A DNA stretch of 63,494 nucleotides, counting the filler, from Folioceros fuciformis (lineage: Eukaryota), in assembly GCA_049999805.1 (NCBI GenBank). It is 9 parts of 8 records of this genome, joined end to end, with 100 filler letters (N's around TTAATTAATTAA, not from the genome) between each part and the next. Parts side by side here need not be neighbours in the genome. Positions count along the whole stretch, not along the records: positions 29,032 to 39,188 come from JBNGIO010005561.1; 8 more parts are not named here. The stretch is one strand, 5' to 3'. This document shows, in pieces, positions 1 to 63,494 of this stretch. The position numbers were made by a program, and so were the translations under genes. The number at the start of each line of letters is the position of its first letter. The first letter of the stretch is position 1. The notes below the pieces were generated by a model. The model searched no databases, was not told the DNA's origin, and saw nothing but the letters and a program-made list of their open reading frames with translations.

Positions 1-672
1 AATGCGAGGTTTCTTGCCTGTCCATCTTTCATATGGTGTGATTGATCTCAACTCCTTCATAGGAAGCCGATTCTGGATGTAGTTGGTAGCCATGAGGGCC
101 TCCACCCAGAAACCACAAGTGAGGCCAGCAAAAAGTAAACTCGCCAAGGTGGCCTCCTGCAGTGTTCTGTTCTTTCGCTTAGCAAAGGAGTTTTGTGCTG
201 GAGTGTAGGGCACAGTGAATTGATGATGAATCCCTTCAGCTTTGCAAAAATCTTGGAAAGCAGGGCTGGTATACTCACCACTATTGTCTGTACAGAGAAT
301 CTTCACACGGGCACCAATTTGCCTTTGTGCATACCTCACAAGAGACTGGAAGCACTCAAGGGCTTCACTTTTGTGCTTGAGCAAATATACGGTGCAGTAC
401 TGGCTCCACTCGTCTACAAATGTGATAAAATATGATGCACCTCCCAAAGAAGCTGTCGATATGGGGCCGCAAATGTCACTGTGAATTGTTTTAAGGACTG
501 TCCTTGCACGGGTAAGGTGCTTGTCCTGGTAAGGCAAGGAATGTGCCTTGTTCATTACACATGAGTCACAAAAAGGGCTGGACTCTGGGATGAAGTTGAG
601 GGTATCTCTAAAACTACCACTATGAGCTAGAGATGACAATTTTTGAAAATTAACATGGCCAAGGCGACAGTG

Positions 673-2244
673 CTAGAGATGCATGGTGGGTTTCGCCTGG
701 AGGGCATGTGCAGATGGAATGGTAGGAGTTTCCAAAGTTAAGACATCAAGCATGTACAAGTCATTATACGGGTGGCCAGAAAACAACTTGTGATTGGAGT
801 TGGGGCTAAATATATGACAACCTGTGTGGTCGAAGCAGACTTGACACAAGTGTTCTTGGGTGAGTTTGTAAATAGACATGAGGTTCTTCGTCATAGTTGG
901 GACATAGAGTACTCCTGATGGGGTGAGACTCCCATGCCCAGGTAATTGTATCATGACACAACCTATGCCCTTTATTGATAAACCACTATCATCACCTAAC
1001 AGCACAAACTGCTTATCATCCTTAGAGGAAACAAAAGATGAGAAGGCACGCCTGTCTAGACATATGTGACTTGTAGCAACTGAATCTAGAAACCACTTAT
1101 CTTGTTGGACAGTGATAGAATTCACACAAACAGCAAGTATTGAAGGCGACTTGGCTCTGCCCACGGCTACATCGGACTCTGGAAGAGTTGACTCCTTTCT
1201 GGGTTCACCATTGCTCTTCTTTCTGCAGTCCCTCTCATAATGCCCTGGTATTTTACACCAGTTGCATGTAAAAGTTTTCTTCTGCAAGTTGGGCAGCCTT
1301 GATGAAGGTGGATTGAACGAGCCTCTTCCACGACCTCGTCCACGATCTCCTCCACGCCCACGTGAGGCAAACAGCACCCGATTGCTGTTGTTGCTTGTAG
1401 AGCCTCTATTCTTATGAAGAGTCCTTGACCTTTCTTCCGCCAAGAGTGCTCCAAGGACTTCCTCCAAGGTAACAGCAGGCATGTTCCCAGTTGTTGCTGC
1501 CTGAACTGCCGCTTGAATAGTTGCATTTTGTGAACTCACCAACTGTTCGTAGGCTTCTGGCAGAGAAGCAAGAAGGCTTACAGCAGCCTGAACTTCTGTT
1601 AAAACAGTGCCACAGCAAGCCAAGTTAGCCCTCAAGGTCCTAAACTTGTGTATATAGCCCTCGACGGGCTCAGAGTCCTTCATCCGCAAGTTGAAAAAAT
1701 CACGGTATGCATGCACCATCGAGGCTGAGCTTTTGTCTTCATAGATGAGTTTGAATGCCTTCCACATAGCATTAGAGGCGGCTGCACCTATTGTATGAGG
1801 CATCATAGTTCTATCTAGGGAGGCAATCAATATTGATCGAGCCCTCCTATCCTTCCGCTGCCAAGCTAGGACATTTTCTGGTGGGGATGCAGGACAGGCT
1901 TTTGAGTCGTCTACAACGCCCATCAACTCATTCTCATCAAAGATCTGCGTTAGCCTCATGGACCAGATAGCATAATCGGTCCCATTAAACCTGTTTTTGT
2001 CCCTGAACTCTATTTTGAGAGGAACGACACTAGGAGTTGCTATGAGGATAGGGGCAAGAGTGCCACCTGACATATTTGCTAAGACAGTGTTACTCACCAA
2101 CCTGAACTGCGACCTATGCTCAAGAAGCAACCTAGACTGCGCTGCATGAGGAGAGAAATCAAAAAGTGAGTAATCCACAAACTCGATGTCAAAATCGTGA
2201 AAAAGATAAGGCAAATCAGCAGTGTTGTCCTCCTCAGGTTGCAT
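673..2244 (-). CDS. Copia gag-protease ORF, ending at a premature stop
   Basis: RFNGTDYAIWSMRL gag start, CNWCKIPGHYERDC knuckle, WFLDSVATSH protease motif, VLYVPTMTKNLMS. Confidence 0.85.
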   Translation of the reverse strand: MQPEEDNTADLPYLFHDFDIEFVDYSLFDFSPHAAQSRLLLEHRSQFRLVSNTVLANMSGGTLAPILIATPSVVPLKIEFRDKNRFNGTDYAIWSMRLTQIFDENELMGVVDDSKACPASPPENVLAWQRKDRRARSILIASLDRTMMPHTIGAAASNAMWKAFKLIYEDKSSASMVHAYRDFFNLRMKDSEPVEGYIHKFRTLRANLACCGTVLTEVQAAVSLLASLPEAYEQLVSSQNATIQAAVQAATTGNMPAVTLEEVLGALLAEERSRTLHKNRGSTSNNSNRVLFASRGRGGDRGRGRGRGSFNPPSSRLPNLQKKTFTCNWCKIPGHYERDCRKKSNGEPRKESTLPESDVAVGRAKSPSILAVCVNSITVQQDKWFLDSVATSHICLDRRAFSSFVSSKDDKQFVLLGDDSGLSIKGIGCVMIQLPGHGSLTPSGVLYVPTMTKNLMSIYKLTQEHLCQVCFDHTGCHIFSPNSNHKLFSGHPYNDLYMLDVLTLETPTIPSAHALQAKPTMHL

Positions 2245-2731
2245 ATGACATAGATTCTCAGAGTATCAAAGAACAATGCCCAGACATTGAGACCTGTTTG
2301 TCAAGACTTAAAGCAGAAAGATGATCCTGAAAAATCTCATGAAGAATCTGGATAGATTCAGAAAGGCAGTCAATCAACTCCTTTTGAGCGTGCAGGCGTT
2401 GCAGATTGGGGACAAGGAGGTGGACCAAAGATCTGGCAGTGACGCGGGTTGAAGACAGTGTTCTTCGCATTCTCGTAAAAGGGCTAGCAATAGGTCAAAT
2501 CTCAAACGGTTGTGCGCTCATAAAACAACTAGCTCTTAGGCCATGGAGCTAAACAATATGGAAGGCGGTGTTGGGCGTGATGTGCACTTTTCCTCCTCTC
2601 TGCACTCGGGGCAAAGCAGGCCGGAAATTGCAATTGGACGAGGCAGTTGGGTACGCTTATCACCGGCCTTTGTGTAATGCTTCGGCATCCTAGAGATTGG
2701 CTGGTTAATCGCTCATATGCAGAGAATCATG

Positions 2732-2743
2732 GCTCTAATACCA
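2732..2743 (-). promoter_or_regulatory. Primer binding site (tRNA-iMet), one mismatch
   Basis: TGGTATTAGAGC versus canonical TGGTATCAGAGC, upstream of gag. Confidence 0.8.
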
Positions 2744-2957
2744 TAAAGTATTCCCAACCTCATCTATTGGAAGCACCTCGAAGCAAGCAAGCGAATGATC
2801 GTGAGAAGCCAAAAATGTATTTAGAGAGAGCGAGCGATTGATGCACAAAGATGTTCTTAAGTAGAGATGGATGAAGATGGATGAAGACGGTTTTCATAAC
2901 CGCTGTAACTACACGGGCAACTACACTAACTAAAAGATGAATCCTATGCTTTTTTTA

Positions 2958-4362
2958 TCTACCATTAGTATGTCCTCCCTTGGACGGGTTCGCATGCAGA
3001 GTTCTCACCCCGTCCACCTCACCGTGAGTAAGAGTATCTGCCCCATTCTCAAATGAACTCGAGGTTGGTGCAGCCACATGACCTGTTGTCTGGGCAAGTA
3101 AAAACTCGTTCTGTCGCAACAACAACTCGTAAGGAGGTAACTGGCTCGAGGTTGTTGATGCTGAGCGAGGCTCCTTGTCTCTAGAAAAAGAAACAGTTCG
3201 TCCTCTCTTGCCCACCGCACGCCATACCGCCTCCCGTGAAACCGAGGGTCCAGGCTCCTACCATGGATGCTTCCACCTCCTGAGCATTCGGGGGAGCTCA
3301 GCACTCTCCTCCCTCTGATTCACTTCCATAGGAGTAGCCATGTCACAATCCAGCGAGTCCGAACATATAAGTTCCCAAACACCTGGCAGCGAAATTTGAG
3401 AGGCTAGCCATCCCAGCAAGCCAAGGTGGGCTTTGAACACCACTCATGTAGCCAGAGTCACCTTTCCTCTCCCAAATTTAGCATCCTTGAGAGAAGCATT
3501 GGCCTGAGCTTCAGGGATCTATTGCGATAGATGTGCTTCCGGGATCCTGCACTCTTCACCAACTCCACAAAAGTGTTCACATATATAAAAATGAAGAGAC
3601 GTCATCATACCTGTAGCACACAGTACTATGCCTAGCAAGGTTAACGCAAGTAGAGACAACCAACTCATCCATGGACAGCCCCGCCTTTAAGATCACCGTC
3701 AGTTTCCCTTTGGCTGCATCCCGTAACGGAGCTAGAGCATCACCTGTGTGCGAACCTAAGAAGATTGGCCGGGTGGGAAGACTGGGATCTCGCCAGACCT
3801 TGGCAACCAATAATATCTTGCCTAGCCGATGGATTTCCTCTTGATCAGGCACATTTTAACTTGAACATTGGGAGTACGGATCGAACCGGGAAATAAAAAG
3901 CACTGGAGCTTGCTAGCCCACTGATTACGTGCTGTACTATGCTGACAGTTCGCTTTGGGCACTCCCTGAAAACCGGGTAAAGGCCCTTGCTGCAGGTAAT
4001 CTGGCTCCCCCTATCTACATCCTGCAGCAGGTCGTAAAGGATAACACGGCACGCTGTTTCAAGTGAGTGTGAAAACCACAGAGACTGCATCTTCGCGGGA
4101 GATCAGGATAATCAAGAAGCTGTGCGAAGCACTTAGTAGAATTCTCACGACCTTTGACAATCGCCTCTGAAGGCAAAGCCGTTAACGACAACGGCTCGTC
4201 TACTTGTCCGAAGAACTTCTCTTCGGTCAGAATGTTCCCAAGAGGACCGAGTTGTATGTCCTCCACACCGCTAGCCAAAGGCGGTTCCTGTCCTTGCCGG
4301 CAATGGCTCTTCCCAAGGTAAGCTGAGGAGGCATAGACGGGTGCTCGTACGGATGGAGGCAC
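2958..4362 (-). pseudogene. Degenerate ORF of unknown identity (overlapping frameshifted fragments)
   Basis: Minus-strand ORFs 4015-4362, 3845-4090, 3577-3852, 3258-3443 and 2955-3215 mostly overlap or abut; no motif recognised. Confidence 0.3.
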
Positions 4363-5147
4363 GTTAAGTAATCAAACTAATGGTCAGTGATGTAAGCAGG
4401 ACAAGCGTCTCGTCTCGTGTTTTGCAGCCCAATAGGACGTCCCTAGCTGAACTGTGCATGGTCTAATAGTCAAAGCCCTGCTGCATGTCACCATCGTAGT
4501 TATAGCAAAGCTTTGAAAAGCTTAGAGTGGACCTTTCGGTTCAATTATAAATTTGCATAGACGTGCACTAGGGAAGTGGCCACCTCCAGACAACCCGTGG
4601 GTGGAGTGGCTGCCCAACTGAGAGGCCCTCCAGCTTGCACATGCCATATTTGCTGGACTGATCTATGTAAGAAAAGCTTCAAACCAGCAACAGAAGTGAC
4701 GTGGTCAGACAGAGTGAACGTTAGGCCTCTCTCCTCTTGCATTTCTACATTTGTGCATTCACGGCGTTATATTCCATGTCATCCCAGTGGTGTGTTCATC
4801 TTGCCAAAAATCTGGCGTGCAGATCCTTGTCGCACACGCTTACCACTTGTAGTACAAAAGGGGCTGAGCCACAGTTTCCTGTGGGAAATACATTACGAAG
4901 AGACCTGGGAAGGAGGTAGACCAGGGGGTAAGGCTAGGAAGAGTGGTGAGGGAATCAGGTTCTCGATCGTTTGGAGCCCCAATAGATTTCTTTCTTCAAG
5001 AATTCAAGTGGATACAATTAAATAGATGTAGACAAAAGTGCTGTCCACAAGCAGACCAGATTGCCGGATACGAGGAAGTGGACAAGATTCCCGCGCGCGC
5101 AGTACACAAATAACACTCACAGTACTCTCAAACAGCACAGATATTTT

Positions 5148-6400
5148 CTAGTCTCTCTTCCAATTCGGGAATTCCAGCCAGGGATCCACGCAGTGAATGC
5201 TGTCTATCCGAAAGGATCCTTTGTAGGGACAGGAGGGAAGCCACCTCCAAGCCAAGGGCGTTTGTCTGAAATCGACGACCGCGACCTTGTCCAGGTTGTC
5301 GTACATGATATAGAGTTCGTCCCGTCCCCCAACGACCCGGATGTGCCGAGACAATTCGTACCAGAACAGGGAACGATGCGAAGCTTTGCTCATGAATTCC
5401 TCCAACATGTCATCGGGCATGACACCCACGATGACCCAAGCCAAGGTCGCGAAATCGAGTTGCCGTATCTCCAATCTCCTTTGACCATTCCACCCCCAGG
5501 CCTCCCTGCCGTCGCCCAAGGACAAGAGGTAGTCCCGTATTCCAATGACGCTGGGGTTGCGTATAAAGAAATAAATAGGCTTGACCACATTCAACCGACC
5601 CCACCTAACCCGCTCTAGGTCGAAGTATTGCACACCCCAGTCCCCGTTATGGAAGTATAGCACGGTGTCGATAAACACTCCCTGTTGAGTGGAGAGGATC
5701 CCGGCCGCGGGCAAGAAAGGGAACGCCTTATGCCAACTCCCCACCGTGGAATCGAAGACAAATGTAGCCGCTGATTCCCTACACGCTAGATCCAAAGGAT
5801 GCATCCGGCCGTCGCGCACCCCTACCACCTTGAAGCATAGCGCTGTGGCGTCCACGAAGACGCCTCGCACATCCCCCACCCGCAGAGGAACCGGGAGCTC
5901 CGGTAGCCTGGCCCATGAGCTGGTCAAGGGGTTACCAACGTAGGTCAAGTCCAAAGGTCCACCCGGCGCGCTCTGCCTGACGCACGCAAGCACGCCACCT
6001 CCAAGAGACACCGAGGCCACGTGTCCCTGCGGGCAGGTTTGCATCCATATGGGCAGCTGGGATTGGTACCATCTATCCAAGGCAGGGTCGTAATGCAGGA
6101 TGTGGCGCCGGAATCACCGTAGCCCGTCACGAACATCATCCATTGGTCCGGCACACCTCCTCGAGATGCTAGCCGCTCCCGCGAAAAGTAGGGCGACGCT
6201 ACCACCTCCTCGCAAGCCTGCTTCCAAGCTTTGCACGCAGCAGACGACCGCAACAGGCTCACCAGCGGCAGCTTCACCAGGATCTGCGCCACGACGTCGT
6301 CAGGGAGCTTGCCTTTGCTCCACTCCAAGACAGCCCCCTGCGCATCGGCATCCACACCCGCATCCTCGTGGGACCCTTCCTCCGCCGGTAGGGCTAACAT
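5148..6400 (-). pseudogene. Intronless F-box / kelch-like beta-propeller gene with one frameshift at ~6092
   Basis: F-box KLPDDVVAQILVKLPLVSLLRSSAACKAWK in ORF 5945-6400; the frame switches to YDPALDRWY...VGNPLTSSWARLPELP...VFDSTVGSW...GVFIDTVLYF in ORF 5148-6080, typical of plant F-box/kelch-like proteins. Confidence 0.8.
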
Positions 6401-6678
6401 CGCAAGCCACTGAAGTTTAGGGTATAGGCGAACCGGCCCCTAAAACAACGGTCCAACTCTGTCGGTTATATGGATTGAAGACACAATTAATGTTGGTTCA
6501 ATGGATTGAAGTATACGTGCATGGACTTCCAATCAGGACCGGAATTTCGCTTTGGCATGCATCCAAGGATCCACTTCCGCCACCCCTTACGGAAGTGAGA
6601 TGCAATAAAGCAGGAAAGGATATTTTATTGACGAGCACTTGGGCTATTTATGCAATGCACTCACGGCGGGTATTACTA

Positions 6679-7213
6679 CAGTCAGACCCTCTAATTGGGA
6701 AGAATTGGGAGTAGTAAAACTTGTCCCATTTAGAGGGGTTCCATTTAGGCATTTTCATTTTTTTTGAAAATAAAAATATTTAAAAAATCATAAAATCTTT
6801 CAAATCAAAAATTCGAAAGAGCTTAAAAGCTTCCAAAAAATCCAAAATGCTCCCTCATACTTGCCAAGCTAATTCTAGTTTGCTGGGTTAAAATAATCAT
6901 CAATCCTTGATTGATGTTGAGTTGCTTTCATCCAATGACTAGCAATATGTTTTTCCAACTGAGAATGCAACTTCAAAGCATCAAAGAGTGTTATGTGGCA
7001 TCTCTTTCAAAACATCTTCGTTATCCTCATAGCATTATCTACAGCATTCTTTGTCGTACACGGTCTTGGCGCTATGGTCTCCACTAACGTTGTATCATTC
7101 TCCTCACCCTCTTCATTAACAGGTGGAGGGATTAATGCTTGCCATATTTCGTCCTTTGTTGGAATATGTGGAAAATGCGTGAATAGTTAGGTTTAACATT
7201 TAATAGCCAGACT
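6679..7213 (-). mobile_element. pogo/Tigger-like (Tc1-mariner) DNA transposon, 3' end
   Basis: TA (6677-6678) followed by a CAGTCAGACCCTCTAATTGGGA terminus and an inverted subterminal copy (gtcccatttagagggg, ~6723-6738); minus-strand transposase-like C-terminus ending QSRIDDYFNPAN* (6875-6913); cut by a gap. Confidence 0.6.
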
Positions 7214-7257
7214 NNNNNNNNNNNNNNNNNNNNNNNNNNNNNNNNNNNNNNNNNNNN

Positions 7258-7269
7258 TTAATTAATTAA
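7258..7269. other. Artificial gap linker TTAATTAATTAA in N-runs (also at 12902, 28976, 39233, 43362, 46237, 51662, 56273)
   Basis: Identical 12-mer with stops in all six frames, centred in 100-bp N blocks; assembly artefact. Confidence 0.95.
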
Positions 7270-7313
7270 NNNNNNNNNNNNNNNNNNNNNNNNNNNNNNN
7301 NNNNNNNNNNNNN

Positions 7314-10017
7314 TGTAACAGTGCATTGCAGACCTCTAAAAGAGACATCCAGGGTGTTATGTGCTGTTAACTTACGGACAGATACCAGATTCTTGACCAT
7401 GGCTGGCACATGGAGGACATCTGTAAGAACAAGTGTTGTTCTATCTGGAAGTAGGACAGGTACTGATCCTATGCCTACAATCTGTAGACCACTATCATCC
7501 CCAAGAAGTACGAACTGACCAGGTGTAACATTCCTGTATTCAGAGAAAGACCTCTTGCAGTGGCAGATGTGGGATGAAGCCCCGGAGTCTATGAACCATA
7601 CATGCTTGTTAGATGTTGTTGACACCATACAGACTGCTAGGATGGTACTAGATTTGCGGTGAACAACATTAGACTCAGGTGGTGCTGTCCGACGGGGTTC
7701 ATTGGCCTTTTTCTTACGGCATTCAGCCTCCTAGTGGCCTGGGATTAGGCACCAGTTGCATGGACCTTTTTTCTTTGCTTAAGGTGTTGCTTGTCGCATC
7801 TTATAATTGCCACTGCTGCTATTATTTGGCCAAGGCTGACGAGGTGGTTGCTTCTTTGAGCCTCTCTGTGTGAAGAGCGCCCGGTTTGAAGTCTCTCCTC
7901 GGAGGGAGTTGCCACCTTTGCTTGCCTTACGTGTGGACTCCTCTTCAAGGAGTGCTCCAATCACGTCGGACAGAGTGACTGCAGGTGCTTGGCTTGCTGG
8001 AGTTGCCTGAGCAAGATTCCTTAGCGACGAACTTTGGTTGCTGACGAAGGTCCGGTAACTTTCTGGTAAGGATAACAGCAACGCAATAGCAGCCTGCATC
8101 TCAGTTATTTTGGTGCCACTAGAAGAAAGCTTGGATCTGAGCATCCTGAATTTGATGACATGTTGTTCAACTGATTCATGTTCTTTCATTTTCAGGTTGT
8201 AAAAGTCCCTTGTAGCGCTGACCATTGATGTTCCATTAGTCACTTGGTATACTTGAGTAAGTGAATCCCAAACAGCCTTGGTAGAGTCCACATCTCTTGT
8301 ATGGTACATCATGGTTCCATCCAGCGCTGACTGAATCACTCCCAAAGCTCTCAAATCCAATTTTTTCCAAGCATCAATGTCAGCCTGTGCTGATCCAGCT
8401 GCAGGTTTGGGTACAGCCCCTGTGACTACTCCCCAGAGGTCATGTTCCTTGAGAATGGTTTGTACCCGTAATGACCAGATGTCAAATTGTGTTCCATTAA
8501 ATCTGTCTTTTTCTTTAAAATCTACCTTTAAATAGTGTACGGTAGTATTGTTAGTCACTGTGTTGGGCTGTTGTGTACCCATATTTAAAACAGCTGCGTG
8601 TGCAGCAAGTGCAACTCTTCCTAATTGGGCTGCGTGACTATTTACAGATTCCGATGTAGTTGAGCTTGACTGCGAGGACGTGGGTTGCTGATTAAAGGAC
8701 AAAGGATCAACAACAAAATTTGGATTGGCATTTTGTTGGCGACCCCTGCCTCTACCTCTACCCCTATGGTTTGGGTTATGTAATCTTCGCCCTCGGCTGT
8801 TATATGACATGTGCCCCCTGATCACAGAGGTTGAGATGCCTCAGCCTCCAAGGCCTGAATTTGTTCAAGCTGGGTTGGAAAGGAAGCTAGGTAGGCCTGA
8901 GACATCTTTATGAAATCAGCAGTTGGATTTTGCACAATTGGAGATTTCTCTGAGGTCCTGACAGCAGGTTGTGTGTGCTGTGTTGTGTTCAGGTCATAGA
9001 CTTGTCGTGATAGCGACTCAACGTGACGGCTGAGTGAGTGGACCTTTATGGACGAAATGTGTTCTTTGGTACTATTTGATTGTGCCTTGACTAGATCCTG
9101 AATTTTTGAGTGAAGTTTATCAATTGTGCATGAAGAGGTGTCAAGCTTGCGTGAACAAGAACTACACAAATTGGTGCGTGCTAGTAGCTGTGCTCTTTGT
9201 TCTGAAATTGAGAGTGCAGCTACAATTTCTTGTCTAATTTGGTTTCTCAAATTTGCTAGTAGGTGTCACTAAGTGCATGTCCTGACTTATGTTTGAACCT
9301 GATCTGGATTGTGCAAGGGGACGACAGCAAGTTGAGAAGAAATGCTGCAAATTATGATGTTGATCAGCCACACTTTGTCCAGGCCTGCCTACAAAAGGGT
9401 CACAAGAAGGGGCGTTGCGCCTTCCTCTTTGTCTAGGCATTGCGTAGGGCTCAAGAGTAGTAGTGCTCAACTGCGCTTGCTAGAAAGATTTCTGCCATGC
9501 TCCCAAACCTGCTGAGAGAATTCTTTAATGCAGCAATTACCGCCCTGAAATGCTCATGGGGAAGGTTCTTGATGCAACAGGTGCTCTTGCAAATTTTGTA
9601 GGTGCTAGGGGGCGTAGCAGGATCCATCTAACTTCTAATCTAATTGACTGATGTGTAGGGTGTCGGACATGTCCATGTGCCTTCTGTCTAGGCGACAGAG
9701 AAGCTGCTCCTAGGCAGAAGGCTCTGTGGATGTCTCCGATGCCCGCTACACTAGCTCTGATACCATAAAGGTTAGATTAGGATCGAGCAAGAGAAAGATT
9801 AGAAGAAGAGATAATTTGCACTAGGCCGTGGGCCTTAAAAAATCGTGGAGACGACCGTTGGAGTGGTGTCCCGTGAACGGTGTCAGTTAGATTTTTAGGT
9901 CGCGACTATTAGGGTCACCGATACGAATCTAGCGATTCGTATCAGCCGCTATTTGACTTTGGCCTAATTAATTAAATAACTTAAATAACCTAAAATGCTG
10001 GATACCCTAATTCTATA
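7314..10017 (-). mobile_element. Ty1/Copia element, 5' part (LTR ~9766-10017, PBS 9754-9765, leader ORFs, gag, protease)
   Basis: PBS gctctgatacca; gag ORF 7779-8825 (DRFNGTQFDIWSLRVQ); protease WFIDSGASSHIC in the ORF ending at 7628; the LTR interrupts the RNase H tail (EQIADI) of the neighbouring element. Confidence 0.9.
7779..8825 (-). CDS. Copia gag ORF with RG- and S/T-rich N-terminal extension; frameshifted before the zinc knuckle
   Basis: UBN2-type gag motifs FYNLKMKEHESVEQHV and LLLSLPESY. Confidence 0.8.
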   Translation of the reverse strand: MIRGHMSYNSRGRRLHNPNHRGRGRGRGRQQNANPNFVVDPLSFNQQPTSSQSSSTTSESVNSHAAQLGRVALAAHAAVLNMGTQQPNTVTNNTTVHYLKVDFKEKDRFNGTQFDIWSLRVQTILKEHDLWGVVTGAVPKPAAGSAQADIDAWKKLDLRALGVIQSALDGTMMYHTRDVDSTKAVWDSLTQVYQVTNGTSMVSATRDFYNLKMKEHESVEQHVIKFRMLRSKLSSSGTKITEMQAAIALLLSLPESYRTFVSNQSSSLRNLAQATPASQAPAVTLSDVIGALLEEESTRKASKGGNSLRGETSNRALFTQRGSKKQPPRQPWPNNSSSGNYKMRQATP

Positions 10018-12857
10018 AATATATCGGCTATCTGCTCGTCTGTGTTGACATACACAAGATCAATAGCTCCAGATAAAATCCTTTCTCGAAGAAAATAATA
10101 ATGTACCTCAATGTGTTTCATCCTGGCATGAAACACTGGGTTTCGCGCCAACTATATGCTGCTAAGATTGTCACAGTAGATAACAACCTTGTCGTTGACC
10201 TGCAATCCAAAATCTCCGAGTAACTTACAAATCCAAGTCACTTCACACGCTGCTATTGCTGCGGCTCTGTATTCAGCTTCTGTACTAGACAAATCCATTG
10301 TACGCTGCTTCTTGCTACTCCATGTTATTGCTGTACTCCCAAGTGAAAATATGAATCCACTTGTAGATCTACGATCCATAATACTGCCTGCCCAATTTGC
10401 ATTTGTGCACCCACACAAGTTTATGTCTGAATCTGCAGCATAAAAGAGAGCATGATCCATAGTTGCCTTCACATAGCGCAACGTTCGCCTTACAGCATCC
10501 AAATGTGGCTTTCTTGGCACCTACAGAAACTGACTCTGCAGTCCCACTGTATAGTTTAAATCTGGTCTGGATAGAGTGAGATATATCAAGCTACCCACAA
10601 TCTCCCTGTACACTGTTGGATCTTCAAGTGCTTCACCATCATGAGCACTGAGCTTCAGATTTTGATCCAAAGGAATCGAGATTGGCTTGCACTCAACCAT
10701 ACCATACTTAGTTAGTACATCCAACACATACTTCCGCTGTGACAGCCAAATGCCTGTGTTGGTTCGTATAATTTCAATGCCCAAGAAGAATTTCAGTTCA
10801 CCTAGGTCCGGCATGTTGAACTCTTGTTGCAGAAGTTCCTTGATCTGCTCCACTTGATCCAATTGATTACCTCCAATGATTAGATCATCCACATAAATGA
10901 TCACAAAGACCAGTCCTTTTGTACTTCTGCACACATACAACGAATGATCCGCATCTGCCATGTTGAATCCGATGTGAATCAAATGCTGAGCAAGACGCTC
11001 ATGCCAAGCCCTCAGGGCTTGCTTCAGTCCGTACAACGTTTTTTTCAGCTTGCATACATGATTTGGATGATCCAAATCCTCATAACCTGGTGGCTAGTCT
11101 ATGTATACTTTGTTGAGTTATCGAGCTCTATATGAGCTAAACTCATGTGGTGTTAGTTATCCCAGTTGGGTTCATACTAGACTAGTTCTAGTTATTAGTG
11201 AACTTAGGATAGTGTAGATTATCCCATATTGAACCTGGAAGTTGTGTAGCCCTAAATGTACTACTTAAATGGAGACCTCGGACCTCCATAGTAAGACAGT
11301 GGTGATGTGTATTGTTTTCATGGTTGTGATCACCAATACCACCCTCTCTTCTCTCCTCTCCTTTCCTACACTTGCACGTAGATTGGAGTCGATCCTATTG
11401 ACATACTTCTTCCAGCAATTCTCCATGTAAGAATGCATTCTTCACATCCATATGATGTAGGACCCAACCTTTCGATGCTGCTAGTGCGAGCACGGTTTGA
11501 ATTGTTGCCATTTTGGCAACTGGACTGAACGTCTCCTCAAAATCTATTCCATATGTCTGGGCATATCCCTTGGCCACAAGCCTTGCCTTGTACCTGCTGA
11601 CACTACCATATGTGTGGTGTTTGACCTTGTACACCCATTTGCAACCTATTGGTTTCTTGCCTTTAGGTAGTTGTACTAGGTCCCATGTTGCATTATGATC
11701 TAATGCATTCATTTCTTCATCCATGGCATGTTCCCACTTTGTGTCTCCAATAGCTTCTTCAAAGCTCCTCGGTTCTACATCTTGCACAACCTTTGCCATA
11801 TAGGCACGGTGCCTAGCTACATAGCTATCATAGGTCAACCGCTATATTGGAACCTTGCGCCTTCCAGATCTCCGTGGGATTGAACCACTTCCAGGGGCTG
11901 ATTGAACCTCTTTTGCAACGAGTGTTTCGATTTTCGGTACATCGAATTCCTCATCCAAGCTCTGCTCAGAGTCGCTTGAATCATATGCACCTGCACTCAG
12001 GTCTAGTATCTTTGAATCCTGGACTTTTTCCTTCCCTTTGCGAGACACAGCTGTGGAGCTCATAGGGCTCACACTACCTCGCAACCTGCCACTCCATGGA
12101 TTCTGAACATTTGTCGAGTTTGATGACGCTTGTGGTCCACTCAACACTTGTGATTGTTGACTTGCATTGCTTGTTACCTCAGTTTCATGCACATCAGCAA
12201 CACCACTTGCTTGTACTTCAAAGTACCATCTAGCCATTTCATCAAAGACTACGTCTCTGCTTACTCTCATAGCTTGTGTATTGGGATTGTAGCATTTATA
12301 TCCTTGCTGTGTAAAAGAATACCCAATGAAGACACACTTTCTGCTTTTGGATCAAGCTTAGTCCGCAACTCATCCGGAATATGGACATAAGCAATGCAAC
12401 CAAATACCTTTAAGTGTGACAAGTCAGGTTTCTTCCCTGTGAACTTCTCCTTCGGTGTTACACTGTGCACCGCTGCCTTGGGAGTTCTGTTCATGATGTA
12501 CACTGCTGTGTTTACAGCTTCAGCCCAATAGTAGTGAGGCATCTGCTTCTCTGTCATCAATGCTCTCGCCACTTCTGCTATGTGCCTGTTCTTGCGCTCT
12601 GCAACTCCATTTTGTTGTGGCGTATAACGACATGAGTACTGCCGTTGAATGCCCTGTTCTGATAAGAATTTGCTGAACTCTCTGGAGAAGTACTCTCCCC
12701 CTCCATCAGATCTTAGGCATTTGATGTGCCTACCTGTCTGCTTCTCAACCATCGCCTTGAAAGTATGAAAATGAGTGATCACTTCACTTTTTTCTTTCAT
12801 GAAATAGACCCACACCTTCCTTGTGTGGTCGTCAATGAAGGTCACATAGTACTTGCA
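10018..12857 (-). mobile_element. Ty1/Copia pol fragment (integrase-RT-RNase H), degenerate
   Basis: rve LRSDGGGEY/PQQNGVAERKN (12267-12845); [11 protein letters not shown] and IIYVDDL; RNase H WSSKKQ...STEAEY. Confidence 0.92.
11111..11403. mobile_element. Solo LTR (293 bp) inserted in Copia RT
   Basis: TG...CA termini; 5-bp TSD tactt (11106-11110 / 11404-11408); near-identical inverted copy at 32418-32710. Confidence 0.92.
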
Positions 12858-12957
12858 NNNNNNNNNNNNNNNNNNNNNNNNNNNNNNNNNNNNNNNNNNN
12901 NTTAATTAATTAANNNNNNNNNNNNNNNNNNNNNNNNNNNNNNNNNNNNNNNNNNNN

Positions 12958-15384
12958 TTTGGATTCTAGTCGTGCCTGGTTTGCATCCCGACTTATGTGC
13001 TCCTGTAGTAGGGTTGCAATCATTGCACGGGCCTCTCCCCAATTGATGTGTTGTAGCTGTTGGCCACACTGAATGATGTTGCTCCACACTCCCAACGAAG
13101 TATCGTTACCTTGGCTTGTGGCATGTGCTCCTCGGGCTGCTTCCCAATTCTATGGGCTCCTTCTCCCCAAATCTGGTGCTCCACTGTGTGCTTGCACTAC
13201 TAGTGTCATCGCCAAATCCCCTACCTGGTACCCTACCTCAACTATTGGCTGGCTTGGTCCAGGATCCCTCACTGTCTCCATCTCAGTTGGGGCGGAATTT
13301 AGGGCTGCGGGGGTGGTGATTGATGGTAGCCTTCGGTCCCTTTGCTGCTCCCTAGGTCTTCGTATCAACGAGGTGTCATCTTCATCAGACTCATCATAGG
13401 CTGCCATGGCTGATTCGGAATCAAGTGGGGACTCCTCATCCGTAAGAGGGGTCGACACTCCACCGAAAATAAAAGCCTCCCCTTGCAACGGGACAACTAC
13501 AAAAGGTTGTTCCGCCTTCTCCAACTCCTCTTGTGTTAACAACCCTTCTGTCTTCCATAAGTGCACCAAGTAAGTCGAGAGGTAGCAAGGATGTGCACTC
13601 CCCCCCTCCCTACCGTTCGGCTTGAGCAACTTCTCCCTGTGGCAGGTATACGCCTCATACATAATTAACCCCCAGTCTGGCTTTGCTCCTTGAGTCACTC
13701 TCCAAAGGAAGTGGAGGAAAGCATTGCTGAAATATGAGGTGCGTTGATAGTTCACCAATCCAAGAACCACCTTAGTGAACAACCGCCATTTGAGCTCCTT
13801 GATCCTCTCAGTCCTCCACCCGTTCTTGGTTCTTGCTAACTCCCCTCCCAACAGCAATTCTAGTGTCCCAGATGGTAGGGTGGTGCTGGGTGACCTCCGC
13901 CCATCTATGGTTTTATCCAGGATCCCAATACCATCGCTCTCCTCTTCTGACCTACCGTACACCTGTCGGATGCTCCGGATAGTCCAACACCGAGGNNNNN
14001 NNNNNNNNNNNNNNNNNNNNNNNNNNNNNNNNNNNNNNNNNNNNNNNNNNNNNNNNNNNNNNNNNNNNNNNNNNNNNNNNNNNNNNNNNNNNNNNAAAAG
14101 CCTCCCCCTGCAACGGGACAACTACAAAAGGTTGTTCCGCCTTCTCCAACTCCTCTTGTGTTAACAACCCTTCTGTCTTCCATAAGTGCACCAAGTAAGT
14201 CGAAAGGTAGGAAGGACGTGCACTCCCCCCCTCCCTGCCGTTCGGCTTGAGCAACTTCTCCCTGTGGTAGGTGTACGCCTCATACATAATTAACCCCCAG
14301 TCTTTCTTTGCTCCTTGAGTCACTCTGCAAAGGAAGTGGAGGAAAGCATTGCTGAAATATGAGGTGCATTGATAGTTCACCAATCCAAGAACCACCTTAG
14401 TGAACAACCACCATTTGAGCTCCTTGATTCTCTCAGTCCTCCACCCATTCTTGGTTCTTGCTAGCTCCCCTCCCAACAGCAATTCTAGTGCCCTAGATGG
14501 TAGGGTGGTGGGTGACCTCCGCCCATCTATGGTTTATCCAGGATCCCAATACCATTGCTCTCCTCTTCCGACCTACCGTACACCAGTCAGATGCTCCGGA
14601 CAGTCCAACACCGAGGGTTAGTCCTCGCGTTTCGTTCAGGTAGGGCTTCCAACTCCTCCTTCGATTGCTGTAGGTTGGTATAGCACTCCTTCAACAAGCC
14701 TTCATGAACATACAACCAGTGTCTGAGTATTGTTGGAGGTCCACGCCATAATTGATGGAACAAAACCCCAAGAATGTCGGTTGCCCTCCTTTACGCGAGG
14801 TTATACCCCTACCTCCGTAGGCAACTGCTCCCAGCTTCTGTGCAGCTGATTTCACATCCCTTGCACCGTTCCTCCCTATGGCTCTCACCACAGCAAAGCC
14901 CTTTCTCTCTCTTTGAGTCCGCTTGGTCACAACAAGTAGGTCACCGACGTAGGTGTCTTGTCGCACAACTACTTCCTTATTCCCCGCTATGTAGGTAGAT
15001 GTAGTTCCCTACGTGGAGGTGAGCACCCTTCGTTGATGGGGCACCTTAGGTAGGGACCCCTTTAAATACCCTCTTGTCGTAGGGATACTTCTATATGTAG
15101 TAACTGCCCTTAATCGATACCCTACATAGGTGTCCCCTTTTCTGTAGGTAGCTTGCCCTTCACAACTATATTTCTTATTTAGGTACTACCTCCCACAGAG
15201 ATATCCTCCCTACGGTGGCATACCTCCCTATAGGTAGCCATCCCAAAGAAGGTAACTTCTTTATAATACTACCCCTTATTATCGCCACTCATCTAACCTA
15301 CCAAACCAAGACCAAACAAAACTGAAAATGTTATTAGCCGCTCTCTACCTACTGCGGGTACTTGCCAAAAACCCGCATTCCACA
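12958..15384 (-). mobile_element. Gypsy-associated segment: LTR-like terminus at 15384 plus a degenerate accessory ORF
   Basis: The TGTGG terminus (plus strand ...ttccaca, 15384) interrupts a Copia zinc-knuckle region; ORFs 13150-14121 and 13952-14482 share NGW / DWG / YL.HLW motifs with ORF 39794-40897. Confidence 0.6.
13471..14616. repeat. ~520-bp direct repeat flanking an assembly gap (13471-13995 and 14096-14616)
   Basis: Same sequence on both sides of the N-run, with scattered substitutions and small indels. Confidence 0.85.
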
Positions 15385-17081
15385 CGAATGCAAGAAGAAG
15401 AATGGAGAACAAAGGAAGGCCGAGAAGACCCAAAGAGTGGTTGAGGCACACTCAGTTTCCAAGGACATGTCTTCACTGGCCTCTTCTTCTAGCAAGCAGC
15501 CAGGGTGACCATTTGCCATTATGCTACAATCTGTGAACCAGACTCTTGGTATTTGGACTCGGGCTCCACATCCCACATTTGCTACAATCGTGCCTTGCTT
15601 AGTAATTTCACTCCAGCGCATACTAATGAGAGAGTATTGTTGGGAGACGAGCTTACCCGCACAGGTTTAAAGATCCTTGGTACAGGATCATGCACTTTCC
15701 GGCTTAAGGATGGCTTAGGTCTTCAACTGGACAACGTTCTGTAGTTCCCAACATGGCTAAGCATCTTATTTCGGTTATTCAATTGATGAAACTCCAGTAG
15801 TTTGATTTAACTTTTTCAGCTACTAGCTATCTTCTCACACGCATGGGTGCTCGAGATCCAATTGCCCGAGGCCTCTTGTTGGATGATTTGTACAGACTAG
15901 ATGTTTGTTGTCAGACTGCTAAATCTGCTTCTATGGCTGCAAAATCCCAATCGGCATTAGCGCAGCTACGGCACGCATGTCTAGAGCATGCCAATAAGAA
16001 CAAACTTCTCAAGATGTCCAAATTGGAATGTTATAGAGAGCACTTACCAAAATGTATGTGACTCTTGTGTTCTCGCCAAGCAAAGAGACGTTCCTTTTCC
16101 GTCTGAGGTTGCACATAGGACTTCCAGCATTTTGGACTTGGTGCACATAGATATATAAGGAAAAATACTTGTATCTTCTTTGGGCAGTTCCAACTACTAT
16201 CATACTCTAACAGCCGGTTCCAACTACTATCTTACTCTAACAAACGACTATAGTAGATATTCTTGGACCTTCCCTATCAAAAGAAGTCTAATACGTTTCC
16301 TGTATTTCAAGAGTGGCTTACCATGTGCAACGCCAAATAGGCCGGCTTCTTCGCTGCTTGCGATTGGATAACGGCACCGAATTCGTCAATAATGCTTTTG
16401 ATGAGTATCTATCTGCCCATGGTATCGTGTGTCAGCTCATTGTCCTTATACCTAGCAACAAAAGGTGTTTCAGAAAGGAAAAATAAAACTCTCCTTGGGA
16501 TGACACGTAGCATGCTTCAATGGGTAGGTCTGGATAAGGCTTACTGGGCTAAGGCTGTTGTCACAGCCACTTACATATTGAACCGACTCCTCACTAGTTT
16601 TGTTGAGGGCAGGACCCCTTTCGAGGTCATTTGGCAGCGCCGTCCTAGCTTGCTTCATTTACGAGTATTCGGTTCTCCTGCGTATGCATATGTACCTGCA
16701 GAACAATGTAAGAAGTTAGAGGATTGGGCCAAACCACTCATTTTTGTTGGGTATGGAGAGGAGACGAAGGCTTACAAGTTGTATGATCCCTCTTCTCGCT
16801 CTTGTATCTTTGCCAGAAGTGTGACCTTTAAGGAACTCGTTCGACCAGCAGCTTCTCACTTCGCTGATACTCCTGCTCCTTTTAAGCATCTTGACGATGA
16901 CCTCAACATTAATATTTCTGAGTATCCCCAAGACTTGTATATGGTCCCAGCTCCTTCAGGGGGTGTTCCACTTGTTGCTGCCAATGGTTCAGGGGGTGGT
17001 TTGTCATCCATGCCTCCTCCCGATCAACCTGTTCAGGAATTCCAGGCACTTGTACAGCCAAGTTTGTCACTTGTTTTGCCT
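15385..17081 (+). mobile_element. Ty1/Copia fragment (end of gag, protease, GAG-pre-integrase, integrase), degenerate
   Basis: DSWYLDSGSTSHIC (15505-15744); SERKNKTL...HLRVFGSPAYAYVP...FVGYGEETKAYKLYDP (16392-17105). Confidence 0.9.
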
Positions 17082-19709
17082 TGTAAAACATCAGAGCATT
17101 TATAAACAACTATATATGTAGATGAAGATATATATTTAATAATAACCAAAGTGTTTATATACAAAAATTGTCGAAGTGACATGACTCTTCATAACTTAAA
17201 GCATATGCCCTAACAGCTGGTCTGTTTATATGAAGCTAACCCTAAACGGGGTTACTTCCAAACACACCCTCGTAAACAGAGCAGGCTGTTAGCTACAAAG
17301 TGTCGAGACGCCAGCAATGGCGAGGACATTGTCGCAGTGCCTAAGTCTCTGCGCCTTTGCTATAGCTGTTGTCTTGTCGTACGAGCATCCATGCAAAGAG
17401 GCCAGGAAACAGAGGAGAAGAGCACGAGACAGGGCTGAGCAAACACATTGCCATGCTTGGAGGGAGTTTGTGACTGATCAGTGTTGGTAGGCCGCGAGCT
17501 GGGAATGTCGGTTGATGGTCTCCTTCGCCGTAAGGAAGTTGGTGATTTTGCCAACTGTCATTGCGGAAGGAGGAACGCTGGAGGAGCAGCTGAAGTGGGC
17601 TGTGTCCAAGCCACTTCCTCCAAAATAACAACTAGGAGTCCTCAAAGCCGCAGGATGCAACTGAATATGAAGGAGAGATTCATCCACCATACCTGTAGCT
17701 GAGGTAACCAATCAAACTAGGTTTGAGGATAGGCCTTGATGCCCTAAGCCTCTGTGTGTTGCAGGTGCTTGTGAGCTGGTAAGTACTTAGTGAGCAGATA
17801 GCTCTATTTAGGTAATAGCAACATTCCCAAATAGCTTCCTTGGAGGCTTCTATCAGAGCCTTGTACTTTGCCTCAGTTGAAGAGAGGTCCACGGACACTT
17901 GTTTCTTGGAGCTCCAGTGAATAGCGGAACCAAAAAGGGTAAAGCAATATGCGGATATGCTTCGACAAACGTCCGGATTTGTGGCCCAGTCAGCGTCATC
18001 CCATCTAGAGACGGTAAGCTTGTCCTTGTTCCGCCCCCGGAAGCATAGCCCATGATGCAAGGTGCCCTTAAGATATTGGAGTATCTGTTTGACTGCACCC
18101 CAGTGTTCCTTACCAGGATTATCCAGGAACTGAGAAACAACACTCACTGCATACTGAATGTCTAGGCAAGTCCAACAACTGATGTAGTTGAGACACCCAA
18201 CAGCATGACGGTAAGGGACTTTGATCATAGCCTCTTTCTCTGAAACAATATGTGGGCATTGTGCAAATGACAACTTAGCACCAGAAACACCAGGTGTAGA
18301 TACAGATTTGGCAGACTCAAGATGAAAACTTTGAAGAATCTCAATGATATATTTAGCCTGGTGCAACATAATGGTGTTCGAGGAGGAATTGGTATTCAAT
18401 TGGACGCCAAGCACAAAGGTTCGAGGCCCAATATCCTTCATATCGAATTTTTGATGAAGCATCTACTTAACCCAGTTTAATAACTCATGATCATTGGATG
18501 CCAGGATTGCATCATCAACATAAAGGGCAAGCACAACTATGTGGCCAGCTTTAGAGTAAAGATAAACATTAGCATCACCTGGATTCTACAGGAATCCAAT
18601 TGACTTCAGGTAAGCATCTATGGTCTTGTACCACTCTTTGGGAAACTGCTTGAGACCATAGATTGTCTTCTTTAGGTGACAGACCCAGTCAAAGTGTGCT
18701 GGATTTACAAAGCTTTCGGGCTGTTGCATGTAAATATCCTCCTTCAGCTCTCAATAAAGAAAAGTTGTGCATATGTCCATCTACTATAGATCCCAAGCAT
18801 TAGCTGCAGCAAGGGCAATAATTATTCTGATGGATTGTGTCTTCACCACAGGACTGAAGGTCTCAGTGAAATGAACGCCAGGAATTTGAGAGAAAACCCC
18901 ATGCTACCAAACAGGATTTGTATCTGGCAATCTCACCATTTGCATTAAGCTTGTGTTTAAACACCCAATTTCGAACTAACAACTTTGCATCCTGCTGGCA
19001 GAAGACATAATTCCCAGGTGTCATTTTTAATAAGCGAATCGTACTCATCTTTGATAGAAGGTATCCAAAATTCCTTGTCTATGCCTGTGATGGCTTCCAT
19101 ATAGAAACAAGGCTCAGGCTTGATAAAGGAAAGAGGTATATCAACAGATGAGGACTGAGGTGACACCAGCTCGGGGTCAACAAAAATCTGAGGACTCATA
19201 AGGTGGTTCAGCCCATTGAGCAGGAGGTAGGCGAGTCCTACGTGGATACATGAGTTCTAGCTCTGGCTCATCCGGAGGGACATCAGGAGGATCTTGTGAG
19301 GCTTCAGCAGAACAAAGAGCATCACCCTGATCTAAGCCCTCCATAGAATCAAGATCACCATCTTCAAGTCTTGTCAGTGCGTCTTCAAGTTCAAAGTACT
19401 AACCCCCAGCATTGATTGCAGCGTGTTCATCATGCTCAGGCATAGGAACTGCTGCAGAGTCTTGGGCATCTCTAGATGCTGGATTCTATACAAGCTGTGG
19501 ATCTTGAATTGTCTGTGCAGGCACTTAAACATAGTTTGATGGAGCATCATCTTGTGGAAAGAAAGTGTGACCATCAAGATCTATCATATCAATATGAGTA
19601 ACAATCTCCTGGTTGTGTGGTGAGGAGTCAAAGTATGGCTTGGCAGGACAGATAAGCTCCTTGAATGTCACACTTTGAGCAAAGACAACTACTTTGATAA
19701 GTGTGTCAT

Positions 19710-22700
19710 TGTGGAGTGGTTTCTTGCACCCAAGAACCACCAAGGGGCCACACTTCCCCTTATTATCATTGCAGTCTTATGATTCGCTCCCAAGGGAGTG
19801 AACTAGTGTCAAGGTTACCTACGTCTCCCTAATCTCACCCTCTCTATCAGCCGATACCTAGTGCTACAGCAATAGGTCAGAATTCCCGGTCCTGTCTTCA
19901 GCTCCTACCACAACACCAACCCCAGCCTCAACTAAATGAGAACTCCAGCATTGTCTTCAGCCTTCGTTTCCAGCTCCAAGTATCAATCACTTCAGTGCTG
20001 AAAGGAGGCTCCAACCCCGAGTCCGGCCTCTAACTCTCAGCCCAAGTTCCAGCCCTCTTGCTGGTTGAGAGGAAGCTTTGGCTCCAACCTCGGCCTCCAC
20101 TCTCAACTCCAAGCTTTGGCCACCTCTGCAGCTGAAAGGAGACTCCGGCACCCGCCGACCTCCAACTCTCAGCATCTAGTGCTAGCTACCTCCGCAACTG
20201 AACGAGAACCTCAACTTCAGCTAGCTCCTCACTCCAACTTCAACACTCCATTCCACCACTTCAGCACTTCACCCCAGCATTTCAGTCCTTCACTCCAGCA
20301 CTTCAGTCCTTCACTTCAGCACTTCATTCCTTCACTTCACCCTTTAGCACCTCAATTCACCCTCCATCGCCTCACTTCAGCTCAACTCCTCACTTCAACA
20401 CTTCCACTCCCAAAATCTGCAACTCAACCCTTCTCTCCTAGAATTTGGAACACAATAGCCTTCCCCCTTGCAACCTTCAAGGAGGAGGCGAGGCCTAGGG
20501 CTGGATAGCCTCCTTGGCTCACGGCCCTTCAACCTCACCTCAGCCAGCATGCAAGGTGGTCAGCCATTGCGGATCCGACTACACAGATCTTGGCAGTCTT
20601 GGGATCCTCCACGTTCCCCTAGTGGCAAGGGAAATCAAGACCTTGGTTTAGTCTCAACCGGCTCAGCACCCTAAGCCAGGAGTTCTGCACCCAAGGTCCA
20701 GGGAAATCGCACCGTAGACAGCCCCCTCCTCAATGGCAGGTCTAACCTCTTATACTACCTTGGCCCAAATCTCCATCTCTATGTACTAGGGCTAGCCTCA
20801 GTCAACCACCCAGCAATCTCTCTCTGAACTAAACCTAACTCTGACCTAATAGGGGTTGTGTCCCATGGACACTACTGGGTGCCCTTACCAAAATTGACTA
20901 ACCTCTCAAGACTACCAAAATGGTTAGTGCCTCTCAACACTCTCCCTCTTCTCTCAGATCATTCCATCCCTTCTCTCAGATCATTCTATCCCTTCCCTTC
21001 AGAGCATCCTTCAACCCTTTAAAGACCCGTTTCGCCTTCAGGTCCCCCTCCATTCTGCTGGCCAAGGGACATGTCCCGGCAAAGTTACCCACCTAGTGCC
21101 CCTGAATGAGCACCTTGTAAGCTTGGCACTAGAAGTGACAACCCACCATTCCTGCCAACATAACCATCACTGGGCTTCCCGCCCACTAACAGCACACCTA
21201 TGCTAGTCTTTCAGCCTACAAGCAACCAGGCTTGCTGTTAATGGATGGAAAGCTGAGTGTCGCTTATGTCCTATATCTGGATGGGGTGGTATCCCTCAGT
21301 TTCGTCCGCACGCATTCTCCTGGCAGCCTTCACCTCCAACCCCTGTCCAGGCCACTGTAACTCCCTTGCTTGAAACCAGACCCGATCCGAAGCCAGACTC
21401 GAGCTGTTTTTATCCCTTCGCAGGAGTTCACTTTTCAGTCTCGCCTCTGCTGCATGTTGCAATAGCCTCCCTCTCTCGTTAGCTTTCCATTGCTCCTTGA
21501 TAATTTCCTCCTTTCGGCGGTCTGCGATTTCGGCCTACATCAGCTTCCTTGCCTGAGCATCTTCCAGTCCGGGCACATACTCTCCCCTTAACTTTTGCAT
21601 AGATCTATCAACGCACGGATAACTATCTCAGCTTGCTTCTATGCAGCTGCCTTTCCCTCATGTGCTCATTGAAGGAGAAACTCTTCAGAGAGAGAACCCC
21701 TTGCCACGTAACTCTTAAGGCTGCCTTCACTTTGGTTTTCCAGGGTGTTCTTCCACAATCCCCTCGGGGACCCTAGCCTGATATTGCACCAATTCGCCAC
21801 TTCCCAATCCAGTCCCCTCAACCACTTTCGGTAACAATCCCATCCACCTCAACGCGCTTCTCTTCGCCCCTCGACAAGCGAAACGCTCCCTCATCCCGGC
21901 CTTCTTAGGAATGTGTATCCGCTCATCCATACTCCTCATAGTTCTTGGTTACTGGCCTCCAATTGCCTGTCGATCTCCTGCTCTTGCTCATCCACTACTA
22001 GCCTCCTTCACATCCCAGCTCCTTGAGCTCCTGCTCTCTGCCTTGCCAACCAGTGTGTCCAGCCCCGGTCTGGCACACCCGTGGATCCAGCGCCGCTGCC
22101 TGATCCATTCTGGTTCCAATTCGGCCAGCCCATCGATTAGACGTATGGCCAGATTCGGCCCGCCAATCGATCAGCCACCACCTGATCCAGCCAAATCACC
22201 CGAGTCCATTGGCCAGCCACCCCAGCCGCTACTGCCAACTGCCTCGCAGATTCAGCCAGGCAACCAGCCTGGCTAGCTGGTTGCCAACTGAATCTAGCTG
22301 CCCAAAAGCCAAGCTAGCCGGCCGGGCGGCTTGGCTCCTGTAGCCAGGCCGGCGGCTGGCTTCCGGATCCAGCCCCGGCTTGCATTCGGCCCGCTCATCT
22401 GGCCTCCAACTCCGACTAGCCCGGCCGCTGCATGCACTGCCAAAACGGCCTGCCTGCTTGCCTGGCCATCTTTAGCTGCAGGCAGGCCGCTTCCTGGCTG
22501 ATCTCGTTCGATCCACCAGGCTTCCCACCAGATCCATGCCTGTCTTGGTTTTTGGGCTCGATTCACCACCATCGGCCCGGCCAGCTTGCTCTCGCATACC
22601 AGATATCTGGCCAGACCCGCCAAGCACCTCACTGGTCCCATCCGATCATGCCACCTGCCCGGCCGCCTGGACTTGGTTGTCACCCATCAGCCAGGTTACC

Positions 22701-24715
22701 TTCCTGGCCTGACTGCTCCCCGGCTTGCAGGCAGCCTGCCAGTCTGGCTGCCCAGCCCAGCATTCCGCCATGACCAACCAACCAGCTCGGCTGGTTGAGC
22801 AGCCCGGCCGAACTGGCTTCGCTGTCCTGCTTTGGTCCAGCCCCTGGTTGTTTGGCTACTTGCAGCCAGCCAGCCCAATCGACTGGCTGGCCGCTGACGA
22901 CCCACTCAGCTCTTGCTCCCGACTTGAGGCCACTCGGGTCTATTCCTGCAAGCCAACTTGCATTGATAAGCCCGAGGATCAACCCGAGCCAACTTGGATC
23001 TCAACCGGCCGGCCAAGACGCTCCTTGGACACATCACCCCCTTGCCCATCCAGCCTACGCCAGGCAGCTGCTGCCTAGCTGGATCTATCTACAGGTCACC
23101 TGCTAGCCTGCCTTCTCACGCCGGCTGGACAAGCACAGCCAACCTGCAAGCCGGCCCTTGCCCTCCACATCCACCCAGGTTGCCTGGTCGATTCTGCCAC
23201 CTCCAGTCCACCTGTAGCCTGCAGCCCCGGCCTGCCTCCGGCTTTGACCTCACTTAGGTCAACCCTAGCTGCCAGGCCGCCTTCGACACGGCCTCCTAGC
23301 TGGCTAGATCCGCCAGCCACCCTTCGCCCAGCCGACTAGCCAACCTCCTGCCCAGCTTGCCTTCCCCCTGGGTCTGGCTAGGCAGCCCGATCGCAGCCCT
23401 TTTGCTACCTATGGCCCTGCTAGCCTGCTAGCAACCAACCAGCCCGGTTGGTCAAGCAGTAACACACAACCAGGCCAAACCCGGCCGAAAGGATCTAGCC
23501 GGGCAACGTCCCTCCAAGATCCTCCTTAGCCAGCCCTCCGACTGGCTCCAGGGACTGCCATCCAACCCCGGCGAATCCAGCACCGCCCCTGGATGATCCG
23601 CCCCGACCTCATGTCCCGACCTACCTCCAGCACTCACCTTCTGACCGGTTCCAAGCGAGCCAGCCACCAGGCCTATCCCCATTGCCTAGGAACATGCCTC
23701 TAGATTCCACCAACAGCCATCCTGCCCAGTTTGGCCGCACCAGGCTAGATCAGCCACCCACGCTTGACTCCAAAGTCGGGCAGCCAGACCGCCATCGGGC
23801 CTGACCTGCGGGCTTGCCAACAGCCAGGCCATTGTCACCCGGCTTGCCTGATGTGCCGCCATCCGCCCTTACCGTGTCGCCAGACGCTCAACTACCGGGC
23901 TGCAGGGTTGAACGGCCATAACCCCAGCTAGTTGCCCGGCCTTCGAATCCGGCCCTGGCCAGATCCGCCAGCCAAAGTGTCCGCCTGCCTCTTGTTCAGA
24001 CCAGTCGGCCAGTGCCTTGATTCCACCGTGAATCCATCCAGGCCCGTTCCTGCAAGCCAAGCGGCCTTCCTGCTCTGCCTCGGCCAGTTCCCCCAACCCA
24101 GATCCATGCTTGGCTTGGGTTCGGGCCCGATTTGCTCCCACCGGCCCAGCTAGCTGGCTATGCATGCATAGCTGACCAACCTCGCGCCGCCCTGACTCTG
24201 ACTGCATCCCACCGGCCAGGCCCGTCCTCAGCCCAGGTCAAGTCAACCGATCAGTGTGGCTAGCCGAACAGCCGGCCCATTCCTGATCCGGCTATCTCCA
24301 GCCTACTTACCCTGAGTCGACGCTCCCCCTGGCCTGGCCATCTGGCTGGCTAGCTTTTCCCGAATTTGATGCTCGCACAACCTTAGGCCCTCCCTACGTG
24401 ACTGCCTGCTCTCAGGCCCTCGGCCCTAGGCACCTCTATCCCCGTCTCCCGCTTCCAACATCATCAGCTAGAGGGAACCCCGGCTCACCTCCCATGACCC
24501 ATTCTAGGGTTCCTGTTCCTCTGTTACCTTATCCTGAGGAACCGGAGCCCGTGTCTATGTACCACACACCCTCCTAGACCCTATCGACTCACCATTAATC
24601 TAGCTACTAATCTAACCTAATCTTCTAACCATTTCACTATAGGATTCACTCAGAGATTCCCAAAAAGAGAAATCCTACCATTTTTCAGGGACCTATTCAG
24701 CATGTGGAGTCCACA
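19710..24715 (-). mobile_element. 5006-bp solo LTR (or non-autonomous insert) of Gypsy type
   Basis: TGTGGA...TCCACA termini; TSD gtcat (19705-19709 / 24716-24720); one end matches the LTR terminus at 51411-51617, the other weakly resembles the LTR end before the PBS at 56476; no gag/pol inside. Confidence 0.8.
20255..20340 (+). repeat. ~21-bp tandem repeat (about 4 copies, cagcacttcagtccttcactY)
   Basis: Visible periodicity; HFSPSLQ repeats in ORF 20065-20508. Confidence 0.7.
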
Positions 24716-26039
24716 GTCATATAGCTTATAGGCCTTTGCCTCGTCTCCATAGCCAACAAATATCATAGGCTTGGCTCTGTCATCCAGCTTCTTACGTTTC
24801 TCTTCTAAGACATACACATAGGCTGGAGATCTGAAGACTTAAAGATGAAGAAGGCTCGGCTTCCTGCGCCAAATCACCTCAAATGGTGTCTGACCTACGA
24901 CAACACTTGTCAGAATGCAATTCATAATGTAAGTTGCAGTGACCACTACCTCTACCCAAAATGCCTTGCTCGACCCATACCATTCTAACATGCTTCTTGT
25001 CATTCCTAGCAGGGTCTGATTCCTTCTCTCAACAACATCGTTTTGCTGCTGGGTGTAAGGAACTATCAACTGCCTTACAATGCCATTGTCAAGTAGAAAC
25101 TGTGTGAAATGTGCATGGACAAACTCTGTCCCATTGTTTGTACGAAGACATTTCAACAGAAGTCCAGTCTGCCGCTGGATCATGACTAGCCACTCATGGA
25201 AGACATTGAAAGTATCAGACTTCAACCGAATCGGGTAGGTCCAGGAGTATCTAATGTAGTCATCTGTGATTATTAGGTAGTATTGTGCACCACCTAAACT
25301 GGGTATGTGGATTTTGCCAGAAATGTCAGCATGGACGAGATCAAGGACTTGAGATGCATGATGGGCAACAATTATAGGGAAAGGAACTTCGTTTTGTTTG
25401 GCTATTACACAGGCATCACGCAAAGGTAAGTCCTTAAAACATGTAGGCATGGGCTCTTAATAGCACGCTAGATTAGACATTTTTATCAGTTTATCCCGAT
25501 TAGCATGGCCTAGTCTAGCATGCCAAAGATTGGCCTCTGCAGCTTGGGAAGATTGGGCAACATGTACTATGATCTTGGCCAGCATCCACTTGAAGCTTGG
25601 GGTTCTGGCTTGCACATGCAGCATTTGTACCTGTATCTTAGTGTTGTTTCCCACTACTCTCCATGTCACAAATTGCAGCACAATCTGCTACAAGTGAGGA
25701 TAGTTCATGTCCAGAAAATGGAAGATTTTGATTCTAAGAGATTGCAGCAAAGAATTGCAGCAATCTGGGTTTGAAAGGAGCTACATGACACACGCAGCTT
25801 GGTGAGCATGGTGAGTCAGTTTGTTACACCATGAATTGCAACACTAGAATCAAAGGCACTAAAAACGTTCTTCATCCTAACTCCCAATTCTAGAGAACAC
25901 AAAAACATGGTTTGAGCTGCCTTCCCCAAGTTATAGCGCTGCGCGGCGCAACTTCAACAACTATCAACTTCTGCCCTGGCTGCCCCTTTTGCCTAGTGCC
26001 AGCCATCTTCACGATCCAGCGTCCAGCTGAGTTGGCTTC

Positions 26040-29000
26040 TGACATAAATGGAGAGCAGGAGAGAATTTGAATCATAAGGCAATACATTAACAAAATAATA
26101 ATAATTACAAAGTAATGTAAAGAGTGCATATTATCTATGCTAGGCATCTCTTCGCTAAAGTGACCTTTGAATAATTAAACTAAACTTAACTAACCACAAC
26201 TAACCGGGGGTGAACCCTAAGCGAGTGAGGTTACCCCGTGAACACCCTCCCTTAAGCAAAACAAGCTTAGGAATTATGACGGGACTGAACACGGGTTTTG
26301 CAAAGCAGGTGAGGACGACAACAAGGAGAAGATGGGCAAGCGAGGCTTAATGAGCAACACTCATCACTCAGAGAGGACGTGCGGCTGGAAAGTGTTGTTC
26401 AACGTGATCTTGTGCTGGACGAAACTCGGGAGAGAAGAAGAACTTAGGGATTGGATTAACTTCGAGCTTCATCCACCTGACCTGTTTTTCAGACTGCTAT
26501 AGTGTTGTGGTAGCTAACCCTTCCTGTCGCCTGATGGCAGGCACATAAGAACACAGAAGGAAGAGCTACACTTCACAATACTGAGGACCCAGGTCTCACC
26601 CGTAAGTCTTCTTTGCAGTAGGTTAAGCTGCGGGTTTGAAATAGGATTGAAAGTTTATCAGCCCAAGTGCCTGCATATGCTTCTGATGTTTATCCTTTGG
26701 CAGGGCCTTTGTTAGGATGTCTGCTGTGTTATTCTCAATAGGCACGTAGAGAATTTTAACTAACCCCCTCGTAGCAGCATCCCTAACATAGTGATGATGG
26801 ACTTCAATATGTTTCGTCCGAGCGTGGAAGCGGGGATTTGCAACAAGGACGATGGCTGATTGATTGTCACAGTAGAGGTGAGTAGGGCCATCTTGTGTTT
26901 GCCGAAGGTCATGTAAAAAAGACTGCTCCCATTCCACTTCCTAGTAGCATCTATAAGTGATTTGTATTCAGCTTCAGTGCTTGACAGGGCTATACTGGTC
27001 TGCTTTTTGCAGCTCCAGTTGATGGAAGCTTGGGCAAGGAGGAAAGCATAGGCGGACAAACTCTTACGGGAGTTACTATCCGATGCCCAATCAGCGTAAG
27101 TATGCCCTTCAAGAGTGAGTTGAGTGGTCTGGTGTGCTCCTCGTCTATAGCAGAGTCCAATGTAGGGCGAGCCTTTGAGGTAACGAAAAATACGTTTGAC
27201 AACAGTCCAGTGAGCACGACCAGGGTTATCCAAGAACTGGGACACTGTACTAACGGAATGTTGGATGTCAGGGCATGTCCAGTTGCTGACAAAAAGCAAG
27301 CAGCCAACAGCCTTTCGATAGGGGACATCCTACATGTCCAAGCAGTGAGCATCTGTAACAGGACACTCATATCGGGTAAGTTTAGCTCCTACAGAGCCTG
27401 GAGTAGAAGAGGGACGGGCTTGTCCCATGTTGAATTTGTGTAAGATTTCAGCAACATATTTGTGTTGATGGATAAGCCCCTCTGATTGAACTCGAAGCAC
27501 TTGTATCCCTAAGCAGAAAAGTAGATCACCACTGTCTGTCATTTCAAATGTTTTTCTTAACATATCCTTTACGTGTGACAGGATATGTTGGTTACTAGCA
27601 GCAAGGATCACGTCATCCACGTGTAGAGCTAGGATGACATAGGTGGTGCCTTCTCGGAAGATGTACACATTGGAGTCAGCTTCGCACTGTTCAAAACCCA
27701 AGGTTTTCAGGGCTGTGTCACACCTCTTATACCAGCGTTTTGCACTCTGTTTTAACCCATACAGGCACTTGATGAGTAAGCAAACATGATCTGGATGTGC
27801 AGGATCAACGTAACCTTCCGGCTACTCCATGTACAACTCCTCCTCAAGAATCCCATGGAGGAAAGCCGTGCAAACACCCATCTGCTGCAATTCCAGGTCG
27901 TACTCAGCAGCTAGGGCCAAGATAATGCGGATGGACTAAGCACGCACCACTGGAGAAAAAGTGTCCTGGTAATCTAAACCAGCAACTTGGGTAAACCCCC
28001 TGGCACACAACCTTGCTTTGTAACGGGATATGTGCCCGTCAACATTCAATTTGTGTTTAAACACCCATTTACAGGTGATAGCCTTTCTGTTTGCAGGTCT
28101 AGGAACCAGACGCCAAGTGCCATTTTTTATGAGGCTATTATACTCATCATCAACACCAAATTGCCATTTAGTTTTATCTGGGCCTGTCAAGGGCTCTGTA
28201 AGAGTAGCTGGCTCCAGAGGAACTGCAGGAGGAGAGGAGACAGTTGAAGTTGTAGGTCGTCGGAAGTCTATACTGGTATATGGAGGGTCCCTCCAGTCAG
28301 AAGGCAGAGAGGTTTGTGACGAGAAGAGCGACGGAGTCCAGCATCTTCATTTCAAGAAGGGTCATAGGCAATAGCAGGGGCAGGTATAGTCACGTCATCC
28401 ACAGCTGGTAAATCAACTGGCAAATTGTCTGGGGCATTTTCAATGTCTATATCTGCCTCTGCAAATAGGCCATTGAACCCTAATGGAGTAGGATCTATAA
28501 CTCGTTCTTCTGCTGCAACGGGGTGTGCAGCATCCTGGTCCTCATCAGCAACAGGTAGATGCTGAGCAGGGTGGACACCAGCAAGTTCATAGTTAGGTTG
28601 GTCCTGGTTCTCGGCTAGGAGATCAAGGATAGCAGGCCCGTCAGCATCCTTAGGATATAAGGATAGAAGACCTGTGGACCCTTCTAAAGCATTGGCTTCT
28701 TCTGTAGTGGATGATCGTTCGAAAGAGTCATGCTGAATAGCAACATGTGCAAATTGCAGAGACTCCACGAAAGTAATGCTCCGTGCCAGAATTGGTTGTA
28801 AAGTTGTAGGATCAATGAGCTTGTAGGCTTTTACAATTTCACTATAGCCAACAAAGACTAATGCTCTTGATTGGTTGCCTAATTTCCTGCATTTTTCTGC
28901 AGGAACATAAGCATAGGCTTTTGAGCCAAAGNNNNNNNNNNNNNNNNNNNNNNNNNNNNNNNNNNNNNNNNNNNNTTAATTAATTAANNNNNNNNNNNNN

Positions 29001-30896
29001 NNNNNNNNNNNNNNNNNNNNNNNNNNNNNNNCCAGTTACAGTTACCAGGGCGTTTGGAGGATGGACCAACATCACTGCGTTGTCCTTCATTGCGGGGACC
29101 CTGGTAGAAGCCCGGCTATGGTGGTATCCGCATTCTTCCTCTTTGTGCCCCTCGTCCACGGGAAGCAGTCAGGACTCTGTCAACTTTGGTTTTCCCAGAC
29201 CCTGACAAGAGCCCCTATCTCCTCGTCTAAGGTGAGAGTAATTTGTTGTCCTGCAACTCCGACAGCCCTAGCCTGTCGGATGGGGACATTGTGTGCAGAT
29301 ACAAAGTTCTGGTAATTAGGCGGAAGGCTGGTGAGCAATTTTGCAATCACGTCCACCTCGTCCATCACTGTACCAAGAGAGGTAAGTTGTGCTCTAAGGT
29401 GTCTAAGCTTGCTGGTGTGAGCAAGTACTTTGTCCCCTTCGTGCATTTTAAGTCCATAGAACTCCATACGCAAAGTACAAAGTGTAAGGACATTGTTTAT
29501 CCGATACTGACCCTCCAACTGTGCCTAGATTTCACTGGCCTTAGTGAGAAATTCGATCTGTGGAATAAGATCTTGAGTCAGGCCAGAGACAAGGAGAGCA
29601 ATACCAATGCTATTCGCATGAGCCCACTTATCTCTTTCTCCTGTGAGGGCTGTAACAGGAGGCTCTGGAATAGATCCATCTACTACTCCCCAAACTCCTC
29701 TAGCTAACAGAGTAGATTTCATGCGAACTCTCCACACCTCGTATTTCTGGCCATTAAACTTGTCATTTTCTTTTAATTCGGAAGTGAAGACAGTGGTAGC
29801 CAGCTAGGGGTGCAGGTGGTGATGGAGGAGGTGGGTTAATGCTAGTCATGGTAGTAGGATAACCTGGGCGTGTGTTTAGGGCGGGTGTGTTAAGGGCTAT
29901 TTGGTCAGCACCGAAGAGATTGACTTATCAAGATATGTGCCTGTGCAAGAGAAATGAACAGGCATGGACTAGGAGAAAGAGGCATCAATAAGACACCAAG
30001 AGACATGGCAGCACCGAAACGGTAAAAAAACTAGAAGACCTAACTTCCAAGGGGTCTACCAGTTCACAGGATTTGGACATCAATGTGAAAAACCCTAACT
30101 GCCAAGGGGTACACCGGTTCACATGAGTTCGACATTCATGAGAAAACCCTAACTCGTTTGTGCATCCGACTTTCTAGGAGTGGGCAACAAGGTTGGAAGA
30201 TACAATCCCATGGCTGGCTGTCTGTAGGGTTACGGCGACTACGCCTACGATGAGGCATGCTGTAGAAAAAGTGCAGCAATCATGTCTGAAATTATTCAGA
30301 CATTGTAATTGACAGTTGTGTGCTCCTAGGAGGAGCAATATGGGCTTGAGTATAGTTCCAAAATTATTTAGAAATAATTGTGTGACTTTGCTGAAGTCCC
30401 TATTGTTCTTCCTCTGCAACAGTGTCAGCTTTTGTTCTCTTAATAAATTAATAATTGGAATAACTGAGATTCCATATATGATTTTGTAGAAAATCTCTCA
30501 TGCTCCAATGCAGCGGAATTTAGTAGGATCGGAGGTTAAAAACCAGTCCTGTCCAGAATCTGAGGTCCAACCTTTGTAAAACTTTAATGGCAACATAGTC
30601 ATAGTTGCCATCAAATGTGAGATGATGCCAGTACATGCTTGAGTCTCGTTATCATTCACACATAATCATAAAGAGCCTTGCTCTGATACCATAACATAAA
30701 TGGAGAGCAGGAGAGATTATGAATCATAAGGCAATAAATTAACAAAATAATAATAATTACAAAGTAATGTAAAGAGTGCATATTATCTATGCTAGACATC
30801 TCTTCGCTAAAGTGACCTTTGAATAATTAAACTAAGCTTAACTAACCACAACTAATCTGGGGTAAACCTTAAGCGAGTGAGGTTACCCCGTGAACA
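26040..30896 (-). mobile_element. Ty1/Copia element with both LTRs (26040-26244 and 30692-30896), central gap
   Basis: 205-bp LTRs with about 10 mismatches by eye; TSD gcttc (26035-26039 / 30897-30901); PBS 30680-30691; PPT complement ccctccctt 26245-26253; gag 29180-29737; RT/RNase H 26623-28190. Confidence 0.95.
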
Positions 30897-31303
30897 GCTT
30901 CACGCCCTTGCATCAGCATTGCTCCTTCCATGATGCCTTGCTAGTGTACCCTAAATTCTGTTGTTTTCCCACGTTGGGCACAGGGTTACACCAACAACAA
31001 GTTGGAAATACCCAACATGTGTTCCAACTCAACTTGCCTAAAAACATCTAGCTATTTCTAAGCTAGTTTGCAAAATATCTAGCTAAGCTAGGTTCATTTA
31101 TCCTAGCATTGGTTTACTTAAGACATATATTTGCTATCCTATTCTAAACAACATTGGCTGAGGGTTTCTTACCTAATCGGCAGTCACCATCGTGACAACT
31201 GTTGTGCGAGGGCAATGTTGTGATGAGTCGAGTCGTGATCCTGGCCAGCATCCACTTGAAGCTTGGGGTTCCGGCTTGCACATGCAGCATTTGTACCTGT
31301 ATC

Positions 31304-32116
31304 TTAGTGTTGTTTCCCACTACTCTCCATGTCACAAGTTGCAGCACAGTCTTCTGCAAGTGAGGACAATCCATGTCCAGAAAATGGAAGATACTGATTC
31401 CCCCCCCCCCTAGCTGATTGTGCCATAGTTACAGCTGGTGTAGCACAGCAAGGGCAGTACCAAAGGTGCTCAAGAACCTCCGAGAGAGGTGGATTGAGAC
31501 AAAACAAATGGTAACCACCATTGCAGTGGTCACAAAGTAGCATCAACTCAGCGTCGTCAATCCTCCGGCATACCTGGCATGGGAAATCTCGAGGAGGAAT
31601 CCAATTGGCGGTGACGATGGTTGGGTCCAGGTTAGGAAGGTGGCAGGGCGCGCAATTCTTGATATGGTCTGTGATGGTGTGCCCATTTGACCCTTGCAGT
31701 AGCAAGATCCCATTTGGTCGGACCTCCCTTACTCGCAACACGTGACGGCTGCTGACAATGTCCAAAGTGTCTCTTATTTGCCGTTGCAAGTATACGAAAT
31801 CCCCCACTGGAAATTTCTTCAGTTTGGGTCTGAAACTACCACTGCGAGTGTATGCATACCGCAATGTGTCCCGGTGTTGTGCAATGTGGAGATTGGCCAT
31901 TGCCATGGACATCATTTGCCTGAACAATGCAGCCCTCTCACCAATAGCACATGCCCAAGCAGCAGGATCATCCAGATCCAAAACTTCTGCCATGTGCTTG
32001 GCAATAGCACTGGGCAGTATGGGCTCCCTCCAAAACAGCAAAAAGTAGGGACTGAAGTGAGCTAAGGAGGCATGTCTGCTGAGCCTGTACCCCATGGCAA
32101 TGTATGGTAGGGCCAA
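31304..32116 (-). CDS. Gypsy integrase C-terminus with PHD finger (fragment of decayed pol)
   Basis: FSPYFLLFWREP, FPVGDFVYLQ, then C4HC3 pattern CQVC...LLCDHCNGGYHLFCLNPPL...WYCPCC. Confidence 0.88.
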   Translation of the reverse strand: MALPYIAMGYRLSRHASLAHFSPYFLLFWREPILPSAIAKHMAEVLDLDDPAAWACAIGERAALFRQMMSMAMANLHIAQHRDTLRYAYTRSGSFRPKLKKFPVGDFVYLQRQIRDTLDIVSSRHVLRVREVRPNGILLLQGSNGHTITDHIKNCAPCHLPNLDPTIVTANWIPPRDFPCQVCRRIDDAELMLLCDHCNGGYHLFCLNPPLSEVLEHLWYCPCCATPAVTMAQSARGGGNQYLPFSGHGLSSLAEDCAATCDMESSGKQH

Positions 32117-32417
32117 ATCCCCCTATGTCTTGGGCATCCATAAGCATAGTTTCCTCAGCCCCTTCTTGATATTTGCACCAAACTCTCTGCGAGACCATCG
32201 GCTCGGGGGTGGTCTCGACTAGTCCTGCGATGGTCAATCAATGTTGCATCCAGTAGATCTTGGAATTCTCCTCGGAATTCAGAGCCCTGATTTGTCAAGC
32301 ACTCAGCACAACTTCCCAAGCGTGCCAGCACATTCTAAAGGAAAGCCTACGCTGTGCTTCTAGATGTCTTATCAGGAAGGGCCACTACTTTGATCCACTT
32401 GCTGAAATGCTCCATCA

Positions 32418-32710
32418 TGTCAATAGGATCAACTCCAGTCTACGTGCAAGTGTAGGAGAGGAGAGGAGAGAAGAGAGGGTGGTATTGGTGATCACAACCA
32501 TGAAAACAATACACATCACCACTGTCTTACTATGGAGGTCCGAGGTCTCCATTTAAGTAGTACATTTAGGGCTACACAACTTCCAGGTTCAATATGGGAT
32601 AATCTACACTATCCTAAGTTCACTAATAACTAGAACTAGTCTAGTATGAACCCAACTGGGATAACTAACACCACATGAGTTTAGCTCATATAGAGCTCGA
32701 TAACTCAACA
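32418..32710. mobile_element. Solo LTR (293 bp) in Gypsy integrase; same family as 11111-11403, inverted
   Basis: TG...CA termini; TSD catca (32413-32417 / 32711-32715). Confidence 0.92.
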
Positions 32711-34398
32711 CATCATAACAAGCACGTAGACATTGCCCCTTGGTGTACGAGGGAGTTCCCCAAGCAGGTCACAGGACCACCAAAAGAATAAACCCATGAT
32801 GGGCAAAGGCTGTAGCTATCGATTCTGAATGTTGAAGGTGGTCTTAACTCTATCACACTCCACACAACAAGCCACTTGTTGCTTCACTCGGGCATGCATC
32901 CCGTACCAATGAAAATGTGGAACCAAGAGGCTGTAGGTCCTTTTGACACCAAAGTGACCCATGTCGTCATGGACTTGACGAATCAACTGCTCCCTCTCAG
33001 CTGGTGGAGGCACAAGACGTTCCCCTCCGTTACCCAACCTTCGCAGCAAGTAGTTGTCTCGCCAGTAGTACAGCTCAGCACATTGACGGATGCGCTCCTG
33101 GACTGCTGGCTTTAGTGACGTGTCCATTTGTTCAGTTTGCACAAAGTGCAAAGTCTCAACATCCTCCCAGATGTCCTTGGGCCTGGTAGTACTTGCATTA
33201 ACCTCCAACTGTCCCAAGCATATCATGGCCACTAGGGCTGCCACATTAAGACCCTCTGCCTCATCGCTATCCAAATCCTGTCGGGCTGCGGTTACATCAA
33301 CATGACTGTCTAGGATTCCTGGACAAGGTGTCAGCATTCTGGTGTTTCATGCCGAGCCTGTGCACCACATTGAACTCATAATCTTGCAGGATCATAGCCC
33401 ATCTTGCCAACTTACCATTGAGCTTGGTGTTCATCATCAGCCACTTGAGAGGCTGGTGATTTTGTCACCAATGTAAAGGGCTTCCCAAACATATAAGGGC
33501 GGAAATGGCAAACAGCCCACACGGTCGCTAAGCATTCCCCATGGTAACTGCTGTAGTTGGCCTCCACACGGTTATTGCTGCGGGATGCGTAAGCTATAAT
33601 GCGCTTGCGTCCCTCTTCATCTAGCTGTGTGAGGACAGCCCCAAGCCCCAGCACACTCTAGTCTGTGTGCACCACAAAGGCCTTGGAAAAATCAGGTCTA
33701 GCCATCACAAAGGCCGCGATTAGCTGAGCGTTGAGCATGTCAAAGGCCTCCTGTGCAGCAGCTATTCAGCTCTAGTGCACATCCTTGTGCAGTAGATCAT
33801 TCAATGGCTTTGCAATTCAGCTAAAACTCTAAATGTATACCCTGTAATAGTTGCATAAGCCCAAGAAAGCCCTCAATGTTGAAACATTGGTTGGCTCCTT
33901 CACTTGCCGAATGGCCTGCACCTTGGCTGAATGTGGCATTACCCCCTTTGGCACAATTCAATGTCCCAAAAAAGCCACAGTATCCATGCCAAATTCACAC
34001 TTGGCAGGATGGCAAGTCAAGTTTGCCTTGCGCAGTTGAATGAATAGATCCTCAAGGTGCTCCAAGTGACTCTCAAAGTCTAGGTTGTGCACCAACACGT
34101 CATCAATGTAGCATATCATGTGTGCAGATCTTGCTAAGACCATGTCCATCACCCGTTGAAACGTCGCCAGTGCATTTTTAAAGCCAAAGGGCATCACAAG
34201 CCATTCCCATAGCTATCAAGAGCCCAAGAAAGGCTGTCTTCTTGATGTCCTCCTCTACCACCGGGACTTGGTTGAATCCTTGCCGGAGATCCAATATGGA
34301 GAAAAACATAGAATTGTCGATGCTGTCGAAGATTTCCTCAAGAGTTGGCATGGGATATCGGTCTTGGGCAGTCACAGCGTTGATGGGACGATAGTCCC

Positions 34399-34647
34399 TG
34401 TCGGGTTTTAGATGCTTAGGCAGCGAGCACGAGAGCGAGATGCAAAGACTTAGAATAATGTCATCGTCTTCATAGTCACAGGAACGCGTTACATAGTGTA
34501 TATAATAACCGCTAACCGTTTCTACCTTCATGCGCGCGTGCAGGCAGCCGCGGCATGAACGACTAACTGTTTAGCCCTAAACTAAACCTGGCCGCTATAC
34601 AAATATAAATAAAATTCAAAGTGAGGGTTGCATTACGCTCCCCAACA
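34399..34647. mobile_element. Solo LTR (249 bp) in Gypsy RT
   Basis: TGTCGGG...CCCAACA termini; TSD gtccc (34394-34398 / 34648-34652); removal restores EKRMCGDYRP. Confidence 0.92.
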
Positions 34648-35180
34648 GTCCCCACACATTCGCTTCTCTGTCCACATTCCATTGCTATCCTTCTTCGGAG
34701 GCATGACTGTTGCTGCAGCATAATCTGAGCTTGAGGGATGGGTAAGCCCAGCCTCCAGCAACTCCTAGCATAGTGCGTCCACCATCTCCCACTCTGTTTG
34801 GCTGAGCCTCTAACGCCGCCTATAGATGGGCTCATCACTGGTCAACTTGATGCGGAAGACAATCACATTGCAACGTTTCAATTCCTTCATGGAGAAGGCA
34901 AAACAGTCCTTGTATTTCAGCAATAGACTGCGAACCTGAGCCTGCTGCTTGCTTGTGAGCTTGGGTCCCATGGTCAAGAGAAACTTCTCAGTGGAAGGGC
35001 GTGGCTTGTGCTCAGGTCTTGCACTCCATGCACAGTCCCCCTCTAAACTTGAGACCAAAAAAACAGGCTNNNNNNNNNNNNNNNNNNNNNNNNNNNNNNN
35101 NNNNNNNNNNNNNNNNNNNNNNNNNNNNNNNNNNNNNNNNNNNNNNNNNNNNNNNNNNNNNNNNNNNNNAGCCAGTATGA

Positions 35181-35617
35181 TCATGTAGTGTGGCTAGGGA
35201 ATGGGAGATGATTAGCATCTGCAGTACAAGTGTGGGAGAAATGGGGGACATGGCGAGGACCTGTGCGAGACATGAGTTGAAAGGCCAGGTAGATGCTGAC
35301 CAACCATGTCACTACATAAAGATCCATAACACGGCCCAAGTCTAAGCACCGCTGCTGAACTGTGACTTGCGGTGCTGCTGTAGAATGGGTGTGAAAACCC
35401 ATCACTTGCTCCCGTTCCTCCACAGTGGGTTCCTCCCACTGCTGTGTGTCAGTGTTCAACAACATGCCAGCTCCCTGCCCTCTATATGCATGAGAGCTGG
35501 GATAGCTCACCAGCGTAGAAAGGGTACTACGTGGCTGTCCTGGGACGTTGGTGCTGTACCAGGGCTTCCTCTCAACAGCACGGACAGGACGGGGCTGGTG
35601 ATTGTTGTCCAGGACTG
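35181..35617 (-). pseudogene. C-terminal fragment of a cytosine-5 DNA methyltransferase (TRD end, motifs IX and X) in the retrotransposon polyprotein
   Basis: EREQVMGFHTHSTAAPQVTVQQRCLDLGRVMDLYVVTWL aligns without gaps to the DNMT3 C-terminal pattern E.E.vfGF..H.T.........R...LGR.....V...L; the N-terminal part is cut off by the Copia insertion at ~35618. Confidence 0.75.
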
Positions 35618-37803
35618 TGACCAAGCTCAAGGATGAAACCATATAAATAATTATATAGAGTCCAGTACTTAGGTTAGTAGATGAGTTAACAAACCTGATG
35701 CTCAAGCATCGTTACAGTTGTAACCATTTTTCTTGGCTGTCACATACATGTCGTGGTCAAAGACTTAACAATCTAATGATCCTATTCGTGTTATGGTATC
35801 AGAGCGGGATCTACGCTGATCTATCATGTCTGCAATTGCGGCAACTACACTAATCCTACTGCCTATTACGGAGTATGGGAGAACTGTGTTCTTGATCAAC
35901 AATAGTTGGCCAAGAGACGCACCAGCAGTGGTCTGGGAGATGATTCGTGCATATTGCTTCTCAGACGTGAGGATCAACAGGAGCGACCCGTTCTAATTCC
36001 CACTCGAACCGCGTCCACCTGGTTATCTGCATCTCTGCACTCCGGCCTAGCATGGGACACTGGAACCTGCATACAAATGCGCTTTAGGAGCACTTCTTGG
36101 AGTAATGTCATGCAGTTTCATGGTGCACCACGCCCGGCTTACGCAGAAGGGAGCGCCTAGTTAGGCGTGCACTGAGGCTAGTGATTATCTCTGAGTACAC
36201 TCGCCGGCGTGAGAGGAATTATCAAGAGATGCTTGCACCTAGAAATAGGTGGCAACAAGTCTAGATTAGGGTCTGCATAATCTTGGAATTGATGGCAACA
36301 AATATCGTTCAAGGTTTTGAGCCAAATGATGGATGTGATTGGAGCTGTGTGGATATTACAGACATTTACCTATAGCTGGAGATGTCAACCTCGTCTGAGT
36401 CCACCTTTGTCATCAGCTTACCTGCAACACCAGAGTATGTTTTTCACATTATTCTAGGCACATTAGTGAGATTGTTTAGTCTTCAACTAGTAACCCCTAC
36501 GTACAATTACATATATTCTTATGCAAGTCATGTGGTGGACAAGCTGCATTCTGAATTATGCTTTGTAGAGTCAATTGATATACTCATGTCCTTAGAAGTA
36601 GAGAGTCCACTTCATGCACCTTCCTCCTGCAAGGCAAGATTCCATCCCATTTCATGAGTCTCTTCCTATATAGGTTAGAGTCATGACAGGGCAGCAGCCC
36701 CCAACACCTCTTGCCTTGGCCAAGGAGGACAAGTTTGATGGAGAAAACTTCAACCTATGGAAGTTCAGAATGGAGGAGCTGCTGAAATCAAGGGACCTTT
36801 GGGAGTACGTAGGTGCAGCAGTCATCAAAGCTGAACCACCAACATCTGCGCCCACTGACGAGATTGCAGCATGGAAAGCTACAAACCAACAGGCCAAGAG
36901 CACGCTCACCATGAGTGTAAAGAGCTCTCATTTTGCCACTTTGATGGGATCCATAACATTTGCAGCAACACTGTGGAAGCAGCTATTAGAAGTTTATGAT
37001 GTAGCTGATCTTATGCTCAAAACTCACACGCTTAAATCATTTGTGGGATTAAGGATGTTGGAGACAAACAAAGTGGCAGAGTTTATACTTATATGGAGAA
37101 GCTCGCAGACAAGTTCAGTGCACTTGGCTTTACACTTGACGAGGAGGTGATGGCGGTCATTCTCTTGTCACAACTGCTTGAAACTTGGATAAATGTTGTC
37201 CAGTCCCTGCAAAATGTAGCAGCCATCACGGTTAACCATGTTATCTCCACGATGCTTACCGAGGAGAATCGCCGGAAGATGGCCACATCTTCCATAGCTA
37301 CAGGGGACAAAGCCCTGTTCACCAATAAATTTGGTCTAGGCAGAGGCAGGGGAAGAGGTAAGCCAACATTCAAAGGCAGTGGCCGTGGCCAAGGCTTCCC
37401 AACTCAACCATCCTCATTTAACTCAAACAGACCAAAGCCACTTTGCGGCTACTGTGGGATCCCAAACCACACATGGGATGTCTACAGAAAAAGATTGGCA
37501 AACGAGTTAGGAGGCAGACACATAGGCAGCAACCTGGCTGTAACCATGAAGAAATACTCAAAAGCATTTACAGCATGTGTCCAGCATGAAGCATAAGAAG
37601 CTACACATGACAAGAGTATTTCAGCACTTGTGGTCACGTGCTATGCATCAAAACCTGAACATGCATGGTATATTGATTCCGAGGCCTCCCAACACATTAC
37701 CCCTCATCACTCCTACTTTACTAATCTGCAGCCAATACAAGAGGAGAGATATGTATGTTTAGGAGATGATACAACTCACAAAATAGAAGGACAAGGTACC
37801 ATA
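35618..37803 (+). mobile_element. Ty1/Copia element, 5' part (LTR ~35618-35793, PBS 35794-35805, gag, protease)
   Basis: TGGTATCAGAGC PBS; gag KFDGENFNLWKFRMEELL (36683-37150, frameshifted into 37093-37596 with degenerate knuckle CGYCGIPNH); protease-like WYIDS at ~37666. Confidence 0.9.
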
Positions 37804-39188
37804 TGAAGGAACGCTCTAGGAGCTACATGGTGAAGGAGAGGAGAGGAGGAGGCAAGGAGGAGAAGAAAGAGAGGTCACACTCTCACAATAGAGTCACACA
37901 AGAAAGGGAGCTCAAGGGGGTATTTATACCCTCTAGAAGAGCTCCCTAGGAAGCTTCACAAGAAGCGCACAGGAAGCTTCATACAGATTAGCTTAAGCTA
38001 ATCTAGACTAATGGTACTTAACTACACACTAATCTTAGACTAAACACATTAGTCTAAGCACATTGGGCTTTAATACCCCTACAACCGCCCTCTTAAAGGT
38101 CAATTTGCCCTCAAAGGAGAGTGGCTACCTTATGCCCATGAGTGTCCGAGCTTGTGCGAATTGCTCCGTAGAGAGCCCCTTGGTAAGAACATCTGCAGGG
38201 TTCTGACTGGTGTGAACTTTGACAAGTTGTACCCTCTTGTCTTCCAACACCTCTCGAATGAAGTGATACTTCACTTCCACATGTTTGGTCTTCGCATGAA
38301 ACACTGGATTCTTCGCCAATTGGATAGCACTCTGGTTATCACAATGCAACACTGGTAGCTCAACCTTGATCCCCAAATCTCCCACTAAACGAGCAAGCCA
38401 CATGGCTTCCTTGCACGCCTCAGTCGCTGCAACATACTCGGCTTCTGTGGTAGATAGCGTTATGCACGATTGCAAACGCGATCGCCATGAAACTGCCCCT
38501 CCAGTGCACATGAAGACATAACCTGATGTGGACCTCCTTTTGTCCATATCTCCTGCATAATCAGCATCGGTATATCCCACGACAGATGCACCTTCACTAC
38601 CAAAACATAAGCACAAAGCTTTCGTACCATTCAAGTACCTCATAACTCCATTCACTGCCTCCCAATGCTTCCTGCCAGGGTTTGACATAAACCTGCTAAC
38701 CACTCCCACTGCAAAGGCAATGTCAGGGTGTGTAGCAATCATCGCATACATCAAAATCCCTACAGCTGATGAGTATGGAACCTTCTCCATTTCAGCTTTG
38801 TCCTCCGCAGAGCTTGGGCAATCCTTGCTGGAAAGTTTCACATATGGAGGCAACGGAGTACTCAACACCTTCCCCTTCTCCATGTTGAAACGTTGAAGCA
38901 CCTTGTTAATGTATTCAATCTGAGACAAGTAAAGCAAATGCTTATGTCGGTTTCGACGAATACGCATACCAAGAATATGGCTTGCCTCTCCCAAGTCTGT
39001 CATGTCAAAGCGACATTCAACTTTGACTTCAATGCTGAAATCTCATCACTGCTATTCCCAACAATTAGCATATTATCCACATAGAGGACCAGAATGAGCA
39101 AGCTTCCATCCTTAGCTTGCTTTGTAAAGAGGCAATGATCCTCCTCGCTACGCTTGTAGCCTTGAGAAAGCATAAACGAGTGGAACTT
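37804..39188 (-). mobile_element. Ty1/Copia 3' end (3' LTR 37804-38083, PPT, RT/RNase H ORF 38125-39003)
   Basis: TG...CA LTR next to the PPT complement ccgccctctt; MTDLGEASHILGM, DADYAGD, STTEAEY, HCDNQSA, NPADVLTK. Confidence 0.92.
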
Positions 39189-39793
39189 NNNNNNNNNNNN
39201 NNNNNNNNNNNNNNNNNNNNNNNNNNNNNNNNTTAATTAATTAANNNNNNNNNNNNNNNNNNNNNNNNNNNNNNNNNNNNNNNNNNNNTGATTAGGGAAC
39301 AGGCCAGTTGTGGACTTAGGCAAAAGTAAGGGCCGAGACGACGGGGCGACGGTAGCCGGCAGGGCAACCGTCGCCGGAGGGACGACTGGTAGTAGCCCGA
39401 TGGGCAGTAAGGAGAGAAAGCAGGCAGGGCATAGAAACCCTAGAGAAAGGGGAGCTTTGTACAGCATCCGAAAGCGCGGGGAGCGGGAGTAACTTGAAGC
39501 GTGAAGTGGCTGAAGGAGGAGAAAGCGCCAGGACGATGGGGCAGACAGCGCAGGGCGTGAGGGTTGAGCAGGCACAGGGGAGTGGGAGACCTCCAAGGCG
39601 CGAGCGGTGGAGAGAGTTGGGCGAACAGAGGAAGAGCCAGAGCGTGACCAGGACAGAAGAGTTCCGAGCCCGAGCGTGAGGGGAGGAGGACAGCCAGGAT
39701 GAGGTCGCGGCCTGAACTGATCCCCGGAGCAGTAGCCTCTAGACAGGGGGGGGACCTCCTGTCCCCCGAATCGACCTACTCCTGTGGCCCAAT

Positions 39794-41391
39794 ATGGAGC
39801 ACTGGAGGGTAAGGGCAAGAAAGTTGGTGGCAGAGCTGGGTCTGACTTTTATGACCCAAAAGTGGAACCATGCAGCACCCCAGCTGGTCAGGGAGTGCGC
39901 CCTGAGGCTGATAGAGCCTGTACACGAGGAGGGGATCAGAGGCAGACCCCAGGAATGGAACCTGGAGTTGATCAGGAGGGTCTACGGGCGCGACCAACAG
40001 GAGAAAGGGGGACTGGTGCTGGAGTCCCTGAAGAGGCGTGGCGGAACGGGAGCCGCGGAGACGCTGCTCAAGGTAGGCACGAGAAAGGAAGCGAACGGGT
40101 GGCTGGTGCGTGACATGGCAAGTCCCCAGCTGTTGGGATTGGCCAGGTGGTTCCTGAGCTTCTTCCAGGTACGCAAACAGGATTATCTGTCCGATCAGAT
40201 GCTCCTGTTTGTGCATGAAGTAGTGAAGGGCACCAGGATCGACTGGGGGAGGATTTTATACACCCGGAGGATGGATGAGGAGAGGCAGAACCTGATCCAA
40301 CCCACCCCTAAACCTTCTATGATTTCCCCGTTTCTAATCCATGTGTACAGTTACGCTAACCTGGTCACTGAGCTAGAAATGCTGGCCTCGCTGCACCTGT
40401 GGAAGCCAGTTCGCGATGTGAAGTGGAAGCCCGCTGAGCCAGCAAGGGCTGCCTCCAGCAATTGGGAAGGTGACAGTGGGAATAGCTCGCAGGAGGAAAC
40501 CCCAGTCAAGCCCAGGAAGAGGATGGTGCCACAAAAGAAGACTCCTGCCAAGAGGAAAAGGACCAGAGGACAAAGTGTGAGCATGGGGGCTGATCAGGAG
40601 GAAGGGGGGACAGCCCTGGAGCAGACGGGTCAGCAGGAGGCAGAACGAGAACCAGCTGTCAAGGGAATCAAGGACCGAAAGTTGGAAGAGCAAGGTCAGG
40701 GTGAGACAAGACCCGAGGAGCCACCGGATCAGGTGATGGCAGCCGACACAGTTTCCTCCAGACAGGAGGATAAGTTAGGGCACGTTTCAGCACAGGAGAG
40801 TTCCTCAAGGTGGAAGGACATTTTCAGGTGTAGGCCTCAGAGAGACAGGTTGCAGGTGGGGGACCTGGACAAGTTGCGAGAGTTCCTGGGCAGATAAATC
40901 ACGGCGAGAGGAATGGGCGCCGGAGGGGTGCAGGAGGTGGACCGACCCGGGCTGACTGCTGCGATGGTGCAGGCCCAAGCAGATCTCCTGAATCAGGCTG
41001 CTAGGGCCCTGACCTGGTTAAGTGTACAGGCGGAGCGAGAGGCCGAGGCTCGGGGAAAGGAGGAGAAGGCTCATGAGCGAGAGGCTGAGCAAGGAGGCAA
41101 CTGGCGGAGTCGGAGACGGCGCGGCAACTGCTGGAGGAGAAGCAGCAGGTCCTGGACAGGGAGAAGACTCAAGCCGAGGAAGAGGCGTGCGAGGCGAGGG
41201 CTGAAGTGCAGGTGCTGAAAGAGCAACATGGGACCCTGCTAGCTCAGGTGAGGGAGGCTCACGAGACTAACCTGGAGATGCAAAAGGAAATGGCCAGGGC
41301 ACAGGAGATGGAGATAGCCGCTGTGGAGAGCAGGCTCAAAAGTTGGCTGATAGATACAAGCGGGAGCGGGATGAGGCTAGAGAGAGAGTGA
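39794..41391 (+). pseudogene. Retroelement accessory ORF (helical domain plus coiled-coil tail), interrupted
   Basis: ORF 39794-40897 has NGW...GTRIDWGRILY...SPFLIHVY, homologous to 13150-14482; it continues through a stop and frameshifts into E/A/Q-rich coiled-coil fragments 40913-41391. Confidence 0.6.
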
Positions 41392-42263
41392 AGGGGAAGA
41401 GCAAGGCTGGGCGTCCGAGTAAGTCGGCGACCCCGGTAGTAGAAGGGGCTACCGGTAGCCGAACCAGGGGAACGGTAGTTGAGGGGACTACCGGTAGTCC
41501 GGTAGTCCACGTGACTACCAATAGCAGGGTAGCCGACGGGGCTACCGGTGGCCCAGCAAGGCCCAGGATAGCTGAAGAACCAACCCTAGAAACAAAGGAG
41601 GAAGCAGTAGTGGCGCCTGCCCCTAGGCGCTCCAGGAGGGTGACCCGTACCAGGAGGATAGAGCCGGAGGAGGCAACAGCTGGGCAGGCAGAGAACCTTC
41701 AGGTAGCCCAGCAGGAGGGGGAGCAGGCAACCCGAGGTAGCCCAAGGGAGGACGGGGTAAGCACCTCTGTTATGACAGAAGGTCGGATTGTGCTGCAGTA
41801 TGAGGAGGAGGCCTCCTATGTGCCAGGCCTGTATGTAGAAGAGGCCAGAGTTATGAAGCTGTTTCTGTATGTACGTATGGGCACAGGAGGGACGTGGGGC
41901 TACGGCCTACAGTTGAGGACGCGCCTGGGACTCTACCACTACAGCTGGTGGGTGACAGGACTGCCCCACTGCTATGCGGAGGCAGTTCTGGAGGAACTGA
42001 CGGAAGAGGAGGCCCAGCGCTGGGTAGAACGGGGGCCTGTGGCTGTCCTCAGCAACCAGAGAAGGAGGAGGAGTGGTGGCCCACAGCGGCAGGACCCACC
42101 TGCGCCGCCAGCCTGGTCCAGCAGCAGCAGCAGCAGTGATGTGGAGATCCTCTGGGAGGATTTGCCGGACCAACGGAGGGGCAGAAGAGCAAGAGGAGGG
42201 GCAGCAAGGGGTGACACGCGAAGGCCAGGAGGAAGCCGCCAGCGGCGTGGAAAAGGGCGATAG
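41343..42263 (+). CDS. Hypothetical 306-aa ORF (disordered ends, W/Y-rich core), probably retroelement-associated
   Basis: Open frame with core LFLYVRMGTGGTWGYGLQLRTRLGLYHYSWWVTG; no known motif recognised. Confidence 0.35.
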   Translation: MADRYKRERDEARERVKGKSKAGRPSKSATPVVEGATGSRTRGTVVEGTTGSPVVHVTTNSRVADGATGGPARPRIAEEPTLETKEEAVVAPAPRRSRRVTRTRRIEPEEATAGQAENLQVAQQEGEQATRGSPREDGVSTSVMTEGRIVLQYEEEASYVPGLYVEEARVMKLFLYVRMGTGGTWGYGLQLRTRLGLYHYSWWVTGLPHCYAEAVLEELTEEEAQRWVERGPVAVLSNQRRRRSGGPQRQDPPAPPAWSSSSSSSDVEILWEDLPDQRRGRRARGGAARGDTRRPGGSRQRRGKGR

Positions 42264-43285
42264 TAAATGCAGGCTAGAATAGGATTTTTTTAGCGTGCTT
42301 TATTTGGACCTAAGTCGCTCAGAATTTAAGAGCGCAGCTCCCCTACCTGACAGACTTTATGGCGGAAAAAACCGCCATCACCGTGTACAAGAGGCCGGTT
42401 TGAAGGCCTAAGAAATCAGCAAGAACCAGCCGAACAGTCGACCTTGCAGGGACCTAGCGATGGCCGTTGCTGGACAGGAGGTCCAGGCAAGCGAGCGCAC
42501 GTAGCAACCTAGGGTGCGGGTGTAGGTGGTGGGCACTTCGTGATCAAGCCCGAGGACGAATCGGGAGGAGGAGCCTCGCCGAGTGGGAGAGAAGCTCCCC
42601 AGCTATCCTTGAGGTGGTCACGTGGAGTGGTGCGGGTGTCGGAGCCGAATCCGCGAGTTCGGAGTGGAAGGGACTCCTCTTCCCTTAGCCCCGGTACCTC
42701 ACCATTCCTCAACGTTAATAGGAGCCCAGGAGGGGGCATCGCTGAGAAAGAAGATTGAAGAACCGGAGAAAGGAGAGCGCATGAGTGCGCGTGTGTGAGA
42801 AGGAGGAGGAGCGAGTGGCCGAGTAGTGGGTAAGAGCGAATGCGAAAAGGAAGCTAGAAGGAGTGGAGCAGGAAGTGAAGCGGGGTGGAAGTGATTCAAC
42901 GACTGTTAAGACGGGCAGAATGTATACAGAGAACTGGTGAGTGGGGTACGAGAGAACAAAGCCGGGGAAACCCCGGAGGCGAGGTGGGTAATGTGTGTGG
43001 GGTGCAACGAGACGTGGTGTGTATGTGTGACTGGTCGCGATGAGACTGGAGAGGCTGTGAAGAAGCTGAATTAAGACCGCAGGGGGTGTATCTAAGGTGT
43101 GAGATCACGTGGGTGGAAGGCGTCCAACAGATTGCTGCTGCTCATGTGTGCGTGCGCTTGTTTCTAAGGTGAGTGAGGCGGTTTTGTGGTGAACCAAGGA
43201 AGGGAAGTGCAAAAGGGGATGCGCGGGCAGGAGGTAATCAGTCAGGTAGGAACGACCCGGTGGGAGAGAAAACCCTAGAGAGAGG

Positions 43286-43289
<4 letters not shown>

Positions 43290-43317
<28 letters not shown>
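43290..43317 (+). repeat. (GA)n microsatellite at a contig end
   Basis: gagagagag run into the gap. Confidence 0.85.
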
Positions 43318-43417
43318 NNNNNNNNNNNNNNNNNNNNNNNNNNNNNNNNNNNNNNNNNNNNTTAATTAATTAANNNNNNNNNNNNNNNNNNNNNNNNNNN
43401 NNNNNNNNNNNNNNNNN

Positions 43418-46192
43418 TGACAACCATCCAGTGCTATAATTGTCGAGGCATAGGGCACTTTGCGAACAGCTGTCCCTCGGCTACGCGCCAAGGGAATGGG
43501 GACTATGAGAGGCTGTGCACTGACTGCAAGCAAATGGGCCATGGGGTTGGAAGTGTTTTGTGTGCTGCACCAAAGAAACACGTGAGGATTGCCCCCACCC
43601 TAGCCGTGGTGATTCAGGCCCCTGGTCCAAGTGCTCCTCCTGCGATACCGGTGACAGACGCATTAATGGCTGTATGGGAAGATGCGGAAGGAAGCATGTT
43701 GAGGATGTTGGAGGGGTTGGGTAGCTTGGACGGACAATATTACGAGGAAGCCCCTGCCATGGCCGTCCAAACTCGGGGACGAGCAAAAGCAGCAAAGAAC
43801 AAGCAGTTGGGGCATAGGGAGCATGGAGGAAAGGACCAAACTACATCCTCCAATACTTCTACCCCGCCACTCCGATCATCAGGGAGGAACAGGAGTTGCC
43901 AAGTACAGAAGAACCCCCACAAAATTTGGGGAAGGCGGAATTCAGAGGTGGTCGGGCCAAGGAATCAGCACCGCGCGTGGAGGAAGAACGACGATCTGAG
44001 GAGAGGATGGGCCGGAAGGCAGAAGAAGGAGGAAAGGATTGGCGGCTGGATGAAATGAGGAAATTGGGATTTCCCCCGGATGTGCGTCAGGAGGTGGCTA
44101 ACATGATTCAAGAGGAGTTGAATCAATCGCTGGAGGGTGCGGCAACAAAAGGGGGGCTAGCCAAGACCACGCCAGCAAGGGAACAGGACGGGCCAAAGGA
44201 CGCGACCACTCGGCCCACGGCAGGGGAAGAGAAGGGGAGATCATGAGTGTTGGATTTGGCGGAAGCCATCATGGATCAGAAATTCATGGTGACTTTTGGA
44301 CAATTGCTCCAAGATACACCGCGATATCGGCAGCAGTTAAGGCGAGCATTGAAGATGGCACAACCAAGGAGGAAACCAAGTCTGCCAAGGGTGAGACCAA
44401 GGACACACGCTGTGAATTTGGTAACCATGACAGATCAAGGACCAGCCAAGCTGCAAATCGAAATCGCGGGATGTGTAATTAAGAAAGTACCTTTGGACAC
44501 AGGGTCTGGAGTAAACATTATGACTGAAGACACAGCCCGGAAATTGGGTTTGGAAATCGAGCACACGACCAAGGTCTTGCGATTGGTGGATATGTCAAAA
44601 ATGACGCCAGTCGGAGAAATTATTGGGGTATTAACCCATATTGGGACTATCCCCTACCTCATGGACTATGTCGTGATCAGGCAGAAAGCCCCGAGTTATG
44701 AAGTGCTGATTGGCAGAAACTGGATGTATGGTGCCAGGTGGACGTTCAAATGGGGGCGGAAGGAAGTAGGCTTTAAACCAGTAGACTGGGATCCAAAGGC
44801 TAAGGAAGGAAGAATGTGTCTGTCTTGGAGTAAGGATATGTACGCAGGTGAGACACCCTCTGAGACGGAGGGGTACACTTCAGCCGAAGACACGGGAGGA
44901 CAGGCAGATGAGGATGAAAGATTTCTGTTTGCGCATATCTCGTGGTCGGAGGAAGAGAAGGATTACTAGGGGTAGCTACCTAGGGTTAATTGTTACAGGG
45001 TCACAGAGGCGGAAGCAGATGAGGAGACGGGGGAAGAAGACATTTCCTCAGGGGAACGTGAGGTAGTCCCTTGGACTACTGCAGTGGCCCGAGGGGAACG
45101 GACGGTAGCCCAAGAGGGTACCAAGGTAGTCGGATCGGAAGGGATCAAAGAGGGTGATCTGGACATGAGGATTCCTAAGGATCAGGAGGGCGTCACGAGG
45201 ATCACCTCCGAAGAGCTGTTTAGTGAATGGGGGATGAGGGAGGCAGAGCTCCGAAGGCCAGAGGAAGGGTTTGGTGTTACTTCAGCACCGATTGAACGAG
45301 AGTGGGTACAGGCGGATGAGATCAAGGATGTGGAGGTCCTGCCAGGAAAAATCCTTAAGTTCTCCACCAGGCTAGATGCGATGCTGGAAGAAGGGATGAA
45401 GAACCTGCTGGCCGAGTTTATTGATGTGTTTGCGTTTGATGTCACAGACATGAAAGGCATTCTCAAGGAGTGGGGAGAGCATAGGATTGAGCTGGAACGA
45501 GGGGCAGTGCCTGTGAGGATACCCCAGTATAAGTTGAACCCAAAGTACTCCCTGAAAGTAAAGGAACAGCTAGAGCTATACCTGAAGGCAGACATCATTT
45601 ATCCCATTGTCACCTCTGAATGGGTGGAACCAATTGTAGTGGTACCCAAGAAACAGCCTGGGAAAATTCGAGTATGCTAGGACTGGAGGAGGTTGAACAA
45701 GGTGACTCAAAAGGATCACTTCCCGTTACCTTTCATTGACAACATTCTGGACCTAGTGGTGGGGAAAATGACGTATTCCTTTTTGGACGGGTACTCAGGG
45801 TATAACCAATTACATCTCCGGGAGAGCGACTGGCCGTTAACTGCCTTCACCACCGTCAGGGGAACATACGCTTACAAGCGCAGCGCATTTGGACTGACTG
45901 GAGCACCAGGGTCCTTCATGAGAACAATCGTCAAGATTTTTAAAGATTTCCTACGAGACTTTATGGAAGTATTCCTGGACGATTTCTGTGTGTTTGGGTT
46001 AGCGGGGGAGCATCTACAGCACCTGAGGAAATGCCTGGAAAGGTGTAGAGAGGCCAAACTATGCCTCCACCCGGAAAAGTGTTATTTCGGGATGTCGGAA
46101 GGTATCTTGTTGGGGCATAGGATTTCGGCTAGAGGGATTGAGGTGGATCCTGACAAAGTAAAGATCATTAAAGCACTCCGACCACCGACCAC
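43418..46192 (+). mobile_element. Ty3/Gypsy gag-pol fragment (zinc knuckles, protease, RT), degenerate
   Basis: CYNCRGIGHFANSC, LDTGSGVN, FLDGYSGYNQ, FLDDF; bounded by gaps. Confidence 0.92.
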
Positions 46193-46292
46193 NNNNNNNN
46201 NNNNNNNNNNNNNNNNNNNNNNNNNNNNNNNNNNNNTTAATTAATTAANNNNNNNNNNNNNNNNNNNNNNNNNNNNNNNNNNNNNNNNNNNN

Positions 46293-49200
46293 CATATAGG
46301 CTCTCTAGTGCCCCTCCCACTACCAAAGGCCAAGGACTACCCAGCCACCTCGAACACCTGGTCTGGCTACAGGTTCACCCTAAAACCTCATTGTCCAAGG
46401 AGACCTTGGGTATAAATACCCCTATCTTGTTCTCAACCTAGGCCGTTTTCTTCATCATGTCACAAAAAAAATTCAAAGTCCACTCACTCTGTCACTCAAA
46501 AAGGGGTTCGCGAATATTTTTTTCCTCTACATACTCCCCTTCTCACTTGTTGGCGTCCTCGCAAACCTAGGCATAATACTTCTTCACTCGCCAAGCGTTG
46601 ACTTTGGTCGGCAGCGGTTGCCCATCCAACTGCTGCAACTGAATGGATCAGTTGGCGAAGACTTCAACTACCCAATACGATCCCATCCACCTCAGATGTA
46701 GCTTCCCAGGGAAATGCATGTACCTGTTGTCATACAGCAAAGCTAAGTCCCCGGGTGTCACCCACTCCTGCTTCCTCAACTTGTGGTCATGCCACTCCTT
46801 CCTTTTTGCCTGCATCTCCTGCGTAGCCTCCCAAGCCTGTTCTCTGTTTTCAGTGTGCCTTACGAAATTAACCAATCGTTCCAGCTAGCTTTCCTCTACC
46901 GACATGCGCTTCTCCTTTTGAACGCATAAGGTTGGAACTTCAAACTCCGTTGGCATCATTGGATGATGCCCATAGGTAAGGTAGTAAGGCGTCTTCTGCA
47001 TTGTGATCCTTTCCGCCGTCCTGTACGCCCAGAGCGCCAAGTAGAGCTTGAGATCCCACTCGTAAGCATACTCCACTATTAGCTTGTTAAGAATCAGGCA
47101 CAAGAGTCCATTCGCTTTCTCTGTCAGTCAATTGGCTTTTGGGTTGTAGGGAGTCGTCCATCGGTGTCACACATTAAAGTACTCAGCCAGGTGAGAAATG
47201 ACTTCTTTAATGAAGTGTGTACCCCGATCACTCACCAACTCCAAGGGACAACCATATCGGGCGATTACCTGTTCAAAAAAAAACTTAGCTACCATGTGGA
47301 CTGTGTCCACATGAAGAGGTTGGGCTTCCACCATTCGCGTGCAGTAGTCTGTGGCCATGAGTATGTACTGATTCTGTCGGATACTGGTTTTTGGCTAGAT
47401 AGGTCCCACAAAGTCGATTCCCCATTTCTCAAACGAGGCCAAAGCCAGAATCGGGACCAAAGGCCACTAAGTAGTCGAGGTTGGTTTACTGAACCTCGCG
47501 CATGCGTCGCACTTCTTGACAAATTCTCTAGTGTCCTTGTGCATAGTCGGCCACCAGTATCCTATCTCCAAAATCTTCCTGTAGGTGATGTGCGCGGCGA
47601 AGTGTCCACCTGCCTCTCCCTCATGCAACCCTGCCAGTACTCGATCAATCCTCCCCTCCATTACCCAAAGCCTTTCTCTCCCATCTGGTCCTACGCGATA
47701 CAACTCATCCCTGTTGTGGATGAATAGTCGTACATAGTGCACAAACGCCTGTAGTTGCTGTCGGGATAAGTCGGCGGGAATGCTGCCCATCCCCAAGAAT
47801 TTAGATACCTCTTGGTAGGTGGGTTTGATGAAGCCGACCCTCCCCTTCTCATTTCCTACAGTGCCTTCATCTTCACATCGTTTTTGGTTGGGCACGGCCG
47901 CTTCGTCCTCCATCTCTGTCGTGAACACAGTTTCATCGAGAAACTCATCCTCTGGACTTCGAACTACTTCCTCTGTCTGCATGCAAAATATAATCGGCAT
48001 TCACATGCTTGCGGCCCTCTCTTGTCTCCACTGTGAAGGTGAACTCCTACAGCAGAAGAATCCACTTGCGATGCGCTCGGACAAGTCCACCTTGATCACC
48101 AGATGTTTGAGCGCAAAATGATCCACATGGAAAACAAACTCATACAAGAGCAAGTAGTGTCGGAACTTTTGAACTGAGTACACCATCCCCAACGCTTCCC
48201 TCTCAATGGTTGTGTACTTTCGCTCTACTTCTGGAGTTGTCGCCCTGCATAGTAGATGGGGTAGTCCCGTTTCTTCTCATCTTGCTGGCTAAGCACTACT
48301 CCGATTGCAAAGGCTGAGACATCCACATAAACATGGAATTTCTTACTCCAATCTGGACCTTTGAGAGTTGACACCAAAACGAGTGTAGTCCTGAGATCTC
48401 GAAACACTTCCTCCCTCTGCGACGTCCATACCCACTCCTGATCCTTCCTCAACAAGCTGGTCAATGGTGCGGCTCTCTTAGCGAAGTTCTTGATAAACCT
48501 CCTGTAGTATCCGACCATGCCTAGGAATCCTCTTAATTCCTTCAGCGTCGTAGGTGGTTGGAGAGGTGCAATTATTTGACCTTGTCGGGGTCCACTTCGA
48601 TTCCTCTCGCTGAGATTTGATGCCCCAACAGGATTCCTTCCACCATACCAAAATAACATTTCTCTGGATGCAGACACAGTTTGGCTTCCTTACATCTCTC
48701 CAGACACTTTCGCAAGTGTCCCAAGTGATCCTTCTCTGCTCCAAACACGCAAAAGTTGTCCAGGAACACTTCCATGAGGTCGCGGAGAAAATCCTTAAAA
48801 AAATTCACTATCGCCCTCATGAAAGATCCTGGCACTCCAGTCTGTCCAAAGGCGCTGCGTTTGTAGGCGTAGGTTCCCCAATCAGTGGTAAATGCAGTCA
48901 GTGCCAGTTGCTCTCCCGGAGATGAAGCTGATTGTATCCAGAGTACTTGTCTAGAAAAGCATACACCATTCGCCCCGCGACCAAGTCCAGAATGTTGTTG
49001 ATGAATGGTAGCAAAAAGTGGTCTTTATGGGTTACCTTGTTCAACCTTCGCCAGTCCTGGCATACCCTTATCTTGCCCGGTTGCTTCTTAGGTACCACGA
49101 CGATCGGCGCTACCCACTCCGAAGTGACAATGAGATAGATGATGTCTGCCCTGAGGTACATTTCTAGCTGCTCCTTAACCTTCAGTGAATACTTTGGGTT

Positions 49201-51410
49201 CAGTTTGTACTGCGGGATTCTGACTGGCACAGCCTCGGGTACCAATTCAATCTTGTGCTCTCCCCACTCCTTGGGTGTCCCCTTCGTGTCTGTGACGTTG
49301 AAGGCGAAAACATCGATGAACTCTGCCAGCAACTCCTTCATCCCCAGTTCCAGTACCGCGTTCAACTTCGTCAAAAATTTGAGGACTTTCCCTTGCAGAA
49401 CTTCCACGTCCTTGCTCTCATCCGCCTACACCCATTCTTGCTCCACCAGCGTCGAGGTAACTCTGAATCCTTCCTCTGGTCGTCGAGGTTCTGTTTCTCG
49501 CATTCCCCATTCACGAAATAGCTCCTTCGAGGTGAAACGTGTGACATCCTCCTATGACTCCTCAAGCGTAGGTGGCCCAGCCTTCAGTTCCTCCACTTTC
49601 AACTCCATTGGTTCAGCTACCTTAGTAGTGGGTTCCACTACCTCCGGCTCCTCCACTTCAGCTACCTTGGTAGTTGATTCCACTACCTCTGTAGCGGATT
49701 CCACGACTGCATAGTCAACCATTACTCTATAGCAACTTACCAGATGGGGTAGGTTCCGTTGGTAATCCTTTTCCTCATCCGACCAGGAGATGTGGGCAAA
49801 AGGAAACCTCTCCTCCTCGTCGGCTCTCCCATCTGTATCTTCAGCTAAGGTGTACCCGTTGGTCTCAATGGGTGTCTCCCCTGCATACATGTCCTTGCTC
49901 TAGGACAAGTTGATTCGCCCTTCCTTGGTCTTCGGATCCCAATCCAAAGGTTTGAATCCTACCTCCTTTCGTCCCCACCTGAAGGTACACTTGGCACCAT
50001 ACATCCATGTCCTCCCAATTAGCACTTCATATCCCGGAGCCTTCTGTTTGATAAACATGTAATCCATGAGATACAAAATAGTGCCAATGTGGGTCAACAC
50101 TCCTGTTATTTCCCCCACAGATGCCATCTTCGCCATGTTCTCCAGTTTGCAAAACTTTGGCTGTGTGATCGATTTCCAGTCCCAGCTTCCGGGTTGTGTC
50201 CTCTGTCATGATGTTCACTCTAGACCAAGTGTCCAGAGGTACTTTCTTAATTACACACCCTGCAATTTCTATTTGTAACTCACCTGGTCCTTGATCTACC
50301 ATGGCCACCAAATTCACAGCATGGGGTCTTGATCTCACCCTTGGTAAACTCCGCTTCCTCTTGGGCTGGGCTGCCTTCAGCGCCTGTCGTAACTACTGCC
50401 TGTACCGAGGCGTGTCTCTGAGAAGTTGCCCAAAAGTTACCATGAACTTTTGGTCCATGATGGCTTCTGCCAAGTTGAGGGCCTCTTCCACTCGCGTTCT
50501 CCTCTTCTCAGCTCCTGCTTCGGGTCGGTCACTCTTATTTCCAGGCCCCTCCTGCGTTTCGGTAGTCGTTGAATCGGGCTGCCTCTCGCTGACCGTTACT
50601 GAGCGAGACGGGGTCTGATCCAATTCTTCCCGAATCATCTCTATTACCTCCTTCCGGACGTCTGGAGGAAATCCAAGTGCTCTCAAATTTTCTATTCGCG
50701 AGGTCCCTCCTGCTGCCTCGGTTTCCTGGATTCGACCACCTTCTGCCTGGTCACCGCCCTCGGTGCGAGTCATGGGATTAGCATTCGCCAAATCTTCCTT
50801 TTCCGAGTTTCCCTTTTTAGCTCCTGTTTGGTGAAGTGGAGCTTCCTCCCTAGCCGACGGCGATGGCTCCCCCTTTTCTTCCCTGCTGACCGAAGTCGAA
50901 GTATCTCCTGCAGCTTCAGACGTGCTGGAGAAAATGGGTAGCCCCTTTTGCTTTGCTTCCCCTGCTCTCCTCTCCTGACGGGTTCACTGGTCTCCTTGTT
51001 CCCCTTAAATTTCCCACGGGTACGAACAGCCATGGCGGGCGCCTCCTCATAGTACTTTCCATCCAAGCTCCCCAAACCTTCCAGCTCTCTTAGCATGTTA
51101 GCCTCAGCGTCCTCCCATACTACTATGAGTGCATCCTCCACCTGTACAGCAGGTGCTGCGTTTGCCCTAGCTGGTTGAATCACCGTCGCTGGAGTTTGAG
51201 TGACCCTCACATGCTTCTTTGGTGTTGAGTAGAGAACTCTTTTGGCGCCATGTCCCGTTTGCTTGTAGTCCATGCACAACCTCTCATAGTCACCGTTTCC
51301 TTGTCGCATCACTGAAGAACAACTGCTTGCGAAGTGACCGATCCCCCGATAGTTGTAATACTGGATGGTGGTTAACTGTCAAGAGCCCCTAGCCGCTTGA
51401 TTTCGCATTC
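46293..51410 (-). mobile_element. Ty3/Gypsy element of the same family (gag knuckle to integrase, PPT 46534-46545, 3' LTR start at 46531), degenerate
   Basis: Protease 49900-50338; RT 48572-49407; RNase H 48001-48677; integrase 46567-48000; gagaaggggag PPT followed by TGTAG. Confidence 0.92.
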
Positions 51411-51617
51411 TGTGGACTCCACATGCTGAACAGACCCCTGGGAAATGATAGGTTTTCTTTTTTTTGGATTTGTGGGTGAGTGTTGTAGAGGAAAGGTTGG
51501 AAGGTTAGGTTAGAATAATAGTTAGGTTGATGGTGAGTCGATAAGGTAGGTAGGTTGTGTGGTAGATAGGACACGGGCTCTGGTTCCTCGGGGTAAGGTA
51601 ACGGAGGAATAGGAAAC
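51411..51617 (+). mobile_element. Start of an LTR of the 5-kb-LTR family, inserted into the Gypsy gag
   Basis: TGTGGACTCCACATGCTGAA... matches the reverse complement of ~24515-24715; ends at a gap. Confidence 0.8.
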
Positions 51618-51717
51618 NNNNNNNNNNNNNNNNNNNNNNNNNNNNNNNNNNNNNNNNNNNNTTAATTAATTAANNNNNNNNNNNNNNNNNNNNNNNNNNN
51701 NNNNNNNNNNNNNNNNN

Positions 51718-54700
51718 ACGATGAGGTCGAGTGATGAAGATGTAAGCAGGGTTGTCGATGCTGAAGTCCGAAGCTCCCCCTCAAGCCGAGCTGAGGGATT
51801 GGGCTCCAACGCCACCCATATAAGCCTCTTTGCTGATCAGTCCAATGCCTCTCACGTGCTTCTCATGCAGCGCCTTGCTGAGTCCCTTCGTGAGAAGATC
51901 TGCAGTGTTATCTGTGGTGTTTACATACTGTAGCAGAACTTGCTTGTTGGCTACCACTTGTCGTATGAAGTGGTGTTGGATCTCCACGTGTTTCGTCCTC
52001 GCATGCAGGATAGGGTTGTGCGTCATCGCTATGGCGGATTGGTTGTCGCACAGAAGCATAGTTGGCTCGTCCTGATGCTCGTTGACGTCCTGCAGGAATT
52101 GGCGGATCCAAAGTATTTCCTTTGCTGCAAGTGAAGTGGCTGCGTACTCTGCTTCGGTACTCGACAAGCAAACTGTCTACATCTTCTTGCAGCTCCAGGA
52201 AACAGTCGAGCTGTTGATCATGCAACAGTAGGCTACGGTCGACTTTCTGGCATCTGGATCACCTGCCCAATCAGCATCGGAAAAGGATGTAAGCTGGAAC
52301 TTGGGTAATGTGTTGCATCTGTACAGAAAGGCCTAGCGACTTGGTGCCCTTGAGGTATCGGAAAACTCGCTTGACGCAGGTCCAGTGTGCTCTCCCCAGA
52401 TTGGACAAGTATCTTGATACGATGTTCACAGCTTGGCAGATGTCGGACCTGGTCCAGATTGATAGGTAAAGCAAGCTGCCCACTGCCTCGCTGTAGGGGA
52501 CTTGTTGCATTTCCTTTGTCTCTTCGGGTGTGCTTGGACAGTCCTCAGCTGATATCTTCTCACCTGCCGCTATGGGGGTAGACACTGGCTTCACGTCTTT
52601 TAGTTTGAATCTTTCTAGCAATTGTTCTACATAGTGTTGCTGATGGATGAAGTATGTGCTGTCTGTAGGGTTGTATTCAAACAGGACGCCTAGAGCATAA
52701 TGCAAAGGACCGATATCTACGACTTTATATTCTCTGGACAGTAGGTCTTTGGCGAACTGTATGGAATCTAAGCTATCTCCGAAGATGAAATTGTCATCTA
52801 CGTAAAGGGTGATGATGATGAACTTACTTTTGTCTCTAAGGATGTACACGCTTGGATCTGAGGTGAGTGGTACAAACCCACAAGCCTTCAAGTATAGGTC
52901 TATGGTTTCGTTCCATACCTGAGCTGATTGCTTGAGGCCGTATAGGGACTTCAGCAGCTTGCATACCTTGTGTGAGTTTTTGATGAAGCCGGGTGGTTGC
53001 AGCATGTATATGTCTTCACTTAGGGTCCCGTATAGAAATGCTGTCTTGACGTCGACTTGATGGACTTGCAGGTGGTGATATGCAACGAAGGCAAGGAGGA
53101 TTCTGATGGAGGTCGACTTTACCACCGGGCTGAAGAGTCGGTTTTCTTCGTAGTCGAAGCTTGGGATCTGTGTGAAACCTCTGGCGACGAGCCTGGCCTT
53201 GTGCCTTGCTACTGTTCCATCTGGGTTGAGTTTGCGCCTGAACGTTCATTTGCATGAAATGGGCTTCCTTCCCTTTGGTAATTCTACCAACTTCCAGGTC
53301 TTGTTGCTTATGAGGGAGTCATATTCCGACTGAACTGCTGCTGTCCACTTTGGGGAGGCAAGTGCTTCAGTTATGGACAGGGGCACTCCTTGCATCTCTA
53401 TAGCTGATAGTGCCTGATGTGCCGCATCCTCCAGATGGTCGGTGTGGGGTTGGGTGACAGTTGGTGTCTCTTTGTCCGTATGCCCGATTAGGGTATCTCC
53501 TGGGGTATATGGTGGTTCCTTCCATTCGCTTCGTGGGGGTCTGGTTCTGGTGGATCTCCTGAGGGTGTCTGAAGGAGGAGGCAAGATGGGATCTGAATGG
53601 TTTACCTGGGGTCTTGCTTCTGGGGGAATTACCTCTGCTATGTCAGGATCTGGGAGTGGCGTGAGAATGGGGAGATCTGGCTGGTTGTGTGCTGGAGGCT
53701 GCTGAGCTGGTTGCGGGACTAGGCCTAAGGGGTGCACTAAGGGAATTGCAGGTTGTTGGGTTACCTCTTGAGATTGAAGTAAAGTATCGTCGTATTCTGT
53801 GGCCCCCTCAAGCTCAAGAGGGAAGTCGGTGATGGAATGACCGAAAATGCTGGGGGCGGGCAAAGGGTGGGGGTGCAGAGAGGATTGGAGAAGAGTGGTG
53901 AGCAGGTGGGTTTCATTGAAGTGCACGCTTCGAGAATGGATTACCTCTCTGGAACGAGGATCGAAAAGCCGATAGGCTTTGACCTGGTCTGAGTATCCTA
54001 TAAAAAGCAATTTGCGGCCTCTGTCGTCCCACTTACTCCTGGTTTCTGCAGCAATGTGAGCGAAAGCTGGGCTACCAAAAATGCGGAGATGGGATACCCT
54101 GGGTTTATTGCCACTCCATCTCTCGAAAGGAGTAGTGCTGGGGAGATCTTTCGTGGGAAGCCTGTTTTTCAGATAGTTTGAAGTTGACACAGCCTCGGCC
54201 CTATACCCTTTGGTCAGGCCATCGAGTTTGAGGAGGGATCTCGAGATTTCAAGCAAAGAACGATTCATACGTTCGGCAAAGGGGTTCTGTGAGGGGGTAT
54301 AAGGTACCGTATATTGTCTCTGAATACCTTTGGAGCGGCAGAATTCTTGGAAGGCATGGCTGATATACTCACCCCCGTTGTCCGTACGCAGGGTGATTAC
54401 TTGGAAGCCAGTTTGTTGTTCTGCGCTGCTAAGGAAATCTTGGAAGCATGAGAAAGCTTCATCTTTTCTCTTGAGGAAATACACGTGACAGTACCTACTC
54501 CACTCGTCTAGGAAAGTGATGAAGTAGCTGTGGCCTCCAAAGAATTCAGTGCTCATAGGTCCGCATATGTCCGAGTGGATAGTGTCAAGCAATCGTCGTG
54601 CTCGAGTTGGGGACCGGTCCTTGAATGGCAGTTGGTTGAGCTTGGTGTATTGGCATACTTCGCAGAAAAAGTCTTTGTGCACGTTGAGTTTGACGGGGTC

Positions 54701-56228
54701 TCTGTACATGGTGGGATTGGCTAGCATGTTCAGGTACCTAGGGTTCATATGACCTGCCCTACAGTGCCACAGCAGAGAATCATTCGGTGTGGTGGATGGC
54801 GTACTGTCAACTAGGAGGGATGTGGACTGTATGTTGAGAAGGTACAGGTCGTTGAAAGGGAGACCATGAGCTAAGGCTACCTGACTGGGGTCTTGACTAT
54901 GGCAGATCGTGCAGTGGTTTCCTTGGAAAGTTATGGTGAGATCATGTTCGGTTGCTAGCTTTCGTACTGATAGGAGGTTTTTGGTCATGGCAGGGACGTG
55001 GAGGACACCGTTTATGGTAAGGTATTCACCAGTGGATAAACGAAGCTGGACTTGCCCTGATCCGTGAATAGAGAGGGCGCTGTTGTCCCCTAGGAGGACG
55101 TGTTGGTCTGAGAGGACAGTGTGGTATGAAGTGAACATGTCTCGACAACTGCAGATATGGGTTGTGGCCCCGGAATCTAAGAACCAGCGACTTGTGTCTG
55201 TACGGGTAAGTGTGAGGCAGACTGCTAAAATTGAGTTGGCTGGTGAAGGCTTAGCTGTTGTTGTGAGATGGGACTCGTTTCTGGGGGTTTCCCTTCGAGG
55301 TTCGCCTGCCAGTTTTTTTCTGCATTCGCTCTCATAGTGGCCGAGGATTTTACACCAGTTGCAGGCTCCCTTGGCAGACCTCTTGTCAAACTGCTTGTTT
55401 TGAGAGAATTGTCGATTGGGAAATGTTGAAAAGCTTGCAGAGGGCTGGCCTCTTCCTCTTGTGAAAGCTCCTCGGCTACCGCCGGTGCCTCCACGCCTAT
55501 TGCCTCTTCCTCTCGACAAGAAGAGAGTGTGGTGTGTTCTTGTGCTGGAACGTGAGGTGCCGATCCTACTGGACTCCTCCTCTAGCAGGGCTGCTACAAC
55601 GTCGGAGAGCGTGTATGCTGGGGGTACGTTTTCTCCTGTAGCTTGAATGGCCTGTCTTAGTGCGGCGTTCTGCGAACTAACAAAGTTCCTGTATGATGGA
55701 GGAAGAGATGTTAGAAGAGCGATTGCTGCCTGAAGCTCATTGATTATGGTGCCGCTGCCGGAGAGCTTGGCTCGCAAGGACCTGAACACGTTTACATGCT
55801 GCTCGACGCTCTCGTTTTCCCTCATCTTAAGGGAGTAGAATTGTCTTGTGGCGTTTATAAGAGACATCGAGCTTTGTGCCTGGAACATGTCTTTAAACGC
55901 TTTCCACCCATCATGTGAGGTCGTCTGACCTTGGGTGTGCTGAAGCATTGTTTTGTCGATGGCAGATATCAGGATGTTACGAGCCCTCTTGTCCTTCTTG
56001 TTCCATGCGGCTATGTGGTCGGCAGTAGCTGGTGGATTAGAAGTGAGAGAAGGCTGCGGCGAGGTGCCGTTCGTGACTGACATCAGATCATGTTCCTCTA
56101 GCAGGGTTGTTATTCTCATTTGCCTGATATCGTAATCGCTTCCTGTGAAGCGATCGCGGTCTCTAAATTCTACTTTGGTGGTGTTAATCACCGTGGAGGT
56201 AGGATTATGGGCAGGATTGGCCATGGCA
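51718..56228 (-). mobile_element. Ty1/Copia internal region, near-complete polyprotein with few disruptions
   Basis: 992-aa gag-PR-IN ORF 53246-56224; RT 52271-53125; RNase H 51781-52167; LTRs not visible (gaps). Confidence 0.95.
53246..56224 (-). CDS. Copia gag-protease-integrase polyprotein (stop/frameshift at start of RT)
   Basis: CNWCKILGHYESEC, WFLDSGATTH, LWHCRAGH, IHSDICGP, LRTDNGGEY. Confidence 0.9.
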   Translation of the reverse strand: MANPAHNPTSTVINTTKVEFRDRDRFTGSDYDIRQMRITTLLEEHDLMSVTNGTSPQPSLTSNPPATADHIAAWNKKDKRARNILISAIDKTMLQHTQGQTTSHDGWKAFKDMFQAQSSMSLINATRQFYSLKMRENESVEQHVNVFRSLRAKLSGSGTIINELQAAIALLTSLPPSYRNFVSSQNAALRQAIQATGENVPPAYTLSDVVAALLEEESSRIGTSRSSTRTHHTLFLSRGRGNRRGGTGGSRGAFTRGRGQPSASFSTFPNRQFSQNKQFDKRSAKGACNWCKILGHYESECRKKLAGEPRRETPRNESHLTTTAKPSPANSILAVCLTLTRTDTSRWFLDSGATTHICSCRDMFTSYHTVLSDQHVLLGDNSALSIHGSGQVQLRLSTGEYLTINGVLHVPAMTKNLLSVRKLATEHDLTITFQGNHCTICHSQDPSQVALAHGLPFNDLYLLNIQSTSLLVDSTPSTTPNDSLLWHCRAGHMNPRYLNMLANPTMYRDPVKLNVHKDFFCEVCQYTKLNQLPFKDRSPTRARRLLDTIHSDICGPMSTEFFGGHSYFITFLDEWSRYCHVYFLKRKDEAFSCFQDFLSSAEQQTGFQVITLRTDNGGEYISHAFQEFCRSKGIQRQYTVPYTPSQNPFAERMNRSLLEISRSLLKLDGLTKGYRAEAVSTSNYLKNRLPTKDLPSTTPFERWSGNKPRVSHLRIFGSPAFAHIAAETRSKWDDRGRKLLFIGYSDQVKAYRLFDPRSREVIHSRSVHFNETHLLTTLLQSSLHPHPLPAPSIFGHSITDFPLELEGATEYDDTLLQSQEVTQQPAIPLVHPLGLVPQPAQQPPAHNQPDLPILTPLPDPDIAEVIPPEARPQVNHSDPILPPPSDTLRRSTRTRPPRSEWKEPPYTPGDTLIGHTDKETPTVTQPHTDHLEDAAHQALSAIEMQGVPLSITEALASPKWTAAVQSEYDSLISNKTWKLVELPKGRKPISCK

Positions 56229-56480
56229 NNNNNNNNNNNNNNNNNNNNNNNNNNNNNNNNNNNNNNNNNNNNTTAATTAATTAANNNNNNNNNNNNNNNN
56301 NNNNNNNNNNNNNNNNNNNNNNNNNNNNGATCAAGTCCGACCCTCCATCCACAGCAGCAAGGAACCCCATCGCTCCTTCGTGGGAACGAAACCCAATGTC
56401 TCAACGACAGTGGGATAAGTGTGGCCACTAAAGGTGGGACCCGTCGGCAATCAGTGCCCGGGGTTTTGCCTCCACATTTT

Positions 56481-56498
56481 TGGCGCCGTTGCCGGGGA
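56481..56498 (+). promoter_or_regulatory. Primer binding site (tRNA-Asp, Athila-type)
   Basis: TGGCGCCGTTGCCGGGGA, 4 nt after the LTR CA. Confidence 0.88.
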
Positions 56499-56552
56499 GC
56501 GGCTTGGGAGTTTCTTTTGCTGACCGGATGGAGAGTCTAAGTTGTCCTGTAG

Positions 56553-59500
56553 ATGTCTGGTGGAAGAGGTGATCGTAGAACTGGTAGAGAACGAGCAGTT
56601 GTAACCCCTTCACCAAGGGATCTGCGTGCAACAAGGAGGAATTTGCTGAGAGGAGAGAGTAGCTTGACCCCTAAGGCTAGCACCCTTGTGCAGGAGGAGC
56701 TACCTTGGTCAAGTGGAGAGCACGAATCTGAAGGGTTGATTGGTGGAGAGCGTGATATCCAGGAGTCGAGTGTTGTGCAGTCAACTCCAGTAGGGGCTGT
56801 ACTTCCTACGTCAAGTATCAGCCAAGAGGGTGGAGGAGTTGCTGCAAGGATGGCTGCTCCTATTCACAGTCGTCAGCAATACGTGAAGTTTGGAGACAAG
56901 AGAAGAGGGGAGGATGCTGAATCCTTCCTAAGGACATTCGAGCATGTGTCTCGTGCCAACATGGAGGACACTACAGCTGATCGTTTGAGGATCTTTCCAG
57001 GTTTGCTGAGAGGACAAGCTCAGCAGTGGTACAGCCGGACATATGGAGTGACACCACCAGTGGATTGGGACAGCCTGAAGGACGATTTCTTGACCAGGTT
57101 CCGAGGTCTCAGCCATGGCCATCACACCTACGCGAGGTTGAGGACTTTGAAGCGAGGAAGGAAGGAGGATCTTTATGACTACATTGAGAGGTTCTACAGC
57201 TATGTGGACAGGATTCCACGTGGCAGGCCAGTTGTTCCGGGAGGTCCGAGTACTCCAGGGTACACGGATGCTCAAGCTTTGGATTGGTTTGCTGGAGGAC
57301 TACCTGATAGGATGGCGACCTACTGCACAAGAGGTGTGACCACTTTGCAGGAAGCTTTGAAGGCTGCTGAAGATTTTGAGCTTTCGGAGTTGAGCAGAGA
57401 AAAGAGGAAGCAGAACCGGAAGTATGGGCATCATAGGAGGTCGAGGCACCACAGCCCATCTTCCTCTTCAAGGTCGAGGTCACCGTCTCACTCAGATCCA
57501 GATTATGACAGCCTTGTGTCGGATCCTTACACCGATGAGGAGTCCGATAAGGCTTATGAGAAGAGGATGAGGAAGGACCTGGAGAAAGCACGCAAGAGGC
57601 GCGAGGAGGATGAGGATCGTCGAGCTGAGAAGGACAAGAGAGGCAAAGGATCCTATAGGATGGAGAGAGGCGAACCGTCCTCAAGTGGTGGAGGACTGAC
57701 CAGTCAGGTTGAGGCATTGACGAGGAGGCTGGCCGAGTTGGAGGTGAAGGCTGTACGCAACCAAGCACCAAGGAGGTCACCTTCACCAGGTCGGCAGCTG
57801 GTGTACTGTTCTATTTGTCATCAATCAGGACACACCCACCAAGAGTGCACTAGGGCTCCCCGCCACGCCGTCAACCAAGTGGACACCTACCTACCAGGAG
57901 ACTATTGGTACGTGGATGACTCCTATCAGGTACAGGCTGTGACTGCTCCTCGACCACCACAGTCCATTCGGCCATCTTTTCAACCACCAGGACCTCCTGG
58001 AATGAGGTATGGTCCTCGTCCAGTATCTCCAGGCCATTGGAGGCCAGATCCGTCCCAGCGTCCACAAGTGGTGGCAGCAGGTTGTTGTTTTAATTGTGGC
58101 TTGCCGGGACACTATGCTAACGAGTGCACAGAGCCACGTAGGCAACTTGGATTTGTGCCGTTTTGTCAGGTGTGTAAGGATCCAGGGCACAGGGCTGGGG
58201 ATCCAAGGTGTTCGGGCATCCCTAGGCCTGCGCTGCCTAGATCCGGAGTGAGGATCACGGAGGCACCGCAAGAGGGACTTCCTCCTGGGGTGGAAACAAC
58301 AACTCCGGTGACAAGCGCACCTGTGTTGTCGGTGGAGGCTGAGGAGGAGCCTTTGATTGACTCTCAAGCATTTTCTGGCATTGTGGAGGAGGGATATTCA
58401 GGCGAAGCTAGCGATGGTGAAGAAGTCATGGTGGCAAGGGTCACCACTCGTTCTGAACGTCGTTATCGGGAGAGGACGAAGAAGGAAGAGAAGAGAAGGA
58501 GGAGAGAACGTGACAACACTCCTAAACCATCGGAGGCAAGGGAGGAACCACTCGTCCAGCAAGGGAAGAATGATGTGTCGACGGGACAAGAGGTTGATCC
58601 ATCCCATCGAGAGGAAGGTGAACTAGATGAAGGAGAGGTTGAAGAATCAGCATTCCCACCCGACATCAGCAAGGAGGTTGCTGCAATGCTGGAGGAAGAG
58701 CTGACTAGGCTGATGCACCGGTCTAAGAAGGTCACGTTTGCAGACCCTCTTGTGACAGGGGTGGTGGAGAGTGCAAGTCCCTTGGAGAAGGAACAGGAAG
58801 GAGAGAAGGTTGATCGAAGCGAGGAGGATGGAGGGATCAATCCTCCTAAGACAACAACAGCAAGGGAGGCTTTGGCCATGAAGGTTGCTGGATTTGCTGA
58901 CGCCTTGCTTGACCAGGAGTTTGTGGTGAGCTTGAGACAGCTCTTGTCTGTTAGTCCCAAGGCCAGGAAGATCGTCAAGGAAGCCATCCGAGGGATACCG
59001 GAGCCACTCGAAGGGAAGAGAGTCCCTACTTGGATGAGTTCAGTTGAGTTGGCTGATTGTGGAGCTCCTGAAATAGAGGTGGAGATTGCAGGTTGTCTGG
59101 TACCGGATGTACCGTTGGATACGGGGTCTGGTGTCAACCTTATGACGGAGGACACAGCCCATCGTTTGGGGTTCACGGAGTTTGACCCTATCCGCGTGTA
59201 CCTTCGGATGGCAGATCAGACCAAGAGGAAGCCTCTAGGAGTGTTGAAGGATGTGCCCACGGTGATAGGAGGGATCATGTTCAAGCTAACCTACATTGTC
59301 ATGAGGCCAGTGTCTGACCTAGGGTACAAGGTGCTCCTTGGGAGACCGTGGTTGTACGGGACAGCTTGTGTGTTTGATTTTGGCAGGAAAGGTGTGACCT
59401 TTAGGTCTAAACCTACAGGACCTGCTGAAGTTTCGTTTGTCTCGTGGAGCAAAGCTCCCTATGGGGGAGAAACAGCAGGACCATCTCCCGGGTACACATC

Positions 59501-62500
59501 CGGTAGTGCTGGAGGTAGCACTTCCAGCAGTACAGGAGCCTACAAGGGAGTAGGGCATACTGTCAGGATGGTGGATTTGGGTCAAGAGGTGACTTGTTTC
59601 CATACTGAAGTGGTGGAGAATGAAGATCCACAGGAGGATGAAGAGCAAAGGGAAGGAGCTGCCTTTTGGAAGGGGAAAGCCTATGACTATGATTTCCCAG
59701 AAGAAGGATCAGGAACAAGTGTAGGGAGTAGTCCCGAAGGAGTTTACGTGGATCCCGATGTTGTTGAGGACATGGAGTTGACCCCAGGGAAGAAGGTCAA
59801 GGTGTCCAAGTACCTCACACCCAAGGAGAAGGTAGGTTTGAAGGCGCTATTGACTGAATATTTGGATGTGTTTGCCTTCAAGGTGACGGACATGACAGGT
59901 GTTCCGGAGGAGCTGGGTGTTCATAGGATAGATCTCAAGGAGGGAAGCACACCGGTTCGGGTGAAGCAATACCGATTGAACCCAAAGTACTCCATGGTTG
60001 TGAAGGAGCAGTTGGATCAGTACTTGGAGGCTGGAGTCATCTATCCTGTCCTAACTAGTGAGTGGGTAGCTCCAATTGTGGTGGTGCCTAAGAAGCAAGC
60101 TGGCAAGGTGAGGGTTTGCCAGGACTTCAGGAAGCTCAATGAGGCGACCAAGAAAGACCATCATCCACTCCCTTTCATGGACAGTGTGCTGGACACAGTT
60201 GCTGGACATGAGATGTACAGTTTCCTAGATGGGTATTCAGGTTACAATCAGATCACACTGAGGGAGGAGGATCGCGACAAGACGACTTTCACAACTGATT
60301 GGGGGACGTACGCCTACACCAAGTTGCCTTTTGGGCTCTGCAATGCTCCGGCAACTTTTCAGCGGGTGGTGAATACCATTTTCAAGGAGTTCCTTCGGAA
60401 GTTCATGGAAGTGTTCTTGGATGACTTTTGTGTCTTTGGAAGGAGGTACCTACACTTGGAACAGCTAAGGAAGTGCTTGCAGAGGTGTAGGGAGACTAAC
60501 CTCAAGTTGCATCCGGGGAAGTGTTTCTTTTGCATGACGGAGGGTATCTTGTTAGCCCACAGAGTTTCACCCAGGGGGTTGCAAGTCGACATGGAAAAGG
60601 TGAAGATCATCTCGGAGATGGATGCACCTCAGAGCGTGAGACAGGTTAGAGCTTTCATTGGGTTGGTGGGTTACTACAGGAGATTCATCAAGGACTTCGC
60701 TAAGAAGGCGGCAGCTTTGACCCAGCTAACGAAAAAGGATGTGCTGTATGAGTGGACCCCGGAGAGGGAGGAGGCGTTTCAGGACTTGAAGAGGAGTTTG
60801 GTGGCAGCACCCACATTGAGCCCACCAAATTGGGAGAAGACCTTTCATGTGTATGTGGATGTGTCAGCCTATGCTATAGGGGCCATCCTCAGCCAACAAG
60901 ACGACAAGAAGAGGGATCACCCTATCTTCTATGCCGGAAGGCAACTCACGGATGCAGAGAGGAATTACTCCACAACGGAGAGAGAAGCTTTGGGCATCAT
61001 CTACGCTTGTAAGAAGTTCCGTCACTACCTTCTAGCTTGCAAGGTAGTATTTCATGTGGACCACTTTGCTTTGAAGTATCTTGTGAACAAGCCTGACCTA
61101 TCAGGGAGGATCGCTAGGTGGATTCTCTTGCTACAGGAGTTTGATTTTGAGGTGGAAACAAGAGCAGGGAAGAGCCATGTTAATGCTGACTTTGTTTCTA
61201 GACTCAAAACCAAAGGGAAGGTTAGAGAAACGGATGACAGGTTTCCTGATGAGGAGTTGATTGCTGCTGTACATACAGTAGAAGAGGGAGAATTCGATGA
61301 ACAGGTTACCGGTGAGGGAGGAGGAACCTCTACAAGGGTTGAGAGTAGCCAGAAGGTCAGCCAGGCTCGAAGGAAGAGGAACCGCCGTAGCGACAGGTTG
61401 GGAAGGCCTTGTGCTAGGCAATTGCTACCAGTTGAGGTGAGGAGATTTTTGGAGTTTGGAATCATGCCAGCTGGATTGAGCCGCGAGGGTAGGGCAGTGT
61501 TCTTGCACAAGACAGGCCCATATTGTTTGAAGCAAGGGGTCTTGTACAAACTAGGCCCAGATGGTAAGGTGAGGCGTTGTTTGGAAGTGAATGAAGGTGT
61601 TGTGGTGACCGAAGCTTTGCATGCGGAAGAGGCAGGAGGCCACTATTCAGTCCCCATTACCATCAAGAAGATCTTGGATACTGGGTTTTGGTGGGCTACC
61701 ATGCAGAGGGATGTGTGGGAGTTTGTAAGAAGGTGTGATGCTTGTCAAAGGGTAGGGAGACCCACATTGACAACCAGGTGGCCGTTGACCTACATTTTGC
61801 CGTTGGCTCCGTTCGAGAAGTGGGGGATCGACTTTGTAGGGCCGATTCGTCCACCTACTCGCTGGACAAGGAAGCAATACATCTTAGTGGCGACGGACTA
61901 CTGCACCAAGATGGTGGAGGCAGAGGCTACCCGACGGGACGATGCCCCAACAGTGGCCAAATTTCTGTTTGAGAACATCATCACACGCTATGGGTGTCCG
62001 TTGGAGTTGGTCAGCGACAGAGGTACACATTTCCTCAATGAAGTCATCACCGCCTTGACCACCTACTTCAACATTCGACATAGGAAGACCACTCCTTACA
62101 ATCCGAAGGCGAATGGGTTAACGGAGAAGACCAATGGTCTTTTGGGGACCATCTTGACCAAGGTGACTGTGACTCACATGTACGATTGGGATACCAAGTT
62201 GCATTCAGCACTTTGGGCTTACAGGACGGCAGAGAAGATCACCACGAAGAGGACTCCATACTACTTGACCTATGGTATGTCGCCTGTTCTTCCCATTGAG
62301 TTTGAGATTCCCACTCACCGTGTCATGGAGGAGGCTAGGCTACCGGTGAGGGAGAGCCAAGAAGCTAGGTTGGAAGCTTTCATCACCTACGAGGAGGACC
62401 GAGAAGAAGCCTTGGAGGAGACTCATAGGATACAAGAGCAAAGGAAAACCCGCCATGATGGTAGGTTGAGGAAGAAGGAGACCATCGTACAGGGCGATCT

Positions 62501-62681
62501 GGTGCTACTGTATGACAGTAGATACATGGATTTCCCAGGTAAGCTGAGGCTAAGGTGGATGGGTCCTTACAAGGTGGAGGAAGTGTTTGAGAATGGGTCT
62601 GTCCAGTTGAGGGTATTGGATGGTGATTTGTTGCCAACTAGGGTCAATGGTTGGCAAGTCAAGAAGTATTATCAACCCTGA
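56553..62681 (+). CDS. Gypsy gag-pol polyprotein (gag, three CCHC-type knuckles, protease, RT, RNase H, integrase)
   Basis: Uninterrupted 2042 aa; LDTGSGVN, FLDGYSGYNQ, FLDDF, YVDVSAYAIG, WGIDFVGP, VSDRGTHF, WMGPY; no chromodomain. Confidence 0.95.
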   Translation: MSGGRGDRRTGRERAVVTPSPRDLRATRRNLLRGESSLTPKASTLVQEELPWSSGEHESEGLIGGERDIQESSVVQSTPVGAVLPTSSISQEGGGVAARMAAPIHSRQQYVKFGDKRRGEDAESFLRTFEHVSRANMEDTTADRLRIFPGLLRGQAQQWYSRTYGVTPPVDWDSLKDDFLTRFRGLSHGHHTYARLRTLKRGRKEDLYDYIERFYSYVDRIPRGRPVVPGGPSTPGYTDAQALDWFAGGLPDRMATYCTRGVTTLQEALKAAEDFELSELSREKRKQNRKYGHHRRSRHHSPSSSSRSRSPSHSDPDYDSLVSDPYTDEESDKAYEKRMRKDLEKARKRREEDEDRRAEKDKRGKGSYRMERGEPSSSGGGLTSQVEALTRRLAELEVKAVRNQAPRRSPSPGRQLVYCSICHQSGHTHQECTRAPRHAVNQVDTYLPGDYWYVDDSYQVQAVTAPRPPQSIRPSFQPPGPPGMRYGPRPVSPGHWRPDPSQRPQVVAAGCCFNCGLPGHYANECTEPRRQLGFVPFCQVCKDPGHRAGDPRCSGIPRPALPRSGVRITEAPQEGLPPGVETTTPVTSAPVLSVEAEEEPLIDSQAFSGIVEEGYSGEASDGEEVMVARVTTRSERRYRERTKKEEKRRRRERDNTPKPSEAREEPLVQQGKNDVSTGQEVDPSHREEGELDEGEVEESAFPPDISKEVAAMLEEELTRLMHRSKKVTFADPLVTGVVESASPLEKEQEGEKVDRSEEDGGINPPKTTTAREALAMKVAGFADALLDQEFVVSLRQLLSVSPKARKIVKEAIRGIPEPLEGKRVPTWMSSVELADCGAPEIEVEIAGCLVPDVPLDTGSGVNLMTEDTAHRLGFTEFDPIRVYLRMADQTKRKPLGVLKDVPTVIGGIMFKLTYIVMRPVSDLGYKVLLGRPWLYGTACVFDFGRKGVTFRSKPTGPAEVSFVSWSKAPYGGETAGPSPGYTSGSAGGSTSSSTGAYKGVGHTVRMVDLGQEVTCFHTEVVENEDPQEDEEQREGAAFWKGKAYDYDFPEEGSGTSVGSSPEGVYVDPDVVEDMELTPGKKVKVSKYLTPKEKVGLKALLTEYLDVFAFKVTDMTGVPEELGVHRIDLKEGSTPVRVKQYRLNPKYSMVVKEQLDQYLEAGVIYPVLTSEWVAPIVVVPKKQAGKVRVCQDFRKLNEATKKDHHPLPFMDSVLDTVAGHEMYSFLDGYSGYNQITLREEDRDKTTFTTDWGTYAYTKLPFGLCNAPATFQRVVNTIFKEFLRKFMEVFLDDFCVFGRRYLHLEQLRKCLQRCRETNLKLHPGKCFFCMTEGILLAHRVSPRGLQVDMEKVKIISEMDAPQSVRQVRAFIGLVGYYRRFIKDFAKKAAALTQLTKKDVLYEWTPEREEAFQDLKRSLVAAPTLSPPNWEKTFHVYVDVSAYAIGAILSQQDDKKRDHPIFYAGRQLTDAERNYSTTEREALGIIYACKKFRHYLLACKVVFHVDHFALKYLVNKPDLSGRIARWILLLQEFDFEVETRAGKSHVNADFVSRLKTKGKVRETDDRFPDEELIAAVHTVEEGEFDEQVTGEGGGTSTRVESSQKVSQARRKRNRRSDRLGRPCARQLLPVEVRRFLEFGIMPAGLSREGRAVFLHKTGPYCLKQGVLYKLGPDGKVRRCLEVNEGVVVTEALHAEEAGGHYSVPITIKKILDTGFWWATMQRDVWEFVRRCDACQRVGRPTLTTRWPLTYILPLAPFEKWGIDFVGPIRPPTRWTRKQYILVATDYCTKMVEAEATRRDDAPTVAKFLFENIITRYGCPLELVSDRGTHFLNEVITALTTYFNIRHRKTTPYNPKANGLTEKTNGLLGTILTKVTVTHMYDWDTKLHSALWAYRTAEKITTKRTPYYLTYGMSPVLPIEFEIPTHRVMEEARLPVRESQEARLEAFITYEEDREEALEETHRIQEQRKTRHDGRLRKKETIVQGDLVLLYDSRYMDFPGKLRLRWMGPYKVEEVFENGSVQLRVLDGDLLPTRVNGWQVKKYYQP

Positions 62682-62688
62682 GAGGGTT

Positions 62689-62725
62689 AGTTGTTTGCGA
62701 GGACGCAAACAGCTGAGAAGGGGGG
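62689..62725 (+). promoter_or_regulatory. Stem-loop (TGTTTGCG-agga-CGCAAACA) plus polypurine tract
   Basis: Perfect 8-bp stem at 62692-62711 followed by gagaagggggg; the same motif precedes the PPT of the 46.5-kb copy. Confidence 0.75.
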
Positions 62726-63494
62726 CATGTGAACCTCCAAAGTTTGGGGTAGTAGTTTGTTTTGGTTGAAAAAGGGTTAATAGTGGTATGGTTTGGTTTT
62801 CTTTTTCAACTTATTTTCCCTAATTTTCCTTGATTTTCTGGTCATTTTTCCTATTTTTCTGTGTGTTAATTAGGTTAATTGACCAGGAAATAGTTGGTTT
62901 GGTTATAAGAGTGGGTATAGGTTTGGTCCCAGAGCTGGGAAGGTTTAGGTTTGGTACCAGGCCATAGGGTTGGGTGATTAGTTTAATATTAATTAAAGAT
63001 ATATAATTAGTAAATGATTAAATAATAATAAAATAAAATAAAATAATAAAAATAATATAATAATGGTTTGAACATAGGAAGGGGTATCTGGGTGTGTCAG
63101 TGTCAGGGGTCAAGGTCTGACGATAGGCTGGCTGATTGCTTGGCTGGCATGAACGGCTGTGGAGGCCATGCCCTAGCTAGAGCTAGAGGCAGGGGTTACA
63201 GCCGCTCCATCCCTTTTCCCCCTCCCTTCCTTTCTCCCTTTCTCCCTTCCTCCTCCATTCCCTTCTTGCCCCCTTCCTCTTCTTCCTCCCTTCCTTCTCA
63301 ATCTTCCCTCCCTGTTTCTTCTTTGGATCTAGATTGCAGGCAGGAGGAGGGATCGACGGGTGATGTAAGAGAGGAGGCTGAGGCGAGCTAGGAGGCTGAG
63401 GCGAGCTGCAGGATTCGGCTGATGCAGGGCCAGGCCTGCCTTCTTCTCCCTCCCCCCCCCGATTTCCTTTCCCATCCCTCTCCTGCCTTGTCCC

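Follow-up and report, generated by a model that had tools for sequence, protein, structure and literature searches.

A PHD finger on the integrase of a decayed Ty3/Gypsy element with a DNA methyltransferase relic in Folioceros fuciformis

Retrotransposons carrying their own DNA methyltransferase (DNMT) are rare and have been reported from dinoflagellates and from one charophyte. Another type of accessory domain is found in chromoviruses, in which a chromodomain, presumed to target integration, is fused to the C-terminus of the integrase after an SH3-like/GPY-F module. PHD-bearing transposable elements of Chlamydomonas are reportedly the subject of Perez-Alegre 2005. KnitGypsy-Dnmt3 of Klebsormidium has terminal repeats arranged as A-coding-B-A-B (PMC5890265), and its name was not found in the literature beyond this original paper. 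In the accessible text of the latter (de Mendoza 2018, PMC5890265), the DNMT is taken to have been acquired in the K. nitens lineage specifically, and the enzyme is proposed to methylate the element's own new DNA; methylation by other retrotransposon DNMTs was assayed there, in vitro or in a methylation-free yeast. According to the accessible part of an opinion paper, land plants lack DNA methylases encoded by transposons (PMC6338049). As for PHD fingers, Gypsy-7a_cRei of Chlamydomonas is described as a Gypsy element whose Gag-Pol includes a PHD finger, and a role in avoiding harmful insertions is suggested by the authors for such elements, according to the accessible text (bioRxiv 10.1101/2022.06.16.496473). 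A sequence-only reading of the locus presented here had instead attributed the description of PHD-bearing Gypsy elements to Selaginella (Fogey/Selgy-type); no pairing of "Selgy" with "PHD" was found in the accessible literature, and the elements in print are those of Chlamydomonas.

The locus belongs to a stretch of 63,494 nucleotides, filler included, from Folioceros fuciformis (GenBank assembly GCA_049999805.1), hereafter called the window, which is densely packed with nested Copia and Gypsy fragments. An F-box ORF returned no homologue at E<=1e-5, and no match to a Copia polyprotein exceeded 36% identity. A Gypsy element runs on the minus strand from ~35711 to 25570 (Table 1). The matches to RVT_1, RT_RNaseH and Integrase_H2C2 succeed each other on this strand in the order of a Ty3/Gypsy Pol, and the integrase core was recognized by tblastn to the rve domain of relatives; its fragments in the window copy gave no Pfam rve match. 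No phage-integrase match, which would point to a DIRS-like tyrosine recombinase, was obtained in the window ORFs or in the relatives, and the integrase is of the DDE type only.

The window copy is dead. Indeed, it is 5'-truncated, at least five frameshifts disrupt its Pol, and two insertions split it, namely a solo LTR, which interrupts the integrase core, and a nested Copia element. The solo LTR has a counterpart, 99% identical and in the opposite orientation, at 11111-11403; a MITE reading of this insert was rejected in view of its TG...CA ends and 5-bp duplications. The nested Copia has LTRs 95.6% identical to each other and Pfam matches to gag, reverse transcriptase (RT) and SH3 domains. 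The window copy has lost the catalytic half of the DNMT, gag, the protease (PR) and the 5' repeat, and tblastn with P0128, P0218, P0015 and P0034 gave, within 22000-43000, no match to gag, to PR or to the N-terminal part of the DNMT. No tRNA gene was detected within 25000-37000 by a tRNA scan. A protease label for the segment preceding the RT was rejected: in relatives, the protease precedes the DNMT, and this segment is therefore a pre-RT linker.

Table 1. Features of the Gypsy element and of the insertions it has received, in window coordinates
Feature	Position	Strand	Evidence
DNMT3-like relic: target-recognition region and motifs IX-X, ~125 aa, inside ORF 35184-35711	35262-35636	-	profile match; tblastn
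100-N run separating the DNMT relic from the remaining Pol	35070-35169	.	sequence
Pre-RT linker of Pol	34648-34989	-	tblastn P0015 240-353, 46% identity
Reverse transcriptase, two frames	33961-34396	-	Pfam RVT_1 E 8.5e-17 and 5.7e-5; tblastn
RNase H, broken	33303-33765	-	Pfam RT_RNaseH E 9.5e-21, and RT_RNaseH_2
Integrase H2C2 zinc-binding domain	32840-33010	-	PF17921 E 1e-16, residues 113-169 of ORF 32819-33346
Integrase core, first part	32711-32815	-	split from second part by solo LTR
Solo LTR, 293 bp, TG...CA, 5-bp target duplication, within integrase core; foreign to the element	32418-32710	.	end reading
Integrase core, second part	32123-32417	-	tblastn P0002 161-301, P0015 922-1012 (67% identity)
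P0001 (272 aa), the element's longest open frame	31304-32122	-	core end, SH3-like barrel, NCAPCH motif, PHD, read-through tail
C4HC3 PHD finger	31445-31579	-	PF00628 match; invariant zinc ligands; nearest solved PHDs
G-run, polypurine-tract-like, directly upstream of B1	31401-31411	-	sequence reading; same in L027, L060, L075, L076
Terminal repeat B1, 165 bp	31236-31400	-	93.3% identical to 25570-25734
Terminal segment A2, first part, cut by Copia	30902-31235	-	lies between B1 and B2, as does A2 of relatives
Nested Copia, 205-bp LTRs, tRNA-Met-type primer binding site, target duplication GCTTC; foreign to the Gypsy element	26040-30896	-	LTR pair; Pfam
Terminal segment A2, second part	25735-26034	-	Copia end reading
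Terminal repeat B2, 3' end of the element	25570-25734	-	repeat pair with B1

The longest open frame of this element, P0001, encodes a complete C4HC3 PHD finger with the spacing CQVC-x11-CDHC-x4-H-x2-C-x14-CPCC (residues 182-226), exactly as the sequence-only reading had written it. It matches PF00628 with an E-value of 3.1e-10 and a score of 40.3 bits, for a cut-off of 24, and the predicted model of P0001 has a pLDDT of 83 overall and above 90 across the finger. Since the eight zinc ligands are all invariant in an alignment of 81 relatives and the C4HC3 pattern is kept in 215 of 239 related proteins, sequence conservation indicates that the pattern is not a chance motif. P0001 opens with the end of the integrase core, followed by an SH3-like barrel, so that the PHD finger is the C-terminus of the integrase and contiguous with it in a single ORF. 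Both its assignment to the integrase and its location at the place held by the chromodomain in chromoviruses, as initially proposed, are thus borne out. No chromodomain was matched by Pfam in the window ORFs, and PF00385 is absent from the domain lists of 111 relatives.

These 111 longer homologues of P0001 are nearly all annotated as rve+PHD. The best homologue comes from the liverwort Calypogeia fissa (68% identity), and the closest named relatives of the window copy are a liverwort and a moss. Some relatives, e.g., in Sphagnum and Calypogeia, are annotated as host "hypothetical proteins", and P0001 stays open over 272 aa while the remainder of the element is broken, as might be expected if an exon of a host gene, or a fragment that has been domesticated, abutted the retrotransposon. 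This origin is nevertheless extremely improbable, as the ORF begins within the integrase core, without a start codon context of its own, and continues through the G-run into terminal repeat B1, this read-through tail (residues ~240-272) being unstructured in the model (pLDDT below 50), and as the same module is joined to RT, RNase H (RH) and integrase (INT) in more than 200 relatives. The PHD finger is accordingly treated below as a part of the element.

The DNMT is represented in the window by a C-terminal relic, which matches positions 403-527 of a 643-position profile built from 10 relatives (E 1e-37) and is aligned by tblastn with P0015 (residues 56-173), P0034 (139-279) and P0059 (1021-1131). 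No match to profile positions 1-402, i.e., the N-terminal half, was found anywhere in the window with all filters off; a motif IV relic read by eye near 36060 was rejected as unsupported by this search. Motifs I (SAM binding), IV (Pro-Cys), VI (ENV) and VIII, which belong to an active C5 methyltransferase, are absent from the relic. PF00145 had no match in the 126 window ORFs of at least 100 aa, nor in the element region, where 25 minus-strand ORFs of 30 aa or more were scanned with E up to 1, and the ORF carrying the relic has itself no Pfam match. A DNA-methylation writer had been claimed for this element; because DNMT motifs I-VIII are lost and the element is dead, nothing in the window copy can write methylation.

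The picture is more complete in the relatives. The C-terminal region of the DNMT and the PHD finger occur together in 70 of 239 related proteins. For the 78 proteins spanning RH, INT and PHD, BLAST places a DNMT between RH and INT in 41 and upstream in 3, with none detected in 34; the profile search adds P0218 to the upstream group (now four) and an RH-INT DNMT in P0150, P0189 and P0215, all three from the 34 proteins without a BLAST-detected DNMT. A DNMT is found in 28 of the 31 metagenome loci having at least 3.6 kb of upstream sequence. These loci represent 24 distinct copies: in 22 of them the DNMT lies ~2.6 kb upstream of the PHD finger, and the two copies without DNMT are 5'-truncated. 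Full DNMT domains with a PF00145 match are present in close relatives of the window copy (confirmed in L012, L065, L011 and L078, where the protease is upstream of the DNMT), and the domain order in the clade of the window is gag-PR-DNMT-RT-RH-INT-PHD. The 29 best solved-structure matches of the L012 DNMT are all DNMT3A, 3B or 3C (best E 3e-4); by sequence, the family DNMT resembles DNMT3. Its activity is not assured because the Pro of the catalytic Pro-Cys motif is replaced by E, K, A or S in many family members. All metagenome copies examined are degraded, with a longest ORF of 598 aa.

Four distinct complete copies (L027, L060, L075 and L076, the latter counted as one with L077) carry both domains between their terminal repeats. 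These repeats are not a pair of identical LTRs, the arrangement around both domains being A1...B1-A2-B2. The window retains the G-run, B1, an A2 that Copia has split, and B2, and A1 is lost with the 5' end, so that the A...B-A-B arrangement is incomplete; B1, A2 and B2 of the window, as well as 35712-36673, had no nucleotide match in 80 related loci. The co-occurrence of a PHD finger and a DNMT in one retrotransposon, as put forward by the sequence-only reading, was thus observed inside single repeat-bounded copies of the family, whereas the window copy has only the C-terminal relic of the DNMT; "LTR-bounded" has to be replaced by bounded by split direct repeats (A...B-A-B).

Could the two relics of the window derive from two different elements, juxtaposed by nested insertions or by the 100-N assembly gap? 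This run of Ns does lie between them, the window is densely nested with Copia and Gypsy fragments, and the DNMT of most relatives is located elsewhere, between RH and INT. However, strand, order and spacing agree with the intact relative P0015, with which the window is collinear across the gap (DNMT 56-173, linker 240-353, then RT): residues 173-240 of P0015 would correspond to 201 nt, and 288 nt are present in the window, Ns included. The ~2.6 kb distance of the DNMT is constant in the 22 of 24 copies mentioned above, and the RH-INT gap in the window, ~50 aa as in the closest relatives, leaves no room for a DNMT. A double origin is, therefore, very unlikely, and a single element bearing both relics is preferred.

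In a tree of the INT C-terminal region and PHD, Calypogeia, Sphagnum and P0003 form a group with the window (support 99), located within a 25-row side that also includes all four upstream-DNMT proteins and a Klebsormidium protein (FastTree 98, IQ-TREE SH-aLRT 94). The latter, P0008 of Klebsormidium nitens, is a partial INT-PHD protein that may not be KnitGypsy-Dnmt3 or come from a DNMT-bearing copy. The larger sister clade has its DNMT directly before INT-PHD, on the N-terminal side (69 of 104 typed tree rows; 41 of 78 proteins by BLAST). The family spans chlorophyte and streptophyte records, plus many unnamed ones. The window copy is a new degenerate member of a green-lineage Gypsy family with a DNMT, a kind of element already described in an alga.

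What the PHD finger may read was approached through its nearest solved counterparts. The best sequence matches are KDM5D/Lid PHD1, WSTF, CHD4, BAZ2A/B, UHRF1/2, ORC1b, ATXR5, PHF21A and AIRE, and superposition of the model gives 0.9 A with ATXR5, 0.7 A with DPF3b and 1.1 A with BAZ2A; the titles of several structure-match entries refer to a complex with unmodified H3. This resemblance, read partly through the specificities of these fingers, suggests a preference for H3K4me0. The finger may also serve otherwise, by reading H3K4me3 and aiming at promoters or through a non-histone role (partner binding, RING-like function or DNA binding). PHD fingers are functionally diverse, and TAF3, an H3K4me3 reader, appears among the matches, although far down the list (E 1e-4). 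In relatives, there are weak Pfam matches to RING-like and NSD variant PHD models, and the PHD-bearing Gypsy-7a_cRei is described, in the accessible text, as inserted in intergenic DNA and UTRs (bioRxiv 10.1101/2022.06.16.496473). Against such roles, the top matches in both sequence and structure are PHD fingers solved with unmodified H3 tails, and the alignment reveals an acidic DDAE before the third cysteine, as in KDM5 PHD1. Moreover, the position that we take to be that of the cage tryptophan of ING2 and BPTF is non-aromatic here, as read by eye. A function other than H3K4me0 reading is thus a minority possibility, to be kept in mind as a serious one, and the reading of unmodified H3 is retained as the more probable role.

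In active relatives, the PHD finger would anchor the integration complex on nucleosomes bearing an H3 tail free of K4 modification, a role equivalent to that of the chromodomain in chromoviruses, and insertions would be steered off active promoters. The DNMT would methylate the new DNA of the element, as in the proposal of de Mendoza 2018. In the clade of the window, the two domains probably function as distinct components of Pol and not as one ADD-MTase-like protein. The window copy, in its decayed state, is capable of none of these activities.

The ADD domain reads unmodified H3, with an H3K4me0 preference, and the sequence-only reading had likened the pair of domains to the ADD+MTase logic of DNMT3. 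The likeness stands as far as the nearest PHD fingers are those of unmodified H3 and the DNMT is DNMT3-like, but a single polypeptide is not implied; as RT, RNase H and integrase separate the DNMT from the PHD finger in the clade of the window, the reader-plus-writer idea is an analogy only. A stronger version, in which both domains would form one reader-writer enzyme comparable to ADD-MTase, either as an uncleaved Pol or as a DNMT-INT-PHD product, could draw on the adjacency of DNMT and INT-PHD in the larger sister clade, on the DNMT3-like nature of the DNMT and on the fit between the PHD class and the H3K4me0 preference of ADD. Given the intervening RT, RH and INT in the clade of the window, it seems rather unlikely, and two separate Pol parts are favoured. 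The explanation as a whole, i.e., a PHD finger that is the C-terminal integrase module of a dead, 5'-truncated Ty3/Gypsy-DNMT element, is held with good confidence, the roles in its active relatives being proposals.

A broader scenario can be put forward only tentatively, as a possibility that is more doubtful than not. A single ancient Gypsy-type lineage with DIRS-like split repeats would have carried a DNMT3-type writer and an unmodified-H3-reading PHD finger since before the chlorophyte/streptophyte split. The DNMT would have moved once within Pol, being located at RH-INT on the chlorophyte side and at PR-RT on the streptophyte side, and the lineage would have persisted into land plants (liverwort, moss and the window), its active copies choosing H3K4-unmethylated chromatin and methylating their own new DNA. 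If true, the elements would follow a "stealth" strategy by silencing themselves, might in addition be a source of host methylation, and would contradict the printed absence of transposon-encoded DNA methylases in land plants. Relics of the DNMT-carrying family in a moss record, in a liverwort record and in this window are to be set against that statement, as it stands in the accessible part of the opinion paper (PMC6338049). No report of Gypsy-DNMT3 elements in bryophytes was found in the accessible texts of the literature searched. The window copy is only a fossil of this family. What is added here is that, in a charophyte-type family, the integrase regularly bears a conserved PHD finger resembling histone readers, and that this family is large, with 314 protein cluster representatives related to P0001 at E<1e-30. 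The association of a reader, a writer and an integrase in one mobile element lends itself to direct tests of chromatin-guided integration and of element self-methylation.

Several known systems can be compared with this family. In fold, the whole P0001 model, with its small beta-barrel and the PHD finger after it, is best matched by the tandem Tudor-PHD of UHRF1/UHRF2 and the Tudor-PHD of PHF1/MTF2. However, TM-scores are ~0.2 with a large rmsd for the two-domain match, and the barrel here is the SH3-like domain of the integrase; as modelled, the Tudor-PHD match is a resemblance only. DNMT3 with its ADD domain is comparable in that the family DNMT best matches DNMT3A/B/C among solved structures and the family PHD finger resembles readers of unmodified H3, the mark read by ADD; it differs in that a plain PHD finger is carried by the integrase and that RT, RH and INT have to be crossed before the DNMT is reached in the clade of the window. 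With chromoviruses, the family shares an accessory chromatin-reader domain on the integrase C-terminus after an SH3-like module, whereas it has a PHD finger in place of a chromodomain, split direct repeats and a DNMT. Gypsy-7a_cRei of Chlamydomonas, comparable by its description, is likewise a green-alga Gypsy element with a PHD finger in its Gag-Pol, but no DNMT is reported for it in the accessible text (bioRxiv 10.1101/2022.06.16.496473). Another close system is KnitGypsy-Dnmt3 of K. nitens. It is set apart by the degenerate state of the window copy, deprived of the catalytic half of the DNMT, by the word PHD being absent from the text of the main paper and three supplements (PMC5890265), and by a range of the present family across chlorophytes and streptophytes as opposed to an acquisition specific to the K. 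nitens lineage in the accessible text. In KnitGypsy-Dnmt3 as in relatives of the window copy, the polyprotein includes a Dnmt3-like DNMT within a Pol of Gypsy type, and the repeats follow the A-coding-B-A-B arrangement (PMC5890265, accessible text, and the related copies described here); P0008, the partial INT-PHD protein of K. nitens, is placed in the clade of the window.

The minus-strand product P0001 (272 residues) of the window carries a complete C4HC3 PHD finger near its end, with the pattern and at the coordinates that the sequence-only reading had claimed, and Pfam assigns it to PF00628 (E 3.1e-10; score 40.3 bits, cut-off 24). In the N-terminal 170 residues of P0001, the end of the integrase core leads into a small beta-barrel. 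The PHD is thus located at the integrase C-terminus, where chromoviruses bear a chromodomain instead, which confirms the position proposed for it. The tail of P0001 beyond about residue 235 is read-through into the G-run and the first B repeat (B1) and is modelled with pLDDT <50; the nearest relatives end at most about 10 residues past the last PHD cysteine. An NCAPCH motif (P0001 residues 158-161, window about 31640-31651) stands about 20 residues N-terminal of the PHD, with Cys160 invariant and His161 nearly so in an alignment of 81 sequences, and may provide an additional metal-binding or contact site joining barrel and finger.

Features of the PHD-bearing element and of its nested insertions, in window coordinates
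Feature	Position	Strand	Remark
Methyltransferase relic	35636-35262	minus	first feature reading down the strand
Run of 100 N	35169-35070		between methyltransferase relic and pre-RT linker
Pre-RT linker	34989-34648	minus	
RT	34396-33961	minus	
RNase H	33765-33303	minus	
Integrase H2C2 domain	33010-32840	minus	
Integrase core		minus	interrupted by the 293-bp insertion
293-bp insertion	32710-32418		in integrase core; TG...CA ends, 5-bp target duplications
SH3-like barrel, then PHD		minus	after integrase core
PHD-bearing ORF	31304-32122	minus	open frame, product P0001
PHD finger	31579-31445	minus	CQVC-x11-CDHC-x4-H-x2-C-x14-CPCC
Run of eleven G	31411-31401	minus	directly after PHD
B1	31400-31236	minus	165-bp segment after G-run
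Nested Copia, complete	26040-30896	minus	205-bp LTRs; target duplication GCTTC
B2	25734-25570	minus	recurrence of the 165-bp segment B1

The window copy is dead. Along the element, the seven stretches that tblastn aligns with the relative P0015 alternate in frame, and several of the ORF pieces are parted by in-frame stops. Upstream of 35711, tblastn (22000-43000) detects neither gag nor protease nor the N-terminal half of the methyltransferase, and a profile search of the whole window does not find the latter either; the copy is 5'-truncated. Only profile positions 403-527 of the methyltransferase are kept, corresponding to the target-recognition part and motifs IX-X, and the relic is devoid of any catalytic motif. 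As the gap between RNase H and integrase amounts to about 50 residues, too short for a domain, and the relic lies upstream at a spacing equal to that in P0015, the window element belongs to type B, in which the methyltransferase precedes the RT. The PHD is real and correctly placed, and the copy that bears it adds a new but degenerate member to a known kind of element.

About 640 bp of unique sequence separate B1 from the second B (B2) and are split by the nested Copia, whose tRNA-Met-type primer binding site is TGGTATCAGAGC. Its LTR pair (95.6% identical) is more alike than B1 and B2 of the surrounding element (93.3%), as a later insertion of the Copia would predict. The 293-bp insertion is 99% identical to 11111-11403, a copy splitting a Copia RT and also provided with a 5-bp target duplication; the TG...CA ends, the target duplications and this second copy suggest that both are solo LTRs of a family with recent activity.

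Elsewhere in the window, eight pairs of 44-N blocks with 12 bases between them occur, all within retrotransposon sequence (7214-7313, 12858-12957, 28932-29031, 39189-39288, 43318-43417, 46193-46292, 51618-51717 and 56229-56328), together with two 100-N runs (13996-14095 and 35070-35169); these N blocks may stem from masking or from the assembly. The former run is flanked by a direct duplication (13471-13995 and 14096-14616, 95% identical) that looks like an assembly artefact at the gap. A Gypsy polyprotein from a different lineage is open over 2042 aa without interruption (56553-62678, plus strand); it is about 30% identical to the PHD family and includes about 950 residues between gag and RT without Pfam match. 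The sole non-TE coding signal seen is an F-box and beta-propeller (At3g26010-like) gene relic in two frames (5151-6439, minus strand), for which a search of proteins similar in length retrieved no homologue at E<=1e-5.

Among longer proteins, P0001 has 111 matches, nearly all annotated rve+PHD and many also RT and RNase H. The best one is a protein of the liverwort Calypogeia fissa (68% identity), and Klebsormidium nitens, Sphagnum magellanicum and Volvox reticuliferus are sources of further named matches; a total of seven among the 111 have a precomputed PF00145 match or a source name including C-5 cytosine DNA methylase. An exhaustive search gave 314 cluster representatives at E<1e-30. The C4HC3 pattern is kept in 215 of the 239 gathered proteins, and 70 of the 239 match both the window methyltransferase relic and the PHD ORF. 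Architecture was typed on 78 proteins spanning RNase H, integrase and PHD. In 41 of them (type A), the methyltransferase is inserted between RNase H and integrase, and in three (type B: P0015, P0034 and P0128, with P0218 added by profile search) it lies upstream of the RT. It is undetected in 34. For P0150, P0189 and P0215 among these, a profile search does place it between RNase H and integrase, and many of the remaining ones start too near the RT to tell. Over all relatives with an intact finger, a median of 241 aa follows the PHD; the window's clade ends right after the finger. P0030, P0035 and P0046 continue for about 250-300 conserved residues beyond the PHD, including a DPWCGTG-like stretch, with no Pfam family; P0046 is Volvox-named and type A in the tree, and the other two are untyped.

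Scanning metagenome contigs yielded 80 related loci (protein-level identity 56-70%). Of these, 31 extend at least 3.6 kb upstream of the match, and 28 of the 31 have a methyltransferase-homologous region on the same strand, which in most cases ends about 2.6 kb before the match. Since several loci are one copy assembled repeatedly, the 31 represent 24 distinct copies, and 22 of the 24 have the methyltransferase; the two others (L041/L049 and L050) are cut off upstream of the integrase C-terminus or within the RT. Pfam detects PF00145 in L012 (E 2.3e-8), L065, L011 and L078, with an aspartic protease upstream of it, so that the domain order in the window's clade is gag-PR-DNMT-RT-RH-INT-PHD. 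These metagenome copies are likewise degraded, the longest ORF reaching 598 aa. Four distinct copies (L027, L060, L075 and L076, the last identical to L077 and L074) display a roughly 300-bp segment A at the 5' end (A1) and again at the 3' end (A2) between two B segments of roughly 180 bp, with a G-run directly preceding the first B and outer ends TGTCATG...CACGACA. In all four, methyltransferase and PHD both lie between A1 and B2; hence, the two domains do occur together within single repeat-bounded copies, as the sequence-only reading had supposed. No nucleotide similarity is detectable between the window repeats and those of the metagenome loci.

A tree of the integrase-C/PHD region was built from the window and 104 proteins, drawn from 221 with alignments of at least 200 residues and kept if typeable in architecture or species-named. 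One side (25 rows) includes the window, Calypogeia, Sphagnum and Klebsormidium, all four type-B proteins and 17 that have no domain inserted between RNase H and integrase; the other (80 rows) includes 69 of type A, among them Volvox, and 11 without the domain. This split is supported at 98 by FastTree and 94 by IQ-TREE SH-aLRT (unrooted, implying no order of events), and the group of the window, Calypogeia, Sphagnum and P0003 at 99. The two Pol architectures, with the DNMT between RNase H and integrase or between protease and RT, are parted by a single well-supported branch, which suggests that the DNMT was either relocated within Pol or captured twice separately.

The methyltransferase profile of the relatives displays motifs I (ELFGG), IV (xCQ, with P, E, K, A or S before Cys), VI (IEN), VIII (HRLRNFWTN), IX (ERE..GY) and X (GR.MD). 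Compared with all solved structures, the L012 methyltransferase has DNMT3A, 3B and 3C as its first 29 rows (best E 3e-4), in agreement with the published Dnmt3 assignment. The best sequence matches of the PHD among solved structures are KDM5D and Lid PHD1, WSTF, CHD4, KMT2D, BAZ2A/B, UHRF1/2, ORC1b, ATXR5, PHF21A, DPF3 and AIRE. An AlphaFold model from 81 sequences has a mean pLDDT of 83, exceeding 90 over the finger. Its two-domain shape retrieves UHRF1/UHRF2 Tudor-PHD and PHF1 first in Foldseek, with low TM-scores, and the finger alone ATXR5 (0.9 Å), DPF3b (0.7 Å), BAZ2A (1.1 Å), MOZ and UHRF1. Several of the latter entries are titled as complexes with unmodified H3, and these fingers prefer H3 unmethylated at K4, a preference that the titles bear out in part.

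In this family, which encodes a DNMT3-like domain as well, the PHD is conserved and forms an integral part of the integrase. The finger of active members would anchor the integration complex on nucleosomes whose H3 tail is unmodified, a safe-haven strategy that would resemble the use of a chromodomain by chromoviruses. De Mendoza et al. (PMC5890265) proposed for retrotransposon DNMTs that they methylate new copies, and the methyltransferase of this family may do so too. None of these roles extends to the window copy, broken throughout and lacking all catalytic motifs.

From Klebsormidium, Gypsy elements that combine a Dnmt3 domain with A-B-A-B repeats have been published (PMC5890265). The same paper (de Mendoza et al. 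2018) gives the A-coding-B-A-B layout for DIRS elements, and its Fig. 4c legend also gives it for the Klebsormidium KnitGypsy-Dnmt3; the G-run, B1, A2 and B2 of the window fit this layout, whereas its A1 is lost. PHD fingers are also described in retrotransposons, including a Chlamydomonas Gypsy (PMC6673714; bioRxiv 10.1101/2022.06.16.496473). In the text and three supplements of PMC5890265, 'PHD' has no occurrence and its combination with a DNMT is undiscussed. The interest lies at the family level, with two domain orders, a wide green-lineage range and a conserved reader-like finger. According to an opinion paper (PMC6338049), land plants such as tracheophytes lack transposon-encoded DNA methylases. 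The Sphagnum record P0043 has methyltransferase fragments and a PHD, and the nearest named kin of the window are bryophytes. The likeness drawn at the outset to the ADD-MTase of DNMT3 is reasonable as a way of working, but RT, RNase H and integrase separate the two domains in the window's clade; it better fits the type-A clade, in which the methyltransferase directly precedes INT-PHD.

Follow-up and report, generated by a model that had tools for sequence, protein, structure and literature searches.

Cytosine methylation is the main route by which plants silence transposons, and a transposon that carries a methylase of its own therefore reverses the usual picture. The locus described here comes from Folioceros fuciformis (assembly GCA_049999805.1). 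A sequence-only reading had proposed that a Gypsy retrotransposon carries a cytosine-5 DNA methyltransferase (DNMT) domain, placed at 35181-35617, just upstream of its reverse transcriptase (RT). The window, by which we mean the whole stretch of DNA that was analysed, is 63,494 nucleotides long. It contains eight identical artificial spacers (44 N + TTAATTAATTAA + 44 N, with stop codons in all six frames) at positions 7214-7313, 12858-12957, 28932-29031, 39189-39288, 43318-43417, 46193-46292, 51618-51717, and 56229-56328, and because of these spacers it has to be regarded as stitched from pieces whose adjacency at the spacers is not guaranteed. The join at 28932-29031 looks true, because a Copia element with matching LTRs and a target duplication spans the spacer.

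The minus strand of the window has an open frame of 176 codons at 35181-35711, in which the peptide quoted in the earlier reading is present and reads as given. The coding part of this frame is confined to 35184-35615 (144 open codons), because the 5' LTR of a Copia element on the plus strand starts at 35616 (35616-35793, start TGTGACC). The end of this LTR is adjoined by a tRNA-Met-type primer binding site (TGGTATCAGAGC) at 35794-35805. The Copia cut had been expected at about 35618; its boundary could be placed at 35615/35616. Of 154 blastx alignments to relatives, 52 end exactly at 35615, the family-profile alignment begins at about 35636, and the DNMT/Copia junction is crossed by contigs of sequencing runs X1 and X2, both from one sample, that show no difference from the window. 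A few pairwise alignments continue upstream of 35616, up to 35702; this apparent homology was rejected, as it lies in an AT-rich LTR with a TATA-like run. The 144 codons comprise the target-recognition region and motifs IX (EREQVMGF) and X (LGRVMD) of a DNMT3-type C5 methyltransferase, and a stop codon at 35181-35183 closes the ORF 11 bases before a scaffold gap. This gap of 100 N, reported at 35070-35169, is indeed located there and separates the DNMT remnant from the RT. The remainder of the domain is missing: neither tblastn with five full-length relatives nor a six-frame search with the family profile found motifs I-VIII, the protease or the gag of the Gypsy-DNMT family in the window, and profile positions 1-242, including the motif I FxGxG that is present in relatives, matched nowhere in it. 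The motif IV Cys and the motif VI Glu are likewise missing from the window copy, cut off at 35616. As motifs I-VIII are absent from the window, the DNMT of the window copy cannot be shown to have once been complete.

To which protein family the remnant belongs was addressed with the fragment itself and with its relatives. The Pfam check for PF00145 that the earlier reading had put forward came back empty (0 families at E ≤ 10 for the fragment). This blank is expected and is no refutation, because PF00145 skips the same C-terminal part in the relatives: it never covers that part, and its widest match, in the relative P0138, runs over profile positions 4-233 of 324. An exhaustive phmmer search of 1.84 billion representatives with the fragment as query retrieved 460 proteins at E ≤ 1e-3, 121 of them at E ≤ 1e-10, and long polyproteins are frequent among these hits. 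The top matches are 45-54% identical to the fragment and are retrotransposon polyproteins or short pieces of such. Directly N-terminal of the matched stretch, PF00145 was detected in four of seven long relatives (three above the Pfam cut-off and one below) and, above the cut-off, in four of nine further relatives, with scores of 46.1 bits in P0138, 41.5 in P0010, and 37.8 in L066 at a cut-off of 22. A word-indexed search aimed at longer proteins scored none of its 73 candidates when the fragment alone was the query, and succeeded with an alignment as query.

Two profiles were compared with solved structures. Profile A1, made of the fragment and 36 short matches (37 rows) and restricted to the fragment region, matched plant DRM (E 6.4e-4 to 2e-3) and DNMT3A (E 0.15), in all cases on motifs IX-X, and it also gave two off-target matches to RNF135 entries (0.022 and 0.07). 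Profile A2, made of 14 relatives over the whole domain (538 positions, reaching into the RT of several members), matched DNMT3A at E 2.4e-20, DNMT3B at 1.6e-17, DNMT3C at 2.5e-17, DRM at 1e-9, and M.HhaI at 1.4e-6. DRM was matched by A2 through motifs I-V only, and the match to DNMT3A consists of three collinear stretches, the last of which lies on the DNMT3A C-terminus. The domain is therefore best described as a non-permuted DNMT3-type C5 methyltransferase. The window ORF matches A2 at positions 243-381 of 538 with E 5e-42. The ungapped alignment to the DNMT3A C-terminus given in the earlier reading was recovered with 13 of 41 positions shared (counted by eye on chain 2qrv_A in the HMMER register). 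These profile comparisons place the window fragment at the C-terminal end of a non-permuted DNMT3-type domain, of which it covers the last third; the likeness is far beyond chance.

Motifs IX-X are common to host DNMT3, to DRM and to the fragment, and the remnant might thus stem from a host gene for DNMT3 or DRM, as a pseudogene or captured exon that came to lie beside the Gypsy by chance. We consider such an origin highly improbable, as all 91 classifiable relatives carry the stretch inside a retrotransposon polyprotein, the best matches described above are retrotransposon proteins or their fragments, and the family is linear, unlike the circularly permuted DRM. In alignments with the host enzymes DNMT3A/3B and plant DRM2 (2qrv, 6u8p, 4onj, and 7l4h), motifs I, IV, VI, VIII, IX, and X align with the family. 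The family has the linear motif order of DNMT3, unlike the permuted DRM, and its domain sits in a polyprotein. The PWWP/ADD and UBA companions of the host enzymes did not appear in Pfam scans of the relatives.

The Gypsy part of the claim was examined next to the fragment. As had been stated, a Gypsy RT lies just downstream on the same strand, with PF00078 matches at 33958-34212 (E 8.5e-17) and 34178-34411 (E 1.9e-5), and the order RT, RNase H, DDE integrase follows on the minus strand over 35067-31304 (PF00078, PF17917, and PF17921, with the integrase core detected by blastx). The 100-N gap lies between the DNMT fragment and this element. Contigs of four runs were placed on 34300-36300, and none of them covers 35037-35170, which is neutral for continuity. 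As the ORF stops before this unbridged gap, the continuity of DNMT and RT is inferred from relatives and not read. Matches to profile A2 flank the gap on the same strand, at 35636-35223 (profile positions 243-381) and at about 34996-34837 (positions 446-495, within 34813-35193), in the right order and at a spacing that suits a gap of roughly the stated size.

Domain order was scored on 203 family proteins with segments of P0138 as probes. The order RT-RNase H-DNMT-integrase was found in 66 of them and the order protease-DNMT-RT-RNase H-integrase, i.e., with the DNMT before the RT or after the protease, in 25; the other 112 were too short for an order call. P0138 (2188 aa) contains zf-CCHC, protease, PF00145 (46 bits), RT, RNase H, and integrase domains, and a single frame of L066, from the clade nearest to the window fragment, encodes protease-DNMT-RT-RNase H-integrase-PHD, interrupted by three stops. 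Gag and aspartic protease are present upstream in the relatives P0138, P0107, and L066. P0138 and L066 are thus full-form examples of the proposed Gypsy family with a DNMT in the polyprotein upstream of the RT, and the window element has the same order. A quick-search tree of 96 rows over the C-terminal region, with SH-aLRT as its only measure of support, places the window fragment in a set of five rows (SH-aLRT 98) to which P0287 (DNMT-RT-RNase H) belongs, and also in a 14-row group with support 92, in which all five classifiable rows have the DNMT before the RT. RNase H and integrase lie about 43 codons apart in the window and 47 codons apart in P0138; in P0071, where the DNMT is housed at that position, they are about 460 codons apart. 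With only about 43 codons between RNase H and integrase, the downstream window element has no other slot for a DNMT.

The order found for the window element could nevertheless be produced by a chimeric join, in which the scaffolder or a nested insertion brought together a DNMT remnant and an RT-RNase H-integrase part from different copies or elements. The missing contig support across 35037-35170 in all four runs and the stop of the ORF just before the gap agree with such a join, as do the nature of the window as a patchwork of nested elements and artificial spacers and the placement of the DNMT between RNase H and integrase in most relatives (66 vs. 25). We nevertheless judge a chimera to be rather unlikely, since the two sides of the gap agree with the family profile in strand, order, and spacing, the fragment clusters with relatives that have the DNMT before the RT, and the downstream element leaves no place for a DNMT between its RNase H and integrase. 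Even if two copies of one family had been joined, the family architecture would stand as stated. The comparison with relatives therefore supports a protease-DNMT-RT-RNase H-integrase type order for the window element and the assignment of the fragment to it.

The earlier observation is thus confirmed and its interpretation supported. Taken together, we estimate a probability of roughly 85% that the fragment represents the last third of a DNMT3-type methyltransferase domain that was built into the Gag-Pol of a Ty3/Gypsy family (gag-protease-DNMT-RT-RNase H-integrase-PHD), and that the window holds an old, dead, minus-strand copy of this family. The Copia insertion at 35616 would then have taken gag, protease and DNMT motifs I-VIII out of view.

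The structure of the window copy is that of a strongly decayed element. Downstream of the gap on the minus strand, a linker and the RT (33958-35067; PF00078, blastx) are disrupted by in-frame stops and frame changes and by a solo LTR of 249 nt (34399-34647, minus strand, TG...CA) that is flanked by a GGGAC duplication (34394-34398 and 34648-34652). The RNase H follows at 33303-33657 (minus strand, PF17917, E 9.5e-21) and the zinc-binding (H2C2) region of the integrase at 32711-33175 (minus strand, PF17921, E 1e-16). A second solo LTR, of 294 nt with a TGATG duplication, interrupts the integrase at 32417-32710 (minus strand). The integrase core and C-terminal tail occupy 31304-32415 (minus strand, blastx) and carry near their end, at about 31445-31579 on the same strand, a PHD finger (PF00628, E 3.1e-10). 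A terminal repeat, referred to as B, overlaps the end of the ORF at 31236-31400 (minus strand), and a second copy that is 93% identical to it lies at 25570-25734 (minus strand). A complete Copia element (26041-30897, minus strand; LTRs of about 204 nt, primer binding site at 30680-30691, and target duplication GCTTC) lies between the two copies. The 3' end of the Gypsy is probably at the second B copy (25570-25734). The window element, roughly 25570-35615 on the minus strand, is an old, dead, truncated copy. It does nothing now, because it has been cut by a Copia, carries two solo LTRs and a full Copia, and contains stop codons.

Other copies of the family exist in the sequenced sample, as seen from two kinds of contigs. 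On the DNMT fragment, five X1 contigs and six X2 contigs have G at 35519, where the window has A, and contigs of other copies are uninterrupted across the solo-LTR site in the RT (with loose ends at 34647). The solo LTR at 32417-32710 is also 99% identical to an inverted copy at 11111-11404, each having its own duplication (TGATG and TACTT, respectively), and this solo-LTR family has by that measure been recently active.

The terminal repeats of the family were compared among 13 related loci. The layout A-coding-B-A-B was found in six of them (L066, L060, L025, L032, L067, and L068); L007 has A only, L030 and L033 have B only, and four loci have neither. In the window, two B copies follow the ORF with the Copia between them, and the 5' A is out of view.

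The spread of the family was assessed from the relatives of the DNMT stretch and of the integrase. Among the relatives of the DNMT stretch, those with a named source belong to Closterium species, Haematococcus lacustris, Cymbomonas tetramitiformis, and Sphagnum magellanicum. The integrase-PHD ORF of the window is nearest to proteins of the liverwort Calypogeia fissa (70%), Sphagnum and Marchantia, which suggests a bryophyte host. A scan of metagenome contigs with P0287 yielded 586 relatives among 600 candidate stretches, and the related family thus comprises hundreds of copies. All 80 metagenome loci that were kept are decayed, the longest open frame being 847 aa and the next 494 aa. A PHD finger at the C-terminus of the integrase was also observed in the relatives P0071, P0022, and L066, and P0006 has a G-patch after the DNMT.

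The relatives also provide the catalytic residues that are lost from the window. The canonical motif IV reads PCQ, with a nearly universal Pro ahead of the catalytic Cys. The Cys itself is present in all 105 relatives with those columns filled, and the residue before it is Glu in 60 and Pro in 35 of these 105; most family members have ECQ, as compared with PCN in DNMT3A. Motif VI begins with Glu in all rows listed for it, and the AdoMet motif FxGxG is common in the relatives, with rows that have Cys, Tyr, or other changes. Pairwise dN/dS among 78 distinct loci, which form non-independent pairs and belong to the related family rather than to the window genome, was 0.38 in the N-terminal (catalytic) part and 0.57 in the C-terminal part of the DNMT, compared with 0.37 in the RT and 0.42 in the RNase H. 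Judged by these ratios, constraint on the catalytic half of the DNMT equalled that on the RT while the related family spread.

How far this constraint reflects DNA methylation has to be weighed against a domain that is real and not an active DNA methylase, having been repurposed or weakened, for example for DNA or RNA binding, recruitment of host factors, or another non-enzymatic role. The substitution of Glu for Pro ahead of the motif IV Cys in 60 of the 105 relatives would fit such a domain, and so would the yeast assay of the related element KnitGypsy-Dnmt3 from the alga Klebsormidium nitens, in which no methylation was seen, a result that its authors called inconclusive (de Mendoza et al., 2018; PMC5890265). 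The invariant motif IV Cys and motif VI Glu point the other way, as do the FxGxG motif, which is common although variant rows occur, the equal dN/dS of catalytic half and RT (0.38 vs. 0.37), and the activity of the DNMT3 domains of SymbioDIRS elements, which methylate CG (PMC5890265). On balance a non-methylating domain seems somewhat doubtful to us, without being far-fetched.

If instead the domain is an active methylase within Gag-Pol, a mechanism may be suggested for intact members of the family. The DNMT would be translated together with Pol and ride with the RT in the particle, where it could methylate the new cDNA, or it could methylate the DNA around the insertion. The PHD finger might read the state of the histone H3 tail and steer integration in the way presumed for chromoviral chromodomains. 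The authors of the 2018 paper proposed that a Pol-borne DNMT is likely to methylate the cDNA during reverse transcription, with possible gains in passing as self, in protection against deamination, and in the chromatin state of the new insertion, and they also weighed self-restraint of transposition (PMC5890265).

The Gypsy-DNMT3 kind of element as such, a rare design, has already been published (de Mendoza et al., 2018; PMC5890265). The earlier reading had cited retrotransposon-borne DNMTs from dinoflagellates and a charophyte alga, and this agrees with the Gypsy-DNMT3 of K. nitens and the Symbiodinium elements described in that paper. KnitGypsy-Dnmt3 resembles the family of the window in having a Gypsy Pol and a non-rearranged DNMT3-type domain with the key residues kept, and its DNMT is under purifying selection (PMC5890265). 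A figure legend of that paper describes an unusual A-coding-B-A-B repeat layout (PMC5890265). This layout is found in full in the six related loci listed above, and the two B copies at the 3' end of the window element would fit its B-A-B part. The host of KnitGypsy-Dnmt3 is a charophyte, whereas that of the window copy is bryophyte-like; the two were likened by description rather than by K. nitens sequence. The word PHD does not occur in the text of de Mendoza et al. (2018; PMC5890265). In Symbiodinium, SymbioDIRS-Dnmt3 and SymbioLINE-Dnmt also have a methyltransferase inside a retrotransposon, in the DIRS type as a DNMT3 in the Pol ORF (PMC5890265). Their backbones are of the DIRS (tyrosine recombinase) or LINE type, in contrast to the DDE-integrase Gypsy of the window.

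Chromoviruses carry a chromodomain on the C-terminus of the integrase, whereas the window element has a PHD finger (PF00628) at this position and a DNMT in addition; a reader on the integrase with a presumed role in steering integration would be common to both. Fusions of chromatin readers with transposable elements, including PHD fingers, have been surveyed (10.1101/2021.11.30.470311). EpiLTRs of Cymbomonas and Euglena are LTR elements that, as here, combine a methyltransferase with a chromatin reader (10.64898/2026.05.21.726589). Unlike that of the window's family, the EpiLTR DNMT is near the DNMT4 clade and lies at the 3' end of pol, together with an adenine methylase and a chromodomain (10.64898/2026.05.21.726589). 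The same 2026 preprint names "streptophytes (Gypsy-DNMT3)", and PMC12344493 mentions Gypsy-DNMT3 as previously reported; in the literature searched, work on Gypsy-DNMT3 by name consisted of the 2018 paper and the 2026 preprint only. The literature search gave no report of Gypsy-DNMT3 from bryophytes, Closterium, or chlorophytes, or with a PHD finger, and supplements may list more hosts. The family looks broader than the literature describes, in its probable bryophyte host, its wide green-algal spread, and the new PHD finger on the integrase, which is a modest extension. A wider proposal would be that bryophytes and many green algae harbour a large and old Gypsy lineage with a DNMT3-type methylase and a PHD finger, in which the methylase occupies two polyprotein positions, is under selection, and has an unusual ECQ catalytic loop; we put this forward tentatively, at somewhat below even odds.

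Bryophytes can be cultured and transformed, and a live bryophyte copy, if one exists, would make the role of a transposon-borne DNMT testable there. Should some bryophyte copies remain active, a land-plant genome would contain a working de novo methylase borne by a transposon, a situation that was encountered in no paper searched.

The surroundings of the element in the window contain further repeats. Gypsy copies with a gag with zinc knuckle, protease, RT, and integrase are found at 43366-46244 (plus strand), 46951-49553 (minus strand), and 59691-62730 (plus strand) and are 65-75% identical to each other; the DNMT profile matched none of these three copies. The Gypsy on the plus strand does not continue past the spacer at 46193-46292. 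Two long open frames of 384 and 330 aa, with a G+C content of 0.59 and rich in Arg, Glu, and Gly, lie at 39743-42263 (plus strand), and no probe matched them. A direct repeat of 525 bases (95%) at 13471-13995 and 14096-14616 flanks the other 100-N gap and is possibly an unmerged assembly overlap. For contigs of run X3, which derives from the same sample as X1, nearly all differences from the window over 34300-35560 are C>T (10) or G>A (12), with 29 kinds of change counted. The loose ends of these contigs are poor in C or G, and the run looks bisulfite- or enzyme-converted, so that it could give the methylation state of the element.
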